Shown: positions 1 to 42,682 of the stretch, piece after piece | Layout: each line of letters starts with the position of its first letter | How positions within the stretch are numbered: position 1 is the stretch's first letter | Source of the DNA: Eubacteriales bacterium | GTDB taxonomy: Bacteria > Bacillota > Clostridia > Oscillospirales > CAG-272 | Direction: 5' to 3' | Assembly: GCA_045632205.1 (NCBI GenBank) | Contig: JAZQWH010000002.1 | Location: 1 to 42,682, forward strand | Length of the DNA: 42,682 bases | The notes under the pieces: generated by a model | Told to the model about the DNA's origin: nothing | Database searches by the model: none | The model's input: only the letters and a program-made list of their open reading frames with translations | Position numbers and translations under genes: made by a program

Positions 1-46
1 AAATGGCTGCGGGAGCTATTGTTTGGAGCTGTAAGAGAAACAAAAA

Positions 47-82
47 AGTCTGTCACACTGCCTAAGGACAGTGGCACAGACT
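47..82. terminator. Imperfect stem-loop, possible terminator downstream of the sialidase-like gene
   Basis: AGTCTGTCACACTG...CAGTGGCACAGACT inverted repeat with an A-run on the left (T-tail on minus strand). Confidence 0.45.
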
Positions 83-94
83 AATAAATCTAAA

Positions 95-162
95 TAACCC
101 AAAAACTTTTTTAAAAGTTTTTGAGGGGGTTATAGGGGGAACTTTTGCAAAAGTTCCCCCTA
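95..162. repeat. Tandem palindromes (REP-like)
   Basis: Perfect 30-bp palindrome TAGGGGGAACTTTTGCAAAAGTTCCCCCTA at 133-162, preceded by a related palindrome AAAAACTTTT-TT-AAAAGTTTTT. Confidence 0.65.
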
Positions 163-188
163 ATAAATCTTCTGATACCCCCCTAACA

Positions 189-1241
189 TCACTTCCGAAT
201 TTTCAACCAGCGGTGCATAACGTTGACGCAGTCGCGGTGATAGCATTCGGAGTATTGGATGAGGAGGCGCTTGCCGCCGTTGGGGTCGTTGAGAAGGACG
301 TTGTTGGAGTAGTAGCAGCCGCCCGTGTTGGTGCCGATGTATTCGCCCTCGTCCCAATGCGAGCCGTCACGGGAGGTGTAGAGGACAAAGCCCGTCCACT
401 GCTCGGCGCGCGCGTGCAGGACGAAGATCCCGTCCACGATCGCCGTTTGGGGATTGCGGATGCCCTTGGCAACGTAGCAGACCTCGGCACTGCCCCAGGT
501 CTTACCGCAGTCCTCGCTGACGATGTGATCCATCTCGCGCTCCGCGTTCAGATTATAGGCGTAGACGTGCAGACGTCCCTCGCCGTCAAAGATCATCGAG
601 CCGTAGCCGCGCCCCTTTGAGGGGATGGGGACAACGCAGACCTCCTCAAAGGAGACACCGCTGTCGTAGCTTGCGAAGATGCGGTAGACGTGCTCGTCGT
701 TCCAGCCGCAGAATGCCTTGACACCGTCGTTGCAGAATTCGAGCGCGTAGACCACGCCGTTGTGATAGCGGGCGTCGTAAACGCGCCCCTTGTAGGGGCA
801 AAGCTCCGAGGGCTCGGTCCAGGTCTTGCCGCCGTCAAGGCTGCGCACCACCGTAGGCGTATCCCACGGCTCGCAGAGCTTGTGCGCATCGTTACGCAGA
901 CAGATGGCAACGAGCGTGCCGTCATCGCAGACCACCGCCTTTTCCACGGAGATGGTGTGAATGCCGTCGTAGAGCGACTGCTTGGAGTAGGGAAGCGCGT
1001 GGATCTCCTCGGAGAAGCTTGCGCCCGCATCGGAGGAGTAGCGGTATTCCACCCAGCCGTAGGTCGAATGCCCACCGTAGAGCGCCGCACTGCAGTTGGA
1101 GTTGAAATCGATGACGTGATCGGGCTTATACTCGACCATCGCGTGTGACATATGTCCGCTTCGAAAGCGGGCTTCGTTGTCTACGTGGATCAAGGCATCG
1201 CCCAATTCCACGGTATAGCCGTCGCGTTTGAAAGAATCCAT
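189..1241 (-). CDS. Sialidase-like BNR/Asp-box beta-propeller protein
   Basis: 350 aa; five Asp-box motifs (SSDAGASF, SLDGGKTW, SYDSGVSF, SEDCGKTW, SRDGSHW); GGAGG RBS; no signal peptide. Confidence 0.8.
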   Translation of the reverse strand: MDSFKRDGYTVELGDALIHVDNEARFRSGHMSHAMVEYKPDHVIDFNSNCSAALYGGHSTYGWVEYRYSSDAGASFSEEIHALPYSKQSLYDGIHTISVEKAVVCDDGTLVAICLRNDAHKLCEPWDTPTVVRSLDGGKTWTEPSELCPYKGRVYDARYHNGVVYALEFCNDGVKAFCGWNDEHVYRIFASYDSGVSFEEVCVVPIPSKGRGYGSMIFDGEGRLHVYAYNLNAEREMDHIVSEDCGKTWGSAEVCYVAKGIRNPQTAIVDGIFVLHARAEQWTGFVLYTSRDGSHWDEGEYIGTNTGGCYYSNNVLLNDPNGGKRLLIQYSECYHRDCVNVMHRWLKIRK

Positions 1242-1253
1242 AGTGTTCCTCCG

Positions 1254-2021
1254 TCAGTTGTATTTTTTCATCAGATTGAGCGTTTGAAGCCCGTGCGCGT
1301 AGATAAAGCTCCAATCCGCACCCGCAAAGAGCATATCAAGCCCCAATTCCGACCAGACGCGGACGTCGCTCTCGTTCATACCGCCCGCAAGACCGACCAC
1401 CTTGCCGTGACGGCGCAGGATGTCGATCGCGCGACGGATCTCGGTCATCGTCCTGTCTCCAAAGACGTTGAGAAAATCGCCGAGAGAGGCGGAGAGATCG
1501 TTCGGGCCGAAGATGAAGCCGTCAACGTAGGGAATGCTTGCGATCTCCTCCAATTCGTCGATCATATCGATATGCTCGATCTGTACGAAGCGGCAGGTGT
1601 CGAGATAGCCCTCGGTGACGTACTCGCGCGCGTCGATCCTTCCGTAGCCGATGGCGCGCAGAGGGCCAAAGCCGCGCGTGCCTCCGTGTGGGGGATAGAG
1701 GGTCATATCGAGCAGCTCGCGCACCTCTTTGGCACTTCTGACCATCGGGAAGATGATGCCGTCGGGCCCCATCTCCAGCACGCGCTTGGTGTAGGAGAGA
1801 TCGCTTTGCGGCAGACGGACGACAGCGGGAATGCCCGTGGCGCGCGCCGCGTTGAGGTGACAGAGCGCATCCTTGCAGCTGATGCAGGTATGCTCCATAT
1901 CGATCCAGACGCAGTCAAAGCCGACGTTGCCCATAATTTCACAGAGTGAGGGATCGGTCAGACTGACCAGCGTTCCGAGAATTTTTTCTTTTCGTTCAAG
2001 CTTTTGGCGTAAGAGATTCAT
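1254..2021 (-). CDS. HpcH/HpaI (GarL-like) class II aldolase
   Basis: Motifs GFDCVWIDMEH, GIIFPMV, RGFGP, VQIEH, FIFGPNDLS; ATG at 2021 after GGAGG. Confidence 0.9.
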   Translation of the reverse strand: MNLLRQKLERKEKILGTLVSLTDPSLCEIMGNVGFDCVWIDMEHTCISCKDALCHLNAARATGIPAVVRLPQSDLSYTKRVLEMGPDGIIFPMVRSAKEVRELLDMTLYPPHGGTRGFGPLRAIGYGRIDAREYVTEGYLDTCRFVQIEHIDMIDELEEIASIPYVDGFIFGPNDLSASLGDFLNVFGDRTMTEIRRAIDILRRHGKVVGLAGGMNESDVRVWSELGLDMLFAGADWSFIYAHGLQTLNLMKKYN

Positions 2022-2138
2022 TGTCAAGCCTCCTTTTTCTATATTATATCACAGAAAATGCAATTTGGAATCGCAATTTTGGCAAAAAACATTGTAATTC
2101 CTGCAAATCCGTGCTACAATGATGAGGGAGGTGAGAAA

Positions 2139-2918
2139 ATGGACGGTACGTTTGAGCATTACGTCAGAGCCGACGCGATGCACTTAAAATACGCCAAGGG
2201 CGCACCCTCTGCCGTGGGCAGGGAATTTCACGAATACAGCGAGTTCGTTCTTTTTCTGGAGGGAAAGGCTCGCCTCATCTCCAAAAATATTCAGCAAACG
2301 CTCACCCCCGGCACGCTTGTGATCATTCCGCGCGGCGAATTCCATCAATTCGTCGTGACCGATCACGAAAGCTACAGGAGATGCATCATCGGCTTTGAGG
2401 AGAGTGAGGCACTGCAGCCGATTTTGCGCGACGTGATGGATGAGGTGCGCGTGCTGATGCTGCCGAGTGACCGCATCGCGTCGCTCTTTGAGGAGCTGAT
2501 CGAGACGGTCTGCTCCGCACTGACCGAGGAGGAAAAGCAGATGTATCTTGCCTCCGCGCTGGTCAGATTGCTCGTCCTGTGTAAGCTCGATACAGGGGGC
2601 ACGGTCAGACAGAACATCAACATTTCTCCCGAGGTGCGCGCAACGGTCGAGGCGATCGACCAAGACTACGCAAAGCCCTTGACGGTGGCAGAGCTTGCAA
2701 GACGCCTCCACGTCTCGCCTTCAACGCTATCCCACAAATTTTCAAGGGAATTGAACATCTCCCTCTACCGCTATCTCTCCAAAAAACGGCTTGCGGCGGC
2801 GCACGAGCGCATTCTGGCAGGCGAGACGATGACCGAGGCGGCGGCAAAAAGCGGATTTAGCAATTATTCCTGCTTTTTCAGAATGTATCGCAAATATTAC
2901 GGAGGCGATCGGCACTGA
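2139..2918 (+). CDS. AraC family transcriptional regulator (cupin + HTH)
   Basis: H-x-Y-x-E cupin motif, C-terminal double HTH (LTVAELARRLHVSPSTLSHKF...GFSNYSCFFRMYRK); GGAGGTG RBS before ATG 2139; divergent from the aldolase. Confidence 0.9.
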   Translation: MDGTFEHYVRADAMHLKYAKGAPSAVGREFHEYSEFVLFLEGKARLISKNIQQTLTPGTLVIIPRGEFHQFVVTDHESYRRCIIGFEESEALQPILRDVMDEVRVLMLPSDRIASLFEELIETVCSALTEEEKQMYLASALVRLLVLCKLDTGGTVRQNINISPEVRATVEAIDQDYAKPLTVAELARRLHVSPSTLSHKFSRELNISLYRYLSKKRLAAAHERILAGETMTEAAAKSGFSNYSCFFRMYRKYYGGDRH

Positions 2919-2963
2919 CCGATCCCTCTTTTTTATAAAAAAGGAAAAAATTGCAAAAAGCTC

Positions 2964-2992
2964 TTGCAAAACGGAAACGGTTGTGGTAAAAT
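2964..2992 (+). promoter_or_regulatory. Sigma-A-type promoter
   Basis: TTGCAA-17 bp-TAAAAT with TG extended -10, upstream of 3052. Confidence 0.6.
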
Positions 2993-3051
2993 AGGCTTAA
3001 GTATCCCTATTTTTAGCAGATTTTACTGTCAATCGAAAGAAGGATGAAAAA

Positions 3052-5115
3052 ATGAAAAGAAGGATCAACACGAAAACCTGCCTGATCTCAGCGATCCTGG
3101 CATTGGTTCTCGTTGCGGGCGCCTTGCTCGGAACCACCTTTGCGTGGTTTACCGATTCGGTCACCTCAAGCTTCAATCAGATCAAATCGGGTAAGCTTGA
3201 CGTCGGCATGAACTATTGGGACTCGGCGAGCGGAAAATTCCTCAATGCGGAAAACGTGCCGCTCTTTGACGAGAACGCGCTCTGGGAGCCGGGTTGCATC
3301 CAGGTCGCATACCTGGAGATCGAAAACCGCGGCAGTCTGGCGTTCAACTATCTCTTCGCGGTCTATCCCGCAGAGGAGACCGAGGGCTATCTCGCAAACG
3401 GCGAAAAATTCTGGCTCTCGAACTATCTGACCTTCGCCATCGTCGCACCCTACGACGTGGAGGAGAAGGGCGAGATCAAAACGCGAGAGGACGCGCTCAA
3501 GCTTCTTGAGGGCACCGAGATGGGACTCAACGAGAGGAATATGCAGGTCGGCGAGCTCTATCCCTCGAACACCTCCAAGGCCTCCACCACACGTCTCGCG
3601 CTCGTCATTTATATGCCCACCGAGGTTACGAGTGAGCAGGCAAATCACGATCTCTCGAGCGGCAAGCCGCTCCCCTCGGTCAAGCTTGCGGTCGACGTCT
3701 ACGCAACGCAGAGAGCAGAGGAGTTTGATAGCATCGACAATCAGTACGATAGCGGTCTGACCCCCATCTGGGCAGGCCCGATCTGGAGATACGCCCCCGA
3801 CGGCTATGAGGTGGACGAGGTCAACAAGACGCTCACCGTCAACAACGTCGAGGCGCTCAAGGAGCTGGGAAGCGTCCTGGAGATGATGAAGGCACATCCC
3901 AAGTACGAGCCCTCCGAGTGGGAGATCATCCTCGGAGCCGATATGGACTTTGCGGGTGAGACACTCACCGAGCCGCTCCAAATCAACGGCTTCAAGAAGC
4001 TCAACGGAAACAACAAGACCATCACCAACGTCATTCTCAACTACATTTACATTGACGAGCAGATCGAGAGCGTCGGACTCTTCGATGCACTTCCCGATAC
4101 CGAAAATCTCACCGTTACAAACGTAAGCGTCACCTCCTCCACCACCGCGGCAGGCGTTCTGGCGGGCACGCTGACGGGCACGAAGTACAACAATATCTCC
4201 ATCTCGGATTCGAGCGCATCGGGTGTTGGCTTTATCGGAGGAATGATCGGCTTTGGCAACTTCCTCCTGCCCATCGATTTCTCCTATATCGAGATCTTCC
4301 GCACCGACCTCTTCTCTTATGACGGACGTTCCGCAATGGCGGGCGGTCTGGCAGGCTCCGCGAGCGGCAGCAGCATCAAGATCACAGACAGTGAGATCAA
4401 CGGCTTGGATACGAGCGGCGTGCGCGCACCCGCGTCGCAGGTCGGCGGTATGTTTGGTGAGCTGAACGCGGACGCGCTGATCGAGGAATCCACCGTCACC
4501 GAGATCACCATTTATAAGGACGTTTACGTCGGCTCGATCACGGGCAAGATCTACGACGAGCGCATCGTCAGCGTCAAGAACACCACCGTAGCGGTGCAGG
4601 CAAGCAACGGCGCGGGCTACTCGGTCATTCCGCTCACGGGCGCGGGTGACGTTACGGAGAGCGATATTGAGGTCGATGCCCTCGGCTTCCCGAAGTCGGC
4701 GCTCCATGGCTTTTATAATGGACACTACTATCAGGTCGTGCAGGGAACCTACGATTGGTTCACGGCAAGAGACCTTTGCACGGCAATGAACGGACATCTC
4801 GCAACGGTCACCTCTGCGGCGGAGAATGCGGAGCTTGCAAGGATCGTCACCAATCACGGCGGCTCCACCTGGCTGGGTGCGGAGCGCAGTGCAGAGGACT
4901 ACAACAAGTTCGTGTGGATCACGGGCGAGGAGATGACCTACGAGTATTGGGATAGCGGAGAGCCGAACGACCTCAACGGCGAGCAGTGCGTGCATATGTA
5001 CGCATCGTCGGGCAAGTGGAACGATTTCGACTATTATTCCACGAGCGCATCGGCATACGCTTGCGAATGGGATAGCCTCCAGGCATACCTCAACTTCTTA
5101 ACCAACGCAAGCTGA
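3052..5115 (+). CDS. Secreted protein with SipW-type signal peptide/TasA-like N-terminus and C-terminal C-type lectin domain
   Basis: N-terminal hydrophobic helix then GTTFAWFTD and WEPG...N.GSL (TasA/camelysin-like); Gly-rich GG-L-x-G repeats centrally; C-terminal W..A...C...GHLATV, WLG, EPN, WND, CE lectin motifs. Confidence 0.8.
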   Translation: MKRRINTKTCLISAILALVLVAGALLGTTFAWFTDSVTSSFNQIKSGKLDVGMNYWDSASGKFLNAENVPLFDENALWEPGCIQVAYLEIENRGSLAFNYLFAVYPAEETEGYLANGEKFWLSNYLTFAIVAPYDVEEKGEIKTREDALKLLEGTEMGLNERNMQVGELYPSNTSKASTTRLALVIYMPTEVTSEQANHDLSSGKPLPSVKLAVDVYATQRAEEFDSIDNQYDSGLTPIWAGPIWRYAPDGYEVDEVNKTLTVNNVEALKELGSVLEMMKAHPKYEPSEWEIILGADMDFAGETLTEPLQINGFKKLNGNNKTITNVILNYIYIDEQIESVGLFDALPDTENLTVTNVSVTSSTTAAGVLAGTLTGTKYNNISISDSSASGVGFIGGMIGFGNFLLPIDFSYIEIFRTDLFSYDGRSAMAGGLAGSASGSSIKITDSEINGLDTSGVRAPASQVGGMFGELNADALIEESTVTEITIYKDVYVGSITGKIYDERIVSVKNTTVAVQASNGAGYSVIPLTGAGDVTESDIEVDALGFPKSALHGFYNGHYYQVVQGTYDWFTARDLCTAMNGHLATVTSAAENAELARIVTNHGGSTWLGAERSAEDYNKFVWITGEEMTYEYWDSGEPNDLNGEQCVHMYASSGKWNDFDYYSTSASAYACEWDSLQAYLNFLTNAS

Positions 5116-5130
5116 ACAGCAAAATAAAAC

Positions 5131-5426
5131 GCGAACCTACCGATTTCGGTAGGTTCGTGTTCGTTAATAACCCCTTTTTTGAAAAACAAGTCGTCAAAAC
5201 GCATAAGCTTGTTAGCCACTTTTCTTTTGAAGCCAAAGGCGCAAAAGAAAAGTTAACAAAAGAAAACGCCGAGAAGAAAGTTTCGCCCCTGCGGGGGCGA
5301 GGAGGGCTCCGCGCCCTCCACCGCGCCGCCTTTTGAAAAAGGCGGGCGAAAACTTTTCATCAAATTGGCGGTGCCAATACCTTTGTCATCGATAAAAATG
5401 CGAACCTACCGATTTCGGTAGGTTCG
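5131..5426. repeat. Hairpin-rich intergenic element flanked by a duplicated 27-bp terminator hairpin
   Basis: GCGAACCTACCGATTTCGGTAGGTTCG identical at 5131-5157 and 5400-5426; several internal stem-loops. Confidence 0.7.
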
Positions 5427-5440
5427 CTTTTTTGATTCCG

Positions 5441-7756
5441 TCAAAGATCGACGGTCTTCATGATCTCTGCCGCTGCAGTGAGGATCTCCTCCATCGTGAG
5501 CGAGGGCTTTTTCTGCATGCTTGCAAGCGGAGTTGCCATAAATTCGCTTGCAAGGGCGCGGCGGATCTCCTCAAAGTCGGTGTCAGGACGAACCGATTTT
5601 TCGGTGCAGAGCCAATCAAGCACTGCTTTTGCCTCCTTCGGGTAGAGGTAGCGCGTCGGCTCGGTGATATAGCTGCGGCAGTAGCGATCCAGACCGTTGC
5701 GCTTGAGCGTCTGCTCAAAGCCCTCGGTCACGGGAGCCTCCTCGGCAAGCCTTTGGAGCGATGCGTACATCGAGTAGTCCTCGTGGTAGTAGAGGAGGTC
5801 GCCGATGAGGGAGAGGAGACGGTCAAATTTCTCGCGCAGAACGCAGGCATAGGCGTTGTCACGGTCTGCGACAAGCACAAGACGCATCAGAAGGAAGTTG
5901 AGATATCTGCCAAGCACCGTGCGGCAAATATCCATCAGATCGCGGCGGATGAAGGGATCGTTGCTGTCCGTAAACGCGCGGGCGGCAAGGAGCAGATCCG
6001 CACAGCCGTCCAATTCCGCCTTGTGCGTGCGGAGCTTGTAGGCAAAGTGATCGTGAATGGAGACACCGTGCTCGGGCTTGTAGGTAAAGTTTGCGGTGCG
6101 GTAGGGGTCGCGGACCGACCAGAGGAAGCTGTCGAACATATTCGTCCACATTTCGCGCGTGACCGCATGGACGGAGGTGTATTTCTCGGCATCGGGATCG
6201 CTCGCGTCCCTTTGCGTGCATCCGCCCCAATCGCCCACCTTGATCATCGGCAATGCCGCTTGCCAGAGCGCGTTCATTTCGGCGGCTCTGTCACCGTAGC
6301 GACGGGCGCAGAAGCGCTCGGTGATCTGCTCGATGGTCATTTTCAGCGGATCCCAGGAATTCTGCGCGAGGTATTCCAGCACGAGGGGATCGCTGTGCGA
6401 AAGCTCGGGCCAGAGGACCATACCGCGGCACATCGGATCGTCGACGGCAACGCGGAGACGCTCGTCGCTTCGCTCATAGGGGCCGCGCAGAGCGCTTTCG
6501 GGCTGGTAGCCGTGGAAGAGTCCGAACACCCACGGGAATTTGCCAACCATTCCCCAATTGAGGAAGGATTGCTGCGGATCGTCGATCTCGCTCGTGTAGT
6601 CCAGCACGATGGTGCGCGTCGGATCCATCTCGCGGAGCAGTGCCTCCACGTCCTCGCCCTTCCACCAGCCCATAAAGTCCCAGGCGGCGAGGAAGAGCTT
6701 GGAGTTGGGATAGCGCTCACGCAGAGCCTGCGCGATGCGGCGGTAGGTGAACTTTTTGAGACGGTGGTTGGATGCCTTGTCGGGCATCATATTGCGCTCG
6801 CCCAAGCCGATGGTGTGGAAATACTCGGTGTTGGGGCTGAAATCGCGCACCGCGGTTTCGGTCAGCTTCATATAGTTGTCCATATTGCGCGATTTGCGGA
6901 TGTCCCAGACAAGCACACGGGGATTGGAATAGCGCGAGTCCGCCTGCGGGAAGAAATCGGGCTTGGCGCCCTCGAGGAAGCTGTCGGGAGCGGGGGAATA
7001 CCAATGCGACATCGTGCCGCAATCCTCGGGCTGGATCAGATCAAGCTCTCGCGCGTAGGCAAGCACCTGTTGGCGCAATTCACCGCGATGCCTGAGCGAC
7101 CACGGCGGCGTGCGATCGTTGTAGCCCCCGCCTCCCGGCTCGGGTTCGTAGCCGCAGACGTCGGGAAAGGCTCTTTGCCAAAGATCGTCCATCCCGATGC
7201 GAAGCATAAAGAAGTTGAAGCGACGCTTGGAAAGATAATCAAGCTCGCGCTTCCAATCGGCAAGGCTCCAATGCTCTGCCTGGAAGCGGTGGAGCGAGCG
7301 GTGGGCGAAGTAGCGCATTCCGCGGAACTCAAAGCGCGGGGATTCGAGGATCTCCAGATCCCCGAATTCGATCCGCTCAAGCCTTGGAATGACGTCGCCG
7401 TCCCAGAAATAGTGACAACCGCACACACGCTCGAAGAAATCGTAAACGGCATAGAGGGTGGAGCGACCGCGTCCGCCCGCCAGAATGAGCAGACGGCGAC
7501 CGTTCTCCGTCAGACTGCGGATGCAGTAATCGTCGGTTCCGTAGCGGATGCCGAAGTCTGCGATCTCGCCCGCGATCATACGGTCGGTCAGCGCGTCGTT
7601 GACCGCATCCGAGCCGATGATGACGGCATCCTCTTGCCCGTCGTCGACGTTCGTGATCTCAAGGGCATTTCCCGTCACCTGCTCCCAAAGAGAGGCAAAG
7701 GCAGAGACGGCGTGCGCGTAGGCGCGCTCTCCAAGAGTTGGTGCAATCAGTTTCAT
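5441..7756 (-). CDS. GH89-like alpha-N-acetylglucosaminidase-type glycoside hydrolase
   Basis: 771 aa; N-terminal GH20/67-type accessory domain (DDYCIRS...LAGG.GRSTLYAVYDF); RG.RYF...W...DWKRELDYL....FN resembles the start of the GH89 TIM barrel. Confidence 0.6.
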   Translation of the reverse strand: MKLIAPTLGERAYAHAVSAFASLWEQVTGNALEITNVDDGQEDAVIIGSDAVNDALTDRMIAGEIADFGIRYGTDDYCIRSLTENGRRLLILAGGRGRSTLYAVYDFFERVCGCHYFWDGDVIPRLERIEFGDLEILESPRFEFRGMRYFAHRSLHRFQAEHWSLADWKRELDYLSKRRFNFFMLRIGMDDLWQRAFPDVCGYEPEPGGGGYNDRTPPWSLRHRGELRQQVLAYARELDLIQPEDCGTMSHWYSPAPDSFLEGAKPDFFPQADSRYSNPRVLVWDIRKSRNMDNYMKLTETAVRDFSPNTEYFHTIGLGERNMMPDKASNHRLKKFTYRRIAQALRERYPNSKLFLAAWDFMGWWKGEDVEALLREMDPTRTIVLDYTSEIDDPQQSFLNWGMVGKFPWVFGLFHGYQPESALRGPYERSDERLRVAVDDPMCRGMVLWPELSHSDPLVLEYLAQNSWDPLKMTIEQITERFCARRYGDRAAEMNALWQAALPMIKVGDWGGCTQRDASDPDAEKYTSVHAVTREMWTNMFDSFLWSVRDPYRTANFTYKPEHGVSIHDHFAYKLRTHKAELDGCADLLLAARAFTDSNDPFIRRDLMDICRTVLGRYLNFLLMRLVLVADRDNAYACVLREKFDRLLSLIGDLLYYHEDYSMYASLQRLAEEAPVTEGFEQTLKRNGLDRYCRSYITEPTRYLYPKEAKAVLDWLCTEKSVRPDTDFEEIRRALASEFMATPLASMQKKPSLTMEEILTAAAEIMKTVDL

Positions 7757-7789
7757 AGCGTTCTCCTGCTGAAGGGTTTTTGGAGGGGA

Positions 7790-8866
7790 TCAGAGTCGGA
7801 TCGCCTCGCCCGTCGCAATGCTCTCGTAGACCGCGTTCATAGCGGCAACGGTGCTCTTGTGCCATCCGAGGTTGATCTTGGGCAGCTTTTTGTTTGCGAT
7901 GTTGTCGACGAATTCGTCGATGAGACCGACCCACTCGTCAAAGTAGGTGTACTGAACGGTGTATTTGTTTTCGGGAGAGCCGTTGTGGTAGGTGTTGGGG
8001 CCGAAGCAATCGGTGAGCATCGTTCCCTCGGAGCCGTGGATGACGAGGTTGACCTCCATACGCTTGGGGAACACCTCCCAGCCGGGGCCGGGCACCTTGA
8101 GGTGGTTTTCCGCTCTCGACCAGCTGGGATCGAGCGAGAAGATGACGCCGTTCTTCATTCTTCCGACAACGGCGAGCATATCCTCCTCCTCAATCTCGTG
8201 GCGCATATTGGGCGCGACCTTTGCGAAGATGACGTCGAATTCACTGCCCGTTACCTCACGGATGAGGTCGAAGATGTGCGGATGGTCGCAGAGTGCGCCG
8301 CCGCGGAATTTTTCGTGCCCCTCCTTGATCGGGACGCGGCGACCGTAGCTCTTCTCGGGAACACCCTGCCAGGGGAATGCCCAGACGGGGGAGAGGGTGA
8401 TGTTGGTCGCGTTGAAGGCATCGGTCACACCGACCGCGTTCTGACGGATCAGCTCCTTCATACGGATGACAACGGGATTGTAATGCAGCTCCAGCTCGAT
8501 CTGGAAGGTGATGCCGCTCTCCGCAACGAGGCGCTCCATCTCCGCGTATTCCTCCATATCAAAGGTGGGGATCTTCATCGAGAGGATATTGATCCCTCTC
8601 TCGGCACAAAGGCGGACCTGGCGCAGATGCTCGCTGTTTTCGCTCGCGAGAACGACCGCCTCGATCTCGGGATGCGCGTCGAGCATCGCCTCGTCGGAAT
8701 CGTAGCAGGGAATGCCCTCGACGCTGTTGAGGAAGATCTCGCGGACCTCGTCGTTCGCGGTGGAAACGGCGATCCACTCAAGCTTGGGGTTGTTTTTGAG
8801 AACGTCGTAGTATTTTCTGGTATGACCGTGGGTCATGCTCATCATTGCGATCTTCAGTCTTTTCAT
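7790..8866 (-). CDS. Gfo/Idh/MocA family oxidoreductase
   Basis: Rossmann N-terminus, EAVVLASEN..H, SMKIP (variant of EKP), GGALCDHPHIFDL. Confidence 0.85.
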   Translation of the reverse strand: MKRLKIAMMSMTHGHTRKYYDVLKNNPKLEWIAVSTANDEVREIFLNSVEGIPCYDSDEAMLDAHPEIEAVVLASENSEHLRQVRLCAERGINILSMKIPTFDMEEYAEMERLVAESGITFQIELELHYNPVVIRMKELIRQNAVGVTDAFNATNITLSPVWAFPWQGVPEKSYGRRVPIKEGHEKFRGGALCDHPHIFDLIREVTGSEFDVIFAKVAPNMRHEIEEEDMLAVVGRMKNGVIFSLDPSWSRAENHLKVPGPGWEVFPKRMEVNLVIHGSEGTMLTDCFGPNTYHNGSPENKYTVQYTYFDEWVGLIDEFVDNIANKKLPKINLGWHKSTVAAMNAVYESIATGEAIRL

Positions 8867-8868
8867 GA

Positions 8869-9564
8869 TCAGTCACCTACCTTTACGTTTTTGAGGTCGC
8901 GGAGCGAGATCCTTGCCGCGTCAACGACCCTTTGGATGTGTGCGTGCTTCTTGGCAGCCGCTTCGCGGAGGGCTTCGTCCTTTGCAAGCGCGAAGGCGTT
9001 GCGGATGGTGTTGATCTGTTGCTCGGAGTAGCCGAACAGCTCCGCGTCGGTGTCGAGGTATGTCGCGTCCTTCTTACCAAAGACGTAGATGGAATTCTGG
9101 GGGATCTGCGTATCCACCACGCGATCGCAGGCAACGCCGTTGTCGGTGATGATCTCGTGCTTGTCGATGTCTGCGGTGTCGCCCGTCAGCGTTGCGGCAA
9201 GCTCGATGGTGCAAACGCATCCGTTCTCGGTCTCCGCAATGCAGTTGAGCGTGTTGGCGCCCGCGATGGCGAAGATCTCGAATACCTTGGAATTGACCGT
9301 GAACTCAAGAATGCCAAGCTCACGCGCCAGCAGCTCGAAGAGATCGGTGCCGCGCTTTGCGGTATGTCCGATGCGGTAGGTGCACATATTGCCCACTCTG
9401 CCCAGGATGACGAGATTGCGAAGCTCGATGAAGCGACGCTCGTTTTCGTAGGGGAGGGTGGGGTAGGTCTTGCCGTTGATGGCGACGGATCTTCCGTCTG
9501 CGGCAAGGATCGCCTCGGCAGATACCGAGTATTTGTCAAGCAAATAATTCAAACCCTTTTGCAT
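8869..9564 (-). CDS. Hypothetical protein, possibly a Gfo/Idh/MocA C-terminal-like domain without NAD-binding domain
   Basis: 231 aa, co-oriented and tightly packed in the operon; RRFIELRNLVILGRVG resembles the Gfo linker helix. Confidence 0.55.
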   Translation of the reverse strand: MQKGLNYLLDKYSVSAEAILAADGRSVAINGKTYPTLPYENERRFIELRNLVILGRVGNMCTYRIGHTAKRGTDLFELLARELGILEFTVNSKVFEIFAIAGANTLNCIAETENGCVCTIELAATLTGDTADIDKHEIITDNGVACDRVVDTQIPQNSIYVFGKKDATYLDTDAELFGYSEQQINTIRNAFALAKDEALREAAAKKHAHIQRVVDAARISLRDLKNVKVGD

Positions 9565-10415
9565 GATGTTTCGTTCTCCGTTTCAGATATAATTTTTTGA
9601 ATTTCCGAATTTGTGGGGATGGAGGATACGGCATATTTTCTCGTGACGCCGACCGATGCGACGCGGTTTGCCACCGCCGCCGCGCGTGAAGGCTCGGAGC
9701 CGTTTGCCAGCATTGCCGCGAGTGTGCCGTTAAAGGTGTCGCCCGCCCCCGTGGTGTCGATCGCGCGTCCGCTGTTGCAGGCGGGGATGATCTCGCCCGT
9801 CTCCTTGAGGAGGCAGCCGCGCGAGCCGAGCGTGACCAGCACGTTCCGCTTTTCCTCAATGCCGAGCGTTTCGTGCTCGTTGGGGGTGAAGAGATCGATG
9901 CTCTCAAGAATATAGGGATCGCTCTCTCTTGCGGGTGCGGGATTGAGGATGCATTTCACGCCGTGTGCCTTTGCGTATTCGACGGCGCGGAGATTGACCT
10001 CCTCCGAGACCTCGTTGTTGAGCAGGAGGATGTCTGCCGTGCGGATCTCCTCCTCAAATGCCGCAACGTCCTCCGCCGCGAGCTGAACGCCCTGGTAGAC
10101 CGTGACGTGATTGCTGCCGCCCTGGTCGGTGACGATCGCGGCAAAGGCGGTGGAGCCCTCCTTTTTGACGAGCGTGTGCGAAATGCCCTCGCTCGCGATG
10201 AAGGCGGCAACCTCGCTTTGGTATTCGTTTCCGATCGCCGCGAGGAAGGAGACCTCGGCACCGCAGCGCCTTGCCGCCACGGCTTGGTTAAAGCCCTTGC
10301 CGCCGAATTCGAAGTGGATCGACGATGCCTCTACCGTCTCGCCGCCGACGTGGAATTTCTCCACGGGGAGGAATACCGAGTTTCCGACGATCCCGATGAC
10401 TGCGATCCTACTCAT
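9549..10415 (-). CDS. PfkB family carbohydrate kinase (ribokinase-like)
   Basis: GGKGFNQAVAA, LNPAP, TPNEHE, DTTGAGDTF motifs. Confidence 0.9.
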   Translation of the reverse strand: MSRIAVIGIVGNSVFLPVEKFHVGGETVEASSIHFEFGGKGFNQAVAARRCGAEVSFLAAIGNEYQSEVAAFIASEGISHTLVKKEGSTAFAAIVTDQGGSNHVTVYQGVQLAAEDVAAFEEEIRTADILLLNNEVSEEVNLRAVEYAKAHGVKCILNPAPARESDPYILESIDLFTPNEHETLGIEEKRNVLVTLGSRGCLLKETGEIIPACNSGRAIDTTGAGDTFNGTLAAMLANGSEPSRAAAVANRVASVGVTRKYAVSSIPTNSEIQKIISETENETSCKRV

Positions 10416-11113
10416 AGATGCTTCACCCTTCCGAGATAGAGATTTTCCAATTCGATATTGTGCGCGCGTCCGCCGTCCACGTTTCCGCTGAGGTAGATGG
10501 GAGGAACGGTGCCGCGCTCAAGCGCGAGTCTTGCGCCGTTGATGAGGCAGGAATTGAGGATGAAGCAGGCAGCCGCGGTGGAAAGTCCGCCCATCTTTGC
10601 CTCTCCCACCTCGATGCAGGCGTCGCCGTAGGGAACCTTGCAATCGATGGCAATATCGACGTGCTCGTGCAGTCTGCCGCCGCGACCGAAGTACGCGGAG
10701 GAGGAAACGCCAACCGAGGGGATGCCCGCCTCGCGCGCCGCGTCGCCCATCTCCACGGGAACCTGATTCTTTCCCGATGCCGAGAAGATGAAGATCATAT
10801 CGCGGTCGGTGGGGGTGTATCTGCGGAAGACCTCGTAGGCAATGCCGCTCATTTTTTCCATACGGCTGGATTTTGCCGCGCCGTTGTGGAGCATCAGATC
10901 GGTATCGAGCATCGCGGAGACGTTTGCGAGTCCGCCCGCGCGGTAGAAGGTGTCAAGACCGGGCAGGTGCGAGTGTCCGCAGCCGAAGACGAAGATGAGT
11001 CCGTCCCGCGCGATGGTGTTTGCCACCATTTCCGCCACGCGTGCGATCTTCTCGCCCTCCTCTTCCTCGATCGTCTTGAGATTTTCGATGATTTTTTCTA
11101 AGTATTCGGACAT
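10412..11113 (-). CDS. SIS domain sugar isomerase
   Basis: FVFGCGHS, FYRAGGL, IFSASGKN.VPVEM, PYGDA, SGNVDGG motifs. Confidence 0.85.
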   Translation of the reverse strand: MSEYLEKIIENLKTIEEEEGEKIARVAEMVANTIARDGLIFVFGCGHSHLPGLDTFYRAGGLANVSAMLDTDLMLHNGAAKSSRMEKMSGIAYEVFRRYTPTDRDMIFIFSASGKNQVPVEMGDAAREAGIPSVGVSSSAYFGRGGRLHEHVDIAIDCKVPYGDACIEVGEAKMGGLSTAAACFILNSCLINGARLALERGTVPPIYLSGNVDGGRAHNIELENLYLGRVKHL

Positions 11114-11136
11114 ATTGCCTCCTTTTGAGAACGCAA

Positions 11137-12168
11137 TTATTTCTTCAGAACTCTCTTGTAGTTCTCACCGATGCGATCCCAGAGCTTGATGGGGTCGGGA
11201 GCCGCAACGCTCGTGCCGAGACCGCCGCGGTAGGTCCAGGTTGCGAGACGGTCAACGCCCATACTCTCGTAAAGATCGACGACGTGATCGATCTGATCGA
11301 AGTTTTCGGGCTGTGCGTTGTAGCCCATCAGCCAACGCTCGGACTGCTTGCCGTATTTCTTTGCGATGCGGACGGTGCGCTCGGTGATCTCCTTGAAGAA
11401 GCTTTCGGGGAGCGCCCAGTTAATGATGGTGGTGGAGAAAACGTCAAAGTAGGGGCAAGCGGCAACCATTTCCCAGTTGTCGTAGCCGCGCAGCTCGGTG
11501 ACGTAGTAGGTGTTCTTGGTTGCGTGGACACAGCAGGTGATCTCAAGGTTGGGGTTGACCTCCTTGAGTGCCTTGGAGCAATCCGCCAGCGTCTTGAGCG
11601 CCTCTCTCCAACGGAACTGCTTGACGTCGTCGTTCATGAACTTGGGCATCTCGTAGCCGTAGTAGTCCTCGAACTTCTTCATACACTCGGGGCATCTGCA
11701 AGCCCAATCGTCGCCCGCGCCGCCCGTGATGGATGCGTAGGACTTGGGGTATGCGTAGTGCGGCTCATCCCAGAAGAAGCCGTCCACCTCGGTCTCTCTT
11801 GCGAGCTTGAGGCAGATGTTTGTAAAGTAATCGCGGAAGGAATTGGTGTTAAAGCAAGCGGCGTTGAGCACCTCACCCGTGTATGCCGAGACCTGACGGT
11901 GGTGGATGTTGTTCTGGAGGAAGAGGGAAACCTGCTCGCCGCCGAAGTACTTACCGATGCCCCAGGTATCCGCAATGCAGCGCAGACCGACCTTGTGCGC
12001 GGTCTTGACGATGTTGTTGATGTTGGGGAACCAGAAGTCCATATCGAACTCGGTGATGGCGAGGATGACGGTATCGCAGCCGTGCTCCTTCATTTCCAAA
12101 AAGTCCTTCTCTGCGTGCTCGACGTAGTTGAGGCCGTAATAGCTGACGGCAGTGTGCTTGATAGACAT
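11137..12168 (-). CDS. Putative TIM-barrel glycoside hydrolase, family unclear
   Basis: 343 aa; strong coding bias; DFLEMKEHGCDTV, DGFFWDEPH and a C-x-C-x2-C (CRCPEC) motif as seen in GH42-like enzymes. Confidence 0.55.
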   Translation of the reverse strand: MSIKHTAVSYYGLNYVEHAEKDFLEMKEHGCDTVILAITEFDMDFWFPNINNIVKTAHKVGLRCIADTWGIGKYFGGEQVSLFLQNNIHHRQVSAYTGEVLNAACFNTNSFRDYFTNICLKLARETEVDGFFWDEPHYAYPKSYASITGGAGDDWACRCPECMKKFEDYYGYEMPKFMNDDVKQFRWREALKTLADCSKALKEVNPNLEITCCVHATKNTYYVTELRGYDNWEMVAACPYFDVFSTTIINWALPESFFKEITERTVRIAKKYGKQSERWLMGYNAQPENFDQIDHVVDLYESMGVDRLATWTYRGGLGTSVAAPDPIKLWDRIGENYKRVLKK

Positions 12169-12226
12169 AGTTTTTTCTCCTTTTTTATATGGAATTTTAA
12201 TTTTTTTATTTTACGGGATGAGGAGA

Positions 12227-13636
12227 TCAGCAGATGACCTCGATCTCCTTCTTTGCCCAGCCCGCCTTTTCGTAGTCGCCCTCGACAAAATAGACCTTGC
12301 GAAGGAGCGCTGCGCCCCTGGAGGCGATGCGGGAGGTACGGACGTTGTCAGTGCTCTCAAACGCGCCGAGCGCGGCGAGCATCACGTAGGGCATTCCCTT
12401 GGAGAGGGTGTGCCAGGTGGTGTGGAGCAGACCGAAGAGCCTTGCGTTCCTTACGGTGGTGATGCAGGAATTGAGCTTTGGAACCGAGCAATCCCACGGG
12501 CAGAGCAGGGTGTCAAAGCCCGCGCCTTGGAAGACGAGCGCGGTCTCTACGGGTGCCTCGACGGCATCGTATTGCCAATCGGCAATCAGGATGCGGCGGT
12601 CGAGCTGCTCGAGCATCGCCTCCTCGGCATCGGGGGTGGGTGCGTTGCAGTGGTATACGCTCTTGGGGTTGTAGTGCGGATATTTATAAAGGAACATATC
12701 TCCCCACGCGATCGCGCGACGTCCCATCGATTCCAGCTCCTCACAAAGACCGTTGATGTAGCTGCAGAGGGTGTCGCGGTCGTCCTTTTTGGTCAGGTCA
12801 AAGCCGTACGCCTCGTCACAGCCGATGTGGAAGTAAGCGCCCTCTCCGCAAAGCTCGATCAGCTCCTCGCGAATGGAGCGGAGCAGCTTTTTGACGCGCG
12901 GCGAGCGGATGTTCCAGCACCAGCCGTTGTCGCTGAAGAGCGATTGGAGCGCGGGGTTCTGATCCAGCACGACGTGCTTTCCGTGCATCACGCGGCAGGC
13001 GGAGGCGTGTCCCCAATGGTTGAACATCGGGATGATCTCAAGCCCCAGGGCGCGCGCCTCGTCGAGCAGGGGGCGGATCTCTTCTTTTTTATAGGCGTGT
13101 GACCAGGCAAGCTCCTTCATACAGTCGTAGCGGAGCATTCCCCAGAATTCGATGACAAGATGCGAATATTTGAGCGCGGCGGCAAAGCGGATGAATCTGT
13201 GCAGCTCCCAAAGCTCGGTTTCGGGGAAGACGCAGAAATGCACCATCCGATTTTGGATCCTCGGGGATTCGCGCAATTCAAAGCAATCGACGTAGAGCGC
13301 CTCGCCCTCCTCGGTTTCGGTAAAGAGGATGCGGTCAAGGAGCGTGAGAACGCCAAGACGAAGCCCGTCCGCACTGTCGGCGGAAACGCAGATGCCCGTT
13401 TCGGTCACGCGGATCGCGTAGGCGTGCCCCTCGGTCGGGAGCGGCTCGGCGGAGCCGATCGAAAAAAGGAGTGCGTCGCTCTCGCTCAGCGTCAATTCGG
13501 ATTGACGGAAGGTGTAGCCGTGCCAGAATTCTGCCCAGATCCGATCGCACAGGGATGTGTGCGCCCTGGCTGTCAGACGGCGGGGAATTGAGAAGCGCCC
13601 ACCCGTCAGAATCAGATTTTCGGGTGTAAATACCAT
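12227..13636 (-). CDS. GH20 family beta-N-acetylhexosaminidase-like
   Basis: N-terminal GH20b domain; IIPMFNHWGH; catalytic HIGCDE motif; WGDM. Confidence 0.85.
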   Translation of the reverse strand: MVFTPENLILTGGRFSIPRRLTARAHTSLCDRIWAEFWHGYTFRQSELTLSESDALLFSIGSAEPLPTEGHAYAIRVTETGICVSADSADGLRLGVLTLLDRILFTETEEGEALYVDCFELRESPRIQNRMVHFCVFPETELWELHRFIRFAAALKYSHLVIEFWGMLRYDCMKELAWSHAYKKEEIRPLLDEARALGLEIIPMFNHWGHASACRVMHGKHVVLDQNPALQSLFSDNGWCWNIRSPRVKKLLRSIREELIELCGEGAYFHIGCDEAYGFDLTKKDDRDTLCSYINGLCEELESMGRRAIAWGDMFLYKYPHYNPKSVYHCNAPTPDAEEAMLEQLDRRILIADWQYDAVEAPVETALVFQGAGFDTLLCPWDCSVPKLNSCITTVRNARLFGLLHTTWHTLSKGMPYVMLAALGAFESTDNVRTSRIASRGAALLRKVYFVEGDYEKAGWAKKEIEVIC

Positions 13637-13777
13637 AGGATTGTCCTCCTGATCGTTTCAGTTTAATTATAGTATACTCCCCGAAAAACAAAAAGACAAC
13701 GGATTTTTTGTTCATAAAGGTGGACTTTTTGGTCAACTTATGTTATAATAAGTGCAAAGAGGGGAGGCGGGACTCAA

Positions 13778-14524
13778 ATGATCTATAATTCCGATACACT
13801 GTCGTTCCGAATTCTGAGCGTGGGCTTGGTCACGCACGAGGACGGCTCGTTTCGCGTGGCGGGGCGACCGCACGCGGCGTTTTCCTACCGATTGAAGGGA
13901 ACGGGCACCTTCCGCATCGACGGAAAAACGCTCGACGTCAAGCCGGGGGATATTATTTTCGTCCCCGCGGGAATGTCCTATCAGGTGGATTATCGCGCGA
14001 GCGAGAGCATTGTGGTGCATTTTTTGGATTGCAATTACACAACGGCGGAGAAGATCAGCGTCGGCGATCGCGAGCAGCTTGAAAAGCGCTTTTTGCGGAT
14101 GCTCGGCGCGTGGCAAACGCACCATTCCTTCAACCGCACCAAGGGGCACGTCTACGACATCCTCTCCTTCCTCGAATCGGCAACGGTCACGCTTCCGCCC
14201 GATAGTGATATTCTTGCGTGTGTGCAGTATATGGAGGAAAATTATACCGATCCGAAGGTGTCGGTGGAGACGATCTGTCGCCTGCATCACATCAGCCATT
14301 CGAGCATTCAGCGACGCTTCAAGCAGTATTTCGGCATCAATCCCAAGCAGTATCTCACCAAGCTGCGGATGAATCGCGCGCTGGATATGCTTACGGCGGG
14401 AGGCGAGACCATCAAGAACGTCGCCTACGCCTGCGGCTTTGAGGACGAAAAATATTTTTCACGCGTGTTTCGCAAGGCGTACGGGCATTCCCCCCAAAGC
14501 CTGCGCAACCGACTGTGGATCTGA
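13778..14524 (+). CDS. AraC family transcriptional regulator
   Basis: C-terminal HTH (VAYACGFEDEKYFSRVFRKAYG.SP); divergent from the GH20 operon. Confidence 0.9.
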   Translation: MIYNSDTLSFRILSVGLVTHEDGSFRVAGRPHAAFSYRLKGTGTFRIDGKTLDVKPGDIIFVPAGMSYQVDYRASESIVVHFLDCNYTTAEKISVGDREQLEKRFLRMLGAWQTHHSFNRTKGHVYDILSFLESATVTLPPDSDILACVQYMEENYTDPKVSVETICRLHHISHSSIQRRFKQYFGINPKQYLTKLRMNRALDMLTAGGETIKNVAYACGFEDEKYFSRVFRKAYGHSPQSLRNRLWI

Positions 14525-14568
14525 AAAAAAGCACGGCAGCCTCTAGGAGAGACTGCCGTGTTCCTTTT
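14525..14568. terminator. Bidirectional intrinsic terminator
   Basis: A-run, GCACGGCAG...CTGCCGTGT stem, T-run, between convergent genes. Confidence 0.7.
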
Positions 14569-14594
14569 TGTATTCGGTTGACCGCGATCGGCTT

Positions 14595-15422
14595 TCATTC
14601 GCCGCCCCCTTGGCGGATCTCCTTTGCCGTTTTGCCCGTATGAGATTTGAGCAGACGCGTGAGCTGTGCCGCGGAGGGAAGTCCGACGCGCTCCGCAACG
14701 AGGGGGAGGGGGAGCGCGGTCGTGCGCAGGAGGCGGATGGCGGCAGAGGCGCGCATCTGACGGAGGTATTCCCCAACGCCCATTCCAAAGCGCTCCTTGC
14801 AGACCTTGTAGAGCGCTGTGCGCGAAAGCCCAATGGCACTGCTGACCGATTGTGCCGAGAGCGATTCCTCGCCGAGATGCTCGTAGACGTATCGCTCCAG
14901 CTCGTAGGCAACCGTCCGTCTCCGCTCCTTTAACCATTCGTGCAGGCGCACGTAGGCGGCGGACATCGAAAGGATGCGTGCGGTGGCGCGCAGATGCTGC
15001 TCGTCCGTCTCGGTCATCGCGTCGAGATGGCGATGGAGAGCCTCCGTGTCAACCTCGCCGTGCAGGGCGTCGATCCGCTCGCAGACCCTCTGCCGTCCGC
15101 CCGCAGGCAGGAGCTGACCGAGCATCAGGTATCCGATGGGACGTCCGTTCTCGGTTACGGGAGTGACCGCCTCGATCAGCCCCATATGACAGGGATAGAT
15201 ATGAATATCCTGCTTTTGCGTGCTTTGCAAAAAGCCGTATTCGTCACAGCGGCGGCATTCCGCCAAAAGCCTTGCCGAGCGGCGGATCTCGCGGCAGAAG
15301 TCGCACATTCCGTTGGGGCTGGCGTAGATCTTTTTGCGATTCTCGTCGTAGATCACGGTCTTGATCCCCGTGATCAGCTCCACGTCCTCACACGTGAGTC
15401 GGAGCGTTTCGTTTGCATCCAT
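14595..15422 (-). CDS. PocR-sensor AraC family regulator
   Basis: PocR Cys pattern (CDFC...C..CD...YPCHMGL.EAV.PV...GYLMLGQ) plus C-terminal AraC HTH; start re-assigned to ATG 15422 after GAGGTG. Confidence 0.85.
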   Translation of the reverse strand: MDANETLRLTCEDVELITGIKTVIYDENRKKIYASPNGMCDFCREIRRSARLLAECRRCDEYGFLQSTQKQDIHIYPCHMGLIEAVTPVTENGRPIGYLMLGQLLPAGGRQRVCERIDALHGEVDTEALHRHLDAMTETDEQHLRATARILSMSAAYVRLHEWLKERRRTVAYELERYVYEHLGEESLSAQSVSSAIGLSRTALYKVCKERFGMGVGEYLRQMRASAAIRLLRTTALPLPLVAERVGLPSAAQLTRLLKSHTGKTAKEIRQGGGE

Positions 15423-15641
15423 TTTCATCACCTCAACAAAAGTATAGCACATCTCTCCGCCTCTTGCAAGCGAAAAAGAACAAATTGTCCTCTTTTGTGA
15501 ACAAAACGGTCTTTTTTGCTCTGCGTTTCGTGATAGAATAAAGAAAAAAGAAAAGGAGAACGGTACAATGATTCGTGATTTTTTTATAGAGGGCAAGGGA
15601 ATTTTGCGCCGCGTGACCGAGAAAGGAGGGATCGAGGGAAA

Positions 15642-17684
15642 ATGAGCTGGTATCGATCTGCCTACCGCCGTCATCTGTGCGATATGCACGTCGACGATTG
15701 GGACGAATCCTTCCTCAGTCGCTTCTCCCCCGAGGAATACGTCGAAAACCTCAAAATTGCCCGCATTCAGAACGCGATGCTTTATTTTCAGTCGCACGTC
15801 GGGCTGTGCTATTATCCCACCGAGAGCGGCGTGATGCACCGCGCGCTGAAGGGACGGGAGTCGATGATGAAGCGCACCGAGATGCTCTGCCACGAGAGCG
15901 GAATTGCCGTTACGGGCTATTACAGCCTCAATTATAACACCGTTGAGCACGACCGTCATCCCGAATGGCGGATGCTGGAGGAGAACGGACGCTCACGGCG
16001 CGAGAACGAGGAGGGGCGAGAGGCCGCGGAGGAATTTGCCTTCGCCTCCAAGTCGCCGGTGCGCTACGGCTTTTGCTGTCCCAACAATCCGTCCTACCGT
16101 GCCTTCGTTTACCGCCAGATCGACGAGATGCTTGATTACTTTGACGTCGAGGGGATGTTCTTTGATATGCCCTTCTGGCCGCACACCTGCCATTGCTCGC
16201 ATTGCCGCGCACGCTGGGCGAGCGAGGTGGGAGGGGAGCTTCCCACGGGGGAAATGCAGGAGGGGAGCGCGCTTCACCGCACCCTGATGCGCAAAAAATA
16301 CGAGTGGATGGGCGAATGGATCGGATCGGTGACGGCGCGTGTCAAGGCGCACGGAGAGCAGATCTCGGTGGAGCATAATTTTGCCAATGCCATCGCAGGG
16401 GACTCCAACCGCGGCTGCGGCGAGGAGGTCAACGAGGCGTGCGATTTTGTGGGAGGAGACCTCTACGGCGGGATCCTCAATCACTCGCTCGCCTGCAAAT
16501 TCTATAAAAATATCACCAAGAACGCGCCCTTTGATTATATGTTCTCGCGCTGTAAGCCCGCGCTTCGCTCGCACACGCTCACTAAGAGCGAGGACGAGAT
16601 GCTCACAGAGATCCTGCTTACCACCGCGCATCACGGCGCCACGATGGTCATTGACGCCATCGATCCCGTCGGCACGCTCGACCGCCGTGTGTATGAGCGG
16701 ATCGGCCGCGTATTTGAAAGAGAGGCGGCGTATGAGCCCTATCTTCACGGCAAAATGGTGGAGGACGTGGGGCTGTATTACGGCATTCGCAGTCGCTTCG
16801 GTTCGTCGTATTGCGGCTTTGACAGTAAGGACGGATGCATCGGTGCCTCGCGCGCATTGATCGCGTCGCACGTCCCGTTCGGCGTCACGGGCGGCTTTTA
16901 CACGCTTTCCGACTATTCTGTCATCGCAGCTCCGATGCTCAGTGAGCAGGAGCGGCTCGGAGAGCTTCTCCGTTACGTTGCGGAGGGCGGAAAGCTGTAT
17001 TTCAGCGGCGCGGGGTGTCAAAGCCTGCTCGCGGCACTGACGGGCGGAAGACTTGCGGGCTACACCGAGCATAAGCAGGTCTATCTTGCCCCCACAAGCG
17101 AAAACGAAGCACTCTTCGGGGGCTTCAACGCGGCATACCCCTTGCCCTTTGACACACGCGCGCCTCTTTTGGAGAACGTGAAAAACGGAGAGACGGTCGC
17201 ATATCTGACGCTCCCCTATACCAAGCCGGGGGAACGCCGCTTTGCATCTATCCATTCCGATCCGCCGGGGATCGCCACCGCCTATCCCGCCGTGCTGGAG
17301 GGGCGCTATGGGAAGGGGAGCTTTATCTGGTCGGCACTGCCCGTCGAGGCGATCGGGATAGAGGAGTATCAGAATATTCTGATCGGCTTTCTCAAGCGTC
17401 TGCGCGGAGAGGCACCCTTCTCCTTTGTCAGCAATGCACCCGCAGAGGTCGAGATCACGCTCTTTGAGGATGCGGATTGCTACTACGTCAACGTCGTCCA
17501 CCTTGCCGAGCGCACCACAATGCCAACGCTGCCCCCCTTTGAGATCGGCATCCGCACCGATGCGGCAAGCGACGCAGAGCTTTTGCCGAACGGGGCTTCG
17601 ATCGAGCTTTCGCGGCGCGACGGATACGTCTATTTGCGGACACGCCCGCTCCACGTGTTCGATCTCTACCGCATCCGAAAATAG
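15642..17684 (+). CDS. Putative glycoside hydrolase (GHL6/GH29-like barrel + beta-galactosidase trimerisation-like domain)
   Basis: 680 aa; RRHLCDMH, QSHVGLCYYPT, HPEW, C.NNP.Y, GMFFDM, CHCSHC; C-terminal GATase-like domain. Confidence 0.65.
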   Translation: MSWYRSAYRRHLCDMHVDDWDESFLSRFSPEEYVENLKIARIQNAMLYFQSHVGLCYYPTESGVMHRALKGRESMMKRTEMLCHESGIAVTGYYSLNYNTVEHDRHPEWRMLEENGRSRRENEEGREAAEEFAFASKSPVRYGFCCPNNPSYRAFVYRQIDEMLDYFDVEGMFFDMPFWPHTCHCSHCRARWASEVGGELPTGEMQEGSALHRTLMRKKYEWMGEWIGSVTARVKAHGEQISVEHNFANAIAGDSNRGCGEEVNEACDFVGGDLYGGILNHSLACKFYKNITKNAPFDYMFSRCKPALRSHTLTKSEDEMLTEILLTTAHHGATMVIDAIDPVGTLDRRVYERIGRVFEREAAYEPYLHGKMVEDVGLYYGIRSRFGSSYCGFDSKDGCIGASRALIASHVPFGVTGGFYTLSDYSVIAAPMLSEQERLGELLRYVAEGGKLYFSGAGCQSLLAALTGGRLAGYTEHKQVYLAPTSENEALFGGFNAAYPLPFDTRAPLLENVKNGETVAYLTLPYTKPGERRFASIHSDPPGIATAYPAVLEGRYGKGSFIWSALPVEAIGIEEYQNILIGFLKRLRGEAPFSFVSNAPAEVEITLFEDADCYYVNVVHLAERTTMPTLPPFEIGIRTDAASDAELLPNGASIELSRRDGYVYLRTRPLHVFDLYRIRK

Positions 17685-17742
17685 CCAACGGCGCTATTTA
17701 TGAAAAAAATTGGAATAATTTTCGTCAATTTGCAAAAAAGCC

Positions 17743-17771
17743 TTGCTTATTTGCATTTTTTGTGATAAAAT
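17743..17771 (+). promoter_or_regulatory. Sigma-A-type promoter of putP
   Basis: TTGCTT-17-TAAAAT with TG extension. Confidence 0.55.
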
Positions 17772-17803
17772 ATAAGAAATGTTTTTGAAAGCGAGGCTTT
17801 TTT

Positions 17804-19348
17804 ATGAATTGGGAATTATTTGTGCTGGTGATCTATTTCGCCGCAATGCTTGGAATTGGAGTTTTTCTCTTCTTCAAATCCAAGGATAACTCCGAGAAGG
17901 CATACTTCCTCGGAGGCAAATCGATGGGTCCCTGGGTAACGGCGATGAGCGCCCAGGCGTCGGATATGAGCGCGTGGCTCTTGATGGGTCTGCCCGGAAG
18001 CATTCTTGCGTTCGGTCTCGGTCAGGTCTGGATCGGAATCGGTCTTGCGCTGGGTACCGCCCTCAACTGGATCCTGGTGGCGCGCCGTCTCCGTCGCTTC
18101 TCTCAGGCGGCAAGCGATTCGCTCACCCTTCCGCAGTATCTCTCCAACCGCTTTGCAACCAAGAGCCGCGTGCTGCAGGTGACCTGCGCGATCGTGTTCC
18201 TCGTTTGCTTCACGGTTTACGTCGCATCCGCCTTCGTTGCGGGCACCGACGTGTTCGTAACGCTCTTCCCCGAGATCAAGGAATGGCTTGCAATGCTCAT
18301 CTTTGCACTCATCCTGATCATCTACACCTTCCTCGGCGGCTATAAGGCAGTTTGCTGGACCGACTTTTTCCAGGGACTTCTGATGCTGGCGGCAGTTCTG
18401 CTCGTTCCGATCATTCTCGTATTCACGAAGGATCTCAATTCCGCTCTGCTGGCAAATACAGTCACCTCGGTATCCGGCGCGGACTATTCCTTTGTCAACA
18501 GCGTATTCGGCGCACCCGCAAAGGAGATCGCAAACGGACTCGCGTGGGGTCTCGGCTACTTCGGTATGCCTCATATTCTGGTTCGCTTTATGGCGATCAA
18601 GAAGCCCTCGATGGTAAAGAAATCCGCAACGGTTGCAATTGCTTGGGTGTTCCTGGCTCTCGGTGCAGTCGTTTGTATGGCGATCTTCGGAAGAATGCTG
18701 CCCACGGGAGAGGCACTTCTTGTAAGCGACAATCAGAGTCTGATCTTCGTTCAGTTCGCGCGCGATCTGTTCCCCGCGGCGATCACGGGCTTCCTGCTCG
18801 CGGCAATTATTGCGGCATCGATGTCCACGGCAGACAGCCAGCTCCTCGTTGCCTCCTCCTCCTTCACCTCCGATATTTATAAGCCTCTGATCCGCAAGAA
18901 GGCATCCGACAAGGAGTCTCTTTGGGTTGGACGAATCGTTGTTCTGATCATTGCTGCGGTTGCGTTTATGATCGCAAGCAGCGAGGGCAACGGTGCGCAG
19001 GCGATCATGAATCTGGTTTCCAACGCGTGGGCAGGCTTTGGCTCCGCGTTCGGTGCAGTGGTTCTGCTTTCCGTGTTCTGGCGCCGCTTCACCTACAAGG
19101 GTGCGCTTGCGGGCGTCATTGCGGGTGCGCTGACCGACGTGCTTTGGCTCGTTCTCTTCACCACAACGCTCGACGGTATGTTCGGCGAGGGTGTTTCCAC
19201 CTGCCTCTACAATACGGGCATCTACGAGCTGATTCCCGGCTTTGCAGTGAGCATGCTGGTAGCAGTTGCCGTAACGCTGCTCGATAAGGCTCCCGCAAAG
19301 GAGATCACCGACATCTACGACGCGGCAACCGCGTCCGACGAGGATTGA
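17804..19348 (+). CDS. putP: Sodium/proline symporter (SSS family)
   Basis: YFLGG, AMSAQASDMSAWLLMGLPG, WGLGYFGMPHILVRFMA, AASMSTADSQLL; many TM segments. Confidence 0.9.
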   Translation: MNWELFVLVIYFAAMLGIGVFLFFKSKDNSEKAYFLGGKSMGPWVTAMSAQASDMSAWLLMGLPGSILAFGLGQVWIGIGLALGTALNWILVARRLRRFSQAASDSLTLPQYLSNRFATKSRVLQVTCAIVFLVCFTVYVASAFVAGTDVFVTLFPEIKEWLAMLIFALILIIYTFLGGYKAVCWTDFFQGLLMLAAVLLVPIILVFTKDLNSALLANTVTSVSGADYSFVNSVFGAPAKEIANGLAWGLGYFGMPHILVRFMAIKKPSMVKKSATVAIAWVFLALGAVVCMAIFGRMLPTGEALLVSDNQSLIFVQFARDLFPAAITGFLLAAIIAASMSTADSQLLVASSSFTSDIYKPLIRKKASDKESLWVGRIVVLIIAAVAFMIASSEGNGAQAIMNLVSNAWAGFGSAFGAVVLLSVFWRRFTYKGALAGVIAGALTDVLWLVLFTTTLDGMFGEGVSTCLYNTGIYELIPGFAVSMLVAVAVTLLDKAPAKEITDIYDAATASDED

Positions 19349-19359
19349 TCCTACGATAT

Positions 19360-19401
19360 AAAAAACCGCATCCCCGAACCGTTCGGGGATGCGGTTTTTT
19401 T
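19360..19401. terminator. Bidirectional intrinsic terminator
   Basis: AAAAAACCGCATCCCCGAAC-C-GTTCGGGGATGCGGTTTTTT perfect stem between convergent genes. Confidence 0.9.
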
Positions 19402-19446
19402 CTGCGGATAACGGCTGCCGTGGGGCAGAAGCACGATCTGCTCTCT

Positions 19447-20874
19447 TTATCTCACCTCTACCAGCTCGATGCCGCTGATCCTTGCAAGCTTGCGCAGGGT
19501 GCTGATATGATGTCCGACACCGAGGGCGAGATGATGCGTCGGGCCTGCCTCGCACCAACGGGCAAGGAAATCGCACACGTCACCGCCAAAGCTGACGCGC
19601 GTGTTGGTGTTGCCCGTTTGCGGGATCTCTCCCGCGATCGACGTGCCCTCTGCCGCGATCATACGGAATTTTCCGTCCCTTGTCACGTTGATCGAGAGAA
19701 GGGTGACGGGGCCTGCCTTGAGCGAGAACTCCACGCCAATGCCGCTGCCCGATTTGCCGTGGTACTTCTTGAGCTTGCGCAAACGGGGCTTGCCCTCTGC
19801 GATGGCAATGTTGTGAGGGCCGTCGTGACCGATGAGAACGACGTCGTCGCAAACGTCAAAGGGATGGATCTCGGCAAAGGAGCCGCCACCGCCCACGTTC
19901 TTCATAATGAGCATTGCCGCCGCGGTCTTGAGGTCTGCCTCGCCCGCCAGAGGAATGCCTGCCGAGGTCAGGAGGGTGTTACCGATGATGAGATTTGCCG
20001 CAAGCTGCTCATAGGGGTTTTGCGGCTCGCTCTTATAGTAGTAGGCAAGAGCGGTCAGCTTGTTGTCGGCAACCAAGCGCTTGAGTGCGACCGCCTGCCG
20101 TGCGGAGTAGGCGAGATCCTCCTTTTTTACAAAATCGGTCAGAGGATCGATGGAGGGATCGCAGATCTCAAAGGTGTCAACGATCTCGCGGATCTGCGCT
20201 TCGATCTCCTCGTCCGTTACCGCCTCGGAGAGTCTTGCCAATTCGCACATCTCCAGCATCTTGACGTGTGCGCCGAACGCCGCGGAGAAGGCGGTGGGAT
20301 CGGTGTGCATATCGTACATTCCCTCGTAGGTGTGACCGAGGTAGCCGACGGTGCGGTATTTAAAGCTTGCCAGGGCATTTGCGGCGGATACCCATTCGCC
20401 CACCTCGCGGCGGATGCGATCGGTCTGCGAGGAGGAGGCGACGATGCAGGGAGGAATTGCACGTCCGAGACGCTCGTAAACGCCCGCGATCTCGGGCATT
20501 GCGCAAACGTCGTCGTTTGCCAATTGCATATAGGTGGTCGTGTGGGAGTAGTCGAGATGCTCAAGCGGCTGAATGCCCACGAGGACCTGCGGGAGATCGA
20601 GGTAGCGTGCGAATTGCGCGCAAACGGCGGAGGGGACGTAGGTGGAGAGGATGACGAAGAGCAGATCCGCGTCCTCGCGCTTGAGGCGGCGTACCGCGTC
20701 AAAGGAATCCTCCACGCAGTCCACGAATCCCGCATCGTAGATCTCGCACGTGTCGGGGTCGATAAGCTCGATGAATTGCCCCGCCTTTTGCATCAGCTCC
20801 TCGCGCAGCGTTTCGAACTGCTGAAAGTAAATATAGTGTCCCAGTGTGACAACTGCGATCTTTGCTTGCTTCAT
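19447..20874 (-). CDS. L-arabinose/L-fucose isomerase family protein
   Basis: GMYDMHTD, AGEAD, GGSFAE, GHDGP, GPTHHLALGVGH motifs. Confidence 0.85.
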   Translation of the reverse strand: MKQAKIAVVTLGHYIYFQQFETLREELMQKAGQFIELIDPDTCEIYDAGFVDCVEDSFDAVRRLKREDADLLFVILSTYVPSAVCAQFARYLDLPQVLVGIQPLEHLDYSHTTTYMQLANDDVCAMPEIAGVYERLGRAIPPCIVASSSQTDRIRREVGEWVSAANALASFKYRTVGYLGHTYEGMYDMHTDPTAFSAAFGAHVKMLEMCELARLSEAVTDEEIEAQIREIVDTFEICDPSIDPLTDFVKKEDLAYSARQAVALKRLVADNKLTALAYYYKSEPQNPYEQLAANLIIGNTLLTSAGIPLAGEADLKTAAAMLIMKNVGGGGSFAEIHPFDVCDDVVLIGHDGPHNIAIAEGKPRLRKLKKYHGKSGSGIGVEFSLKAGPVTLLSINVTRDGKFRMIAAEGTSIAGEIPQTGNTNTRVSFGGDVCDFLARWCEAGPTHHLALGVGHHISTLRKLARISGIELVEVR

Positions 20875-20977
20875 AAAGTGTATCTCCTTTTTTGGTTTTG
20901 ATTAGATTTTAGCATAAAATATCCCCTGAAACAAGCCATAATATGCCCATTTATAGGATGATCTGTCCGTTTTTGGA

Positions 20978-21006
20978 TTGACAAACGGGAGAAAATGTGG
21001 TAGGAT
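20978..21006 (+). promoter_or_regulatory. Sigma-A-type promoter
   Basis: TTGACA-17-TAGGAT with TG extension. Confidence 0.65.
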
Positions 21007-21031
21007 AGAATCAAAGAAAGGGGGGAGAGGG

Positions 21032-21829
21032 ATGCCGGTTTCATCTACTTTTTCGATCGACGTCGAGCGGATCGCGCTCGCGCACGAATTCACGCTCGAT
21101 TCCTCGCGCAGGTGCGAGTATCCAAACGGGCGCGGCACCTACGGGCTGGTCTACGTTTTGGAGGGAGAGGCGGAATACCGCTTTTTTGGCGGCGGTCGCG
21201 TGCGTGCGCGGCGCGGAGATTGCCTCTTTATTTCCGACGCCTCCGCTTACGTGATCGAAACGGAGGAGCCGTTTTTGCACGATACCGTCAATTTTGAGAT
21301 CCACGCCGAATCCTCCTCGCTCGGCGTGCTTGACGCACCGTACTGCCTTTTGCGAGGCGAGCATACGGAGCAGCTTGAACGTATCTTCCGTCGCCTCGTC
21401 ACACTCTGGAGCGCAAGACGGACAGGCTACGAGATGCAGGCGGTGGGCGTGCTTTATGAGCTTTTGTCGCGCTTTTATCTCGCCTACACCGAAAAAACGG
21501 GGGATACGGATGCGCGCCTTACCCGCGCACGCGAATATATCGAGCAGCATTTTGCAGAGGCGATCGGACTCAAGGAGCTGGCGTATCTTTCCAATATGAG
21601 CGTGACGAATTTCCGTCGCGAATGGGCAAGGCACTACGCCCTGCCGCCGATGCAATACCGTGATTCGGTGCGCATCGCCTACGCCAAGGAGTATCTTTCC
21701 AGCGGCTACTATTCGGTCACGGAGGTGGCACACAGGTGCGGATTTGAGGACGTGAGCTATTTTGTGCGCTTTTTCGGCAAAAAGGTAGGCGTCACCCCGC
21801 GCGCATTTTGCGCATTGCAGAGAGAATAA
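21032..21829 (+). CDS. AraC family transcriptional regulator
   Basis: C-terminal HTH (SVTEVAHRCGFEDVSYFVRFF); ATG 21032 after a G-rich RBS. Confidence 0.9.
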   Translation: MPVSSTFSIDVERIALAHEFTLDSSRRCEYPNGRGTYGLVYVLEGEAEYRFFGGGRVRARRGDCLFISDASAYVIETEEPFLHDTVNFEIHAESSSLGVLDAPYCLLRGEHTEQLERIFRRLVTLWSARRTGYEMQAVGVLYELLSRFYLAYTEKTGDTDARLTRAREYIEQHFAEAIGLKELAYLSNMSVTNFRREWARHYALPPMQYRDSVRIAYAKEYLSSGYYSVTEVAHRCGFEDVSYFVRFFGKKVGVTPRAFCALQRE

Positions 21830-21830
21830 G

Positions 21831-21859
21831 AAAAAACCGATGCAGATGCATCGGTTTTT
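21831..21859. terminator. Bidirectional terminator
   Basis: AAAAACCGATGCA-GA-TGCATCGGTTTTT. Confidence 0.8.
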
Positions 21860-21862
21860 CGT

Positions 21863-21893
21863 TTTTTTTATCGGGAAATCGACTCGTCGTCCT
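21863..21893. repeat. 31-bp direct repeat, copy 1 (identical to the 3' end of the XRE gene)
   Basis: TTTTTTTATCGGGAAATCGACTCGTCGTCCT identical to 22980-23010. Confidence 0.9.
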
Positions 21894-22014
21894 CACGTGT
21901 GGGAAAATAGGAAAGATCGTCCAGAACGTGGTCGTAGATCAGCTCGGTGTGCTCGGAGTATAAGCGATCCCAAACGAACCGCCACGCCGTCTCGATCCTT
22001 TCTTGTCCTATCAT
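21868..22014 (-). pseudogene. 48-aa ORF, probably a truncated gene fused to a duplicated XRE C-terminus
   Basis: AAGGAG RBS, ATG 22014; MIGQERIETAWRFVWDRLYSEHTELIYDHVLDDLSYFPTRE-DDESISR*; the last 7 residues come from the 31-bp repeat; below the ORF-track cutoff. Confidence 0.6.
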
Positions 22015-22024
22015 TTTTATCTCC

Positions 22025-22645
22025 TTATTTGACGTAAAGATTGATCGCGCCCGCGATATGGGCGGCGTGAAGCTCGATGACGTTGGGAAGAAAATGCGTG
22101 TGGTCGCGGAACAGGTCGTTGCCCGAAAGGCCTAATGCATGGGTGAAGGTGTAGAGATCGAGCACGTCAGTGCCTCTCTCTGCCATGACCTCGCACGCGA
22201 TCTCATTGAAGCGAAGCACATCCTCGGCGCGGCGCGTAAAGGGCATGGTCGCCTTGTAGCGTGTGCCGTCCGCCTCGGTGGTGGTGATAAAAACGGTCTT
22301 GACGCTGTGCGCGTCCATGACGTCGAGGATGGCGTGGAGATTTTTGCGGTACTCCTCTTCCCCAACCTGAAGCGCCTCGTCGGGTCGCTCGCGCTTGATG
22401 TCATGCAAGCCGCAGTTGAAGAAAAAATAGGAGCAATCGAGTGTGCCGTTGTCCGCAAGCTCGCGCACGTAGGCCAGAACACGTCTGCTGTCACCGCCGT
22501 TGCCGCCAATGGGAAGGTCGAGATTTTTGTACGCCTCCTCCGTACCCGGGCGACTGTAAACCGCGACATCGGGGCGCAGGAACGCGCGCATACGGGGGCT
22601 ATAATCCAAGCTGATGCTATCTCCTACCAAAAGAACCTTTTTCAT
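22025..22645 (-). CDS. SGNH/GDSL hydrolase (esterase)
   Basis: VLLVGDSIS (block I), NGG, FNCGLHD (block III), D-x-x-H (DHTH, block V). Confidence 0.9.
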   Translation of the reverse strand: MKKVLLVGDSISLDYSPRMRAFLRPDVAVYSRPGTEEAYKNLDLPIGGNGGDSRRVLAYVRELADNGTLDCSYFFFNCGLHDIKRERPDEALQVGEEEYRKNLHAILDVMDAHSVKTVFITTTEADGTRYKATMPFTRRAEDVLRFNEIACEVMAERGTDVLDLYTFTHALGLSGNDLFRDHTHFLPNVIELHAAHIAGAINLYVK

Positions 22646-22758
22646 TTGTCATTCCTCGCTTTTTGTTTTTCTTACACCTCTATTATAGCAAACCGTGGCG
22701 AAAAAACAAGATACAATCATTCAAAAGTCTTGCAAATCGTTCATTTTTTCAAGATTTA

Positions 22759-22948
22759 GGGGGGGGACCTTTTGAAAGAAGTAAGGTCGCAGGCGACCGT
22801 GTAGCCGCAACGCGGTCCCCCTTCCTCTCGGAGGAAGGCTTTTGACAACAACCCGTTTACGGGTAGCAGGTAACAAATGCATGGCTGGCAGGCCAATAAA
22901 AGACGCACTTGTGCGTAGCCTGTAGTATTAGGGCTATGCCCGAAAGTG
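22759..22948. repeat. Structured intergenic element (REP-like or ncRNA candidate)
   Basis: Consecutive hairpins GGTCGC-AG-GCGACC, CCTTCCTC-TCG-GAGGAAGG, ACCCGT-TT-ACGGGT, ACGCAC-TT-GTGCGT, GGGC-TAT-GCCC; outer GGGGGACC/GGTCCCCC pairing. Confidence 0.45.
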
Positions 22949-22978
22949 AAATACCCCCCGTTACACGGGGGGATTTTT
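22949..22978. terminator. Intrinsic terminator downstream of the XRE gene
   Basis: CCCCCCGT-TAC-ACGGGGGG stem with A/T flanks. Confidence 0.75.
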
Positions 22979-22979
22979 A

Positions 22980-23010
22980 TTTTTTTATCGGGAAATCGAC
23001 TCGTCGTCCT
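22980..23010. repeat. 31-bp direct repeat, copy 2
   Basis: Identical to 21863-21893; covers the last codons and stop of the XRE gene. Confidence 0.9.
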
Positions 23011-23206
23011 TGACGTATTCGATGATGTCGCCGAGAGTACAGCCCAACGCCTTGCAAATGCGGTCGAGAATGTAGCTGTCATACCGCACAACGTGATTTT
23101 TGTAGTAGCGGTCGATCGTTTGAAACTTGACCTCGGTCCGCTTCGCCAATTCATAGCGCGTCATTCCGCATTTGTCCAGATAGCGGTCAATCGTCAATCT
23201 TACCAT
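22985..23206 (-). CDS. Cro/C1-type (XRE) HTH regulator
   Basis: 73 aa; MTRYELAKRTEV...LDRICKALGCTLGDIIEY; AAGGAGG RBS before ATG 23206. Confidence 0.85.
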   Translation of the reverse strand: MVRLTIDRYLDKCGMTRYELAKRTEVKFQTIDRYYKNHVVRYDSYILDRICKALGCTLGDIIEYVKDDESISR

Positions 23207-23239
23207 ATACACCCCTCCTTTGATATATATTTTATCGAA

Positions 23240-23294
23240 TATATACCCGATTGACAATTTCTCTGATTTGGTATATACTTATATAGGTATATAC
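23240..23294 (+). promoter_or_regulatory. Sigma-A promoter with overlapping palindromic operator
   Basis: TTGACA (23251)-17-TATACT (23274); near-perfect palindrome GTATATACTTATATAGGTATATAC at 23271-23294; extra TATATACC half-site at 23240. Confidence 0.7.
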
Positions 23295-23315
23295 AGAAAG
23301 AGGGGAGATTATGAT

Positions 23316-23651
23316 ATGAAATTGTTGGTTGTCGGATCGCGGAGCATAGGAGCGTTTGACCTATCACCCTATATTCCGAAGGAGGTTGTTGCTGTAATCA
23401 GCGGCGGTGCTAACGGGATCGATCACCTCGCGGAGCAGTATGCCGATCAGCACCGCCTTTCAAAGTACGTTATCCGACCGCGCTACGAGAAATACGGACG
23501 TGCTGCCCCCATCAAGCGCAACGAGGAGATGGTCGAGCTTGCCGATGCTGTTTTGGTGGTTTGGGACGGTCACTCAAGAGGCACACAATACACCTTGCAA
23601 TACGCAAAAAAGAGGAATAAGCAGGTCACGCTCGTTCAATTTGAGGGCTGA
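23316..23651 (+). CDS. Stand-alone SLOG family protein (YspA/DUF2493-like)
   Basis: 111 aa; VVGSR, ISGGANGID.LA, AP.KRN.EM, D.V..VWDG.SRGT motifs. Confidence 0.75.
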   Translation: MKLLVVGSRSIGAFDLSPYIPKEVVAVISGGANGIDHLAEQYADQHRLSKYVIRPRYEKYGRAAPIKRNEEMVELADAVLVVWDGHSRGTQYTLQYAKKRNKQVTLVQFEG

Positions 23652-23684
23652 TTGCAAAAAAGAGAACGGAGATCATCTCCGTCC

Positions 23685-24572
23685 TCAAAAAAATGATTCG
23701 ATCGCACAGGTCACGCCGCACGCGCGCATTCGCTCTACCGCTGAGAGAAGCTCCTTCTTTTTGGGGAGGGGAACGTCGGGGATGGGATAGGCTTTTCCGA
23801 GTGCGTGATATTTTCGCTCGGCGTAGCTATGGTAGGCAAGGATGCGCACGCAGGTCACGTTTTTCAGCTCCCTGACAACGCAGGCGATGCGCTCGACCTC
23901 ACCGTCGTTCATCGTCGGCACGTAGGGGTAGCGGATCTCAAAGGGGAGCCCCTTCGTGTCGAGGTAACGCAGATTTTGCAAAATCTGCGAATTCGTTCCC
24001 CCCGTGCAGGCAATATGCACCCCCTCGTCGATCGCCTTGAGATCGACGAGAAAGCAATCCGCATAGGGCAGGATCCTGTCGAGCGAGGCACGCGGAACCG
24101 CGAGGGAGGTGTCGATGGCGAGATGAATGCCTCGCTCCTTGAGGTGCCTTGCAAGTGCGACGCATAGATCGACCTGCATCAGCGGCTCACCGCCCGAAAA
24201 GGTCACGCCGCCTCCGCTCTCCTTCATAAAAAGCTCGTCGCGCAGAACCTCCCGAACGATCTCTGCGGCATCTCTCTCGTCACCAACCACCTCAAAAGCA
24301 CCGTGCGGACAAGCGTCCACGCACCGCCCGCAGAGGTCGCAATTCTCGCGCAGCAGGATGTGCCCACCGTCGCGCAAAAGATTTGCCCCGCAGACCGTGG
24401 CGCATTTTCCGCAGGCGGTGCAGCGGTCGGGATCGTAGAAAAGCTCCTTGGAAAAGGAAAAGGATTCGGGATTGTGGCACCATCTGCAGCGCAGAGGACA
24501 TCCCTTGAAGAAGACGGTGGTGCGGATGCCGTCTCCGTCGTGAATTTCAAATGGCTTAATTGCAAAAATCAT
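23685..24572 (-). CDS. Glycyl-radical enzyme activating enzyme (radical SAM) 1
   Basis: HDGDGIRTTVFFKGCPLRCRWCHNPES; ferredoxin insert with two CxxCxxCxxxC motifs; GGVTFSGGEP; TGATG overlap with the GRE stop. Confidence 0.92.
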   Translation of the reverse strand: MIFAIKPFEIHDGDGIRTTVFFKGCPLRCRWCHNPESFSFSKELFYDPDRCTACGKCATVCGANLLRDGGHILLRENCDLCGRCVDACPHGAFEVVGDERDAAEIVREVLRDELFMKESGGGVTFSGGEPLMQVDLCVALARHLKERGIHLAIDTSLAVPRASLDRILPYADCFLVDLKAIDEGVHIACTGGTNSQILQNLRYLDTKGLPFEIRYPYVPTMNDGEVERIACVVRELKNVTCVRILAYHSYAERKYHALGKAYPIPDVPLPKKKELLSAVERMRACGVTCAIESFF

Positions 24573-26773
24573 CAATCGTTCCCCTCACATTGCTTGATAA
24601 ACAGATCCTGCTTGGTCTTGTTGAGTCGGACGAAATATTCGTTCCAGCCGCAGACGCGGACCTGGAGCGTGGCGTATCGCTCGGGATGGAGCTGTGCCTC
24701 TCGCAGGGTGTCGCCGCTGACGATGTTCCCCTGCGCGGCAAAGCCGCCGTGACGGAAGAAGATCTCAAGGAGCGATTGGAAGTCCGCAAGCCCCTTTTCC
24801 CCCTCGACCGCGGAGGGATGAAGAATGAAATCAAAGGGCGCACCGTCCAGAAATGCCGAAGAATCGATCTCCAGGACCGATTTCATATAAGCCGTAATGC
24901 CTCCGCGGTCCATTCCGTCGGTGGCGCAGAGATTTTTGGAGATGGGCTTACCCGCACGTCTGCCGTCGGGTGTTGCCGCGGTTTTTTCTCCGTGACGGAT
25001 GCAATGATAGATCGAATCCAGCCCCAAGCGCACCCTTCCGCCGCGCGAAAGCGCCTTTCCGCAGTAGCGATCTGCCAGATGCTCCAGAAGCGCCTTCATA
25101 ATGCGGTCGGGAAGGGGGAGATTGTTGCCGTATTTTTCACGGTCGGCAAGAATTTTATGCTGCAGCTCCTCATAGCCCTGCCAATCGGCGGCAAGCACCT
25201 CGCGAAGCTGTGCGAGGGAAAGCTCTCCCTTGTCAAAGACGTACTTTTTGATGGCGACGAGCGAATCGACCGCGGTTGCAATGCCATGGTGCTTGAGGGA
25301 GAGGTTGTTGTAGCGCAGGGGATATTCGTGTACGTCCATTCCGCGCTCGATGCAAGCGGGGAAGCTGCTCGAATAGATGGGAGAGGGATTGATGAGGGTG
25401 CTGTGTGCGCCCAATTTTTCAATGAAATCAAGCGCAAAATCGGTGCAGTGATCGATCTGATTGAGAAAGATCTCAAAAAACTCCTCAAAGCTACCGACCT
25501 CAAGCGGGCTTTCATAGCCGATCTGCACCCCCGTTGTGGGATCCTTGCCGCCGTTGAGGGCAAATTCGATGCACTTGACGGTGTTGAAGCGAAGCGTTGC
25601 GATCTCGCCCTCCTCAAGCCCCATAATGATCGGCTCGTAGCAGCCGAGGACCACGTAATCTTGTGCGTCGGTGCGCGGAATACCGAGCCGCTCGTAGCCG
25701 CGGAAGACCGCCTCGTCGTTGAGGATGCAAATGCTGTTATGACCGTCGCGGATCATAGAGACCACCCTTCGGAGGATCTGACGGTCAAGATTTTTGTGGT
25801 AACGGACGTGTATCTTCGGATCGTAGATGGCAAGCGAATCGTAGACCTCCAGGATGAGATGACTCAATTCGTTTGTCAGATCGTTGCCCTCCGTGTCCGA
25901 GCCGCAGATTGTAAAGGGCTGCTGTGCAAAGCGGCGCGCGGCGGTAAAGTGGAGAAAATAATAACTGAAAAGCTCGCGCACCTCCTCCTCCGTCATTCCG
26001 CATCGGCGGTCGCCTTCAAGATAGGGGAGATAGAGACGGTCGATCGGTCCCAGCGTCCTGCCGCGCTCCTCGCCCGCCTCTTCAAAATAGAGATAGAGGA
26101 TGGAGAAGGTCATTACCTCGTAGAGGGTTTTTGGCGGACGCTCCGAGAGATTTTTGATGCACGCCGAAAATTCGGGAAGGTCAAAGCGCAGGGAATAATC
26201 GTAGATCCGTCCCAGCAGACGCAGGATCGCCTCGTAGCAAAGGATGACCGAATCGAGAAAGACGATGCGCTCCGCAGGTGTCTCTGCGCACGCGAGCAGA
26301 CGCGCCTTCGATGCTTTCGCGTTCTCCAAAATCCCCGCAAAGCCGTGCTCGAGCAGATAGGGCCAATTGGGCACGGTGTGGCAAAAATCCACCATCATCC
26401 AATCGAGTCCCGCCGCCGAGTATTCGCGGTAGCGTGCAAATTCCGTGGGGAGCTTTTCTCCGCGCACGCGCTTTCGGTGCGGAGAGGTCGCCTTCTGAAA
26501 AATGCTGGTTGTGGCATTCTCGGTGTAGTCGATGCCGAAATTGAGCTTGACGGAAAAGGGCGTATGCTCGTTGATCTGCAATTGCGCGTGGTCAAGAAGG
26601 TAGGCAAACATTTTTGCGCAAACCGTCGGACGCGGCTCGTCGGTTTTTTGATCGCTCATCTCGCAAAGCGTCAAAAAGAGCTTGTCGGGGTCAATTCCCG
26701 TCGATCTGTCAAATACCGCCTCCTCGAATTCGTGCTCGATCAGGGGGCGATTTTCCAAAAAGGATTGCTTCAT
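24572..26773 (-). CDS. Glycyl radical enzyme (PFL-like family) 1, substrate unknown
   Basis: 733 aa; Cys loop GCYE; ATPDGR; C-terminal glycyl motif VRVCGW. Confidence 0.9.
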   Translation of the reverse strand: MKQSFLENRPLIEHEFEEAVFDRSTGIDPDKLFLTLCEMSDQKTDEPRPTVCAKMFAYLLDHAQLQINEHTPFSVKLNFGIDYTENATTSIFQKATSPHRKRVRGEKLPTEFARYREYSAAGLDWMMVDFCHTVPNWPYLLEHGFAGILENAKASKARLLACAETPAERIVFLDSVILCYEAILRLLGRIYDYSLRFDLPEFSACIKNLSERPPKTLYEVMTFSILYLYFEEAGEERGRTLGPIDRLYLPYLEGDRRCGMTEEEVRELFSYYFLHFTAARRFAQQPFTICGSDTEGNDLTNELSHLILEVYDSLAIYDPKIHVRYHKNLDRQILRRVVSMIRDGHNSICILNDEAVFRGYERLGIPRTDAQDYVVLGCYEPIIMGLEEGEIATLRFNTVKCIEFALNGGKDPTTGVQIGYESPLEVGSFEEFFEIFLNQIDHCTDFALDFIEKLGAHSTLINPSPIYSSSFPACIERGMDVHEYPLRYNNLSLKHHGIATAVDSLVAIKKYVFDKGELSLAQLREVLAADWQGYEELQHKILADREKYGNNLPLPDRIMKALLEHLADRYCGKALSRGGRVRLGLDSIYHCIRHGEKTAATPDGRRAGKPISKNLCATDGMDRGGITAYMKSVLEIDSSAFLDGAPFDFILHPSAVEGEKGLADFQSLLEIFFRHGGFAAQGNIVSGDTLREAQLHPERYATLQVRVCGWNEYFVRLNKTKQDLFIKQCEGND

Positions 26774-26867
26774 TGTGCCAACCTCCGTTTCTTTCTGCCT
26801 TCATTATAATCTGTTTTTCTCTTCCTGTAAATGCACGGATGCTTCAAAAACTTGCACAAATCCGTCA

Positions 26868-26896
26868 TTGACAAGCGCGCGTGACTGTGGTATAAT
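26868..26896 (+). promoter_or_regulatory. Consensus sigma-A promoter
   Basis: TTGACA-17-TATAAT with TG extension. Confidence 0.8.
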
Positions 26897-26925
26897 AAGG
26901 CAAACGGAGAGAGGAGGCGAGACGG

Positions 26926-27699
26926 ATGAAAAAGGATTTGTGCGTCGAGGAGATCGTCAACGTTTATCGGCAGGACACGACGAAATGGAAGAGAGATGCC
27001 TCTCGTGAGCGAAACCGAGAGGGGCTTGTGCTGTTTACGGAGGGGGAGATCGAGTATACTTTCCCGAGCGAGACGGTGCTGGCGCGCCGCGGTTCTTTGA
27101 TGCTTTTTCCGTCAAATCTGCCCTATTGCGGTGTTGCGCGAACCGAACGGGTTGCATATTTCGTTCTCGATTTCAAGTCGGTTGGAGAGGACGGGACGCT
27201 TGCGCTCGGTGCGCCCTGCATTGCCGTTCCGCAGAATTTTGAGGAGCTGTGCCGCGCATTTGACGAGGTGGAGCGTGCGTGGGAGCGGCAGAGCGCGGAG
27301 TCGAATTTGCTTGCCAAGGCATTCTTGTACAAAACGCTCGCGCAGATGGTTGGGGGCGGCAAGCATCCGACGGGCGGAGACGATCGCGGAATTCTGCCCT
27401 ATCTGTTCGATCACTACACCGATCCCGCGCTTTCCGTTTCGTCGCTGTGCCGTGAATTTTTTATTTCCGAGTCACAGCTGAGACGCAATATCCTGCGTGC
27501 AACGGGACTCACACCGAACGAATATATCACCTCCCTGCGCTTAACGCGCGCGAAGCGGGAGCTGATCTGCACGCAAAAAAGAATTTTGGACATCGCCTCG
27601 GAGTGCGGATTTTCCTCCGCCTACTATTTCTCCCGATGCTTTCACCGTCACACAGGCGTCTCTCCCGAGCAATACCGCCAAAGCAACCGATCGGTTTAA
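26926..27699 (+). CDS. AraC family transcriptional regulator
   Basis: C-terminal HTH (IASECGFSSAYYFSRCF...GVSP); divergent from GRE 1. Confidence 0.9.
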   Translation: MKKDLCVEEIVNVYRQDTTKWKRDASRERNREGLVLFTEGEIEYTFPSETVLARRGSLMLFPSNLPYCGVARTERVAYFVLDFKSVGEDGTLALGAPCIAVPQNFEELCRAFDEVERAWERQSAESNLLAKAFLYKTLAQMVGGGKHPTGGDDRGILPYLFDHYTDPALSVSSLCREFFISESQLRRNILRATGLTPNEYITSLRLTRAKRELICTQKRILDIASECGFSSAYYFSRCFHRHTGVSPEQYRQSNRSV

Positions 27700-27766
27700 A
27701 AAAGAACCCGGATCCGCAAGCGAGGTGTCCATCAGGGCACGCCGCATCGGATACGGGCTCTTTTTC
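27698..27766. terminator. Bidirectional terminator-like hairpin
   Basis: AAAGAACCCG.ATCCG...CGGAT.CGGGCTCTTT between convergent genes. Confidence 0.55.
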
Positions 27767-28577
27767 AATTAAAAATTGCATTCAGCGCGTCGAGCGTCTC
27801 CTTGCTCGGCACGTCAAAGGTTGTGGCATCCAAGCCGAGCGCGCCGTATTTGTGTGCGCCCATTGCGTGGTAGGGCAGAAGCTCTGTGCGCTGAGGCTTG
27901 CCGCAGGAATCGAGAAATTCCTTGATGCGGCGCATCTCCTCCTCGCTGTCATTGACCGAGGGAATGAGCGGGATGCGCACCCAAACGGACGCGTTTTTTG
28001 CGAGCAGCAAGCGAAGGTTTTCAAGGATCCGTCCGTTTTCCACGCCCGTGTATTGCTTGTGGAGCCTGCTGTCATAGCATTTTACGTCGTAGAGGAAGAG
28101 ATCGGTATAGGGCAGGATGTGCTCGAAGCGCTCAAACGGCACGTTTCCCGCGGTGTCCACGGCGGTGTGGATGCCGTTTTTTTTGCATTGGGCAAGAAGC
28201 TCCTCCAGAAAATCGATCTGAAGCATACATTCCCCGCCCGAAAAGGTCACGCCGCCCCCCGAGCTTTGGTAGAAGCGCGCATCCTTTTTGATCTCCCGCC
28301 ACACCTCGTCTGCCGTGTATTCCTTGCCGCAGATCTCTCTCGCACCGTTCGGACAGAAAAAATCCGCGTCATACGGGCTGATGATCTTACATTTTCCGCA
28401 ATTTGCGCACTTGCTTTGATAGAACGTCATTTGCGGCTTTGGCGATTGACTTTCGGGATTGTGGCACCACGCGCAGTGCAAATTACAGCCCTTGAAAAAG
28501 ACGGTCGTGCGGATGCCGGGGCCGTCCACAAAGGAATTCCTTTGGATATCGAAAAGCGTTGCGGTTGGATTACTCAT
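27765..28577 (-). CDS. Glycyl-radical enzyme activating enzyme 2
   Basis: DGPGIRTTVFFKGCNLHCAWCHNPES; shortened ferredoxin insert (CANCGKC...CP); GGVTFSGGE. Confidence 0.92.
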   Translation of the reverse strand: MSNPTATLFDIQRNSFVDGPGIRTTVFFKGCNLHCAWCHNPESQSPKPQMTFYQSKCANCGKCKIISPYDADFFCPNGAREICGKEYTADEVWREIKKDARFYQSSGGGVTFSGGECMLQIDFLEELLAQCKKNGIHTAVDTAGNVPFERFEHILPYTDLFLYDVKCYDSRLHKQYTGVENGRILENLRLLLAKNASVWVRIPLIPSVNDSEEEMRRIKEFLDSCGKPQRTELLPYHAMGAHKYGALGLDATTFDVPSKETLDALNAIFN

Positions 28578-30816
28578 AAAAATTCCTCGAGATCACCTCG
28601 TCCTGCCATTCGCGGGAGAGGCTGGTGAATTTTGCGGAAAAGCCCGTGACACGCACGATCAGATGCGGATAGCGCTCGGGGTGCTTCTGCGCGTCGAGTA
28701 GCTCCTCCCTTGAGGTGCAGTTGAGCTGGAGCGATTGGATCGCCGTATGCGAGACCGCGCGCAAAAATCCGACGCAACGGTCAAGCGGAATTTTCGGGGG
28801 CAGGATGATGTTGACCACCGAATTTGCCGCCATCGTGGAGGGATCAAGCGACGCGAGACTGTTGATGACGTCGTTGACGCAGGGGATCCTTTTGAGGCGC
28901 GAGGGGGTAAGCCCCTGCGAAAAATACTCGCCCGCCTTCCGTCCGTCGGGGGTGGCAAGCGTGACCTCTCCCCAGAAGCGGATCTCGGTGTAGGTCAAAT
29001 GCCCCAGATGCACCCTGCCGCCGTAGGTTCCCGTTTTCTTTCGAAAGATGGCGAAAAGATCGTTGTTGAATCGGCTTGCGAGCGCGCAGGAGTCGTCGTT
29101 GCCGTCTCCCCATCCGTGACAGCGCGTTGCCTCAAGTCGCATCTCCTCATAGCCCTCCCAATTGGCGCGGACGGCGGCGAGATAGGCGGGGAGGGTGTAT
29201 TTTTCTTGGTCAAAGACAAGCGTCTTGATCGCCAGGAGCGAGTCCACGATGTTGGGCAGACCGAAGAGAAGCTGATAATCGTCGCGGTAGCGTGCGCCGC
29301 CTGCGGTAAAGTCGGCGTGATTTTCGAGGCAATCGGCGAGCGTGGAGGAGAAGATGGGGAAGACGGAGACCTTGTGGAAGATCTGCCCTCCGCGACGCGT
29401 TTTGTCAAGCTTGGCGTCAAGCACCAGCTCGCAGTTGTGCAGGACCTTACGGTAAAGCTCCTCGAAATCCTCGTCGCCCTCAAGCATTTCAAAGTCGATT
29501 TCCACCTCCTCTGCCTTCTCCTTCAGCCCGTGGACGGAAAATTCAAAGGGCTTGAGCAGATTGAGATAGCTTCCGTGATCGGATTTTTCGGTGGTGGTAA
29601 CAACGTCCCAGCAGCCCGCGATCATATAGTCGCGCGCCTCCTCGATCGGTCTGCCTGCGCGGACAAGGGCGGGGATCATTGCATCATCGTTCTGGAGCAG
29701 GACGGTGGTGGTTCCGTTTGCGATGGCGCGGGAGACCGCCTCGAGATATTCGGTGGGGGAATCCTTCCCAAAGCGACATTTGATCTTGGGGAAGATGACG
29801 CCATTCTCCTGCGTCGCGCGCAAAAAGAGCAGCGTCAGCTCGTTGCAGATCGGGTGTCCCTCCCCGTCACAGCCACCAAGCGTATAGGTGTTTTCCAGCT
29901 CGTGATCGGCGTATCCCGCCATGATCATATTGTGGTCGTAGTGGCAATCCCAGAGGAGGAGGAACTGCGAGATCAGCTCGTATGCCTCGTCGGGCGTGAG
30001 CCTTTGACTCTCAAGATCGGCACGGTAGAAGGAGATCAGATCGAGGTCGAGGCGCCCGAAGGTGTTGGGGCCCGCGCCCTCCAGAGAGCCCATTACGGTG
30101 CGCAAAAAGGCAAGCGCCGCGAGTGCCTCGTAGAAGGTTTTCGGCGCCTCCCACGGCACGCGGCGCGCGGTGTCGGCGATCATAGCAAGATTCTTGCGGC
30201 ATACGGGATCGCGCTCGTCCCGAAGCATCTGTTCCGCCTTGACGGCAAATTTTTTCGCTACGCGGGAAAGCACCTCCATTCCGTGGCAGACCGCCTCGAG
30301 GAATTCCGTCTCGTCCGCGTTTTTCGCTTTTTTCAGCTCGGCTTGCGCCTTTTCAAAGATCCCTCGCGCGCCCATCTCCAGAAACGGACGGCAATTGAAG
30401 TTGAAATGCTGGCAGTTGTCGTTATACGGGCCGCAGATGAGATAGAGCTTTTCCTTTTTTTGCACCTGCGTGATGCGATACAGCTCGGGATCCTGGTCGA
30501 TAAAGAGCTGCTGATTGCGCAGATAGACCCAGGCGTTTGCCTGATAAAATCCAAGCCCCTTTGCCTTAAACGCACCGTCGGAGAGGGAGGTCAATACCCC
30601 CGTTTCAAAGAAAAACGGATTGTGGCGAAAGACTATGGGCGTAAACTCCTCGCAGATGACGTCGTATTGAAGCAGCTTTTGCGCGGTCACGGTCATACCG
30701 TCAGTCGCTCGTTTGTCCATTATGGCAAAGCATTTTTGCGCAAAGGCTTTGGAGCGCTCTGCGTCTCCTTGCAAATAAAAGTCATACAATTCGCGTTTTA
30801 AAGGCTCTGTGTTCAT
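28570..30816 (-). CDS. Glycyl radical enzyme (PFL-like family) 2, substrate unknown
   Basis: ~748 aa; FGRLD, Cys loop GCWD, ATPDGR, glycyl motif VRVTGF. Confidence 0.9.
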   Translation of the reverse strand: MNTEPLKRELYDFYLQGDAERSKAFAQKCFAIMDKRATDGMTVTAQKLLQYDVICEEFTPIVFRHNPFFFETGVLTSLSDGAFKAKGLGFYQANAWVYLRNQQLFIDQDPELYRITQVQKKEKLYLICGPYNDNCQHFNFNCRPFLEMGARGIFEKAQAELKKAKNADETEFLEAVCHGMEVLSRVAKKFAVKAEQMLRDERDPVCRKNLAMIADTARRVPWEAPKTFYEALAALAFLRTVMGSLEGAGPNTFGRLDLDLISFYRADLESQRLTPDEAYELISQFLLLWDCHYDHNMIMAGYADHELENTYTLGGCDGEGHPICNELTLLFLRATQENGVIFPKIKCRFGKDSPTEYLEAVSRAIANGTTTVLLQNDDAMIPALVRAGRPIEEARDYMIAGCWDVVTTTEKSDHGSYLNLLKPFEFSVHGLKEKAEEVEIDFEMLEGDEDFEELYRKVLHNCELVLDAKLDKTRRGGQIFHKVSVFPIFSSTLADCLENHADFTAGGARYRDDYQLLFGLPNIVDSLLAIKTLVFDQEKYTLPAYLAAVRANWEGYEEMRLEATRCHGWGDGNDDSCALASRFNNDLFAIFRKKTGTYGGRVHLGHLTYTEIRFWGEVTLATPDGRKAGEYFSQGLTPSRLKRIPCVNDVINSLASLDPSTMAANSVVNIILPPKIPLDRCVGFLRAVSHTAIQSLQLNCTSREELLDAQKHPERYPHLIVRVTGFSAKFTSLSREWQDEVISRNFYE

Positions 30817-30920
30817 CAAAAATTCCCCTTTCTCGCTTGGATCTGATAACTGTATTCTACTAAAAAAACAAAAAAATGCAATGTAGAATAAAGAAGATTT
30901 GTAAAATACGGAAATTTATA

Positions 30921-30949
30921 TTTACAAACGGAGGATGCTGTGATATAAT
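30921..30949 (+). promoter_or_regulatory. Sigma-A-type promoter
   Basis: TTTACA-17-TATAAT with TG extension. Confidence 0.7.
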
Positions 30950-30966
30950 CGGATCGGAGGGGAGGG

Positions 30967-31707
30967 ATGGATATGAAATTTGAAAAGCTTCGCGTCAGGG
31001 AGATCCGAGGGGTGCTTCGCTACCGCCCGAGTCAGATGCGCTGGAACGCCTCAAACCGCCGAGATCACATCATCGGCATCCAGCTCAGCGGAAGTGCCCT
31101 GCACGAAATGGAGGGGCAAAAATTCGTCCTGCGCGAGAACGTTGCCTATTTTCTCAATCGGAAGGACGATTACCGCGTCGAGGTAGAGGAGGCGGGGGAG
31201 GCGCTCTCGATCCATTTCACCACCTATGAGGAGATCGAAACCGATAGCTTCTGCTTTCCCGCGCAGAATGCGGGGGAGCTCGTGACGATCCTGAAAAAGG
31301 CGGAGGGGGCGCGTGCCGCAGGGAACGAATTGCGCGTGCTGGCACTGCTCTACGAGCTTTGCGACGCGTATGAAAAAATACGGGCGAGGGCGTACGCGCC
31401 GCAGGATGGGCGTATGCTTGCCGCAAAAAATTATATCGACCGTCATTTTGCAGAGGACGGCTGCCTTGCCGAGGCGATCGGTGCGAGCGGACTTTGCGAT
31501 CGCAGATTCCGCGATCTCTTCCGTGCGTCCTTTCAGACCACCCCGGGGCGCTACCTCACGCTCAAGCGGATCGAATACGCAAGACAATTGCTCTCCGTCG
31601 GCGGACTTTCGGTCACCGAGGTCGCGGAGCGCTGCGGCTTCTCGGATCTCTATTATTTCAGTAAGGTGTTCAAGCAGATTTGCGGAATGCCGCCCAGCGA
31701 GTGGTAA
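30967..31707 (+). CDS. AraC family transcriptional regulator
   Basis: C-terminal HTH (SVTEVAERCGFSDLYYFSKVFK); divergent from GRE 2. Confidence 0.9.
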   Translation: MDMKFEKLRVREIRGVLRYRPSQMRWNASNRRDHIIGIQLSGSALHEMEGQKFVLRENVAYFLNRKDDYRVEVEEAGEALSIHFTTYEEIETDSFCFPAQNAGELVTILKKAEGARAAGNELRVLALLYELCDAYEKIRARAYAPQDGRMLAAKNYIDRHFAEDGCLAEAIGASGLCDRRFRDLFRASFQTTPGRYLTLKRIEYARQLLSVGGLSVTEVAERCGFSDLYYFSKVFKQICGMPPSEW

Positions 31708-31762
31708 AAAACGATCCCGAACCGTTTCGCTTATGATAATCGGTATGATCCAAGGAATATCG

Positions 31763-31869
31763 GTGTGTTATCATAGGGACAACACCGTTACACACAAAAT
31801 AATATTTTTCGGACAAAAACGGTTGTCCCTATATAGCGCGCTCGTTTGGCACGTTATAATAGGGACAAC
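31763..31869. repeat. Cluster of three TAGGGACAAC motifs (att/res-like site)
   Basis: GTTATCATAGGGACAAC (31767-83), inverted GTTGTCCCTAT (31822-32) and GTTATAATAGGGACAAC (31853-69); the last two form a 48-bp imperfect palindrome; the same motif ends the arm next to the spoIVB fragments. Confidence 0.7.
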
Positions 31870-31887
31870 TTTTTTATTCGATTTTTT

Positions 31888-32008
31888 TTACGACGCCTTC
31901 GCCATAGGGAGATTGACGGCATTGAGCATATTCTCAATAAAGATCCCGTACCCCGTGGTGGGATCGTTGATCAGCACGTGGGTGACCGCGCCGATGAGCT
32001 TGCCGTCC
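31888..32008 (-). pseudogene. spoIVB: spoIVB 3' fragment, copy 1 (5'-eroded)
   Basis: Translates [39 protein letters not shown]; the SGSPIIQ part and the arm are missing. Confidence 0.85.
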
Positions 32009-32028
32009 CGATTGCAGGGCGCGTGTGT

Positions 32029-33630
32029 TCAAATAGGGGCAACGTCCTTTATCGCCGCAACGTATTTTTTCGCAAGCTCCTTTAAGGATCGATAATCCCT
32101 TGCATTGATCAGCTGTTTGTTATATAGATTCGATCCAACGCCAACTCCGTAAAAGCCCATATCAAGGAAGGCTTTTGCGTTTTCTGCCGTTACGCCGCCA
32201 ACCGCGAGGAGCTTTGCGTCGGAGAGGGGCGCGCAGATCGCCTTGAGGTATCCGCCCGTGACACGGTCTGCAGGGAAGAGCTTGATATAATCGGCGCCGT
32301 GCTTGAGCGCTGCCGCAATCTCGGTTGCCGTGTATGCCGCAGGTATGGAGACCATTCCGAGCCTTCTTGTCAGCGCGATGATCTCGGCGTCGCAGTTGGG
32401 AGAGATGATAAAGGATGCGCCTGCCTCAAACGCGATCAGGACCTCCTCGGGTGACGTGACCGTACCCGCTCCGACGAGCATCCGTCCGTCAAAATTCTGA
32501 TTGAGACACGCGATCATCTCACCGATCTGATCGGGAGCAATTTTGCCGGAGCGGTCGAAGGTGACCTCAAGCAGACGGATCCCGCCCGCATAGAGTGCCT
32601 CTGCCGCAGGGATCAGGGTTTCTCGATCGGGGGCACGCAGGATCGAAATGAGTCGTTCGCTATGGATCGCCCCGAGAATGCGCTCGCGCGCGAGATGGGC
32701 ACGGGAGACGGCATAAATTTTTTGCAAGGCGCAAACGACCGCCGCATCGGTGCATTCCTGCGGCAAAAGGGTTGCGGAATGCTCTTCCAGAAGGATCTCG
32801 TAGATCCGTCCGAGCCGTTGACTTCCGCCGATGAAAATGGGAGACGTGCCTGCGTAGCGGCAAATGAGCGGGCAGTCCTCACGCAGGATCGCACCGCAGA
32901 GGAAGGAGGAGAGAGCGTCGGTGGGGCGTCCGTTTTTCTCCATCACGCGTACGTGGAAGAGCGCGGCATTCAAGCCGTGTTCCGCAGCATACGCCGCACC
33001 GCGAAGGACACCGGTCTCGGAGATCGTAAAGTCGTGTGAGACCGCGCCCGACAAAATGCTCTTCGTGACCGCCATATCGAGCAGCTCTCCGCTGAGCGTG
33101 GTGGCAAAATCCAGGATCTCGCCGTGCTCGCCGATGCGGATGATCTTGTTGTGCGTGCCGGGGAGCAGGATCGTGCAGGCCTGTCCCGCGGGTAATGCGG
33201 AAAGGATGCCGATCAGCTCGGTCTCCTCACCGCGCATCAGATCGCAGAGTCTGCCGTTTGCCGTTTTTTTCAGTCCGGGAACGAATCGGATGGGGATCGC
33301 GGTCAGCTCGGGGATCCTTCTCTCACAAACACTCATTGCCACGCTTGAGAGATCCGAGGGGAGGGAGACGTGAGGGATCTCGCACAGTGCCATCTCGCTT
33401 CCCGACATTCCCGAGGTGAGGATGCATTCCACCGCATCCTCGCTGCAGCCGTTTGATTGCAGGAGGTCGAGGATGACGGCGCGCAGACGTGCGAGCAAGG
33501 TCGCCCTGCCCTCCGTTTTGCCAAGCCCTGCGCCGAGCGGAGCTTTTCTTCGGTCAAGTATTGTATTCCCCTTGCACAGCCAAAGCCTTGTGTTGGTCGT
33601 GCCCATATCCATTGCAAGATACACTGTCAT
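32029..33630 (-). CDS. Fused 2-keto-3-deoxygalactonate kinase (DgoK-like) / KDPG-KDPGal aldolase (Eda/DgoA-like)
   Basis: N-half DMGTTNTR, DLMRGEETE, LPGTHNK; C-half GGIRLLEVT, VGAGTV, FIISP, IKLFPA, AVGGV; ATG 33630 with GGAGG and ATGA overlap with the upstream gene. Confidence 0.85.
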   Translation of the reverse strand: MTVYLAMDMGTTNTRLWLCKGNTILDRRKAPLGAGLGKTEGRATLLARLRAVILDLLQSNGCSEDAVECILTSGMSGSEMALCEIPHVSLPSDLSSVAMSVCERRIPELTAIPIRFVPGLKKTANGRLCDLMRGEETELIGILSALPAGQACTILLPGTHNKIIRIGEHGEILDFATTLSGELLDMAVTKSILSGAVSHDFTISETGVLRGAAYAAEHGLNAALFHVRVMEKNGRPTDALSSFLCGAILREDCPLICRYAGTSPIFIGGSQRLGRIYEILLEEHSATLLPQECTDAAVVCALQKIYAVSRAHLARERILGAIHSERLISILRAPDRETLIPAAEALYAGGIRLLEVTFDRSGKIAPDQIGEMIACLNQNFDGRMLVGAGTVTSPEEVLIAFEAGASFIISPNCDAEIIALTRRLGMVSIPAAYTATEIAAALKHGADYIKLFPADRVTGGYLKAICAPLSDAKLLAVGGVTAENAKAFLDMGFYGVGVGSNLYNKQLINARDYRSLKELAKKYVAAIKDVAPI

Positions 33631-35291
33631 ACCTCCTTGTGCAGATTTCTGTATTTTTGAGGAGAGATCCGTTCCGTGCGCGTAAACGTTTCGGTGAAGT
33701 ACGAGGCGCTTCCAAAGCCCACCTCGCACGCGATCTGTGAGATCCTGAGGTCGGTGTTCTTCAGGAGGAGCTTTGCGCGCGTCATACGCAGCTCGTTGCG
33801 GTATTCGGTTACCGTTGTGCCCGTTTCGGATTTGAAGACGTGAGAGAGATAATAGACGCTGAGATGCAGATCCCGTGCGATTTGCGAGATCGGAATATCC
33901 TCGGAAAGATGCTCCTCCACGTATTCGCAAATGCGCGTGTAAATAGGGGCGCTTTTGGCAGGCTCGGGCGCGGAGGTGAGCCGCTCAATGATCGCTTGCA
34001 GGATCGTGCGATCTCGCCGCTCGCTTGCCTCAAATTGCGCGATCAGAGCATCGAGCTTTTTGAAATCCTGCGTGTAGGGCGCAACGCAATTGGGCGGAAA
34101 ACGCTCGAAAAGTGCCTCGATGGGGTCGGTGTCGGGATCGTCGAGAAGCTCCTGTGCAAGCGTCTCACAGCCTCCCGTGACCGTTCGGTAGGGGTTTGGG
34201 ATGCCCTCTGCAAGACGGGAAAGCTTGCAGACCACGCGGCAAAGATAGCTTTCGGGGTCGCTCAGCGCACCGCAAAGGATCTCATCCTCGGTGATCCGTG
34301 CGACCAGGATCTCGCGCGCGGAGGCATATGCCTCCTCTAAGCCGGAGAGAAAGCAGCCTCGCTCGCGGTCGTAGACGACGTGGATGACACCGCCCTCGCC
34401 AACCGTTACGTCGGGATAGGAGATGCTTTTGCGACTGTCAAGCAGCAGGGAATAGGGGAAGGTCATACCGTCATCCTCCGAAAGATACGCCGTCAGATGA
34501 CTTCTCGTGTCGGAGGTGGCGTGGTTGATCAGAAGCACGCGTCCCGAGGGGAGCTTGCCGACGTAGAAGCGGGAGGAGGGACCGCACAGAGAAAGCTTTC
34601 GTCCACAGCTCCATTGATGTCCCCGATCGTAGGAATAGCTCTCGCCGATTCCGCGATTGAGACGGACGAGCATACGAAGCACGCCGTTGTTCATTTCATA
34701 GACCATATGCTCGTCATAGGAGCGGTTGGGGACGTCCGCACCGCCGAGACGGTGAAAGCTTTGCCCGTTGTCGGAGGTCTTGTAAACGTAGGATGCCGCC
34801 ACGTCCTCCTCCGTCAGCCCGCGTCTGCGGAGATTGGCGAGGAGATCGGGCTTCCAGATCGCAATGGGGAAGAGCCATTCGCCGGTGGAGAGCACGGTGG
34901 GCTTGTTCATCATCACGCCTCTTCCGATATAAAATTCACGTGACCATACCGGCTCGTCGGCGTCGGGATCCTCGCAGAGGGCGCCCCAAACCTCCTCACC
35001 GGGCATCACGTTCCATATAAACCAAAGTCGCTTTAGGGGATCGATCCAAAGCACGGGGTCGAAGCAACGGAAGGCACCCGACTTGCAGGCGACCGCGATA
35101 GGCTCACTGTATCGAAGCTCATCGTCGGAGCGGATGAGGGCGGCAAAGTTCCCAAAGGTCTCTTTGGTGTCGCCGGAATAGAAGGAGACGAATATGCGTC
35201 CGCGCGGCGTGCGGGCAATTCCGGGAATCCCCTGCCATACACGTCGATCGGAGGCGAAGTCTTTTAATTTGGAAGCATCGGTGATCAGCAT
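33627..35291 (-). CDS. Sialidase-like (BNR) domain fused to an AraC DNA-binding domain
   Basis: RVWQGIP, Asp-boxes (TSDNGQSF, SYDRGHQW, SEDDGMTF), SYPD, YDRER; C-terminal AraC HTH (IACEVGFGSASYFTETF). Confidence 0.8.
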   Translation of the reverse strand: MLITDASKLKDFASDRRVWQGIPGIARTPRGRIFVSFYSGDTKETFGNFAALIRSDDELRYSEPIAVACKSGAFRCFDPVLWIDPLKRLWFIWNVMPGEEVWGALCEDPDADEPVWSREFYIGRGVMMNKPTVLSTGEWLFPIAIWKPDLLANLRRRGLTEEDVAASYVYKTSDNGQSFHRLGGADVPNRSYDEHMVYEMNNGVLRMLVRLNRGIGESYSYDRGHQWSCGRKLSLCGPSSRFYVGKLPSGRVLLINHATSDTRSHLTAYLSEDDGMTFPYSLLLDSRKSISYPDVTVGEGGVIHVVYDRERGCFLSGLEEAYASAREILVARITEDEILCGALSDPESYLCRVVCKLSRLAEGIPNPYRTVTGGCETLAQELLDDPDTDPIEALFERFPPNCVAPYTQDFKKLDALIAQFEASERRDRTILQAIIERLTSAPEPAKSAPIYTRICEYVEEHLSEDIPISQIARDLHLSVYYLSHVFKSETGTTVTEYRNELRMTRAKLLLKNTDLRISQIACEVGFGSASYFTETFTRTERISPQKYRNLHKEV

Positions 35292-35376
35292 CGCAAAACC
35301 TCACAAAAAACGGATTTTCACCGTTATTATAGCACGGGTGACTCGGATTTTCTATAACAGGATTGCTATTTATGAA

Positions 35377-35414
35377 GGAGGCGACCCCACCAAACGGTGA
35401 GATCGCCTCTTTTT
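35377..35414. terminator. Terminator following spoIVB fragment 2
   Basis: GAGGCGA...CACC-AAAC-GGTG...TCGCCTC-TTTTT. Confidence 0.65.
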
Positions 35415-35558
35415 ATGCAGTTTTTTTCTCTGTCTGCGCCGGCATCGTGTTTACCATATTCTCAATAAAGATCCCATACTCCGTAGTCGGATCGTTGATC
35501 AGCACGTGGGTGACCGCACCGACGAGCTTGCCGTCCTGAATGATTGGGCTGCCGCTCA
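35413..35558 (-). pseudogene. spoIVB: spoIVB 3' fragment, copy 2
   Basis: Translates [47 protein letters not shown]; starts at the TG preceding the catalytic Ser codon of GMSGSP. Confidence 0.9.
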
Positions 35559-35583
35559 GTAGTGTGGTCAAGTAGGGACAACA
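35557..35583 (-). mobile_element. Putative att junction (core TG + conserved non-spoIVB arm)
   Basis: CAGTAGTGTGGTCAAGTAGGGACAACA; shared with 38629-38655; GC content drops abruptly to the right. Confidence 0.7.
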
Positions 35584-35676
35584 AAATTTGTACTGTTTTT
35601 TATTAAACGTTTCGCTTTTTGTATTTCTTCGTCCGTGGGAATGTGGTGAGGCATGGAATTAGTCATTCCAAGCGCC

Positions 35677-36510
35677 TCACGTTTTGATACGGCATATTTG
35701 TGACACATCAATACCCGTATTTTTTTGATTTCTGTACGCGGACGGAGAATAGCCCGTTTTCTCTTTGAAAATTCTTGAAAAATAAGATGGACTTGAAAAT
35801 CCGCATAGGGTACTCACCTGAGTGACAGATATGTCCTCCTTTTTTAATAGCTCTTTTGCCATAGTTATTCTTGTTTGTACGATATAGTCCATAACGGTAA
35901 TACCTATCTTTCCTTTGAATAACCTGCAGAGATAATACTTGTTTATATAACATATCTCGCTTATTTTATCGATTGAAATATCTTCAGAAATATGTTGATT
36001 GATAAAGTTTATAACGGTTTGGAGAGAATTGGGTTCGGGTCTTGCTTCTGTAATTGCATTTTTTGTAAGAATGATCATAAGCCGAATGGCCGCAGATGAT
36101 ATTTCGGCTTGGATATACTTTGAATCTTCCGATAAACTATTTAACGTGTCGAAAATATCTCGGACCGCGTTTTTATCGTTTTCTCCAAGAATAGAAAAGA
36201 TGATCGCATCTTCGTTAAAAAGCTCTGTAAAGTTTGGATAATTGCCAAGTACGTGTGTTAAGCTATCCAATATATTTGATTCTAAGAACAGTTTACTTCT
36301 TGTGTATTCCATAGGTTTAGTTGGAAAGGTATAATGGTATTTGTTTTTACCTATATAGCAAAGCACTCCTGATTGCAGAGGATAGCTTTTGTCACGGAAA
36401 ACGATACTTCCTTTTCCGGATTCTATAAAAAGAAAGGTGTTTTTTTTCGGTGTATGCCATATTTTATAAAAATTGTCTTTTCCTTTTTGGTTAACGGTAA
36501 TATCGTACAT
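35677..36510 (-). CDS. AraC family transcriptional regulator (AT-rich cassette B)
   Basis: Cupin + HTH (VSTLCGFSSPSYFSRIFK...SP). Confidence 0.9.
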   Translation of the reverse strand: MYDITVNQKGKDNFYKIWHTPKKNTFLFIESGKGSIVFRDKSYPLQSGVLCYIGKNKYHYTFPTKPMEYTRSKLFLESNILDSLTHVLGNYPNFTELFNEDAIIFSILGENDKNAVRDIFDTLNSLSEDSKYIQAEISSAAIRLMIILTKNAITEARPEPNSLQTVINFINQHISEDISIDKISEICYINKYYLCRLFKGKIGITVMDYIVQTRITMAKELLKKEDISVTQVSTLCGFSSPSYFSRIFKEKTGYSPSAYRNQKNTGIDVSQICRIKT

Positions 36511-36697
36511 TTTATTCTCCTATGAATATAGCTTGGCTTATATTATAGCATACTTTTTATCATAAGTCAATGAGAGTAAAAAATAGGTCAAAAAAATGAT
36601 TGTATTGAATAAAAAATTGAATTATAATAAATCATCAATTGATTTAAATTTTAAAAATTAATTGAAATATCGGATAATCGAAAGGATACATAATCAA

Positions 36698-37486
36698 ATG
36701 TTTGATTTAAAGGGTAGAGTAGCTATAGTTACCGGAGCTGTGGCGGGGCTTGGCAGAGATATGGCAGAGGTATTTGCGGAATACGGATGTGATATTATTA
36801 TTACAAGCCGCCAGATAGAAAAGGCAAATAAGGCTGCCGCTGAAATTGAAGAAAAATATTCGGTAAAGGCAATGGGGCTCTCCCTTGACGTAACGTCTTG
36901 CGAAAGCGTTGAAGCATTTGCGAAAAGTGCAATGGAGTGGCAAGGACATATCGATATCCTTGTAAATAATTCCGGCGGCGGAAGTGGTGCCTCCGAGGGA
37001 CATATTTTTGACCGTCCGTATAAGGATATTTTCAATATGATTAACGTAAATCTTACGGGAACTATTTTTGTGTGCAAGGCTGTTGGAGCATATATGAAGT
37101 CACAGGGCTTCGGTAAGATAATCAATATAGGCTCTATTGCGGGAATGGTCGGTCGTGATCGCAGAATGTACTATAAAGCAAATAAGATGGAGCAACCGGT
37201 TGATTATGCGGCGGCAAAGGGCGGTGTAATATCATTGACACGTGACTTGGCGGCGGTTATGGCACCATACGGTGTAAACGTAAATTGCATATCTCCCGGC
37301 GGATTTGATAAAGGAGAGCTTCCGGCTGAATTTGTAAGGCTTTACAGTGACCGTACTGCACTTGGACATATGGGGCGTATCGGAAGTGATATAAAGGGCG
37401 CGGCACTCTTTCTTGCAAGCAGTGCATCCGATTACGTTACGGGCATAAATCTTGCGGTTGACGGAGGATTTTCGTCATGGCAGTAA
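36698..37486 (+). CDS. SDR family oxidoreductase (gluconate 5-dehydrogenase/KduD-like)
   Basis: TGAVAGLG, ILVNNSG, YAAAK catalytic motif, VDGG; ATG 36698. Confidence 0.9.
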   Translation: MFDLKGRVAIVTGAVAGLGRDMAEVFAEYGCDIIITSRQIEKANKAAAEIEEKYSVKAMGLSLDVTSCESVEAFAKSAMEWQGHIDILVNNSGGGSGASEGHIFDRPYKDIFNMINVNLTGTIFVCKAVGAYMKSQGFGKIINIGSIAGMVGRDRRMYYKANKMEQPVDYAAAKGGVISLTRDLAAVMAPYGVNVNCISPGGFDKGELPAEFVRLYSDRTALGHMGRIGSDIKGAALFLASSASDYVTGINLAVDGGFSSWQ

Positions 37487-38439
37487 AAGACCGTAAGATA
37501 TTTATTGTTGGATGCGGTTCTATCGGAAAAAGACATGCGGAATGTCTTTTTGAGTTGGGTATTAAAAGATTTGTATTTTTTGACCCCGATGCTGAAAAAA
37601 TGGCAGAGCTTGCAAAAATATATGACGGAGAAACAGTAGCTTCCTTTGATGAAGGGCTTGATACCGATGCGGATTGTGTCTATATACTTTCCCCGACCCG
37701 TTGTCACGTAGAGCAGGCATTTGCGGCTGTAATGCATGGAAAGCACGTTTTCCTTGAAAAGCCTTTGTCGGATTCTCTTGACGGAATTGACGAGCTTTCC
37801 TCTCTTGCTCAGGAAAAAGGTATAACCGTTGAAGTGGGATTCTGCTTCAGATTTCACGAAGGTATTTGTGAACTTAAACGCCGTCTTGATAACAAAGAGA
37901 TCGGGAAGCTTGTCTCTATTCGCGCTATGATGGGAGAGCATTTTCCCGATGTGCGGCCCGATTATTTATCAACGTATTACGTTAAGTATTCGGGAGCATT
38001 TGAGCTTATACACGATCTCGACCTTGCAATATATCTTGCGGGAGAAGAGCCTGTATCATGTAACGGATTTTTCGGTTCGTACGGCGAGCTTGGCTTTGAG
38101 TCTCCTGATACGGTTGAAATATCGGTTAAATTTCCGAGTTGTCTTGCAAATGTACATCTTGACTTTTTCCAGTCTCCGCGTACCCGTACTATGACACTGC
38201 TTGGTACTAACGGACAGATGGTGCTTACCTTCTCTACATGGGATGAATATGAGTTAAAAATATATACGCGAGAAAAAGGGAAGTGGGAAACCGTTTGCGC
38301 AAATACACGGCGTAACGATATGTTTAAGGCTGAGTCGCTTAACTTCTTTGGTGCAATAGACGGAACTCAAAAAAATCTTTGCCCTATTTCCGAAGCAAAA
38401 AAATCGCTTGTCGTATGTAAAACGGTTAATCCGAGTTAA
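37477..38439 (+). CDS. Gfo/Idh/MocA family oxidoreductase
   Basis: VGCGSIGKRH, HVFLEKP, ELIHDLD. Confidence 0.9.
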   Translation: MAVKDRKIFIVGCGSIGKRHAECLFELGIKRFVFFDPDAEKMAELAKIYDGETVASFDEGLDTDADCVYILSPTRCHVEQAFAAVMHGKHVFLEKPLSDSLDGIDELSSLAQEKGITVEVGFCFRFHEGICELKRRLDNKEIGKLVSIRAMMGEHFPDVRPDYLSTYYVKYSGAFELIHDLDLAIYLAGEEPVSCNGFFGSYGELGFESPDTVEISVKFPSCLANVHLDFFQSPRTRTMTLLGTNGQMVLTFSTWDEYELKIYTREKGKWETVCANTRRNDMFKAESLNFFGAIDGTQKNLCPISEAKKSLVVCKTVNPS

Positions 38440-38443
38440 TAAA

Positions 38444-38483
38444 AAAGGCAATATCAAACCGCTATGGAATGATATTGCCTTTT
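38444..38483. terminator. Bidirectional terminator attached to spoIVB fragment 3
   Basis: AAAGGCAATATCA...TGATATTGCCTTTT; identical copy at 42621-42660. Confidence 0.8.
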
Positions 38484-38487
38484 ATTT

Positions 38488-38630
38488 TTACGACGCCTTC
38501 GCCATGGGCATATTTGCCGCATTTAGCATATTTTCAATGAAAATCCCATACCCCGTGGTGGGGTCGTTGATAAGCACGTGCGTGACCGCACCGACGAGCT
38601 TGCCGTCTTGGATGATTGGGCTGCCGCTCA
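38488..38630 (-). pseudogene. spoIVB: spoIVB 3' fragment, copy 3
   Basis: Translates [46 protein letters not shown]. Confidence 0.9.
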
Positions 38631-38655
38631 GTAGTGTGGTCAAGAAAGGACAACA
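38629..38655 (-). mobile_element. Putative att junction (core TG + conserved arm)
   Basis: CAGTAGTGTGGTCAAGAAAGGACAACA, 2 mismatches versus 35557-35583. Confidence 0.7.
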
Positions 38656-38669
38656 ATTTTTTGAAAATT

Positions 38670-39434
38670 TTATATCTTGTTTTTTTTTCTGTACTTTTGA
38701 GGAGAGATACTGTAATGTTGCTTGAACATTTTTGAAAACAGAAGCGCATCGTCATAGCCTACAGATTTTGCGATCAGTGAAATATCTTCATCTGTATCAA
38801 TGAGCAAAAAAGCTGCTCGCTCCATTCTGATTTTTTGCAGGTATTGCTTGGGTGAAATGCACACCTGTTGAACAAATATTGTACGGATATAATTTTTGTT
38901 CAAGTAAAATTTTTTCGCTATTTCCTCTATGGTAAGCTTTTTATAGTAATTTTCTTTAATGAATTTTGCAATGCATTCAACGTGCTGCCTGGGCATGCTT
39001 TTGGTTAAGGCTATCGGATATTCTTTCTTGAATAAAAGAAAAATGGCATTTGCAATTATTTTTTTTGCGGTTGGATCGCCATCGTATGACAACTTTTGAT
39101 AAAGGGATAAAATCTGAAAAAGACTTTCCGTATCGGAGAACGGTACTACTGATAAGCCTAAATTGAAATTATGCTCTTGAAACGCCTTTTTTATTTCATC
39201 ACCCATTAATCTTACGTAAATGTAACTCCAAGGATCGTTTTTTGAGGGATAATAATTCATTCTGTTATTCTCAAAAGATATGAAAACGGTACCCGTTGTG
39301 ACTTTTTGACCGTTAATATATCCCTCTCCCGATAACACGAAGTGAAGTACCGAATATGGAATAATACAATCAATTTTAGTTTTATCAGGGGCACACTGCT
39401 CAAAAGCCATATCAGTGGTGTAAATGTTATACAT
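38670..39434 (-). CDS. AraC family transcriptional regulator (AT-rich cassette C)
   Basis: [11 protein letters not shown]...DPW.Y.Y, HTH ([18 protein letters not shown]...SP). Confidence 0.9.
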
Positions 39435-39550
39435 AAGCTGACCTCCGCACCATTAATAGTGTTATTATAACATATAAAACAGTTGTTTTGCAATAGAAAA
39501 AATTGATTTTTCCATTATAATGGACAAAAATACATCAGGAGAGATAACTT

Positions 39551-42500
39551 ATGGGAACATTTGAAGATCAAAGATTGTATAATCCTGAATTTATACAAGA
39601 AAACAGACTTGCTCCGAGAGCTACTGTAATTCCATCACTTCATAAAGGAGTTTTTTATAAAAACAGGTTGGAGTCAGAGCTGATACTTGACCTTAACGGA
39701 GACTACAGATTTTGCTGGTGTGAAAAAGACAATATTAAGGATTTTTACAGAAGCGACTATGATGACAGGGAATGGGATATTCTGCCCGTGCCTTCAATGT
39801 GGCAATATCACGGATATTCCGAACCGCTGTACCCAAACGTAAGATACCCAATTCCTTTAGTTCCACCTTACGTGGGAAATTATAATCCCGTTGGATACTA
39901 CAGAAAAGTCTTCAAGACAAGCAAAGGCGGGCGAAAAATTCTTTATTTTGGCGGCGTTGATTGCGCATTTTTCGTTTATCTTAACGGCGAATACGTAGGA
40001 TTTTCAAAGGGGAGCCGAATGCCTGCGGAATTTGACGTTACAGAGATTATTTGCGAGGGTGAAAATCTCCTTGCCGTCAAGGTATTCACCTACTCGGACG
40101 GAACCTATCTTGAAAATCAGGATATGCTTCTCGCCAGCGGAATTTTCAGAGATGTTATGCTCTATACCTTGAATGGTACCTATATATGGGATTACCGCAT
40201 AAAAGCTAAAGGCGACTCTATATATGCAGATATAAATTTGGGCGGAAATATTCTCTCTGATGCAAGCGTAAGAGTTTCGGTTGACGGTATGACGCAAACG
40301 GTCAACGCAAAAAAGAACGTATCCTTTGAATTTGCCATAGAAACTCCCATTTGTTGGAATGCAGAGCAGCCTCACACCTATGAGGTTGTAATAGAATTGC
40401 TTCAAAACGATGCAGTTTTAGAAATTCATACGAAGAAGGTAGGATTTGCTGAATTTGAAATTGTTAAAAACAAGATACTTCTTAACGGTAGTCAGATAAC
40501 CCTTAAGGGTATAAACCGCCACGAGCACGACCCAAGGAACGGTCGCGCCATCACGGTAGAGCGTATTGAACGTGAGTTAAAGCTTATCAAGGACCACAAT
40601 ATGAACGCCATACGTTGCGCCCATTATCCCAACAATCCCGCCTTTTATGAAATGTGTACCGAACTTGGAATATACGTTATGAATGAAGCCGACATTGAAA
40701 CTCACGGAGCGCACACGTGCGGTGACATGGGATATTTCTCAAAGCAGCCCCGGTGGTATCAGGCGTATATTGACAGAGTCAGCCGTATGTATGAAAGAGA
40801 CAAAAACGAAAGCTGTATATCAATATGGACTCTCGGAAATGAAAACGGCAACGGAGAAAATCTTTACAGATGCTTTGAATATCTGAAAGCAAAGGTTGGA
40901 AAGACCCCGGTTATGCATACGGGTGATAACGGACATGAACCGAAGATAAGCGAATTCCGCGCATGCGGATACCAAACCATGGAAACCCTTATGAGTTTCC
41001 CCACCGATGGAAATCCCGTAATGATGCTGGAATACGGACACGCCATGGGCAACAGTCCGGGACTTATGAAGGACACCTGGGATTACGTATACCGTAACAG
41101 ACATATCTGCGGTGGATACGTCTGGGAGTTCAAGAACCACGGATTTTACAGTGAGGACGCCGACGGAAACGTCTTTTACAAGTACGGTGGAGATTTTTCG
41201 GGTGAAGTCTACCATTGGTCTAATTTCTCTATGGACGGTTACTGTACCTCTGACGGTACTCCAAAGGCTACACTCAAAGAATGTAAAAACGTCCTTGCGC
41301 CTACCTATGTTTCCTACAAGGATGGAAAGATAATGCTTATGAATACTAACGATTTCCGTTCTCTTGATTATCTTACGCTTAAGTGGGAGCTTGCGGAGGA
41401 TTACCTTCCAATAAAATCCGGTGAAATGAAGCTTCCGCCTATCGCACCTTATAATAGTGCCGAGCTGAATATTGATACGAGCGTCAGCGAGCCCGTTGCG
41501 GGCGCTGAATATTTTGCCAATCTGCGGTTCTATGACGAGTTCGGCCTTGAAGTTGCCTATAAGCAGGTATCTCTTGGAATTAAGAAGGAAAAGGAAGAGT
41601 ATGTATCAGTAAAGGCGAGTGTTCAGATCGAGGAAACGAATAGTGAAATAACACTGAAAAATGATGCCTTTACGCTAAAGATCGCCAATGGACTTATCTC
41701 ATACTTACAAAAGAATAACAAGGTTATACTTAGTAAACCCGTAAAGCTTAATCTGTACCGCGCCCCCATAGATAATGATGGTATCGTTAAATTCAGCGAA
41801 CGATGGATAAAAGAGTGGCAAAAAGCTCTGTACCGCCATTTTGAGCTGATGCCCTTGAATATAAGCACAGAAAGGCAGAACGACGGTTCGGTTTCGGTGA
41901 GCGTAGTAGGTAAGTGGACTCCGCCTTCTGCCTACGAAGGCTTTGATATTGATATAGTCTATACGGTATACGGAAACGGAGATATATTCGTAAATATTCA
42001 CGGAAAGCCTTACGGAAAATTTGCGGAAACGGTTCCAAGAATAGGTCTCGTGTTTACTCTTGATAAGACTATGTCCCGGGCGCTCTGGTACGGACGTGGA
42101 GAGGATGAATGTTACGTTGACAGCTGTGAGCATTGTAATTTCGGACTGTATGAAAAGAATATTGAAGATATGAATTTCCTTTACGATATCCCTCAGGAAA
42201 ACGGAACGAGAGTAGACACTCGCTTCGTCAAGGTTGGAAATAATAAAATTTCGCTGTCCGTTATAGGATCAAATAGCTTTGCATTCTCTTATCACGATTT
42301 TGACTTGGAGAATCTTATAAGCGCAAGACACCGCAATGAGTTGAATAAGTCGGACGAGAATTATCTGTATATTGATTATGCCATGCGCGGTCTCGGAAGT
42401 AAGTCCTGCGGTCCCGACCCCGAGGAGTGCTATGAGCTTCGCGCTCACGAATTCAGATTTGCCTTTCTTTTATCAACGTGTTCAAAGGAAGGCGAGCTCT

Positions 42501-42610
42501 TGACACAGTATCGTAAAAGATTCAGTGCGAAAACTGAAAAGCTTGGCGAAACACATATTTTTGCTCCCCAAAAGGATAGTATAAATATTGTGGAATGTAA
42601 TAAAGATTGA
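39551..42610 (+). CDS. lacZ: GH2 beta-galactosidase (LacZ/EbgA-like)
   Basis: 1019 aa; YLENQDM...SGIFRDV, KGINRHEH, RCAHYP, WTLGNE (acid/base), EYGHAMGNS (nucleophile), PQENG.R. Confidence 0.88.
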   Translation: MGTFEDQRLYNPEFIQENRLAPRATVIPSLHKGVFYKNRLESELILDLNGDYRFCWCEKDNIKDFYRSDYDDREWDILPVPSMWQYHGYSEPLYPNVRYPIPLVPPYVGNYNPVGYYRKVFKTSKGGRKILYFGGVDCAFFVYLNGEYVGFSKGSRMPAEFDVTEIICEGENLLAVKVFTYSDGTYLENQDMLLASGIFRDVMLYTLNGTYIWDYRIKAKGDSIYADINLGGNILSDASVRVSVDGMTQTVNAKKNVSFEFAIETPICWNAEQPHTYEVVIELLQNDAVLEIHTKKVGFAEFEIVKNKILLNGSQITLKGINRHEHDPRNGRAITVERIERELKLIKDHNMNAIRCAHYPNNPAFYEMCTELGIYVMNEADIETHGAHTCGDMGYFSKQPRWYQAYIDRVSRMYERDKNESCISIWTLGNENGNGENLYRCFEYLKAKVGKTPVMHTGDNGHEPKISEFRACGYQTMETLMSFPTDGNPVMMLEYGHAMGNSPGLMKDTWDYVYRNRHICGGYVWEFKNHGFYSEDADGNVFYKYGGDFSGEVYHWSNFSMDGYCTSDGTPKATLKECKNVLAPTYVSYKDGKIMLMNTNDFRSLDYLTLKWELAEDYLPIKSGEMKLPPIAPYNSAELNIDTSVSEPVAGAEYFANLRFYDEFGLEVAYKQVSLGIKKEKEEYVSVKASVQIEETNSEITLKNDAFTLKIANGLISYLQKNNKVILSKPVKLNLYRAPIDNDGIVKFSERWIKEWQKALYRHFELMPLNISTERQNDGSVSVSVVGKWTPPSAYEGFDIDIVYTVYGNGDIFVNIHGKPYGKFAETVPRIGLVFTLDKTMSRALWYGRGEDECYVDSCEHCNFGLYEKNIEDMNFLYDIPQENGTRVDTRFVKVGNNKISLSVIGSNSFAFSYHDFDLENLISARHRNELNKSDENYLYIDYAMRGLGSKSCGPDPEECYELRAHEFRFAFLLSTCSKEGELLTQYRKRFSAKTEKLGETHIFAPQKDSINIVECNKD

Positions 42611-42620
42611 CTTAAATATC

Positions 42621-42682
42621 AAAGGCAATATCAAACCGCTATGGAATGATATTGCCTTTTATTTTTACGACGCCTTCGCCAT
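42621..42682 (-). repeat. Terminator + spoIVB 3' end, copy 4 (cut by window edge)
   Basis: 62 bp identical to 38444-38505 (encodes ...MAKAS*). Confidence 0.9.

Follow-up and report, generated by a model that had tools for sequence, protein, structure and literature searches.

A probable composite island of recombinase-less catabolic cassettes at the spoIVB attachment site of elements with three serine recombinases

The region next to spoIVB in the window (the whole stretch of DNA analysed, 42,682 nucleotides, which is the whole of contig C2) is probably a composite island of cassettes that are bounded by attachment (att) sites, encode no recombinase and lie at the attachment site of elements with three tandem large serine recombinase (LSR) genes, hereafter tri-LSR elements. 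Such elements target spoIVB between the codons of M350 and S351, with a TG common to the junctions, and a cassette would take the form of a displaced spoIVB 3′ end (“tail”), a hairpin, a regulator with catabolic genes and a short “arm”, without a recombinase. The cassettes appear to have been laid down successively at the site of the intact gene, so that older tails would have been pushed downstream. In our reading, the island would stand closer to the tandem arrays of SCC elements or CIMEs than to an integron.

Displaced copies of the spoIVB 3′ end and the resident gene

Self-comparison of the window returned a family of 154-nt repeats at 31922-32075, 35450-35603 and 38522-38675 (spacings of 3528 and 3072), whose outer copies are 66% and 86% identical to the middle copy, as well as a 68-nt repeat, D2, at 38438-38505 and 42615-42682 (97% identity, spacing 4177). 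Together with the minus-strand translations of the copies, it confirmed the placement of the spoIVB repeats given in the original prediction. Three copies in the window are displaced spoIVB 3′ ends that break at codon 350/351, the M-S of the GMSGSP motif, and are preceded by a 22-nt arm. Copies 2 and 3 share their first base and abut the same arm, as claimed; after each arm (35562-35583 and 38634-38655) come TA, CTG and the Ser codon. In copy 1 (31888-32007), the junction is degenerate and shorter by 11 nt. A degenerate pattern of the arm matches four times in the window against 0.04 matches expected, and none of 100 shuffles attained four. Across loci from 32 genomes, 46 of 51 displaced tails start at residue 350-352 and the arm lies directly upstream in 42 of the 51; the breakpoint is site-specific at the M350/S351 codons and the TG is common to all junctions, as had been claimed. 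The copies in the window are 86–94% identical to one another (differences at 6–14% of positions) and are therefore no assembly duplication, and decay is furthest advanced in the most distal copy, in line with the proposed order of cassette pushing.

The window ends within the real spoIVB gene. Its last 141 bases are identical to the first 141 of contig C66, which encodes an intact SpoIVB of 396 aa on the minus strand (334.4 bits against TIGR02860, cut-off 305.25). The fourth copy, from 42665, belongs to this gene, and rightward extension gave what had been foreseen, an intact spoIVB directly right of the window with the core TG of codon 350 at joined coordinates 42806-42807. The hairpin directly after its stop codon is the same module as that after tail 3 (D2 repeat, 97% identity) and went uncalled by a simple terminator scan because its loop is longer than 8 nt. 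Coordinates of all features are collected in Table 1.

Table 1. Features of the cassette array and the adjoining spoIVB gene in the window
Feature	Position	Strand	Basis or remark
Intact spoIVB, last codons and stop	42665..42682	-	C2/C66 overlap, ORF, TIGR02860; gene continues on C66
Hairpin directly after spoIVB stop	42613..42667		Inverted repeat I3, 21-nt arms, 90% complementary
Cassette C, GH2 beta-galactosidase, 1019 aa	39551..42610	+	Pfam Glyco_hydro_2_C, Bgal_small_N, Glyco_hydro_2_N
Cassette C, AraC-family regulator	38670..39434	-	Pfam HTH_18, HTH_AraC, AraC_binding
Cassette C, arm + TA + CTG	38629..38655	-	22-nt P half-site 38634-38655; with tail 3, putative attR-type junction
Displaced tail 3, S351 to stop, open frame	38488..38628	-	98% aa identity to resident tail
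Hairpin after tail 3	38435..38491		Inverted repeat I2, 22-nt arms, 86% complementary
Cassette B, cargo	35677..38439		Pfam
Cassette B, AraC	35677-36510	-	Pfam
Cassette B, SDR	36662-37486	+	Pfam
Cassette B, Gfo/Idh/MocA oxidoreductase	37477-38439	+	Pfam
Cassette B, arm (35562-35583) + TA + CTG	35557..35583	-	Arm pattern
Displaced tail 2, open frame, divergent C-terminal end	35413..35556	-	
Cassette A, cargo	32029..35291	-	Pfam BNR_2 + HTH_18; DGOK + Aldolase
Cassette A, BNR/sialidase-like domain fused to AraC	33627-35291	-	Pfam BNR_2, HTH_18
Cassette A, DgoK-KDPG aldolase fusion ORF	32029-33930	-	Pfam DGOK, Aldolase; domains begin at residue 108
Cassette A, arm, degenerate, overlapping DgoK-Eda ORF stop codon	32023..32044	-	Arm pattern
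Displaced tail 1, without SGSP start, most decayed of the three	31888..32007	-	11-nt shorter junction
Palindrome of two arm-like boxes after tail 1	31822..31870		Form of the elements' attP; centre not TG
Third arm-like box + inverted 17-nt spoIVB copy	31742..31784		spoIVB sequence preceding codon 351

Cassette content and sites beyond tail 1

Pfam annotation agreed with the gene content that had been given for units A, B and C, and the eight main ORFs of the three units contain no recombinase domain, as claimed. At the DNA level, tail 3 and the resident tail share 94% identity, and the kind of arm found in cassette C also follows tri-LSR genes in other genomes. Judged by its sequence, the third arm-like box with its inverted spoIVB copy, at the far end of the array, is an inverted attL-type relic; three further loci (L173, L176 and L190) show this junction together with the complete 5′ portion of spoIVB, and the palindrome and the relic beyond tail 1 are also seen after spoIVB in relatives.

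The palindrome found after some tails resembles a bidirectional terminator and may function as one, but this role would be secondary because its halves are the att arms of LSR elements, the same observation on which we rejected the arm as a mere half of a native terminator. A promoter role for the arm was discarded for misfitting hexamer spacing (a consensus promoter scan returned 21 sites against 18.1 expected), and a folded arm-tail hairpin like attC was also rejected, as the tentative 9-bp pairing loses its partners in other species and no covariation was seen by eye. No Rfam family attained its gathering score in the window.

Tri-LSR elements integrate into spoIVB

In all seven IMG/VR viral contigs with an arm-tail junction, the junction follows the last of three tandem LSR genes. 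The same placement holds for 68 of 80 loci in Clostridia genomes, a set retrieved with the LSR nearest the arm. The gap between LSR and arm has a median of 86 nt (at most 300 nt in 58 of the 68 loci), and the linked recombinases contain Resolvase, Recombinase and Zn_ribbon_recom domains. From this link, the recombinase class is that of the large serine recombinases, as first proposed. The spoIVB gene is split at the breakpoint codon in five genomes (G483, G484, G485, G486 and G011). Its 5′ part and tail lie on one strand, 115 kb apart in Schaedlerella arabinosiphila DSM 106076 (G483) and 72 kb apart in an Oscillospiraceae genome (G484), and on separate contigs in G485 and G486. Families in which spoIVB was found as the target include Oscillospiraceae, Lachnospiraceae and Ruminococcaceae.

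All four types of att junction are represented. Those of the attL type were read in G483, G484, G487 and G011. Combining attL with attR, we deduced an attP in which two arm-like halves flank TG as a quasi-palindrome, and palindromes built in this way occur after tails in the arrays. By this comparison, the arm corresponds to that half of the elements' attP which lies nearest the recombinase genes, and each arm-tail boundary would therefore be an attR-type junction. Three of the 68 LSR loci have at least two tails, i.e., arrays also occur downstream of resident LSR elements. A second att site was found in none of three IMG/VR records.

One part of the original prediction failed, namely that an element restores spoIVB with its own tail: all LSR elements with both ends placed (five genomes) split the gene, and no complete autonomous element bearing its own tail was seen among the LSR loci. 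On contig L083, an LSR gene starts ~140 nt after a tail and the contig ends there; as a candidate recombinase-bearing cassette with its own tail it was rejected, the partial LSR gene having matched only itself in IMG/VR.

A serine recombinase had also been expected near the array or elsewhere in the genome. None was found: PF00239 had no match in the whole assembly (88.6% complete), nor did tblastn searches of it with the LSRs of the elements, and among 78 genomes of the genus there was no close relative of the arm-proximal LSR (best 36% identity). With no LSR detected in this genome, the array would at present be orphaned. The seven PF00589 matches in the genome all lie on contigs other than that of the array; a site of the tyrosine or Xer type was rejected, as these genes are unlinked to the array and no dyad of the right kind was found in the gene.

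The units might alternatively be remnants of full-size LSR elements that decayed in place through loss of the recombinases and most other genes, given that LSR elements do integrate at this spoIVB codon, that some displaced tails are internally degraded and that relic sites are present in the locus. We regard this as unlikely. When the elements seen here integrate, they split the gene without copying a tail, so that an intact gene followed by additional tails cannot result; LSRs abut the arm, yet an LSR gene or remnant precedes none of the 51 displaced tails, for which decay in place would require a precise loss every time; and the units are small, tidy regulator-plus-enzyme modules.

Distribution of arrays and exchange of cargo

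Of the 78 species of the genus, 19 have recombinase-free arrays, recognised by tail-only copies, and such arrays also occur in at least eight other families of the order. Their cargo differs across genomes and consists mostly of a regulator with sugar or catabolic enzymes, and related genomes bore out the prediction that the same junction would be found with differing cargo and order. Cassette B is shared by G000 and G002 at 90.4% identity over 3008 nt in differing array contexts (92–100% in AraC windows), and the SpoIVB proteins of the two are only 74% identical. Its similarity is a mosaic, with 97–100% in most AraC windows and 72–97% in the remaining cargo. G002 and G005 agree at 69 of the 70 bases ahead of the core in their GH5-EamA cassette, and the resemblance drops exactly at the junction. 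The arm is near-invariant, and the DNA that immediately precedes it differs from cassette to cassette without any relationship. Identical codons at conserved residues are used no more often in the tail (0.53) than in the preceding 60 codons (0.56; 13 intact genes, 78 pairs), which gives no sign of recent tail swapping between these species.

In G000, G022, G067 and G087, the displaced tail nearest to the gene is the closest to the resident tail (0.89–0.92 identity; the tail identity table is partly out of register for differing ends and only well-aligned rows were used). This pattern, the mosaic of cassette B and the lack of an LSR in the genus would all suit a single ancient duplication of arm and tail followed by nothing but homologous recombination via the ~140-nt tails, with no site-specific enzyme since, which resembles minimal mobile elements or capsule-locus exchange. 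Such a history is nevertheless improbable: in living LSR elements of two orders, the arm forms the att half next to the recombinase genes; all four att junction types exist; the contrast between the near-invariant arm and the DNA upstream, and the sharp drop in the GH5-EamA cassette, speak against it; and homologous recombination is incapable of inserting new cargo between arm and tail.

Short contigs from four public runs of four studies cover cassette C at ~96–99% identity and give only patchy, low cover of units A and B; many joints in these contigs stem from tail repeats of other organisms. PFL-like proteins (cluster 3) came only from G000, G002, G033 and G034, and the PFL-like region was dropped as a candidate conserved flank as G018 is without it.

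Proposed origin of the composite island

Under the composite-island reading, the likeliest route would begin with a full element that excises together with a neighbouring cassette via the distal attR. The composite would then integrate into spoIVB of a new host, and the element would later leave alone via the proximal attR; the outcome would be an intact gene with a cassette-borne tail, as well as the displaced old tail of the host. The decay gradient, from a near-identical tail 3 to a truncated tail 1, fits this order of arrival. As there is no cognate recombinase here, the array could move only with an incoming element.

Several observations count against the composite-island reading. The route does not cover the entry of new cargo between tail and arm, and recombination of attR with attB is not known as a normal reaction of phage LSRs. 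We likewise counted against it the lack of an LSR in the assembly, the absence of LSR genes before the 51 tails, the splitting of the gene by the elements and the codon use that shows no recent tail swapping.

Comparison with known mobile systems

The composite island shares several features with SCC/SCCmec at rlmH (orfX) and with the Enterococcus cassette chromosome, i.e., tandem-encoded large serine recombinases, a single insertion position within the 3′ portion of a conserved housekeeping gene that stays intact, with att repeats at the cassette borders (here spoIVB and three cassettes closed by arm-tail junctions), and tandem recombinase-less cassettes between repeated att sites with accessory genes as cargo, the mobilisation of which is here only predicted. 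It differs in its target, the catalytic-serine codon of spoIVB instead of rlmH, and in its duplicated piece, which comprises ~140 nt of coding sequence and a hairpin in contrast to the short repeat of SCC. Further differences are the three recombinase genes, which score 50–104 bits against the CcrA, CcrB and CcrC models (cut-offs 700–900) and thus fall outside the Ccr group, the splitting of the gene by recombinase-bearing spoIVB elements and the catabolic cargo. Ccr recombinases excise and circularise tandem SCC-like cassettes (PMC11470126) and ECC elements insert in an SCC-like manner through ccrAB-type LSRs (PMC6222049).

Gene-intervening elements of sporulation genes, such as skin in sigK, SPbeta in spsM and gin in gerE, carry a serine recombinase at the element edge and interrupt the gene at one site, as described in PMC5595907, PMC4191935 and PMC5025042. 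The 72-kb and 115-kb spoIVB elements look like elements of this type, and the interruption was found in G483, G484, G485, G486 and G011. The window differs from them, as its spoIVB is whole, only recombinase-less cassettes are present and the genome has no recombinase of this kind. In B. subtilis, spoIVB is expressed in the forespore, where excision would not spare the germ line. A role of spoIVB as an integration site, or as a target of a serine recombinase or intervening element, was not found in the accessible text of the literature searched, including the survey 10.1101/2022.02.25.481979.

The units of the window resemble CIMEs in being bounded by att sites and in lacking recombination and transfer genes. 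In streptococci, where accretion-mobilisation is known for ICESt1/ICESt3, CIMEs are att-flanked and integrase-less, stand in tandem with an integrative element at a gene 3′ end and become movable when a related element supplies the recombinase. They depend on tyrosine integrases and the fda gene, unlike the array described here, and cassette sizes and cargo differ.

Integrons combine a tyrosine integrase at the platform with folded single-stranded attC sites and promoterless cassettes under one promoter. That the array is such a platform, where a resident recombinase captures circular promoterless cassettes behind a common promoter, is very improbable. It does present an ordered stack of tandem cassettes, each ending in a repeated recombination site, beside one fixed site; however, no recombinase gene (neither intI nor another tyrosine recombinase) adjoins the array in its ORFs or in any of the 32 genomes compared, every unit comes with an AraC-type regulator, the genes of the array are spread over both strands, and the repeated site is a serine-recombinase junction of the putative attR type and not a folded attC. 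The integron analogy of the original prediction is thus not supported, for want of an adjacent integrase, a common promoter and promoterless cassettes. An assembly or binning artefact of this metagenome-assembled genome, for which one could cite the 229 contigs and a contig end inside a repeat, can practically be dismissed given the divergence of the copies, the recurrence of the architecture in other species of the genus and in other families, and the cover of cassette C in independent public runs.

Implications

A wider and frankly speculative proposal, which we hold to be possible though doubtful, is that tail and arm together form a portable handle of ~200 nt that lets any gene block ride the tri-LSR elements of gut Clostridia across two orders. 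It would stock catabolic modules behind spoIVB in the manner of a serine-recombinase integron or SCC, full elements would switch the SpoIVB protease off by breaking the gene at the codon of its catalytic serine, and cargo exchange would thereby be coupled to the capacity for sporulation at a single codon.

If the composite-island reading is true, the catalytic-serine codon of spoIVB would be a new LSR integration target, widespread among gut Clostridia, and the SCC-like stacking of recombinase-less cassettes would extend beyond staphylococci and enterococci. The natural att sites and sets of three recombinases may also interest builders of recombinase tools. A cultured test case would be available in Schaedlerella arabinosiphila DSM 106076 with its insert in spoIVB, which could show whether the elements control sporulation and move cassettes. 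For the gut anaerobes themselves, such stacking would shape the repertoire of sugar use.

Displaced spoIVB tails beside an intact gene

A repeat search of the window recovered a 154-nt family of three copies, spaced 3528 and 3072 nt apart, and a 68-nt pair with 97% identity at an offset of 4177 nt. Minus-strand translations of the copies give the C-terminal 40–50 residues of the SpoIVB peptidase, so that the tandem C-terminal copies of the original prediction lie where it had placed them. When aligned, copies 2 and 3 start at the identical base, where a 22-nt half-site (the arm) is followed by TA, CTG, and the Ser codon of SGSP, whereas copy 1 has an arm with a degenerate junction that is 11 nt shorter. 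We take the serine of GMSGSP to be the catalytic residue from the B. subtilis literature; in that species, spoIVB is expressed in the forespore. A degenerate arm pattern has four matches in the window against 0.04 expected, and all four occurrences of the 10-mer arm core in the 2.32-Mb source assembly (229 contigs, 88.6% complete) fall within the spoIVB array locus.

The window spans contig C2 in full, and the last 141 bases of C2 are exactly identical to the first 141 bases of contig C66, which encodes on its minus strand a SpoIVB of 396 aa that passes the SpoIVB equivalog model (334.4 bits; cut-off 305.25). Because of this overlap and this match, the fourth copy is the actual gene, and the intact spoIVB expected immediately to the right, with its core TG, was found through C66. 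The units between the displaced 3′ ends (tails) also have the gene content described originally: a BNR-AraC fusion and a DgoK-KDPG-aldolase fusion (A), AraC, SDR, and a Gfo-type oxidoreductase (B), and AraC with a GH2 beta-galactosidase (C). The anatomy first read from the sequence was right, as were several of the predictions drawn from it.

After the intact spoIVB of a genome from another family (locus L071, genome G309), a hairpin stem is retained by a paired change on both sides compared with two stretches of the window, which suggests structural conservation of the hairpin behind many tails, probably as a terminator. In two other species, a similar foreign insertion interrupts a displaced tail in its middle.

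Features of the spoIVB array, the remaining contig, and compared loci
Sequence	Position	Feature
Window	2058-2918, 13778-14524, 20978-21829, 26926-27699, 30967-31707	AraC-type regulators
Window	14595-15959	AraC-type regulator with PocR domain
Window	3052-5115	687-aa protein, C-terminal C-type lectin domain (Pfam Lectin_C, E 2.7e-14)
Window	23685-26773, 27765-30819	Paralogous pairs, PFL-like glycyl-radical enzyme and adjacent activase, each beside an AraC gene
Window	23685-24575	Activase-like, placed solely by clustering with activase-like proteins
Window	27765-28577	Activase with radical-SAM domain
Window	31742-31784	Relic, arm with inverted gene stretch
Window	31822-31870	Palindrome after tail 1
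Window	31922-32075, 35450-35603, 38522-38675	154-nt repeat
Window	38438-38505, 42615-42682	68-nt repeat
Window	38435-38491, 42613-42667	Compared with L071 hairpin
Window	35640-36720	Cassette B AraC, compared with L034 (G002)
Window	38631-38632	Cassette C linker
C2/C66	42806-42807	Core TG
G483:C1 (L142, L191)	1959845-2075868	Insert splitting spoIVB
L089	2-88	Adjoins broken spoIVB tail
L089	1986-5344	Two LSR genes
L050 (G083)	3467-3633	Insertion mid-tail
L056 (G069)	5547-5714	Insertion mid-tail

Recurrence, half-sites, and cargo in relatives

Searches with the DNA of arm and tail found additional copies in many relatives, and a protein search gave tail-only matches in 19 of the 78 species of the genus, the window's genome included; as the original prediction had proposed comparing, the same junction adjoins varied cargo. 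In loci from 32 genomes, which represent the genus as well as further families of its order, 46 of 51 displaced tails start at residue 350–352 of the 396-aa protein, and a recognizable arm lies directly upstream of 42. An order-wide sample, with two candidates scored per genome, contained among the matches listed at least 23 that extend into the arm, from at least 20 genomes and at least eight families.

Half-sites are of three types (gene sequence preceding codon 351, start of the tail, and arm), and they are found in all four combinations. Gene and tail form the intact spoIVB, and arm and tail form the repeated junction. Arm and inverted arm form a palindrome that directly follows the stop codon in many tails, with various centers and only sometimes with TG, and arm and inverted gene stretch form relics of 17–21 nt in the window and at least ten other loci. 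Tail 1, the most distal in the window, is followed by the palindrome and then the relic, an order also seen behind the intact gene in four genomes (G002, G022, G067, and G087) and, in G067, behind displaced tails as well; in G018, the palindrome directly follows the intact gene and the relic lies ~1.6 kb further.

A protein scan of the relatives' arrays showed that cargo varies among species, including GH5 with an EamA transporter, an FAD oxidoreductase with a PocR-AraC regulator, a melibiase-type hydrolase with a binding protein, an iron alcohol dehydrogenase with DeoR, a MerR protein, and an AAA_14/DUF4143 ATPase; no recombinase was found in the 20 proteins scanned. Some cassettes are common to several species in differing array contexts. 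Cassette B of the window's genome and of G002 share 90.4% identity over 3008 nt (92–100% in AraC windows), against 74% for the SpoIVB protein. Most windows of its AraC gene are 97–100% identical and the remainder of the cassette 72–97% (mostly 80–93%), which suggests a recent recombination tract within the cassette. In the GH5-EamA cassette shared by G002 and G005, 69 of 70 bases are identical before the core and the tails diverge straight after it. The cassette C linker reads TC GTG on the gene strand in contigs of four of four public runs versus TA CTG in the window; the arm-core linker is thus variable within one cassette type.

The remainder of the contig (1-31700) is also a patchwork of AraC-type regulators beside catabolic genes, with NAGLU-like and GH20-like hydrolases, a PfkB kinase, a SIS protein, and an SSF symporter among their neighbors, and a search of this stretch for remnants of tails or arms was negative. 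Distal to the last tail, the window's genome, G002, and G033 each have a PFL-like glycyl-radical enzyme; in G034 such an enzyme is close to the array, and in G018 it is absent from this flank. The C-type lectin domain is unusual for a gut Clostridium.

The arm as an attachment half-site of elements with three serine recombinases

Nine IMG/VR contigs encode a SpoIVB tail, and in seven of them the tail follows an arm and begins at residue 350. In each of the seven, a run of three consecutive genes (~550, 568, and 530–590 aa) ends just upstream of the arm; these genes are large serine recombinases (LSRs) on the basis of their Resolvase, Recombinase, and zinc-ribbon domains and are orthologous across contigs with 42–63% identity. 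An alignment search with the arm-proximal LSR gave 80 loci in species-representative genomes, with titles including Oscillospiraceae, Lachnospiraceae, Ruminococcaceae, Roseburia, Blautia, Schaedlerella arabinosiphila DSM 106076, and Eubacterium sp. 14-2. A same-strand tail from residue 350 is present in 68 of these, at a median of 86 nt past the LSR gene (≤300 nt in 58 of the 68); in three, an inverted 5′ portion of spoIVB stops at residue 350, and eight have no SpoIVB match. The predicted recombinase class is thereby upheld.

In five genomes, spoIVB is split exactly at residue 350. In the Schaedlerella isolate (G483), 115 kb separates the 5′ part from the tail on one strand; the distance is 72 kb in G484, and G485 and G486 have the two parts on separate contigs; in G011, of the window's genus, the gene runs up to the ATG of codon 350, followed by 3 nt, an inverted arm-like box, and the contig end. 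G483, G484, and G487 have attL junctions of this same form, and combining attL with attR gives a deduced attP in which two arm-like halves make a quasi-palindrome centered on TG. The insert in cultured S. arabinosiphila DSM 106076, at codon 350/351, has its three-LSR operon at the tail-proximal end. On another phage-like IMG/VR contig, L089, the tail is broken further inside, after ~residue 379, and the contig carries two LSR genes non-orthologous to the triplet, which looks like a second integration site within spoIVB.

Origin of the array

Site-specific recombination at one spoIVB codon by elements of the three-LSR type produced the junctions, and the units of the window are bounded by attR-type sites and lack a recombinase. 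Most plausibly, the units are cassettes (tail, hairpin, cargo, and arm) that would have been added successively at the gene's site. Full elements, as seen, split spoIVB with no tail duplicated, and their integration would be attP × attB; because such integration splits the gene without duplicating the tail, an intact gene with extra tails requires a tail-carrying cassette. In the favored route, accretion, an element beside a cassette would excise via the distal attR, the composite would integrate in a new host, and exit of the element by the proximal attR would leave the cassette and its tail behind, displacing the host tail. Arrays behind resident LSR elements in 3 of the 68 loci, the gradient of decay from tail 3, nearest the gene, to tail 1, and some displaced tails that resemble the resident tail less than that of a different species (in G081, 0.89 to G022 versus 0.81 to its own) fit accretion.

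Several results weigh against this reading. No LSR was found in the window's 88.6%-complete assembly, where the original prediction had expected a serine recombinase nearby or elsewhere. Of the 78 genus genomes, 53 contain an LSR of some kind, in no case near an array, and the best genus relative of the arm-proximal LSR has 36% identity. An autonomous element complete with its own tail was not observed; in L083, an LSR gene begins ~140 nt past a tail, where the contig stops. Across 13 intact genes (78 pairs), the tail showed no excess of identical-codon use over the body (0.53 vs 0.56).

Homologous exchange accounts for the mosaic similarity of cassette B and probably contributes, but alone it leaves the att grammar and the sharp junctions unexplained. 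Decay of full elements in place cannot give the additional tails and would need the LSR genes next to the arm to have been lost precisely in each of 51 cases. A strict-sense integron fails on the defining features, and the original analogy was not established. An assembly artefact is excluded by the divergence between copies and the recurrence of the architecture in other species.

Relation to known systems

Full spoIVB elements resemble the intervening elements of sporulation genes (PMC5595907, PMC4191935, and PMC5025042). Passages of a bioRxiv survey (10.1101/2022.02.25.481979) name skin-like inserts in sigK, cotJC, and spoIIID and not spoIVB. The literature searched nowhere joins spoIVB to "integration site", "serine recombinase", or "intervening element", and judged by titles and abstracts, none of the listed papers on spoIVB and integrated prophages concerns this feature. 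ICEs with three serine recombinases are known from Streptococcus suis (PMC5053989). The accretion of CIMEs is a further point of comparison. The closest known systems are SCC/SCCmec composite islands and the Enterococcus cassette chromosome, with tandem LSR genes, insertion in the 3′ part of a conserved gene, and tandem recombinase-less cassettes excised by the recombinases (PMC11470126 and PMC6222049). The feature is real and recurrent, and it can be interpreted mechanistically: catabolic cassettes without a recombinase are stacked in SCC/CIME-like fashion at a newly recognized serine-recombinase target in spoIVB.

Follow-up and report, generated by a model that had tools for sequence, protein, structure and literature searches.

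Displaced spoIVB tails behind a serine-recombinase-type half-site bound tandem cassettes in gut Clostridia

The stretch of DNA analysed here (the window, 42,682 nt) is a complete contig (C2) of its genome, and its end overlaps a second contig of the same genome (C66) by 141 identical bases. C66 carries an intact spoIVB, contiguous with the window and encoding a whole, 396-aa SpoIVB, and no interruption of the reading frame was seen in this genome. The array reads from the intact spoIVB through a cassette to an arm-TG-tail junction, in which a 24-bp arm meets a displaced spoIVB tail at the dinucleotide TG, and this unit of cassette and junction occurs three times. The intact gene reads ...GTG CAG GGA ATG AGC GGC AGC CCA... 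(V Q G M S G S P) at the target, and its homology with the displaced tails starts exactly at the TG of the ATG, which agrees with the preliminary description, where the core was placed in the last two bases of the Met codon of GMSGSP. In the solved SpoIVB chain 9lnf_A, the Ser after this Met has as its aligned counterpart the Ala of ...GMAGAP..., presumably residue 378, as an S378A variant is named in PMC12502668.

Two junctions on the minus strand (35540-35582 and 38612-38654) match GTTGTCCYTWCTTGACCACACTAC-TG-AGCGGCAGCCCAATCAT with 0 mismatches, where 0 matches are expected by chance and 0 of 100 dinucleotide-preserving shuffles matched, hence the earlier claim of a conserved arm fused at a TG core at two sites stands. 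A third, degenerate junction (J1, ~32043-31890) has an 11-nt deletion across the arm end, core and tail start. The termB hairpin also follows spoIVB in a relative free of cassettes (G426), and the 'pal' module sits after the stop codon of intact spoIVB in relatives. Beyond it lies a third site, an inverted attL-type relic, whose head piece matches the final ~17 nt of the spoIVB head (GGIVQG) in reverse complement. A search of the window below 31740 found no more decayed arms or tails. All features are listed in Table 1.

Table 1. Features of the spoIVB tail array, in coordinates of the window.
Feature	Position	Strand	Details
Intact spoIVB, last codons (MAKAS*), and terminator hairpin termB	42615..42682	-	remainder of gene on C66
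Cassette E3	38656..42614		GH2 beta-galactosidase 39551-42610 (+), AraC-family regulator 38670-39434 (-); Pfam
Arm J3 (P-type half-site) GTTGTCCTTTCTTGACCACACTAC	38631..38654	-	sequence match
Core dinucleotide TG of J3	38629..38630	-	
Displaced spoIVB tail T2	38488..38628	-	ends ...MAKAS, stop 38488-38490
termB hairpin and T-run after T2	38441..38482	-	-21.6 kcal/mol, z -6.6
Cassette E2	35583..38440		Gfo/Idh/MocA oxidoreductase 37477-38439 (+), short-chain dehydrogenase 36662-37486 (+), AraC regulator 35677-36510 (-); Pfam
Arm J2 GTTGTCCCTACTTGACCACACTAC	35559..35582	-	sequence match
Core dinucleotide TG of J2	35557..35558	-	
Displaced tail T1	35413..35556	-	foreign-looking C-terminus
Terminator hairpin of T1	35374-35409		-27 kcal/mol
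Cassette E1	32044..35373		AraC regulator fused to BNR/sialidase-like domain 33627-35291 (-); Pfam
E1 second gene	32029-33930	-	2-keto-3-deoxygalactonate kinase and KDPG aldolase fusion; Pfam
Decayed arm J1 GTTGCCCCTATTTGAACACACG	32022..32043	-	11-nt deletion: arm end, core and tail start gone
Oldest displaced tail T0 (...MAKAS*)	31888..32021	-	
'pal', arm/arm' palindrome	31822..31869	-	strong hairpin then T-run; -30 kcal/mol, z -7.8
'Third site'	31741..31783	-	P3 partner arm 31760-31783, TA, reverse complement of spoIVB head end

Three tandem attR-type arm-TG-tail junctions thus bound three recombinase-less AraC/sugar-catabolic cassettes in the window, and the cargo is wholly different from cassette to cassette. 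An A/T-rich flank (38655-38675) adjoins arm J3. E2 and a cassette of a second genome (G403) share 90.4% identity over 3008 nt, whereas the spoIVB genes of the two genomes are only 74% identical, and between G403 and a third genome (G241) identity rises from 62% for the head to 82% for the tail and to 94% for the sequence that starts with the partner arm (arm'). Tail arrays were found in both of these genomes and in G008, with up to nine tail matches in the last, and extra spoIVB tails were present in approximately 44 of the 346 genomes from a single family of gut Clostridia. E3 recurs at ~98–99% identity in contigs of four animal-gut runs from four studies. Contigs of four public runs covered E3 well within 31000-42682 and were uninformative on excision, circles and strand; short-sided joints between tail copies in run contigs probably come from the spoIVB of other organisms. 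An ATPase with AAA_14 and DUF4143 domains, recurrent cargo in 10 of 80 listed loci, was rejected as a mobility protein, being absent from the window cassettes, and with true recombinases found elsewhere.

Arms overwhelmingly adjoin spoIVB fragments, rather than lying mostly away from them. In a 401-genome family sample retrieved with the arm, TG and a spoIVB tail followed 24 of 26 arm matches. Among the matches listed for species-representative genomes (87 in 80 loci), tails were clean in 59 and decayed or cut in 7, and the others were arm/arm' palindromes (n = 18), a 50-bp site, one match in another context and one chance match in an unrelated phylum. Metagenome contigs gave arm-TG-tail in 33 of 48 arm matches. 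Retrieval with the arm inflates the arm conservation logo built from such sequences; retrieval with the tail is independent of the arm, and here 19 of 22 displaced tails (13 loci) began at the same TG behind a diverged arm variant. The TG was kept in ~130 of 132 unique junctions, collected with a pattern that did not include it. The broad host range across spore-formers that had been suggested found no support in the listed loci. Of these 80, 79 belong to gut Clostridia that are uncultured and carry the labels Eubacteriales, Oscillospiraceae, Clostridia, Clostridiales or Ruminococcus. Neither the junction arm nor the partner arm had a match in 2.9 million viral contigs, hence no phage source was found.

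The geometry of the complete site is visible in a relative, G401, which holds GTTGTCCCTACTTGACCACACTCG-TG-GGAGCGTGTTATAATAGGGACAAC, two inverted half-sites around a central dinucleotide (24+2+24 = 50 bp), and also a minimal attB consisting of a 24-nt head piece, TG and the tail; at the crossover only the TG is common to the two. Sites of large serine recombinases measure ~40–50 bp (PMC12286644). A further genome stretch, L055, holds the reciprocal hybrids, head piece-TG-arm' and arm-TG-tail, so that all four half-site combinations are present across the pair. Between them a 2982-nt block, the same cassette in both and 90.7% identical, is inverted, with the alignment ending on both 2-bp cores, and we read this inversion from the aligned sequences as a reciprocal exchange at TG; the evidence comprises one genome pair and two contigs joined via a 141-nt overlap. 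These sites bear out the earlier proposal that a 24-nt arm with a 2-bp TG core has large-serine-recombinase geometry, but not the assignment of arm-TG-tail as attP: it is a hybrid, attR-type junction, and attP is arm-TG-arm'. The full 50-bp site is absent from the window, it was found in no stretch of the metagenome scan, and across species genomes only L109 matched the full pattern.

The reciprocal product was seen in seven species-representative stretches (L261-L267), where the spoIVB head stops at residue 350 and is followed by TG and arm'. Interruption of the reading frame is also seen in G412, and the head-TG-arm' junction is present within the genus to which the window's genome belongs. 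In the three interrupted stretches with enough flank, large serine recombinase genes lie no more than ~400 nt from the partner arm. The most complete case (G429:C33) has three tandem ORFs with Resolvase and Recombinase domains ending 264 nt from the partner arm, two of them with a Zn_ribbon_recom match and the third without. Recovered genes of this trio show 95–100% protein identity across three genomes, with all three complete only in G429. The trio element sits in spoIVB of relatives at the same TG, joined via its partner arm. A junction-type arm and the trio were never seen on one contig, and neither a junction-type arm nor a tail was detected in four of five trio genomes; a search for the right end of the recombinase element, covering 37 kb of G429 and the five trio genomes, did not find it. 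Recombinase-less cassettes occur in at least 119 stretches vs seven for the gene-splitting element.

The preliminary description had also expected a serine recombinase acting on the site. The class of enzyme is upheld by the genes near the partner arm in relatives, and the gene itself was found neither in the window nor in its genome. Pfam searches detected no serine recombinase in the window or the cassettes examined, tblastn of five large serine recombinases against 80 listed, 45 and 13 loci gave no matches, and PF00239 and PF07508 both had 0 hits in the window's genome (88.6% complete), where tblastn of the trio found no match either. Five arm-bearing genomes had no serine recombinase on their spoIVB contigs. 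An integron, which would have an integrase gene beside the insertion point and promoterless cassettes bounded by attC, was rejected on the grounds that neither C66 nor any of 12 relatives has a recombinase flanking spoIVB and that the cassettes carry their own regulators. The single serine recombinase of G287, 93% identical to one in G241, was likewise rejected as the enzyme, with no arm within 7 kb; it appears inserted in a cotJC-like gene.

Our preferred reading, to which we give a probability of roughly 0.8, is that the arm is the element half of a serine-recombinase site at the spoIVB TG, and that the recombinase-less cassettes are relatives or leftovers of the trio family, inserted in trans and then spread. 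The arm would be a P-type half-site and arm-TG-arm' the full, 50-bp element site. On the alignments, the putative attB in spoIVB has as its centre the TG of the Met codon that directly precedes the codon for the catalytic Ser, and recombination between the two would yield head-TG-arm' and arm-TG-tail. The cassettes may then be non-autonomous relatives or leftovers of the trio element family, inserted or rearranged by trio-family recombinases acting in trans, and later passed between species and reshuffled, in part through homologous exchange in the conserved tail repeats. The spoIVB frame at the head of the array stays whole because every cassette brings, at its upstream end, a full substitute tail with its terminator, and the earlier tails come to lie further downstream. 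Recombination of attR with attB is not a reaction of classical large serine integrases, therefore the entry of tail-carrying cassettes is not accounted for by textbook rules.

It is possible, in our view, that the arms are instead inherited scars of one or a few old integrations, and that the cassettes now move only by RecA-type homologous recombination. On this account the ~140–200-bp tail-plus-terminator repeats would serve Campbell-type insertion of circles and unequal crossing-over, with no recombinase acting on the window sites today, in keeping with the lack of recombinase hits in the genome. The tails of this genome are mosaic: the intact tail differs from T2 at eight positions in the first 75 nt and at none in the distal 65 nt, with a terminator equal to that of T2, and is nearer T1 proximally (four differences in the first 75 nt, 26 in the distal 65 nt). 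Mosaicism of this kind shows homologous exchange between tails, which on the sequence evidence appears to have shaped the array also under our preferred reading. Further points for scars are that the block common to this genome and G403 ends inside a tail, that E2 and E3 lack the partner-arm module and abut a native-type terminator, and that most third-site cores are mutated, the expected CA being present in only 8 of 57. However, the arm variants differ from lineage to lineage and yet 19 of the 22 independently found tails start at one TG, a dinucleotide that has been kept although the displaced tails are non-coding. The precise core-to-core inversion separating two genomes also argues against scars, and the near-identity of the trio across species suggests that the system was recently active somewhere.

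A more elaborate form of the serine-recombinase reading is doubtful. Here spoIVB would be an integron-like capture platform run in trans by the triple-serine-recombinase element, with cassettes carrying a 'self-healing' module, namely an inverted spare spoIVB tail and a minimal 20–24-nt attB half-site beside the cassette attachment site. Once integration had split the gene, a further inversion, again made by a recombinase, would join the spare tail to the head of the host gene so that the protease is whole again, and mutation of the core that is left behind (not CA in 49 of 57 third sites) would lock this state. If true, this would explain why recombinase-less cassettes so outnumber the gene-splitting element (at least 119 vs seven) and are stacked up to nine deep.

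Very improbable is a tyrosine-recombinase island of the tRNA, icd or fda type, with the duplicated gene tail as the identity segment of attP and attB. Such islands typically replace the 3' end of their target and gather elements without an integrase in tandem, and the window's genome has seven tyrosine-recombinase matches, but none of these lies on C2 or C66 and no Phage_integrase domain was found in the cassettes or flanks scanned. Tyrosine recombinases need a 6–8-bp identical overlap, whereas the full site and minimal attB share only TG, and it is serine recombinases that adjoin the partner arm. Least credible of all is that the arm serves in regulation or as RNA (promoter, terminator or small RNA) and that the tail copies were made by segmental duplication, for although the arm/arm' palindrome forms a strong terminator-like hairpin and the 50-bp site by eye contains TTGACC, an 18-nt spacer and TATAAT, the junction arm alone is unstructured (z 0.76), no Rfam family reached threshold over 31000-42682, cargo differs entirely between cassettes, and the reciprocal hybrid sites and interrupted genes are left unexplained. 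A sub-threshold match of the termB hairpin to a plastid Rfam family was taken as chance, and consensus promoter and terminator counts were not above those of shuffles, in a scan that missed long-loop hairpins.

Several known systems resemble parts of this arrangement. Streptococcal ICEs and IMEs resemble the trio element in having three large serine recombinase genes in tandem at one end and a conserved gene as target; ours is set apart by its target, by its host group and by the many cassettes that carry a tail and lack a recombinase. The phrase 'triplet of serine recombinases' occurs in PMC4701971. Intervening elements excised from sporulation genes by large serine recombinases are described in PMC5595907 and PMC4191935 (skin in sigK, SPbeta in spsM, gin in gerE). 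The seven spoIVB stretches stopped at residue 350 are similar in that a large serine recombinase element lies inside a sporulation-gene coding sequence; the target is different and the element carries three recombinases, and the window spoIVB differs again in being uninterrupted, because its recombinase-less cassettes bring a spare tail. In the literature searched we found no report of spoIVB as an attB, a serine recombinase target or a site of intervening elements.

The layout of this genome, three displaced tails and an intact gene with its ORF preserved, is also like that of SCC and pseudo-SCC elements at orfX/rlmH, with entry in the 3' part of a conserved gene that is spared, tandem stacking, cassettes bounded by a direct repeat of the target end and many members without a recombinase. 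The trio recombinases are however not Ccr (42–107 bits against NCBIfam CcrA/B/C, with cut-offs of 700–900), the repeat is 47 codons and a terminator vs a few codons in SCC, an inverted attL-type module whose head piece is minimal is present in addition, and the hosts belong to the uncultured gut Clostridia. Recombination by CcrAB extends to non-canonical pairs of sites, thought to allow SCC fusion (PMC5595907). Elements that replace the 3' end of their target and accumulate non-autonomous copies offer a last parallel, with the difference that exchange here is at 2 bp with linked serine recombinases, vs tyrosine recombinases with a longer identical overlap. Examples are ICESt1 and ICESt3 at the 3' end of fda and phage 21 and e14 in icd, which supply a replacement 3' end and form non-autonomous arrays.

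Our results would make spoIVB, at its catalytic-serine codon, one more of the few sporulation genes known as targets of serine-recombinase elements, and they describe a large population of recombinase-less cassettes not previously described. A defined site pair is available, the 50-bp element site and the spoIVB target, with the near-identical trio as candidate enzymes. This raises the question of whether insertion into an essential coding sequence could be achieved with serine recombinases while leaving that sequence undamaged. As the cassettes appear to move carbohydrate-use genes between genera while the target gene is kept whole, the system bears on how gut anaerobes trade metabolic modules.

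Contig C2, which forms the entire window, comes from an assembly of 229 contigs that is 88.6% complete (G000). Over 141 bases its end is identical to the start of contig C66, which encodes a complete 396-aa SpoIVB, a protein with PDZ and Peptidase_S55 domains in relatives. Homology between the intact gene and its displaced tails starts at the T of TG in ...CAG GGA ATG AGC GGC..., and in an alignment with the solved chain 9lnf_A the Ser following that Met falls on the Ala of GMAGAP. PMC12502668 names an S378A variant, and we infer that this Ala is the substituted residue. The 43-nt junction pattern noticed earlier was recovered as two minus-strand matches with 0 mismatches each, against 0 of 100 shuffles, and repeat and profile searches added two further tail copies in the window (see table). 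The preliminary description took these junctions for attP sites; they are instead hybrid scars bounding three cassettes without a recombinase, no recombinase domain being found by Pfam in the 42.7 kb of the window. Array assignments rest on Pfam, sequence reading and folds.

Features of the window, the spoIVB array (numbered along the spoIVB strand) and other loci in these genomes
Feature	Location	Content
Junction copy	window 35540-35582, minus strand	24-nt arm, TG, AGC GGC AGC CCA ATC... (SGSPI)
Junction copy	window 38612-38654, minus strand	24-nt arm, TG, AGC GGC AGC CCA ATC... (SGSPI)
Decayed junction	window ~32043-31890	11-nt deletion takes arm end, core, first tail bases
Tail copy	last 68 nt of window	
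Array 1		intact spoIVB and its terminator hairpin (termB)
Array 2, cassette E3	window 38656-42614	beta-galactosidase, AraC (Pfam)
Array 3		arm-TG-tail T2 and termB
Array 4, cassette E2		Gfo/Idh/MocA, SDR, AraC (Pfam)
Array 5		arm-TG-tail T1 and own hairpin
Array 6, cassette E1		AraC-BNR, DGOK+KDPG aldolase (Pfam)
Array 7		decayed arm and tail T0
Array 8		arm/arm' palindrome, followed by another arm fused to the head end in reverse complement
Tandem paralogous modules	window 23685-31707	two, spacing ~4 kb; repeat families D2, D4, D6, D9
spo0A, intact and displaced second copy of last ~50 codons	G000 C118 (L179), minus strand, 1528-1680 and 4397-4708	tail ~2.9 kb downstream of intact gene
519-aa large serine recombinase	L166 (G287:C15) ~7380-8939; L167 (G241:C23) ~7493-9052	
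TAGGGAAAACTTTTT...AAAAAGTTTTCCCTA repeat (examples)	G000 C38:970-984; C108:8030-8043; C141:4415-4429; C66:4577-4591	

Each tandem module combines a PFL-like glycyl-radical enzyme and its activase with an AraC regulator. In G287 and G392 the same set, flanked by arm and tail, is a spoIVB cassette; in the window the modules are followed by no remnant of either.

With up to three mismatches, the arm was detected in 21 genomes of a 400-genome sample from the same family, the window's genome not counted (reversed-pattern control, 1 genome), and arm-bearing genomes span 13 of 97 genera, the window's own included. The preliminary description had given an arm lying mostly away from spoIVB fragments as grounds for refutation; of the 26 matches here, a number that includes the two in the window, 24 run directly into TG and a spoIVB tail. 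A scan of one genome per species gave at least 119 stretches with the arm. Among the 87 arms in the 80 loci listed, 59 precede a clean tail and 7 a decayed or cut one, the others being palindromes (n = 18), an arm-TG-arm' site (n = 1), another context (n = 1) and a chance match in an unrelated phylum (n = 1). Metagenome contigs showed arm-TG-tail at 33 of 48 arms, and the viral contigs scanned gave no match to the arm.

Certain arms (L069/L230, L193, L224, L035) keep ~0-20 nt of tail before a recurring GC-rich tgcggtgcaagcgttaccgcttgg..., and GC-rich GTAGGGGCG...CGCCCCTAC hairpins recur right after spoIVB in L039, L040, L185 and L188; these repeats may be a REP-like element family. After AraC modules, no single cargo is more frequent than an AAA_14+DUF4143 ATPase gene (L029, L033, L038, L041, L034 and 10 of the 80 loci listed), which always starts ~135 nt from the arm and is oriented away from it; G359 carries two such cassettes in series.

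Because arm-based retrieval inflates apparent conservation, the survey was redone from the tail protein, which matched in 346 of 401 genomes, 44 of them with two or more matches by our own count of the table (maximum nine, in one genome). Among 22 displaced tails from 13 such loci, 19 begin at the same TG with an arm in front, and the arm differs by lineage, e.g. GTTGTCCCTAATGAACATCGAACG and GTTGGTCCTATATCGACACACTCG; hence the position is constant and the arm evolves. In the junction alignment, built from arm-retrieved sequences and thus inflated in conservation, third codon positions of the tail are far more variable (information 0.47 vs 1.22 and 1.36 at the first two), which indicates that the tails diverged as coding sequence.

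No cassette examined encodes a recombinase (Pfam), and tblastn with five large serine recombinases (LSRs) gave 0 matches in 80 genome, 45 metagenome and 13 tail-based loci. Resolvase or Recombinase domains are likewise absent from the 88.6% complete G000, whose seven tyrosine recombinases all lie on contigs other than the array's. LSR genes were found instead beside interrupted spoIVB. In a genus-level protein search the SpoIVB match of G412 ended at residue 351, and its DNA reads ...GTG CAG GGA A-TG-GGAGTGTGTTATAATAGGGACAAC, so that spoIVB is truly split by a partner arm. Seven stretches with this junction emerged from an exact scan of all species genomes; the head alignment (262-349 residues) ends at residue 350 in six of them, and the seventh is cut by a contig end. 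The G412 junction is probably one of the seven, since it has a 77-nt flank in common with one of them, and was counted once. All three stretches with enough flank have LSR genes within ~400 nt of the arm. On G429:C33, Resolvase, Recombinase and DUF4368 domains are present in three tandem ORFs (543, 570 and 530 aa), of which the first two have Zn_ribbon_recom as well. The ORFs end 264 nt from the arm, and the SpoIVB that this arm abuts breaks off at position 175 of the 210-position profile. Among genomes with recovered LSR genes this trio is complete in G429 only. The proteins are 95-100% identical across three genomes, and DNA identity of the region (96.8% over 3964 nt) is lost ~25 nt inside the spoIVB head, which is divergent. 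Against NCBIfam they are distant to XisF and CcrA/B/C, far under cut-offs.

Most relatives have the palindrome and a T-run behind the intact gene, then P3, an arm of a second type (GTTGTCCCTATTATAACACACTAC), and after 2 more nt the final ~17-24 nt of the spoIVB head in reverse complement, a unit which looks like an inverted attL (head-TG-arm'). The 57 unique copies have the cores TC (26), TA (12), CA (8), CC (6), TG (3) and GG (2). G401, its two contigs joined through a 141-nt overlap, has P3-CA-reverse complement of the junction arm instead, which is a 50-bp arm-TG-arm' site, and at the far end of its cargo a minimal attB (24-nt head piece, TG, tail). Another genome (L055) carries this cassette in the other state, with a 2982-nt block inverted at 90.7% identity, the alignment ending on the two cores (3804-6783 vs 3574-601) between colinear flanks. 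All four half-site combinations are present with matching flanks, and the parental sites have only TG in common at the crossover. The TG-only crossover agrees with serine-recombinase chemistry and not with tyrosine recombinases, which use a 6-8-bp overlap. These comparisons argue for both the arm-plus-TG geometry and the enzyme class proposed from the window.

By eye, TTGACC and TATAAT, the latter directly after TGT, can be read with an 18-nt spacer between them in the 50-bp site of G401 (L109). A consensus-like promoter would thus be assembled only once the arms join, as at insertion-sequence circle junctions.

Cassettes are common to several species at identities far above that of spoIVB in sequence comparisons: E2 is 90.4% identical over 3008 nt vs 74% for spoIVB, and between G241 and G403, which belong to different genera, identity rises from 62% (head) through 82% (tail) to 94% (P3 and beyond). 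Contigs of four animal-gut runs, each from a different study, contain E3 at ~98-99% identity. The arm ends CG, not AC, in these contigs, and E1 and E2, unlike E3, are scarcely covered in animal-gut metagenome contigs. Over nt 1-75 the intact tail has 8 differences from T2 and 4 from T1, and over nt 76-140 it has 0 and 26, respectively, a sequence pattern showing homologous exchange between tail copies.

Other candidate elements occur in these genomes. The displaced spo0A tail, whose homology begins ...GTC(A/G)AGCGTGC... after a left flank that shows no relation to the arm at spoIVB, suggests that spo0A may be a second target of tail-replacing insertion in G000. The L166/L167 LSR, 93% identical between two genera within a ~1.8-kb common block, has no spoIVB-type arm nearby, and the sequence right after it resembles, by eye, the 3' portion of a manganese-catalase gene of the CotJC type; this LSR may mark another intervening element, here in a spore-coat gene. 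At least a dozen G000 contigs carry, often near their ends, a palindromic repeat of another kind, TAGGGAAAACTTTTT...AAAAAGTTTTCCCTA and then conserved ...GTCTGTGCCACTG....

Among known systems, three come closest: intervening elements that use serine recombinases and lie in sporulation genes, SCC and pseudo-SCC arrays at orfX, and elements with a triplet of serine recombinases. Gene interruption and a recombinase, two defining features of intervening elements, are absent from the window, where spoIVB is whole and no recombinase is present. The window has SCC-like structural features, but the Ccr enzymes are absent from its array. No paper linking spoIVB with attB, a serine recombinase or an intervening element was found in the literature searched, which lay outside subscription journals and closed supplements.

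We infer that the trio recombinases, acting in trans, may have inserted or inverted the cassettes. Against so simple a picture, E2 and E3 are without a P3 module altogether, and classical integrases are not known to recombine attR with attB. Trio and junction-type arm were also not seen together on any contig, and neither junction-type arm nor tail was found in four of five trio genomes. CcrAB recombine non-canonical site pairs, according to the discussion in PMC5595907, so such behaviour has precedent among serine recombinases. Given a spare inverted tail and a minimal attB, a second inversion may heal a split spoIVB, and core mutations may then lock the restored gene.
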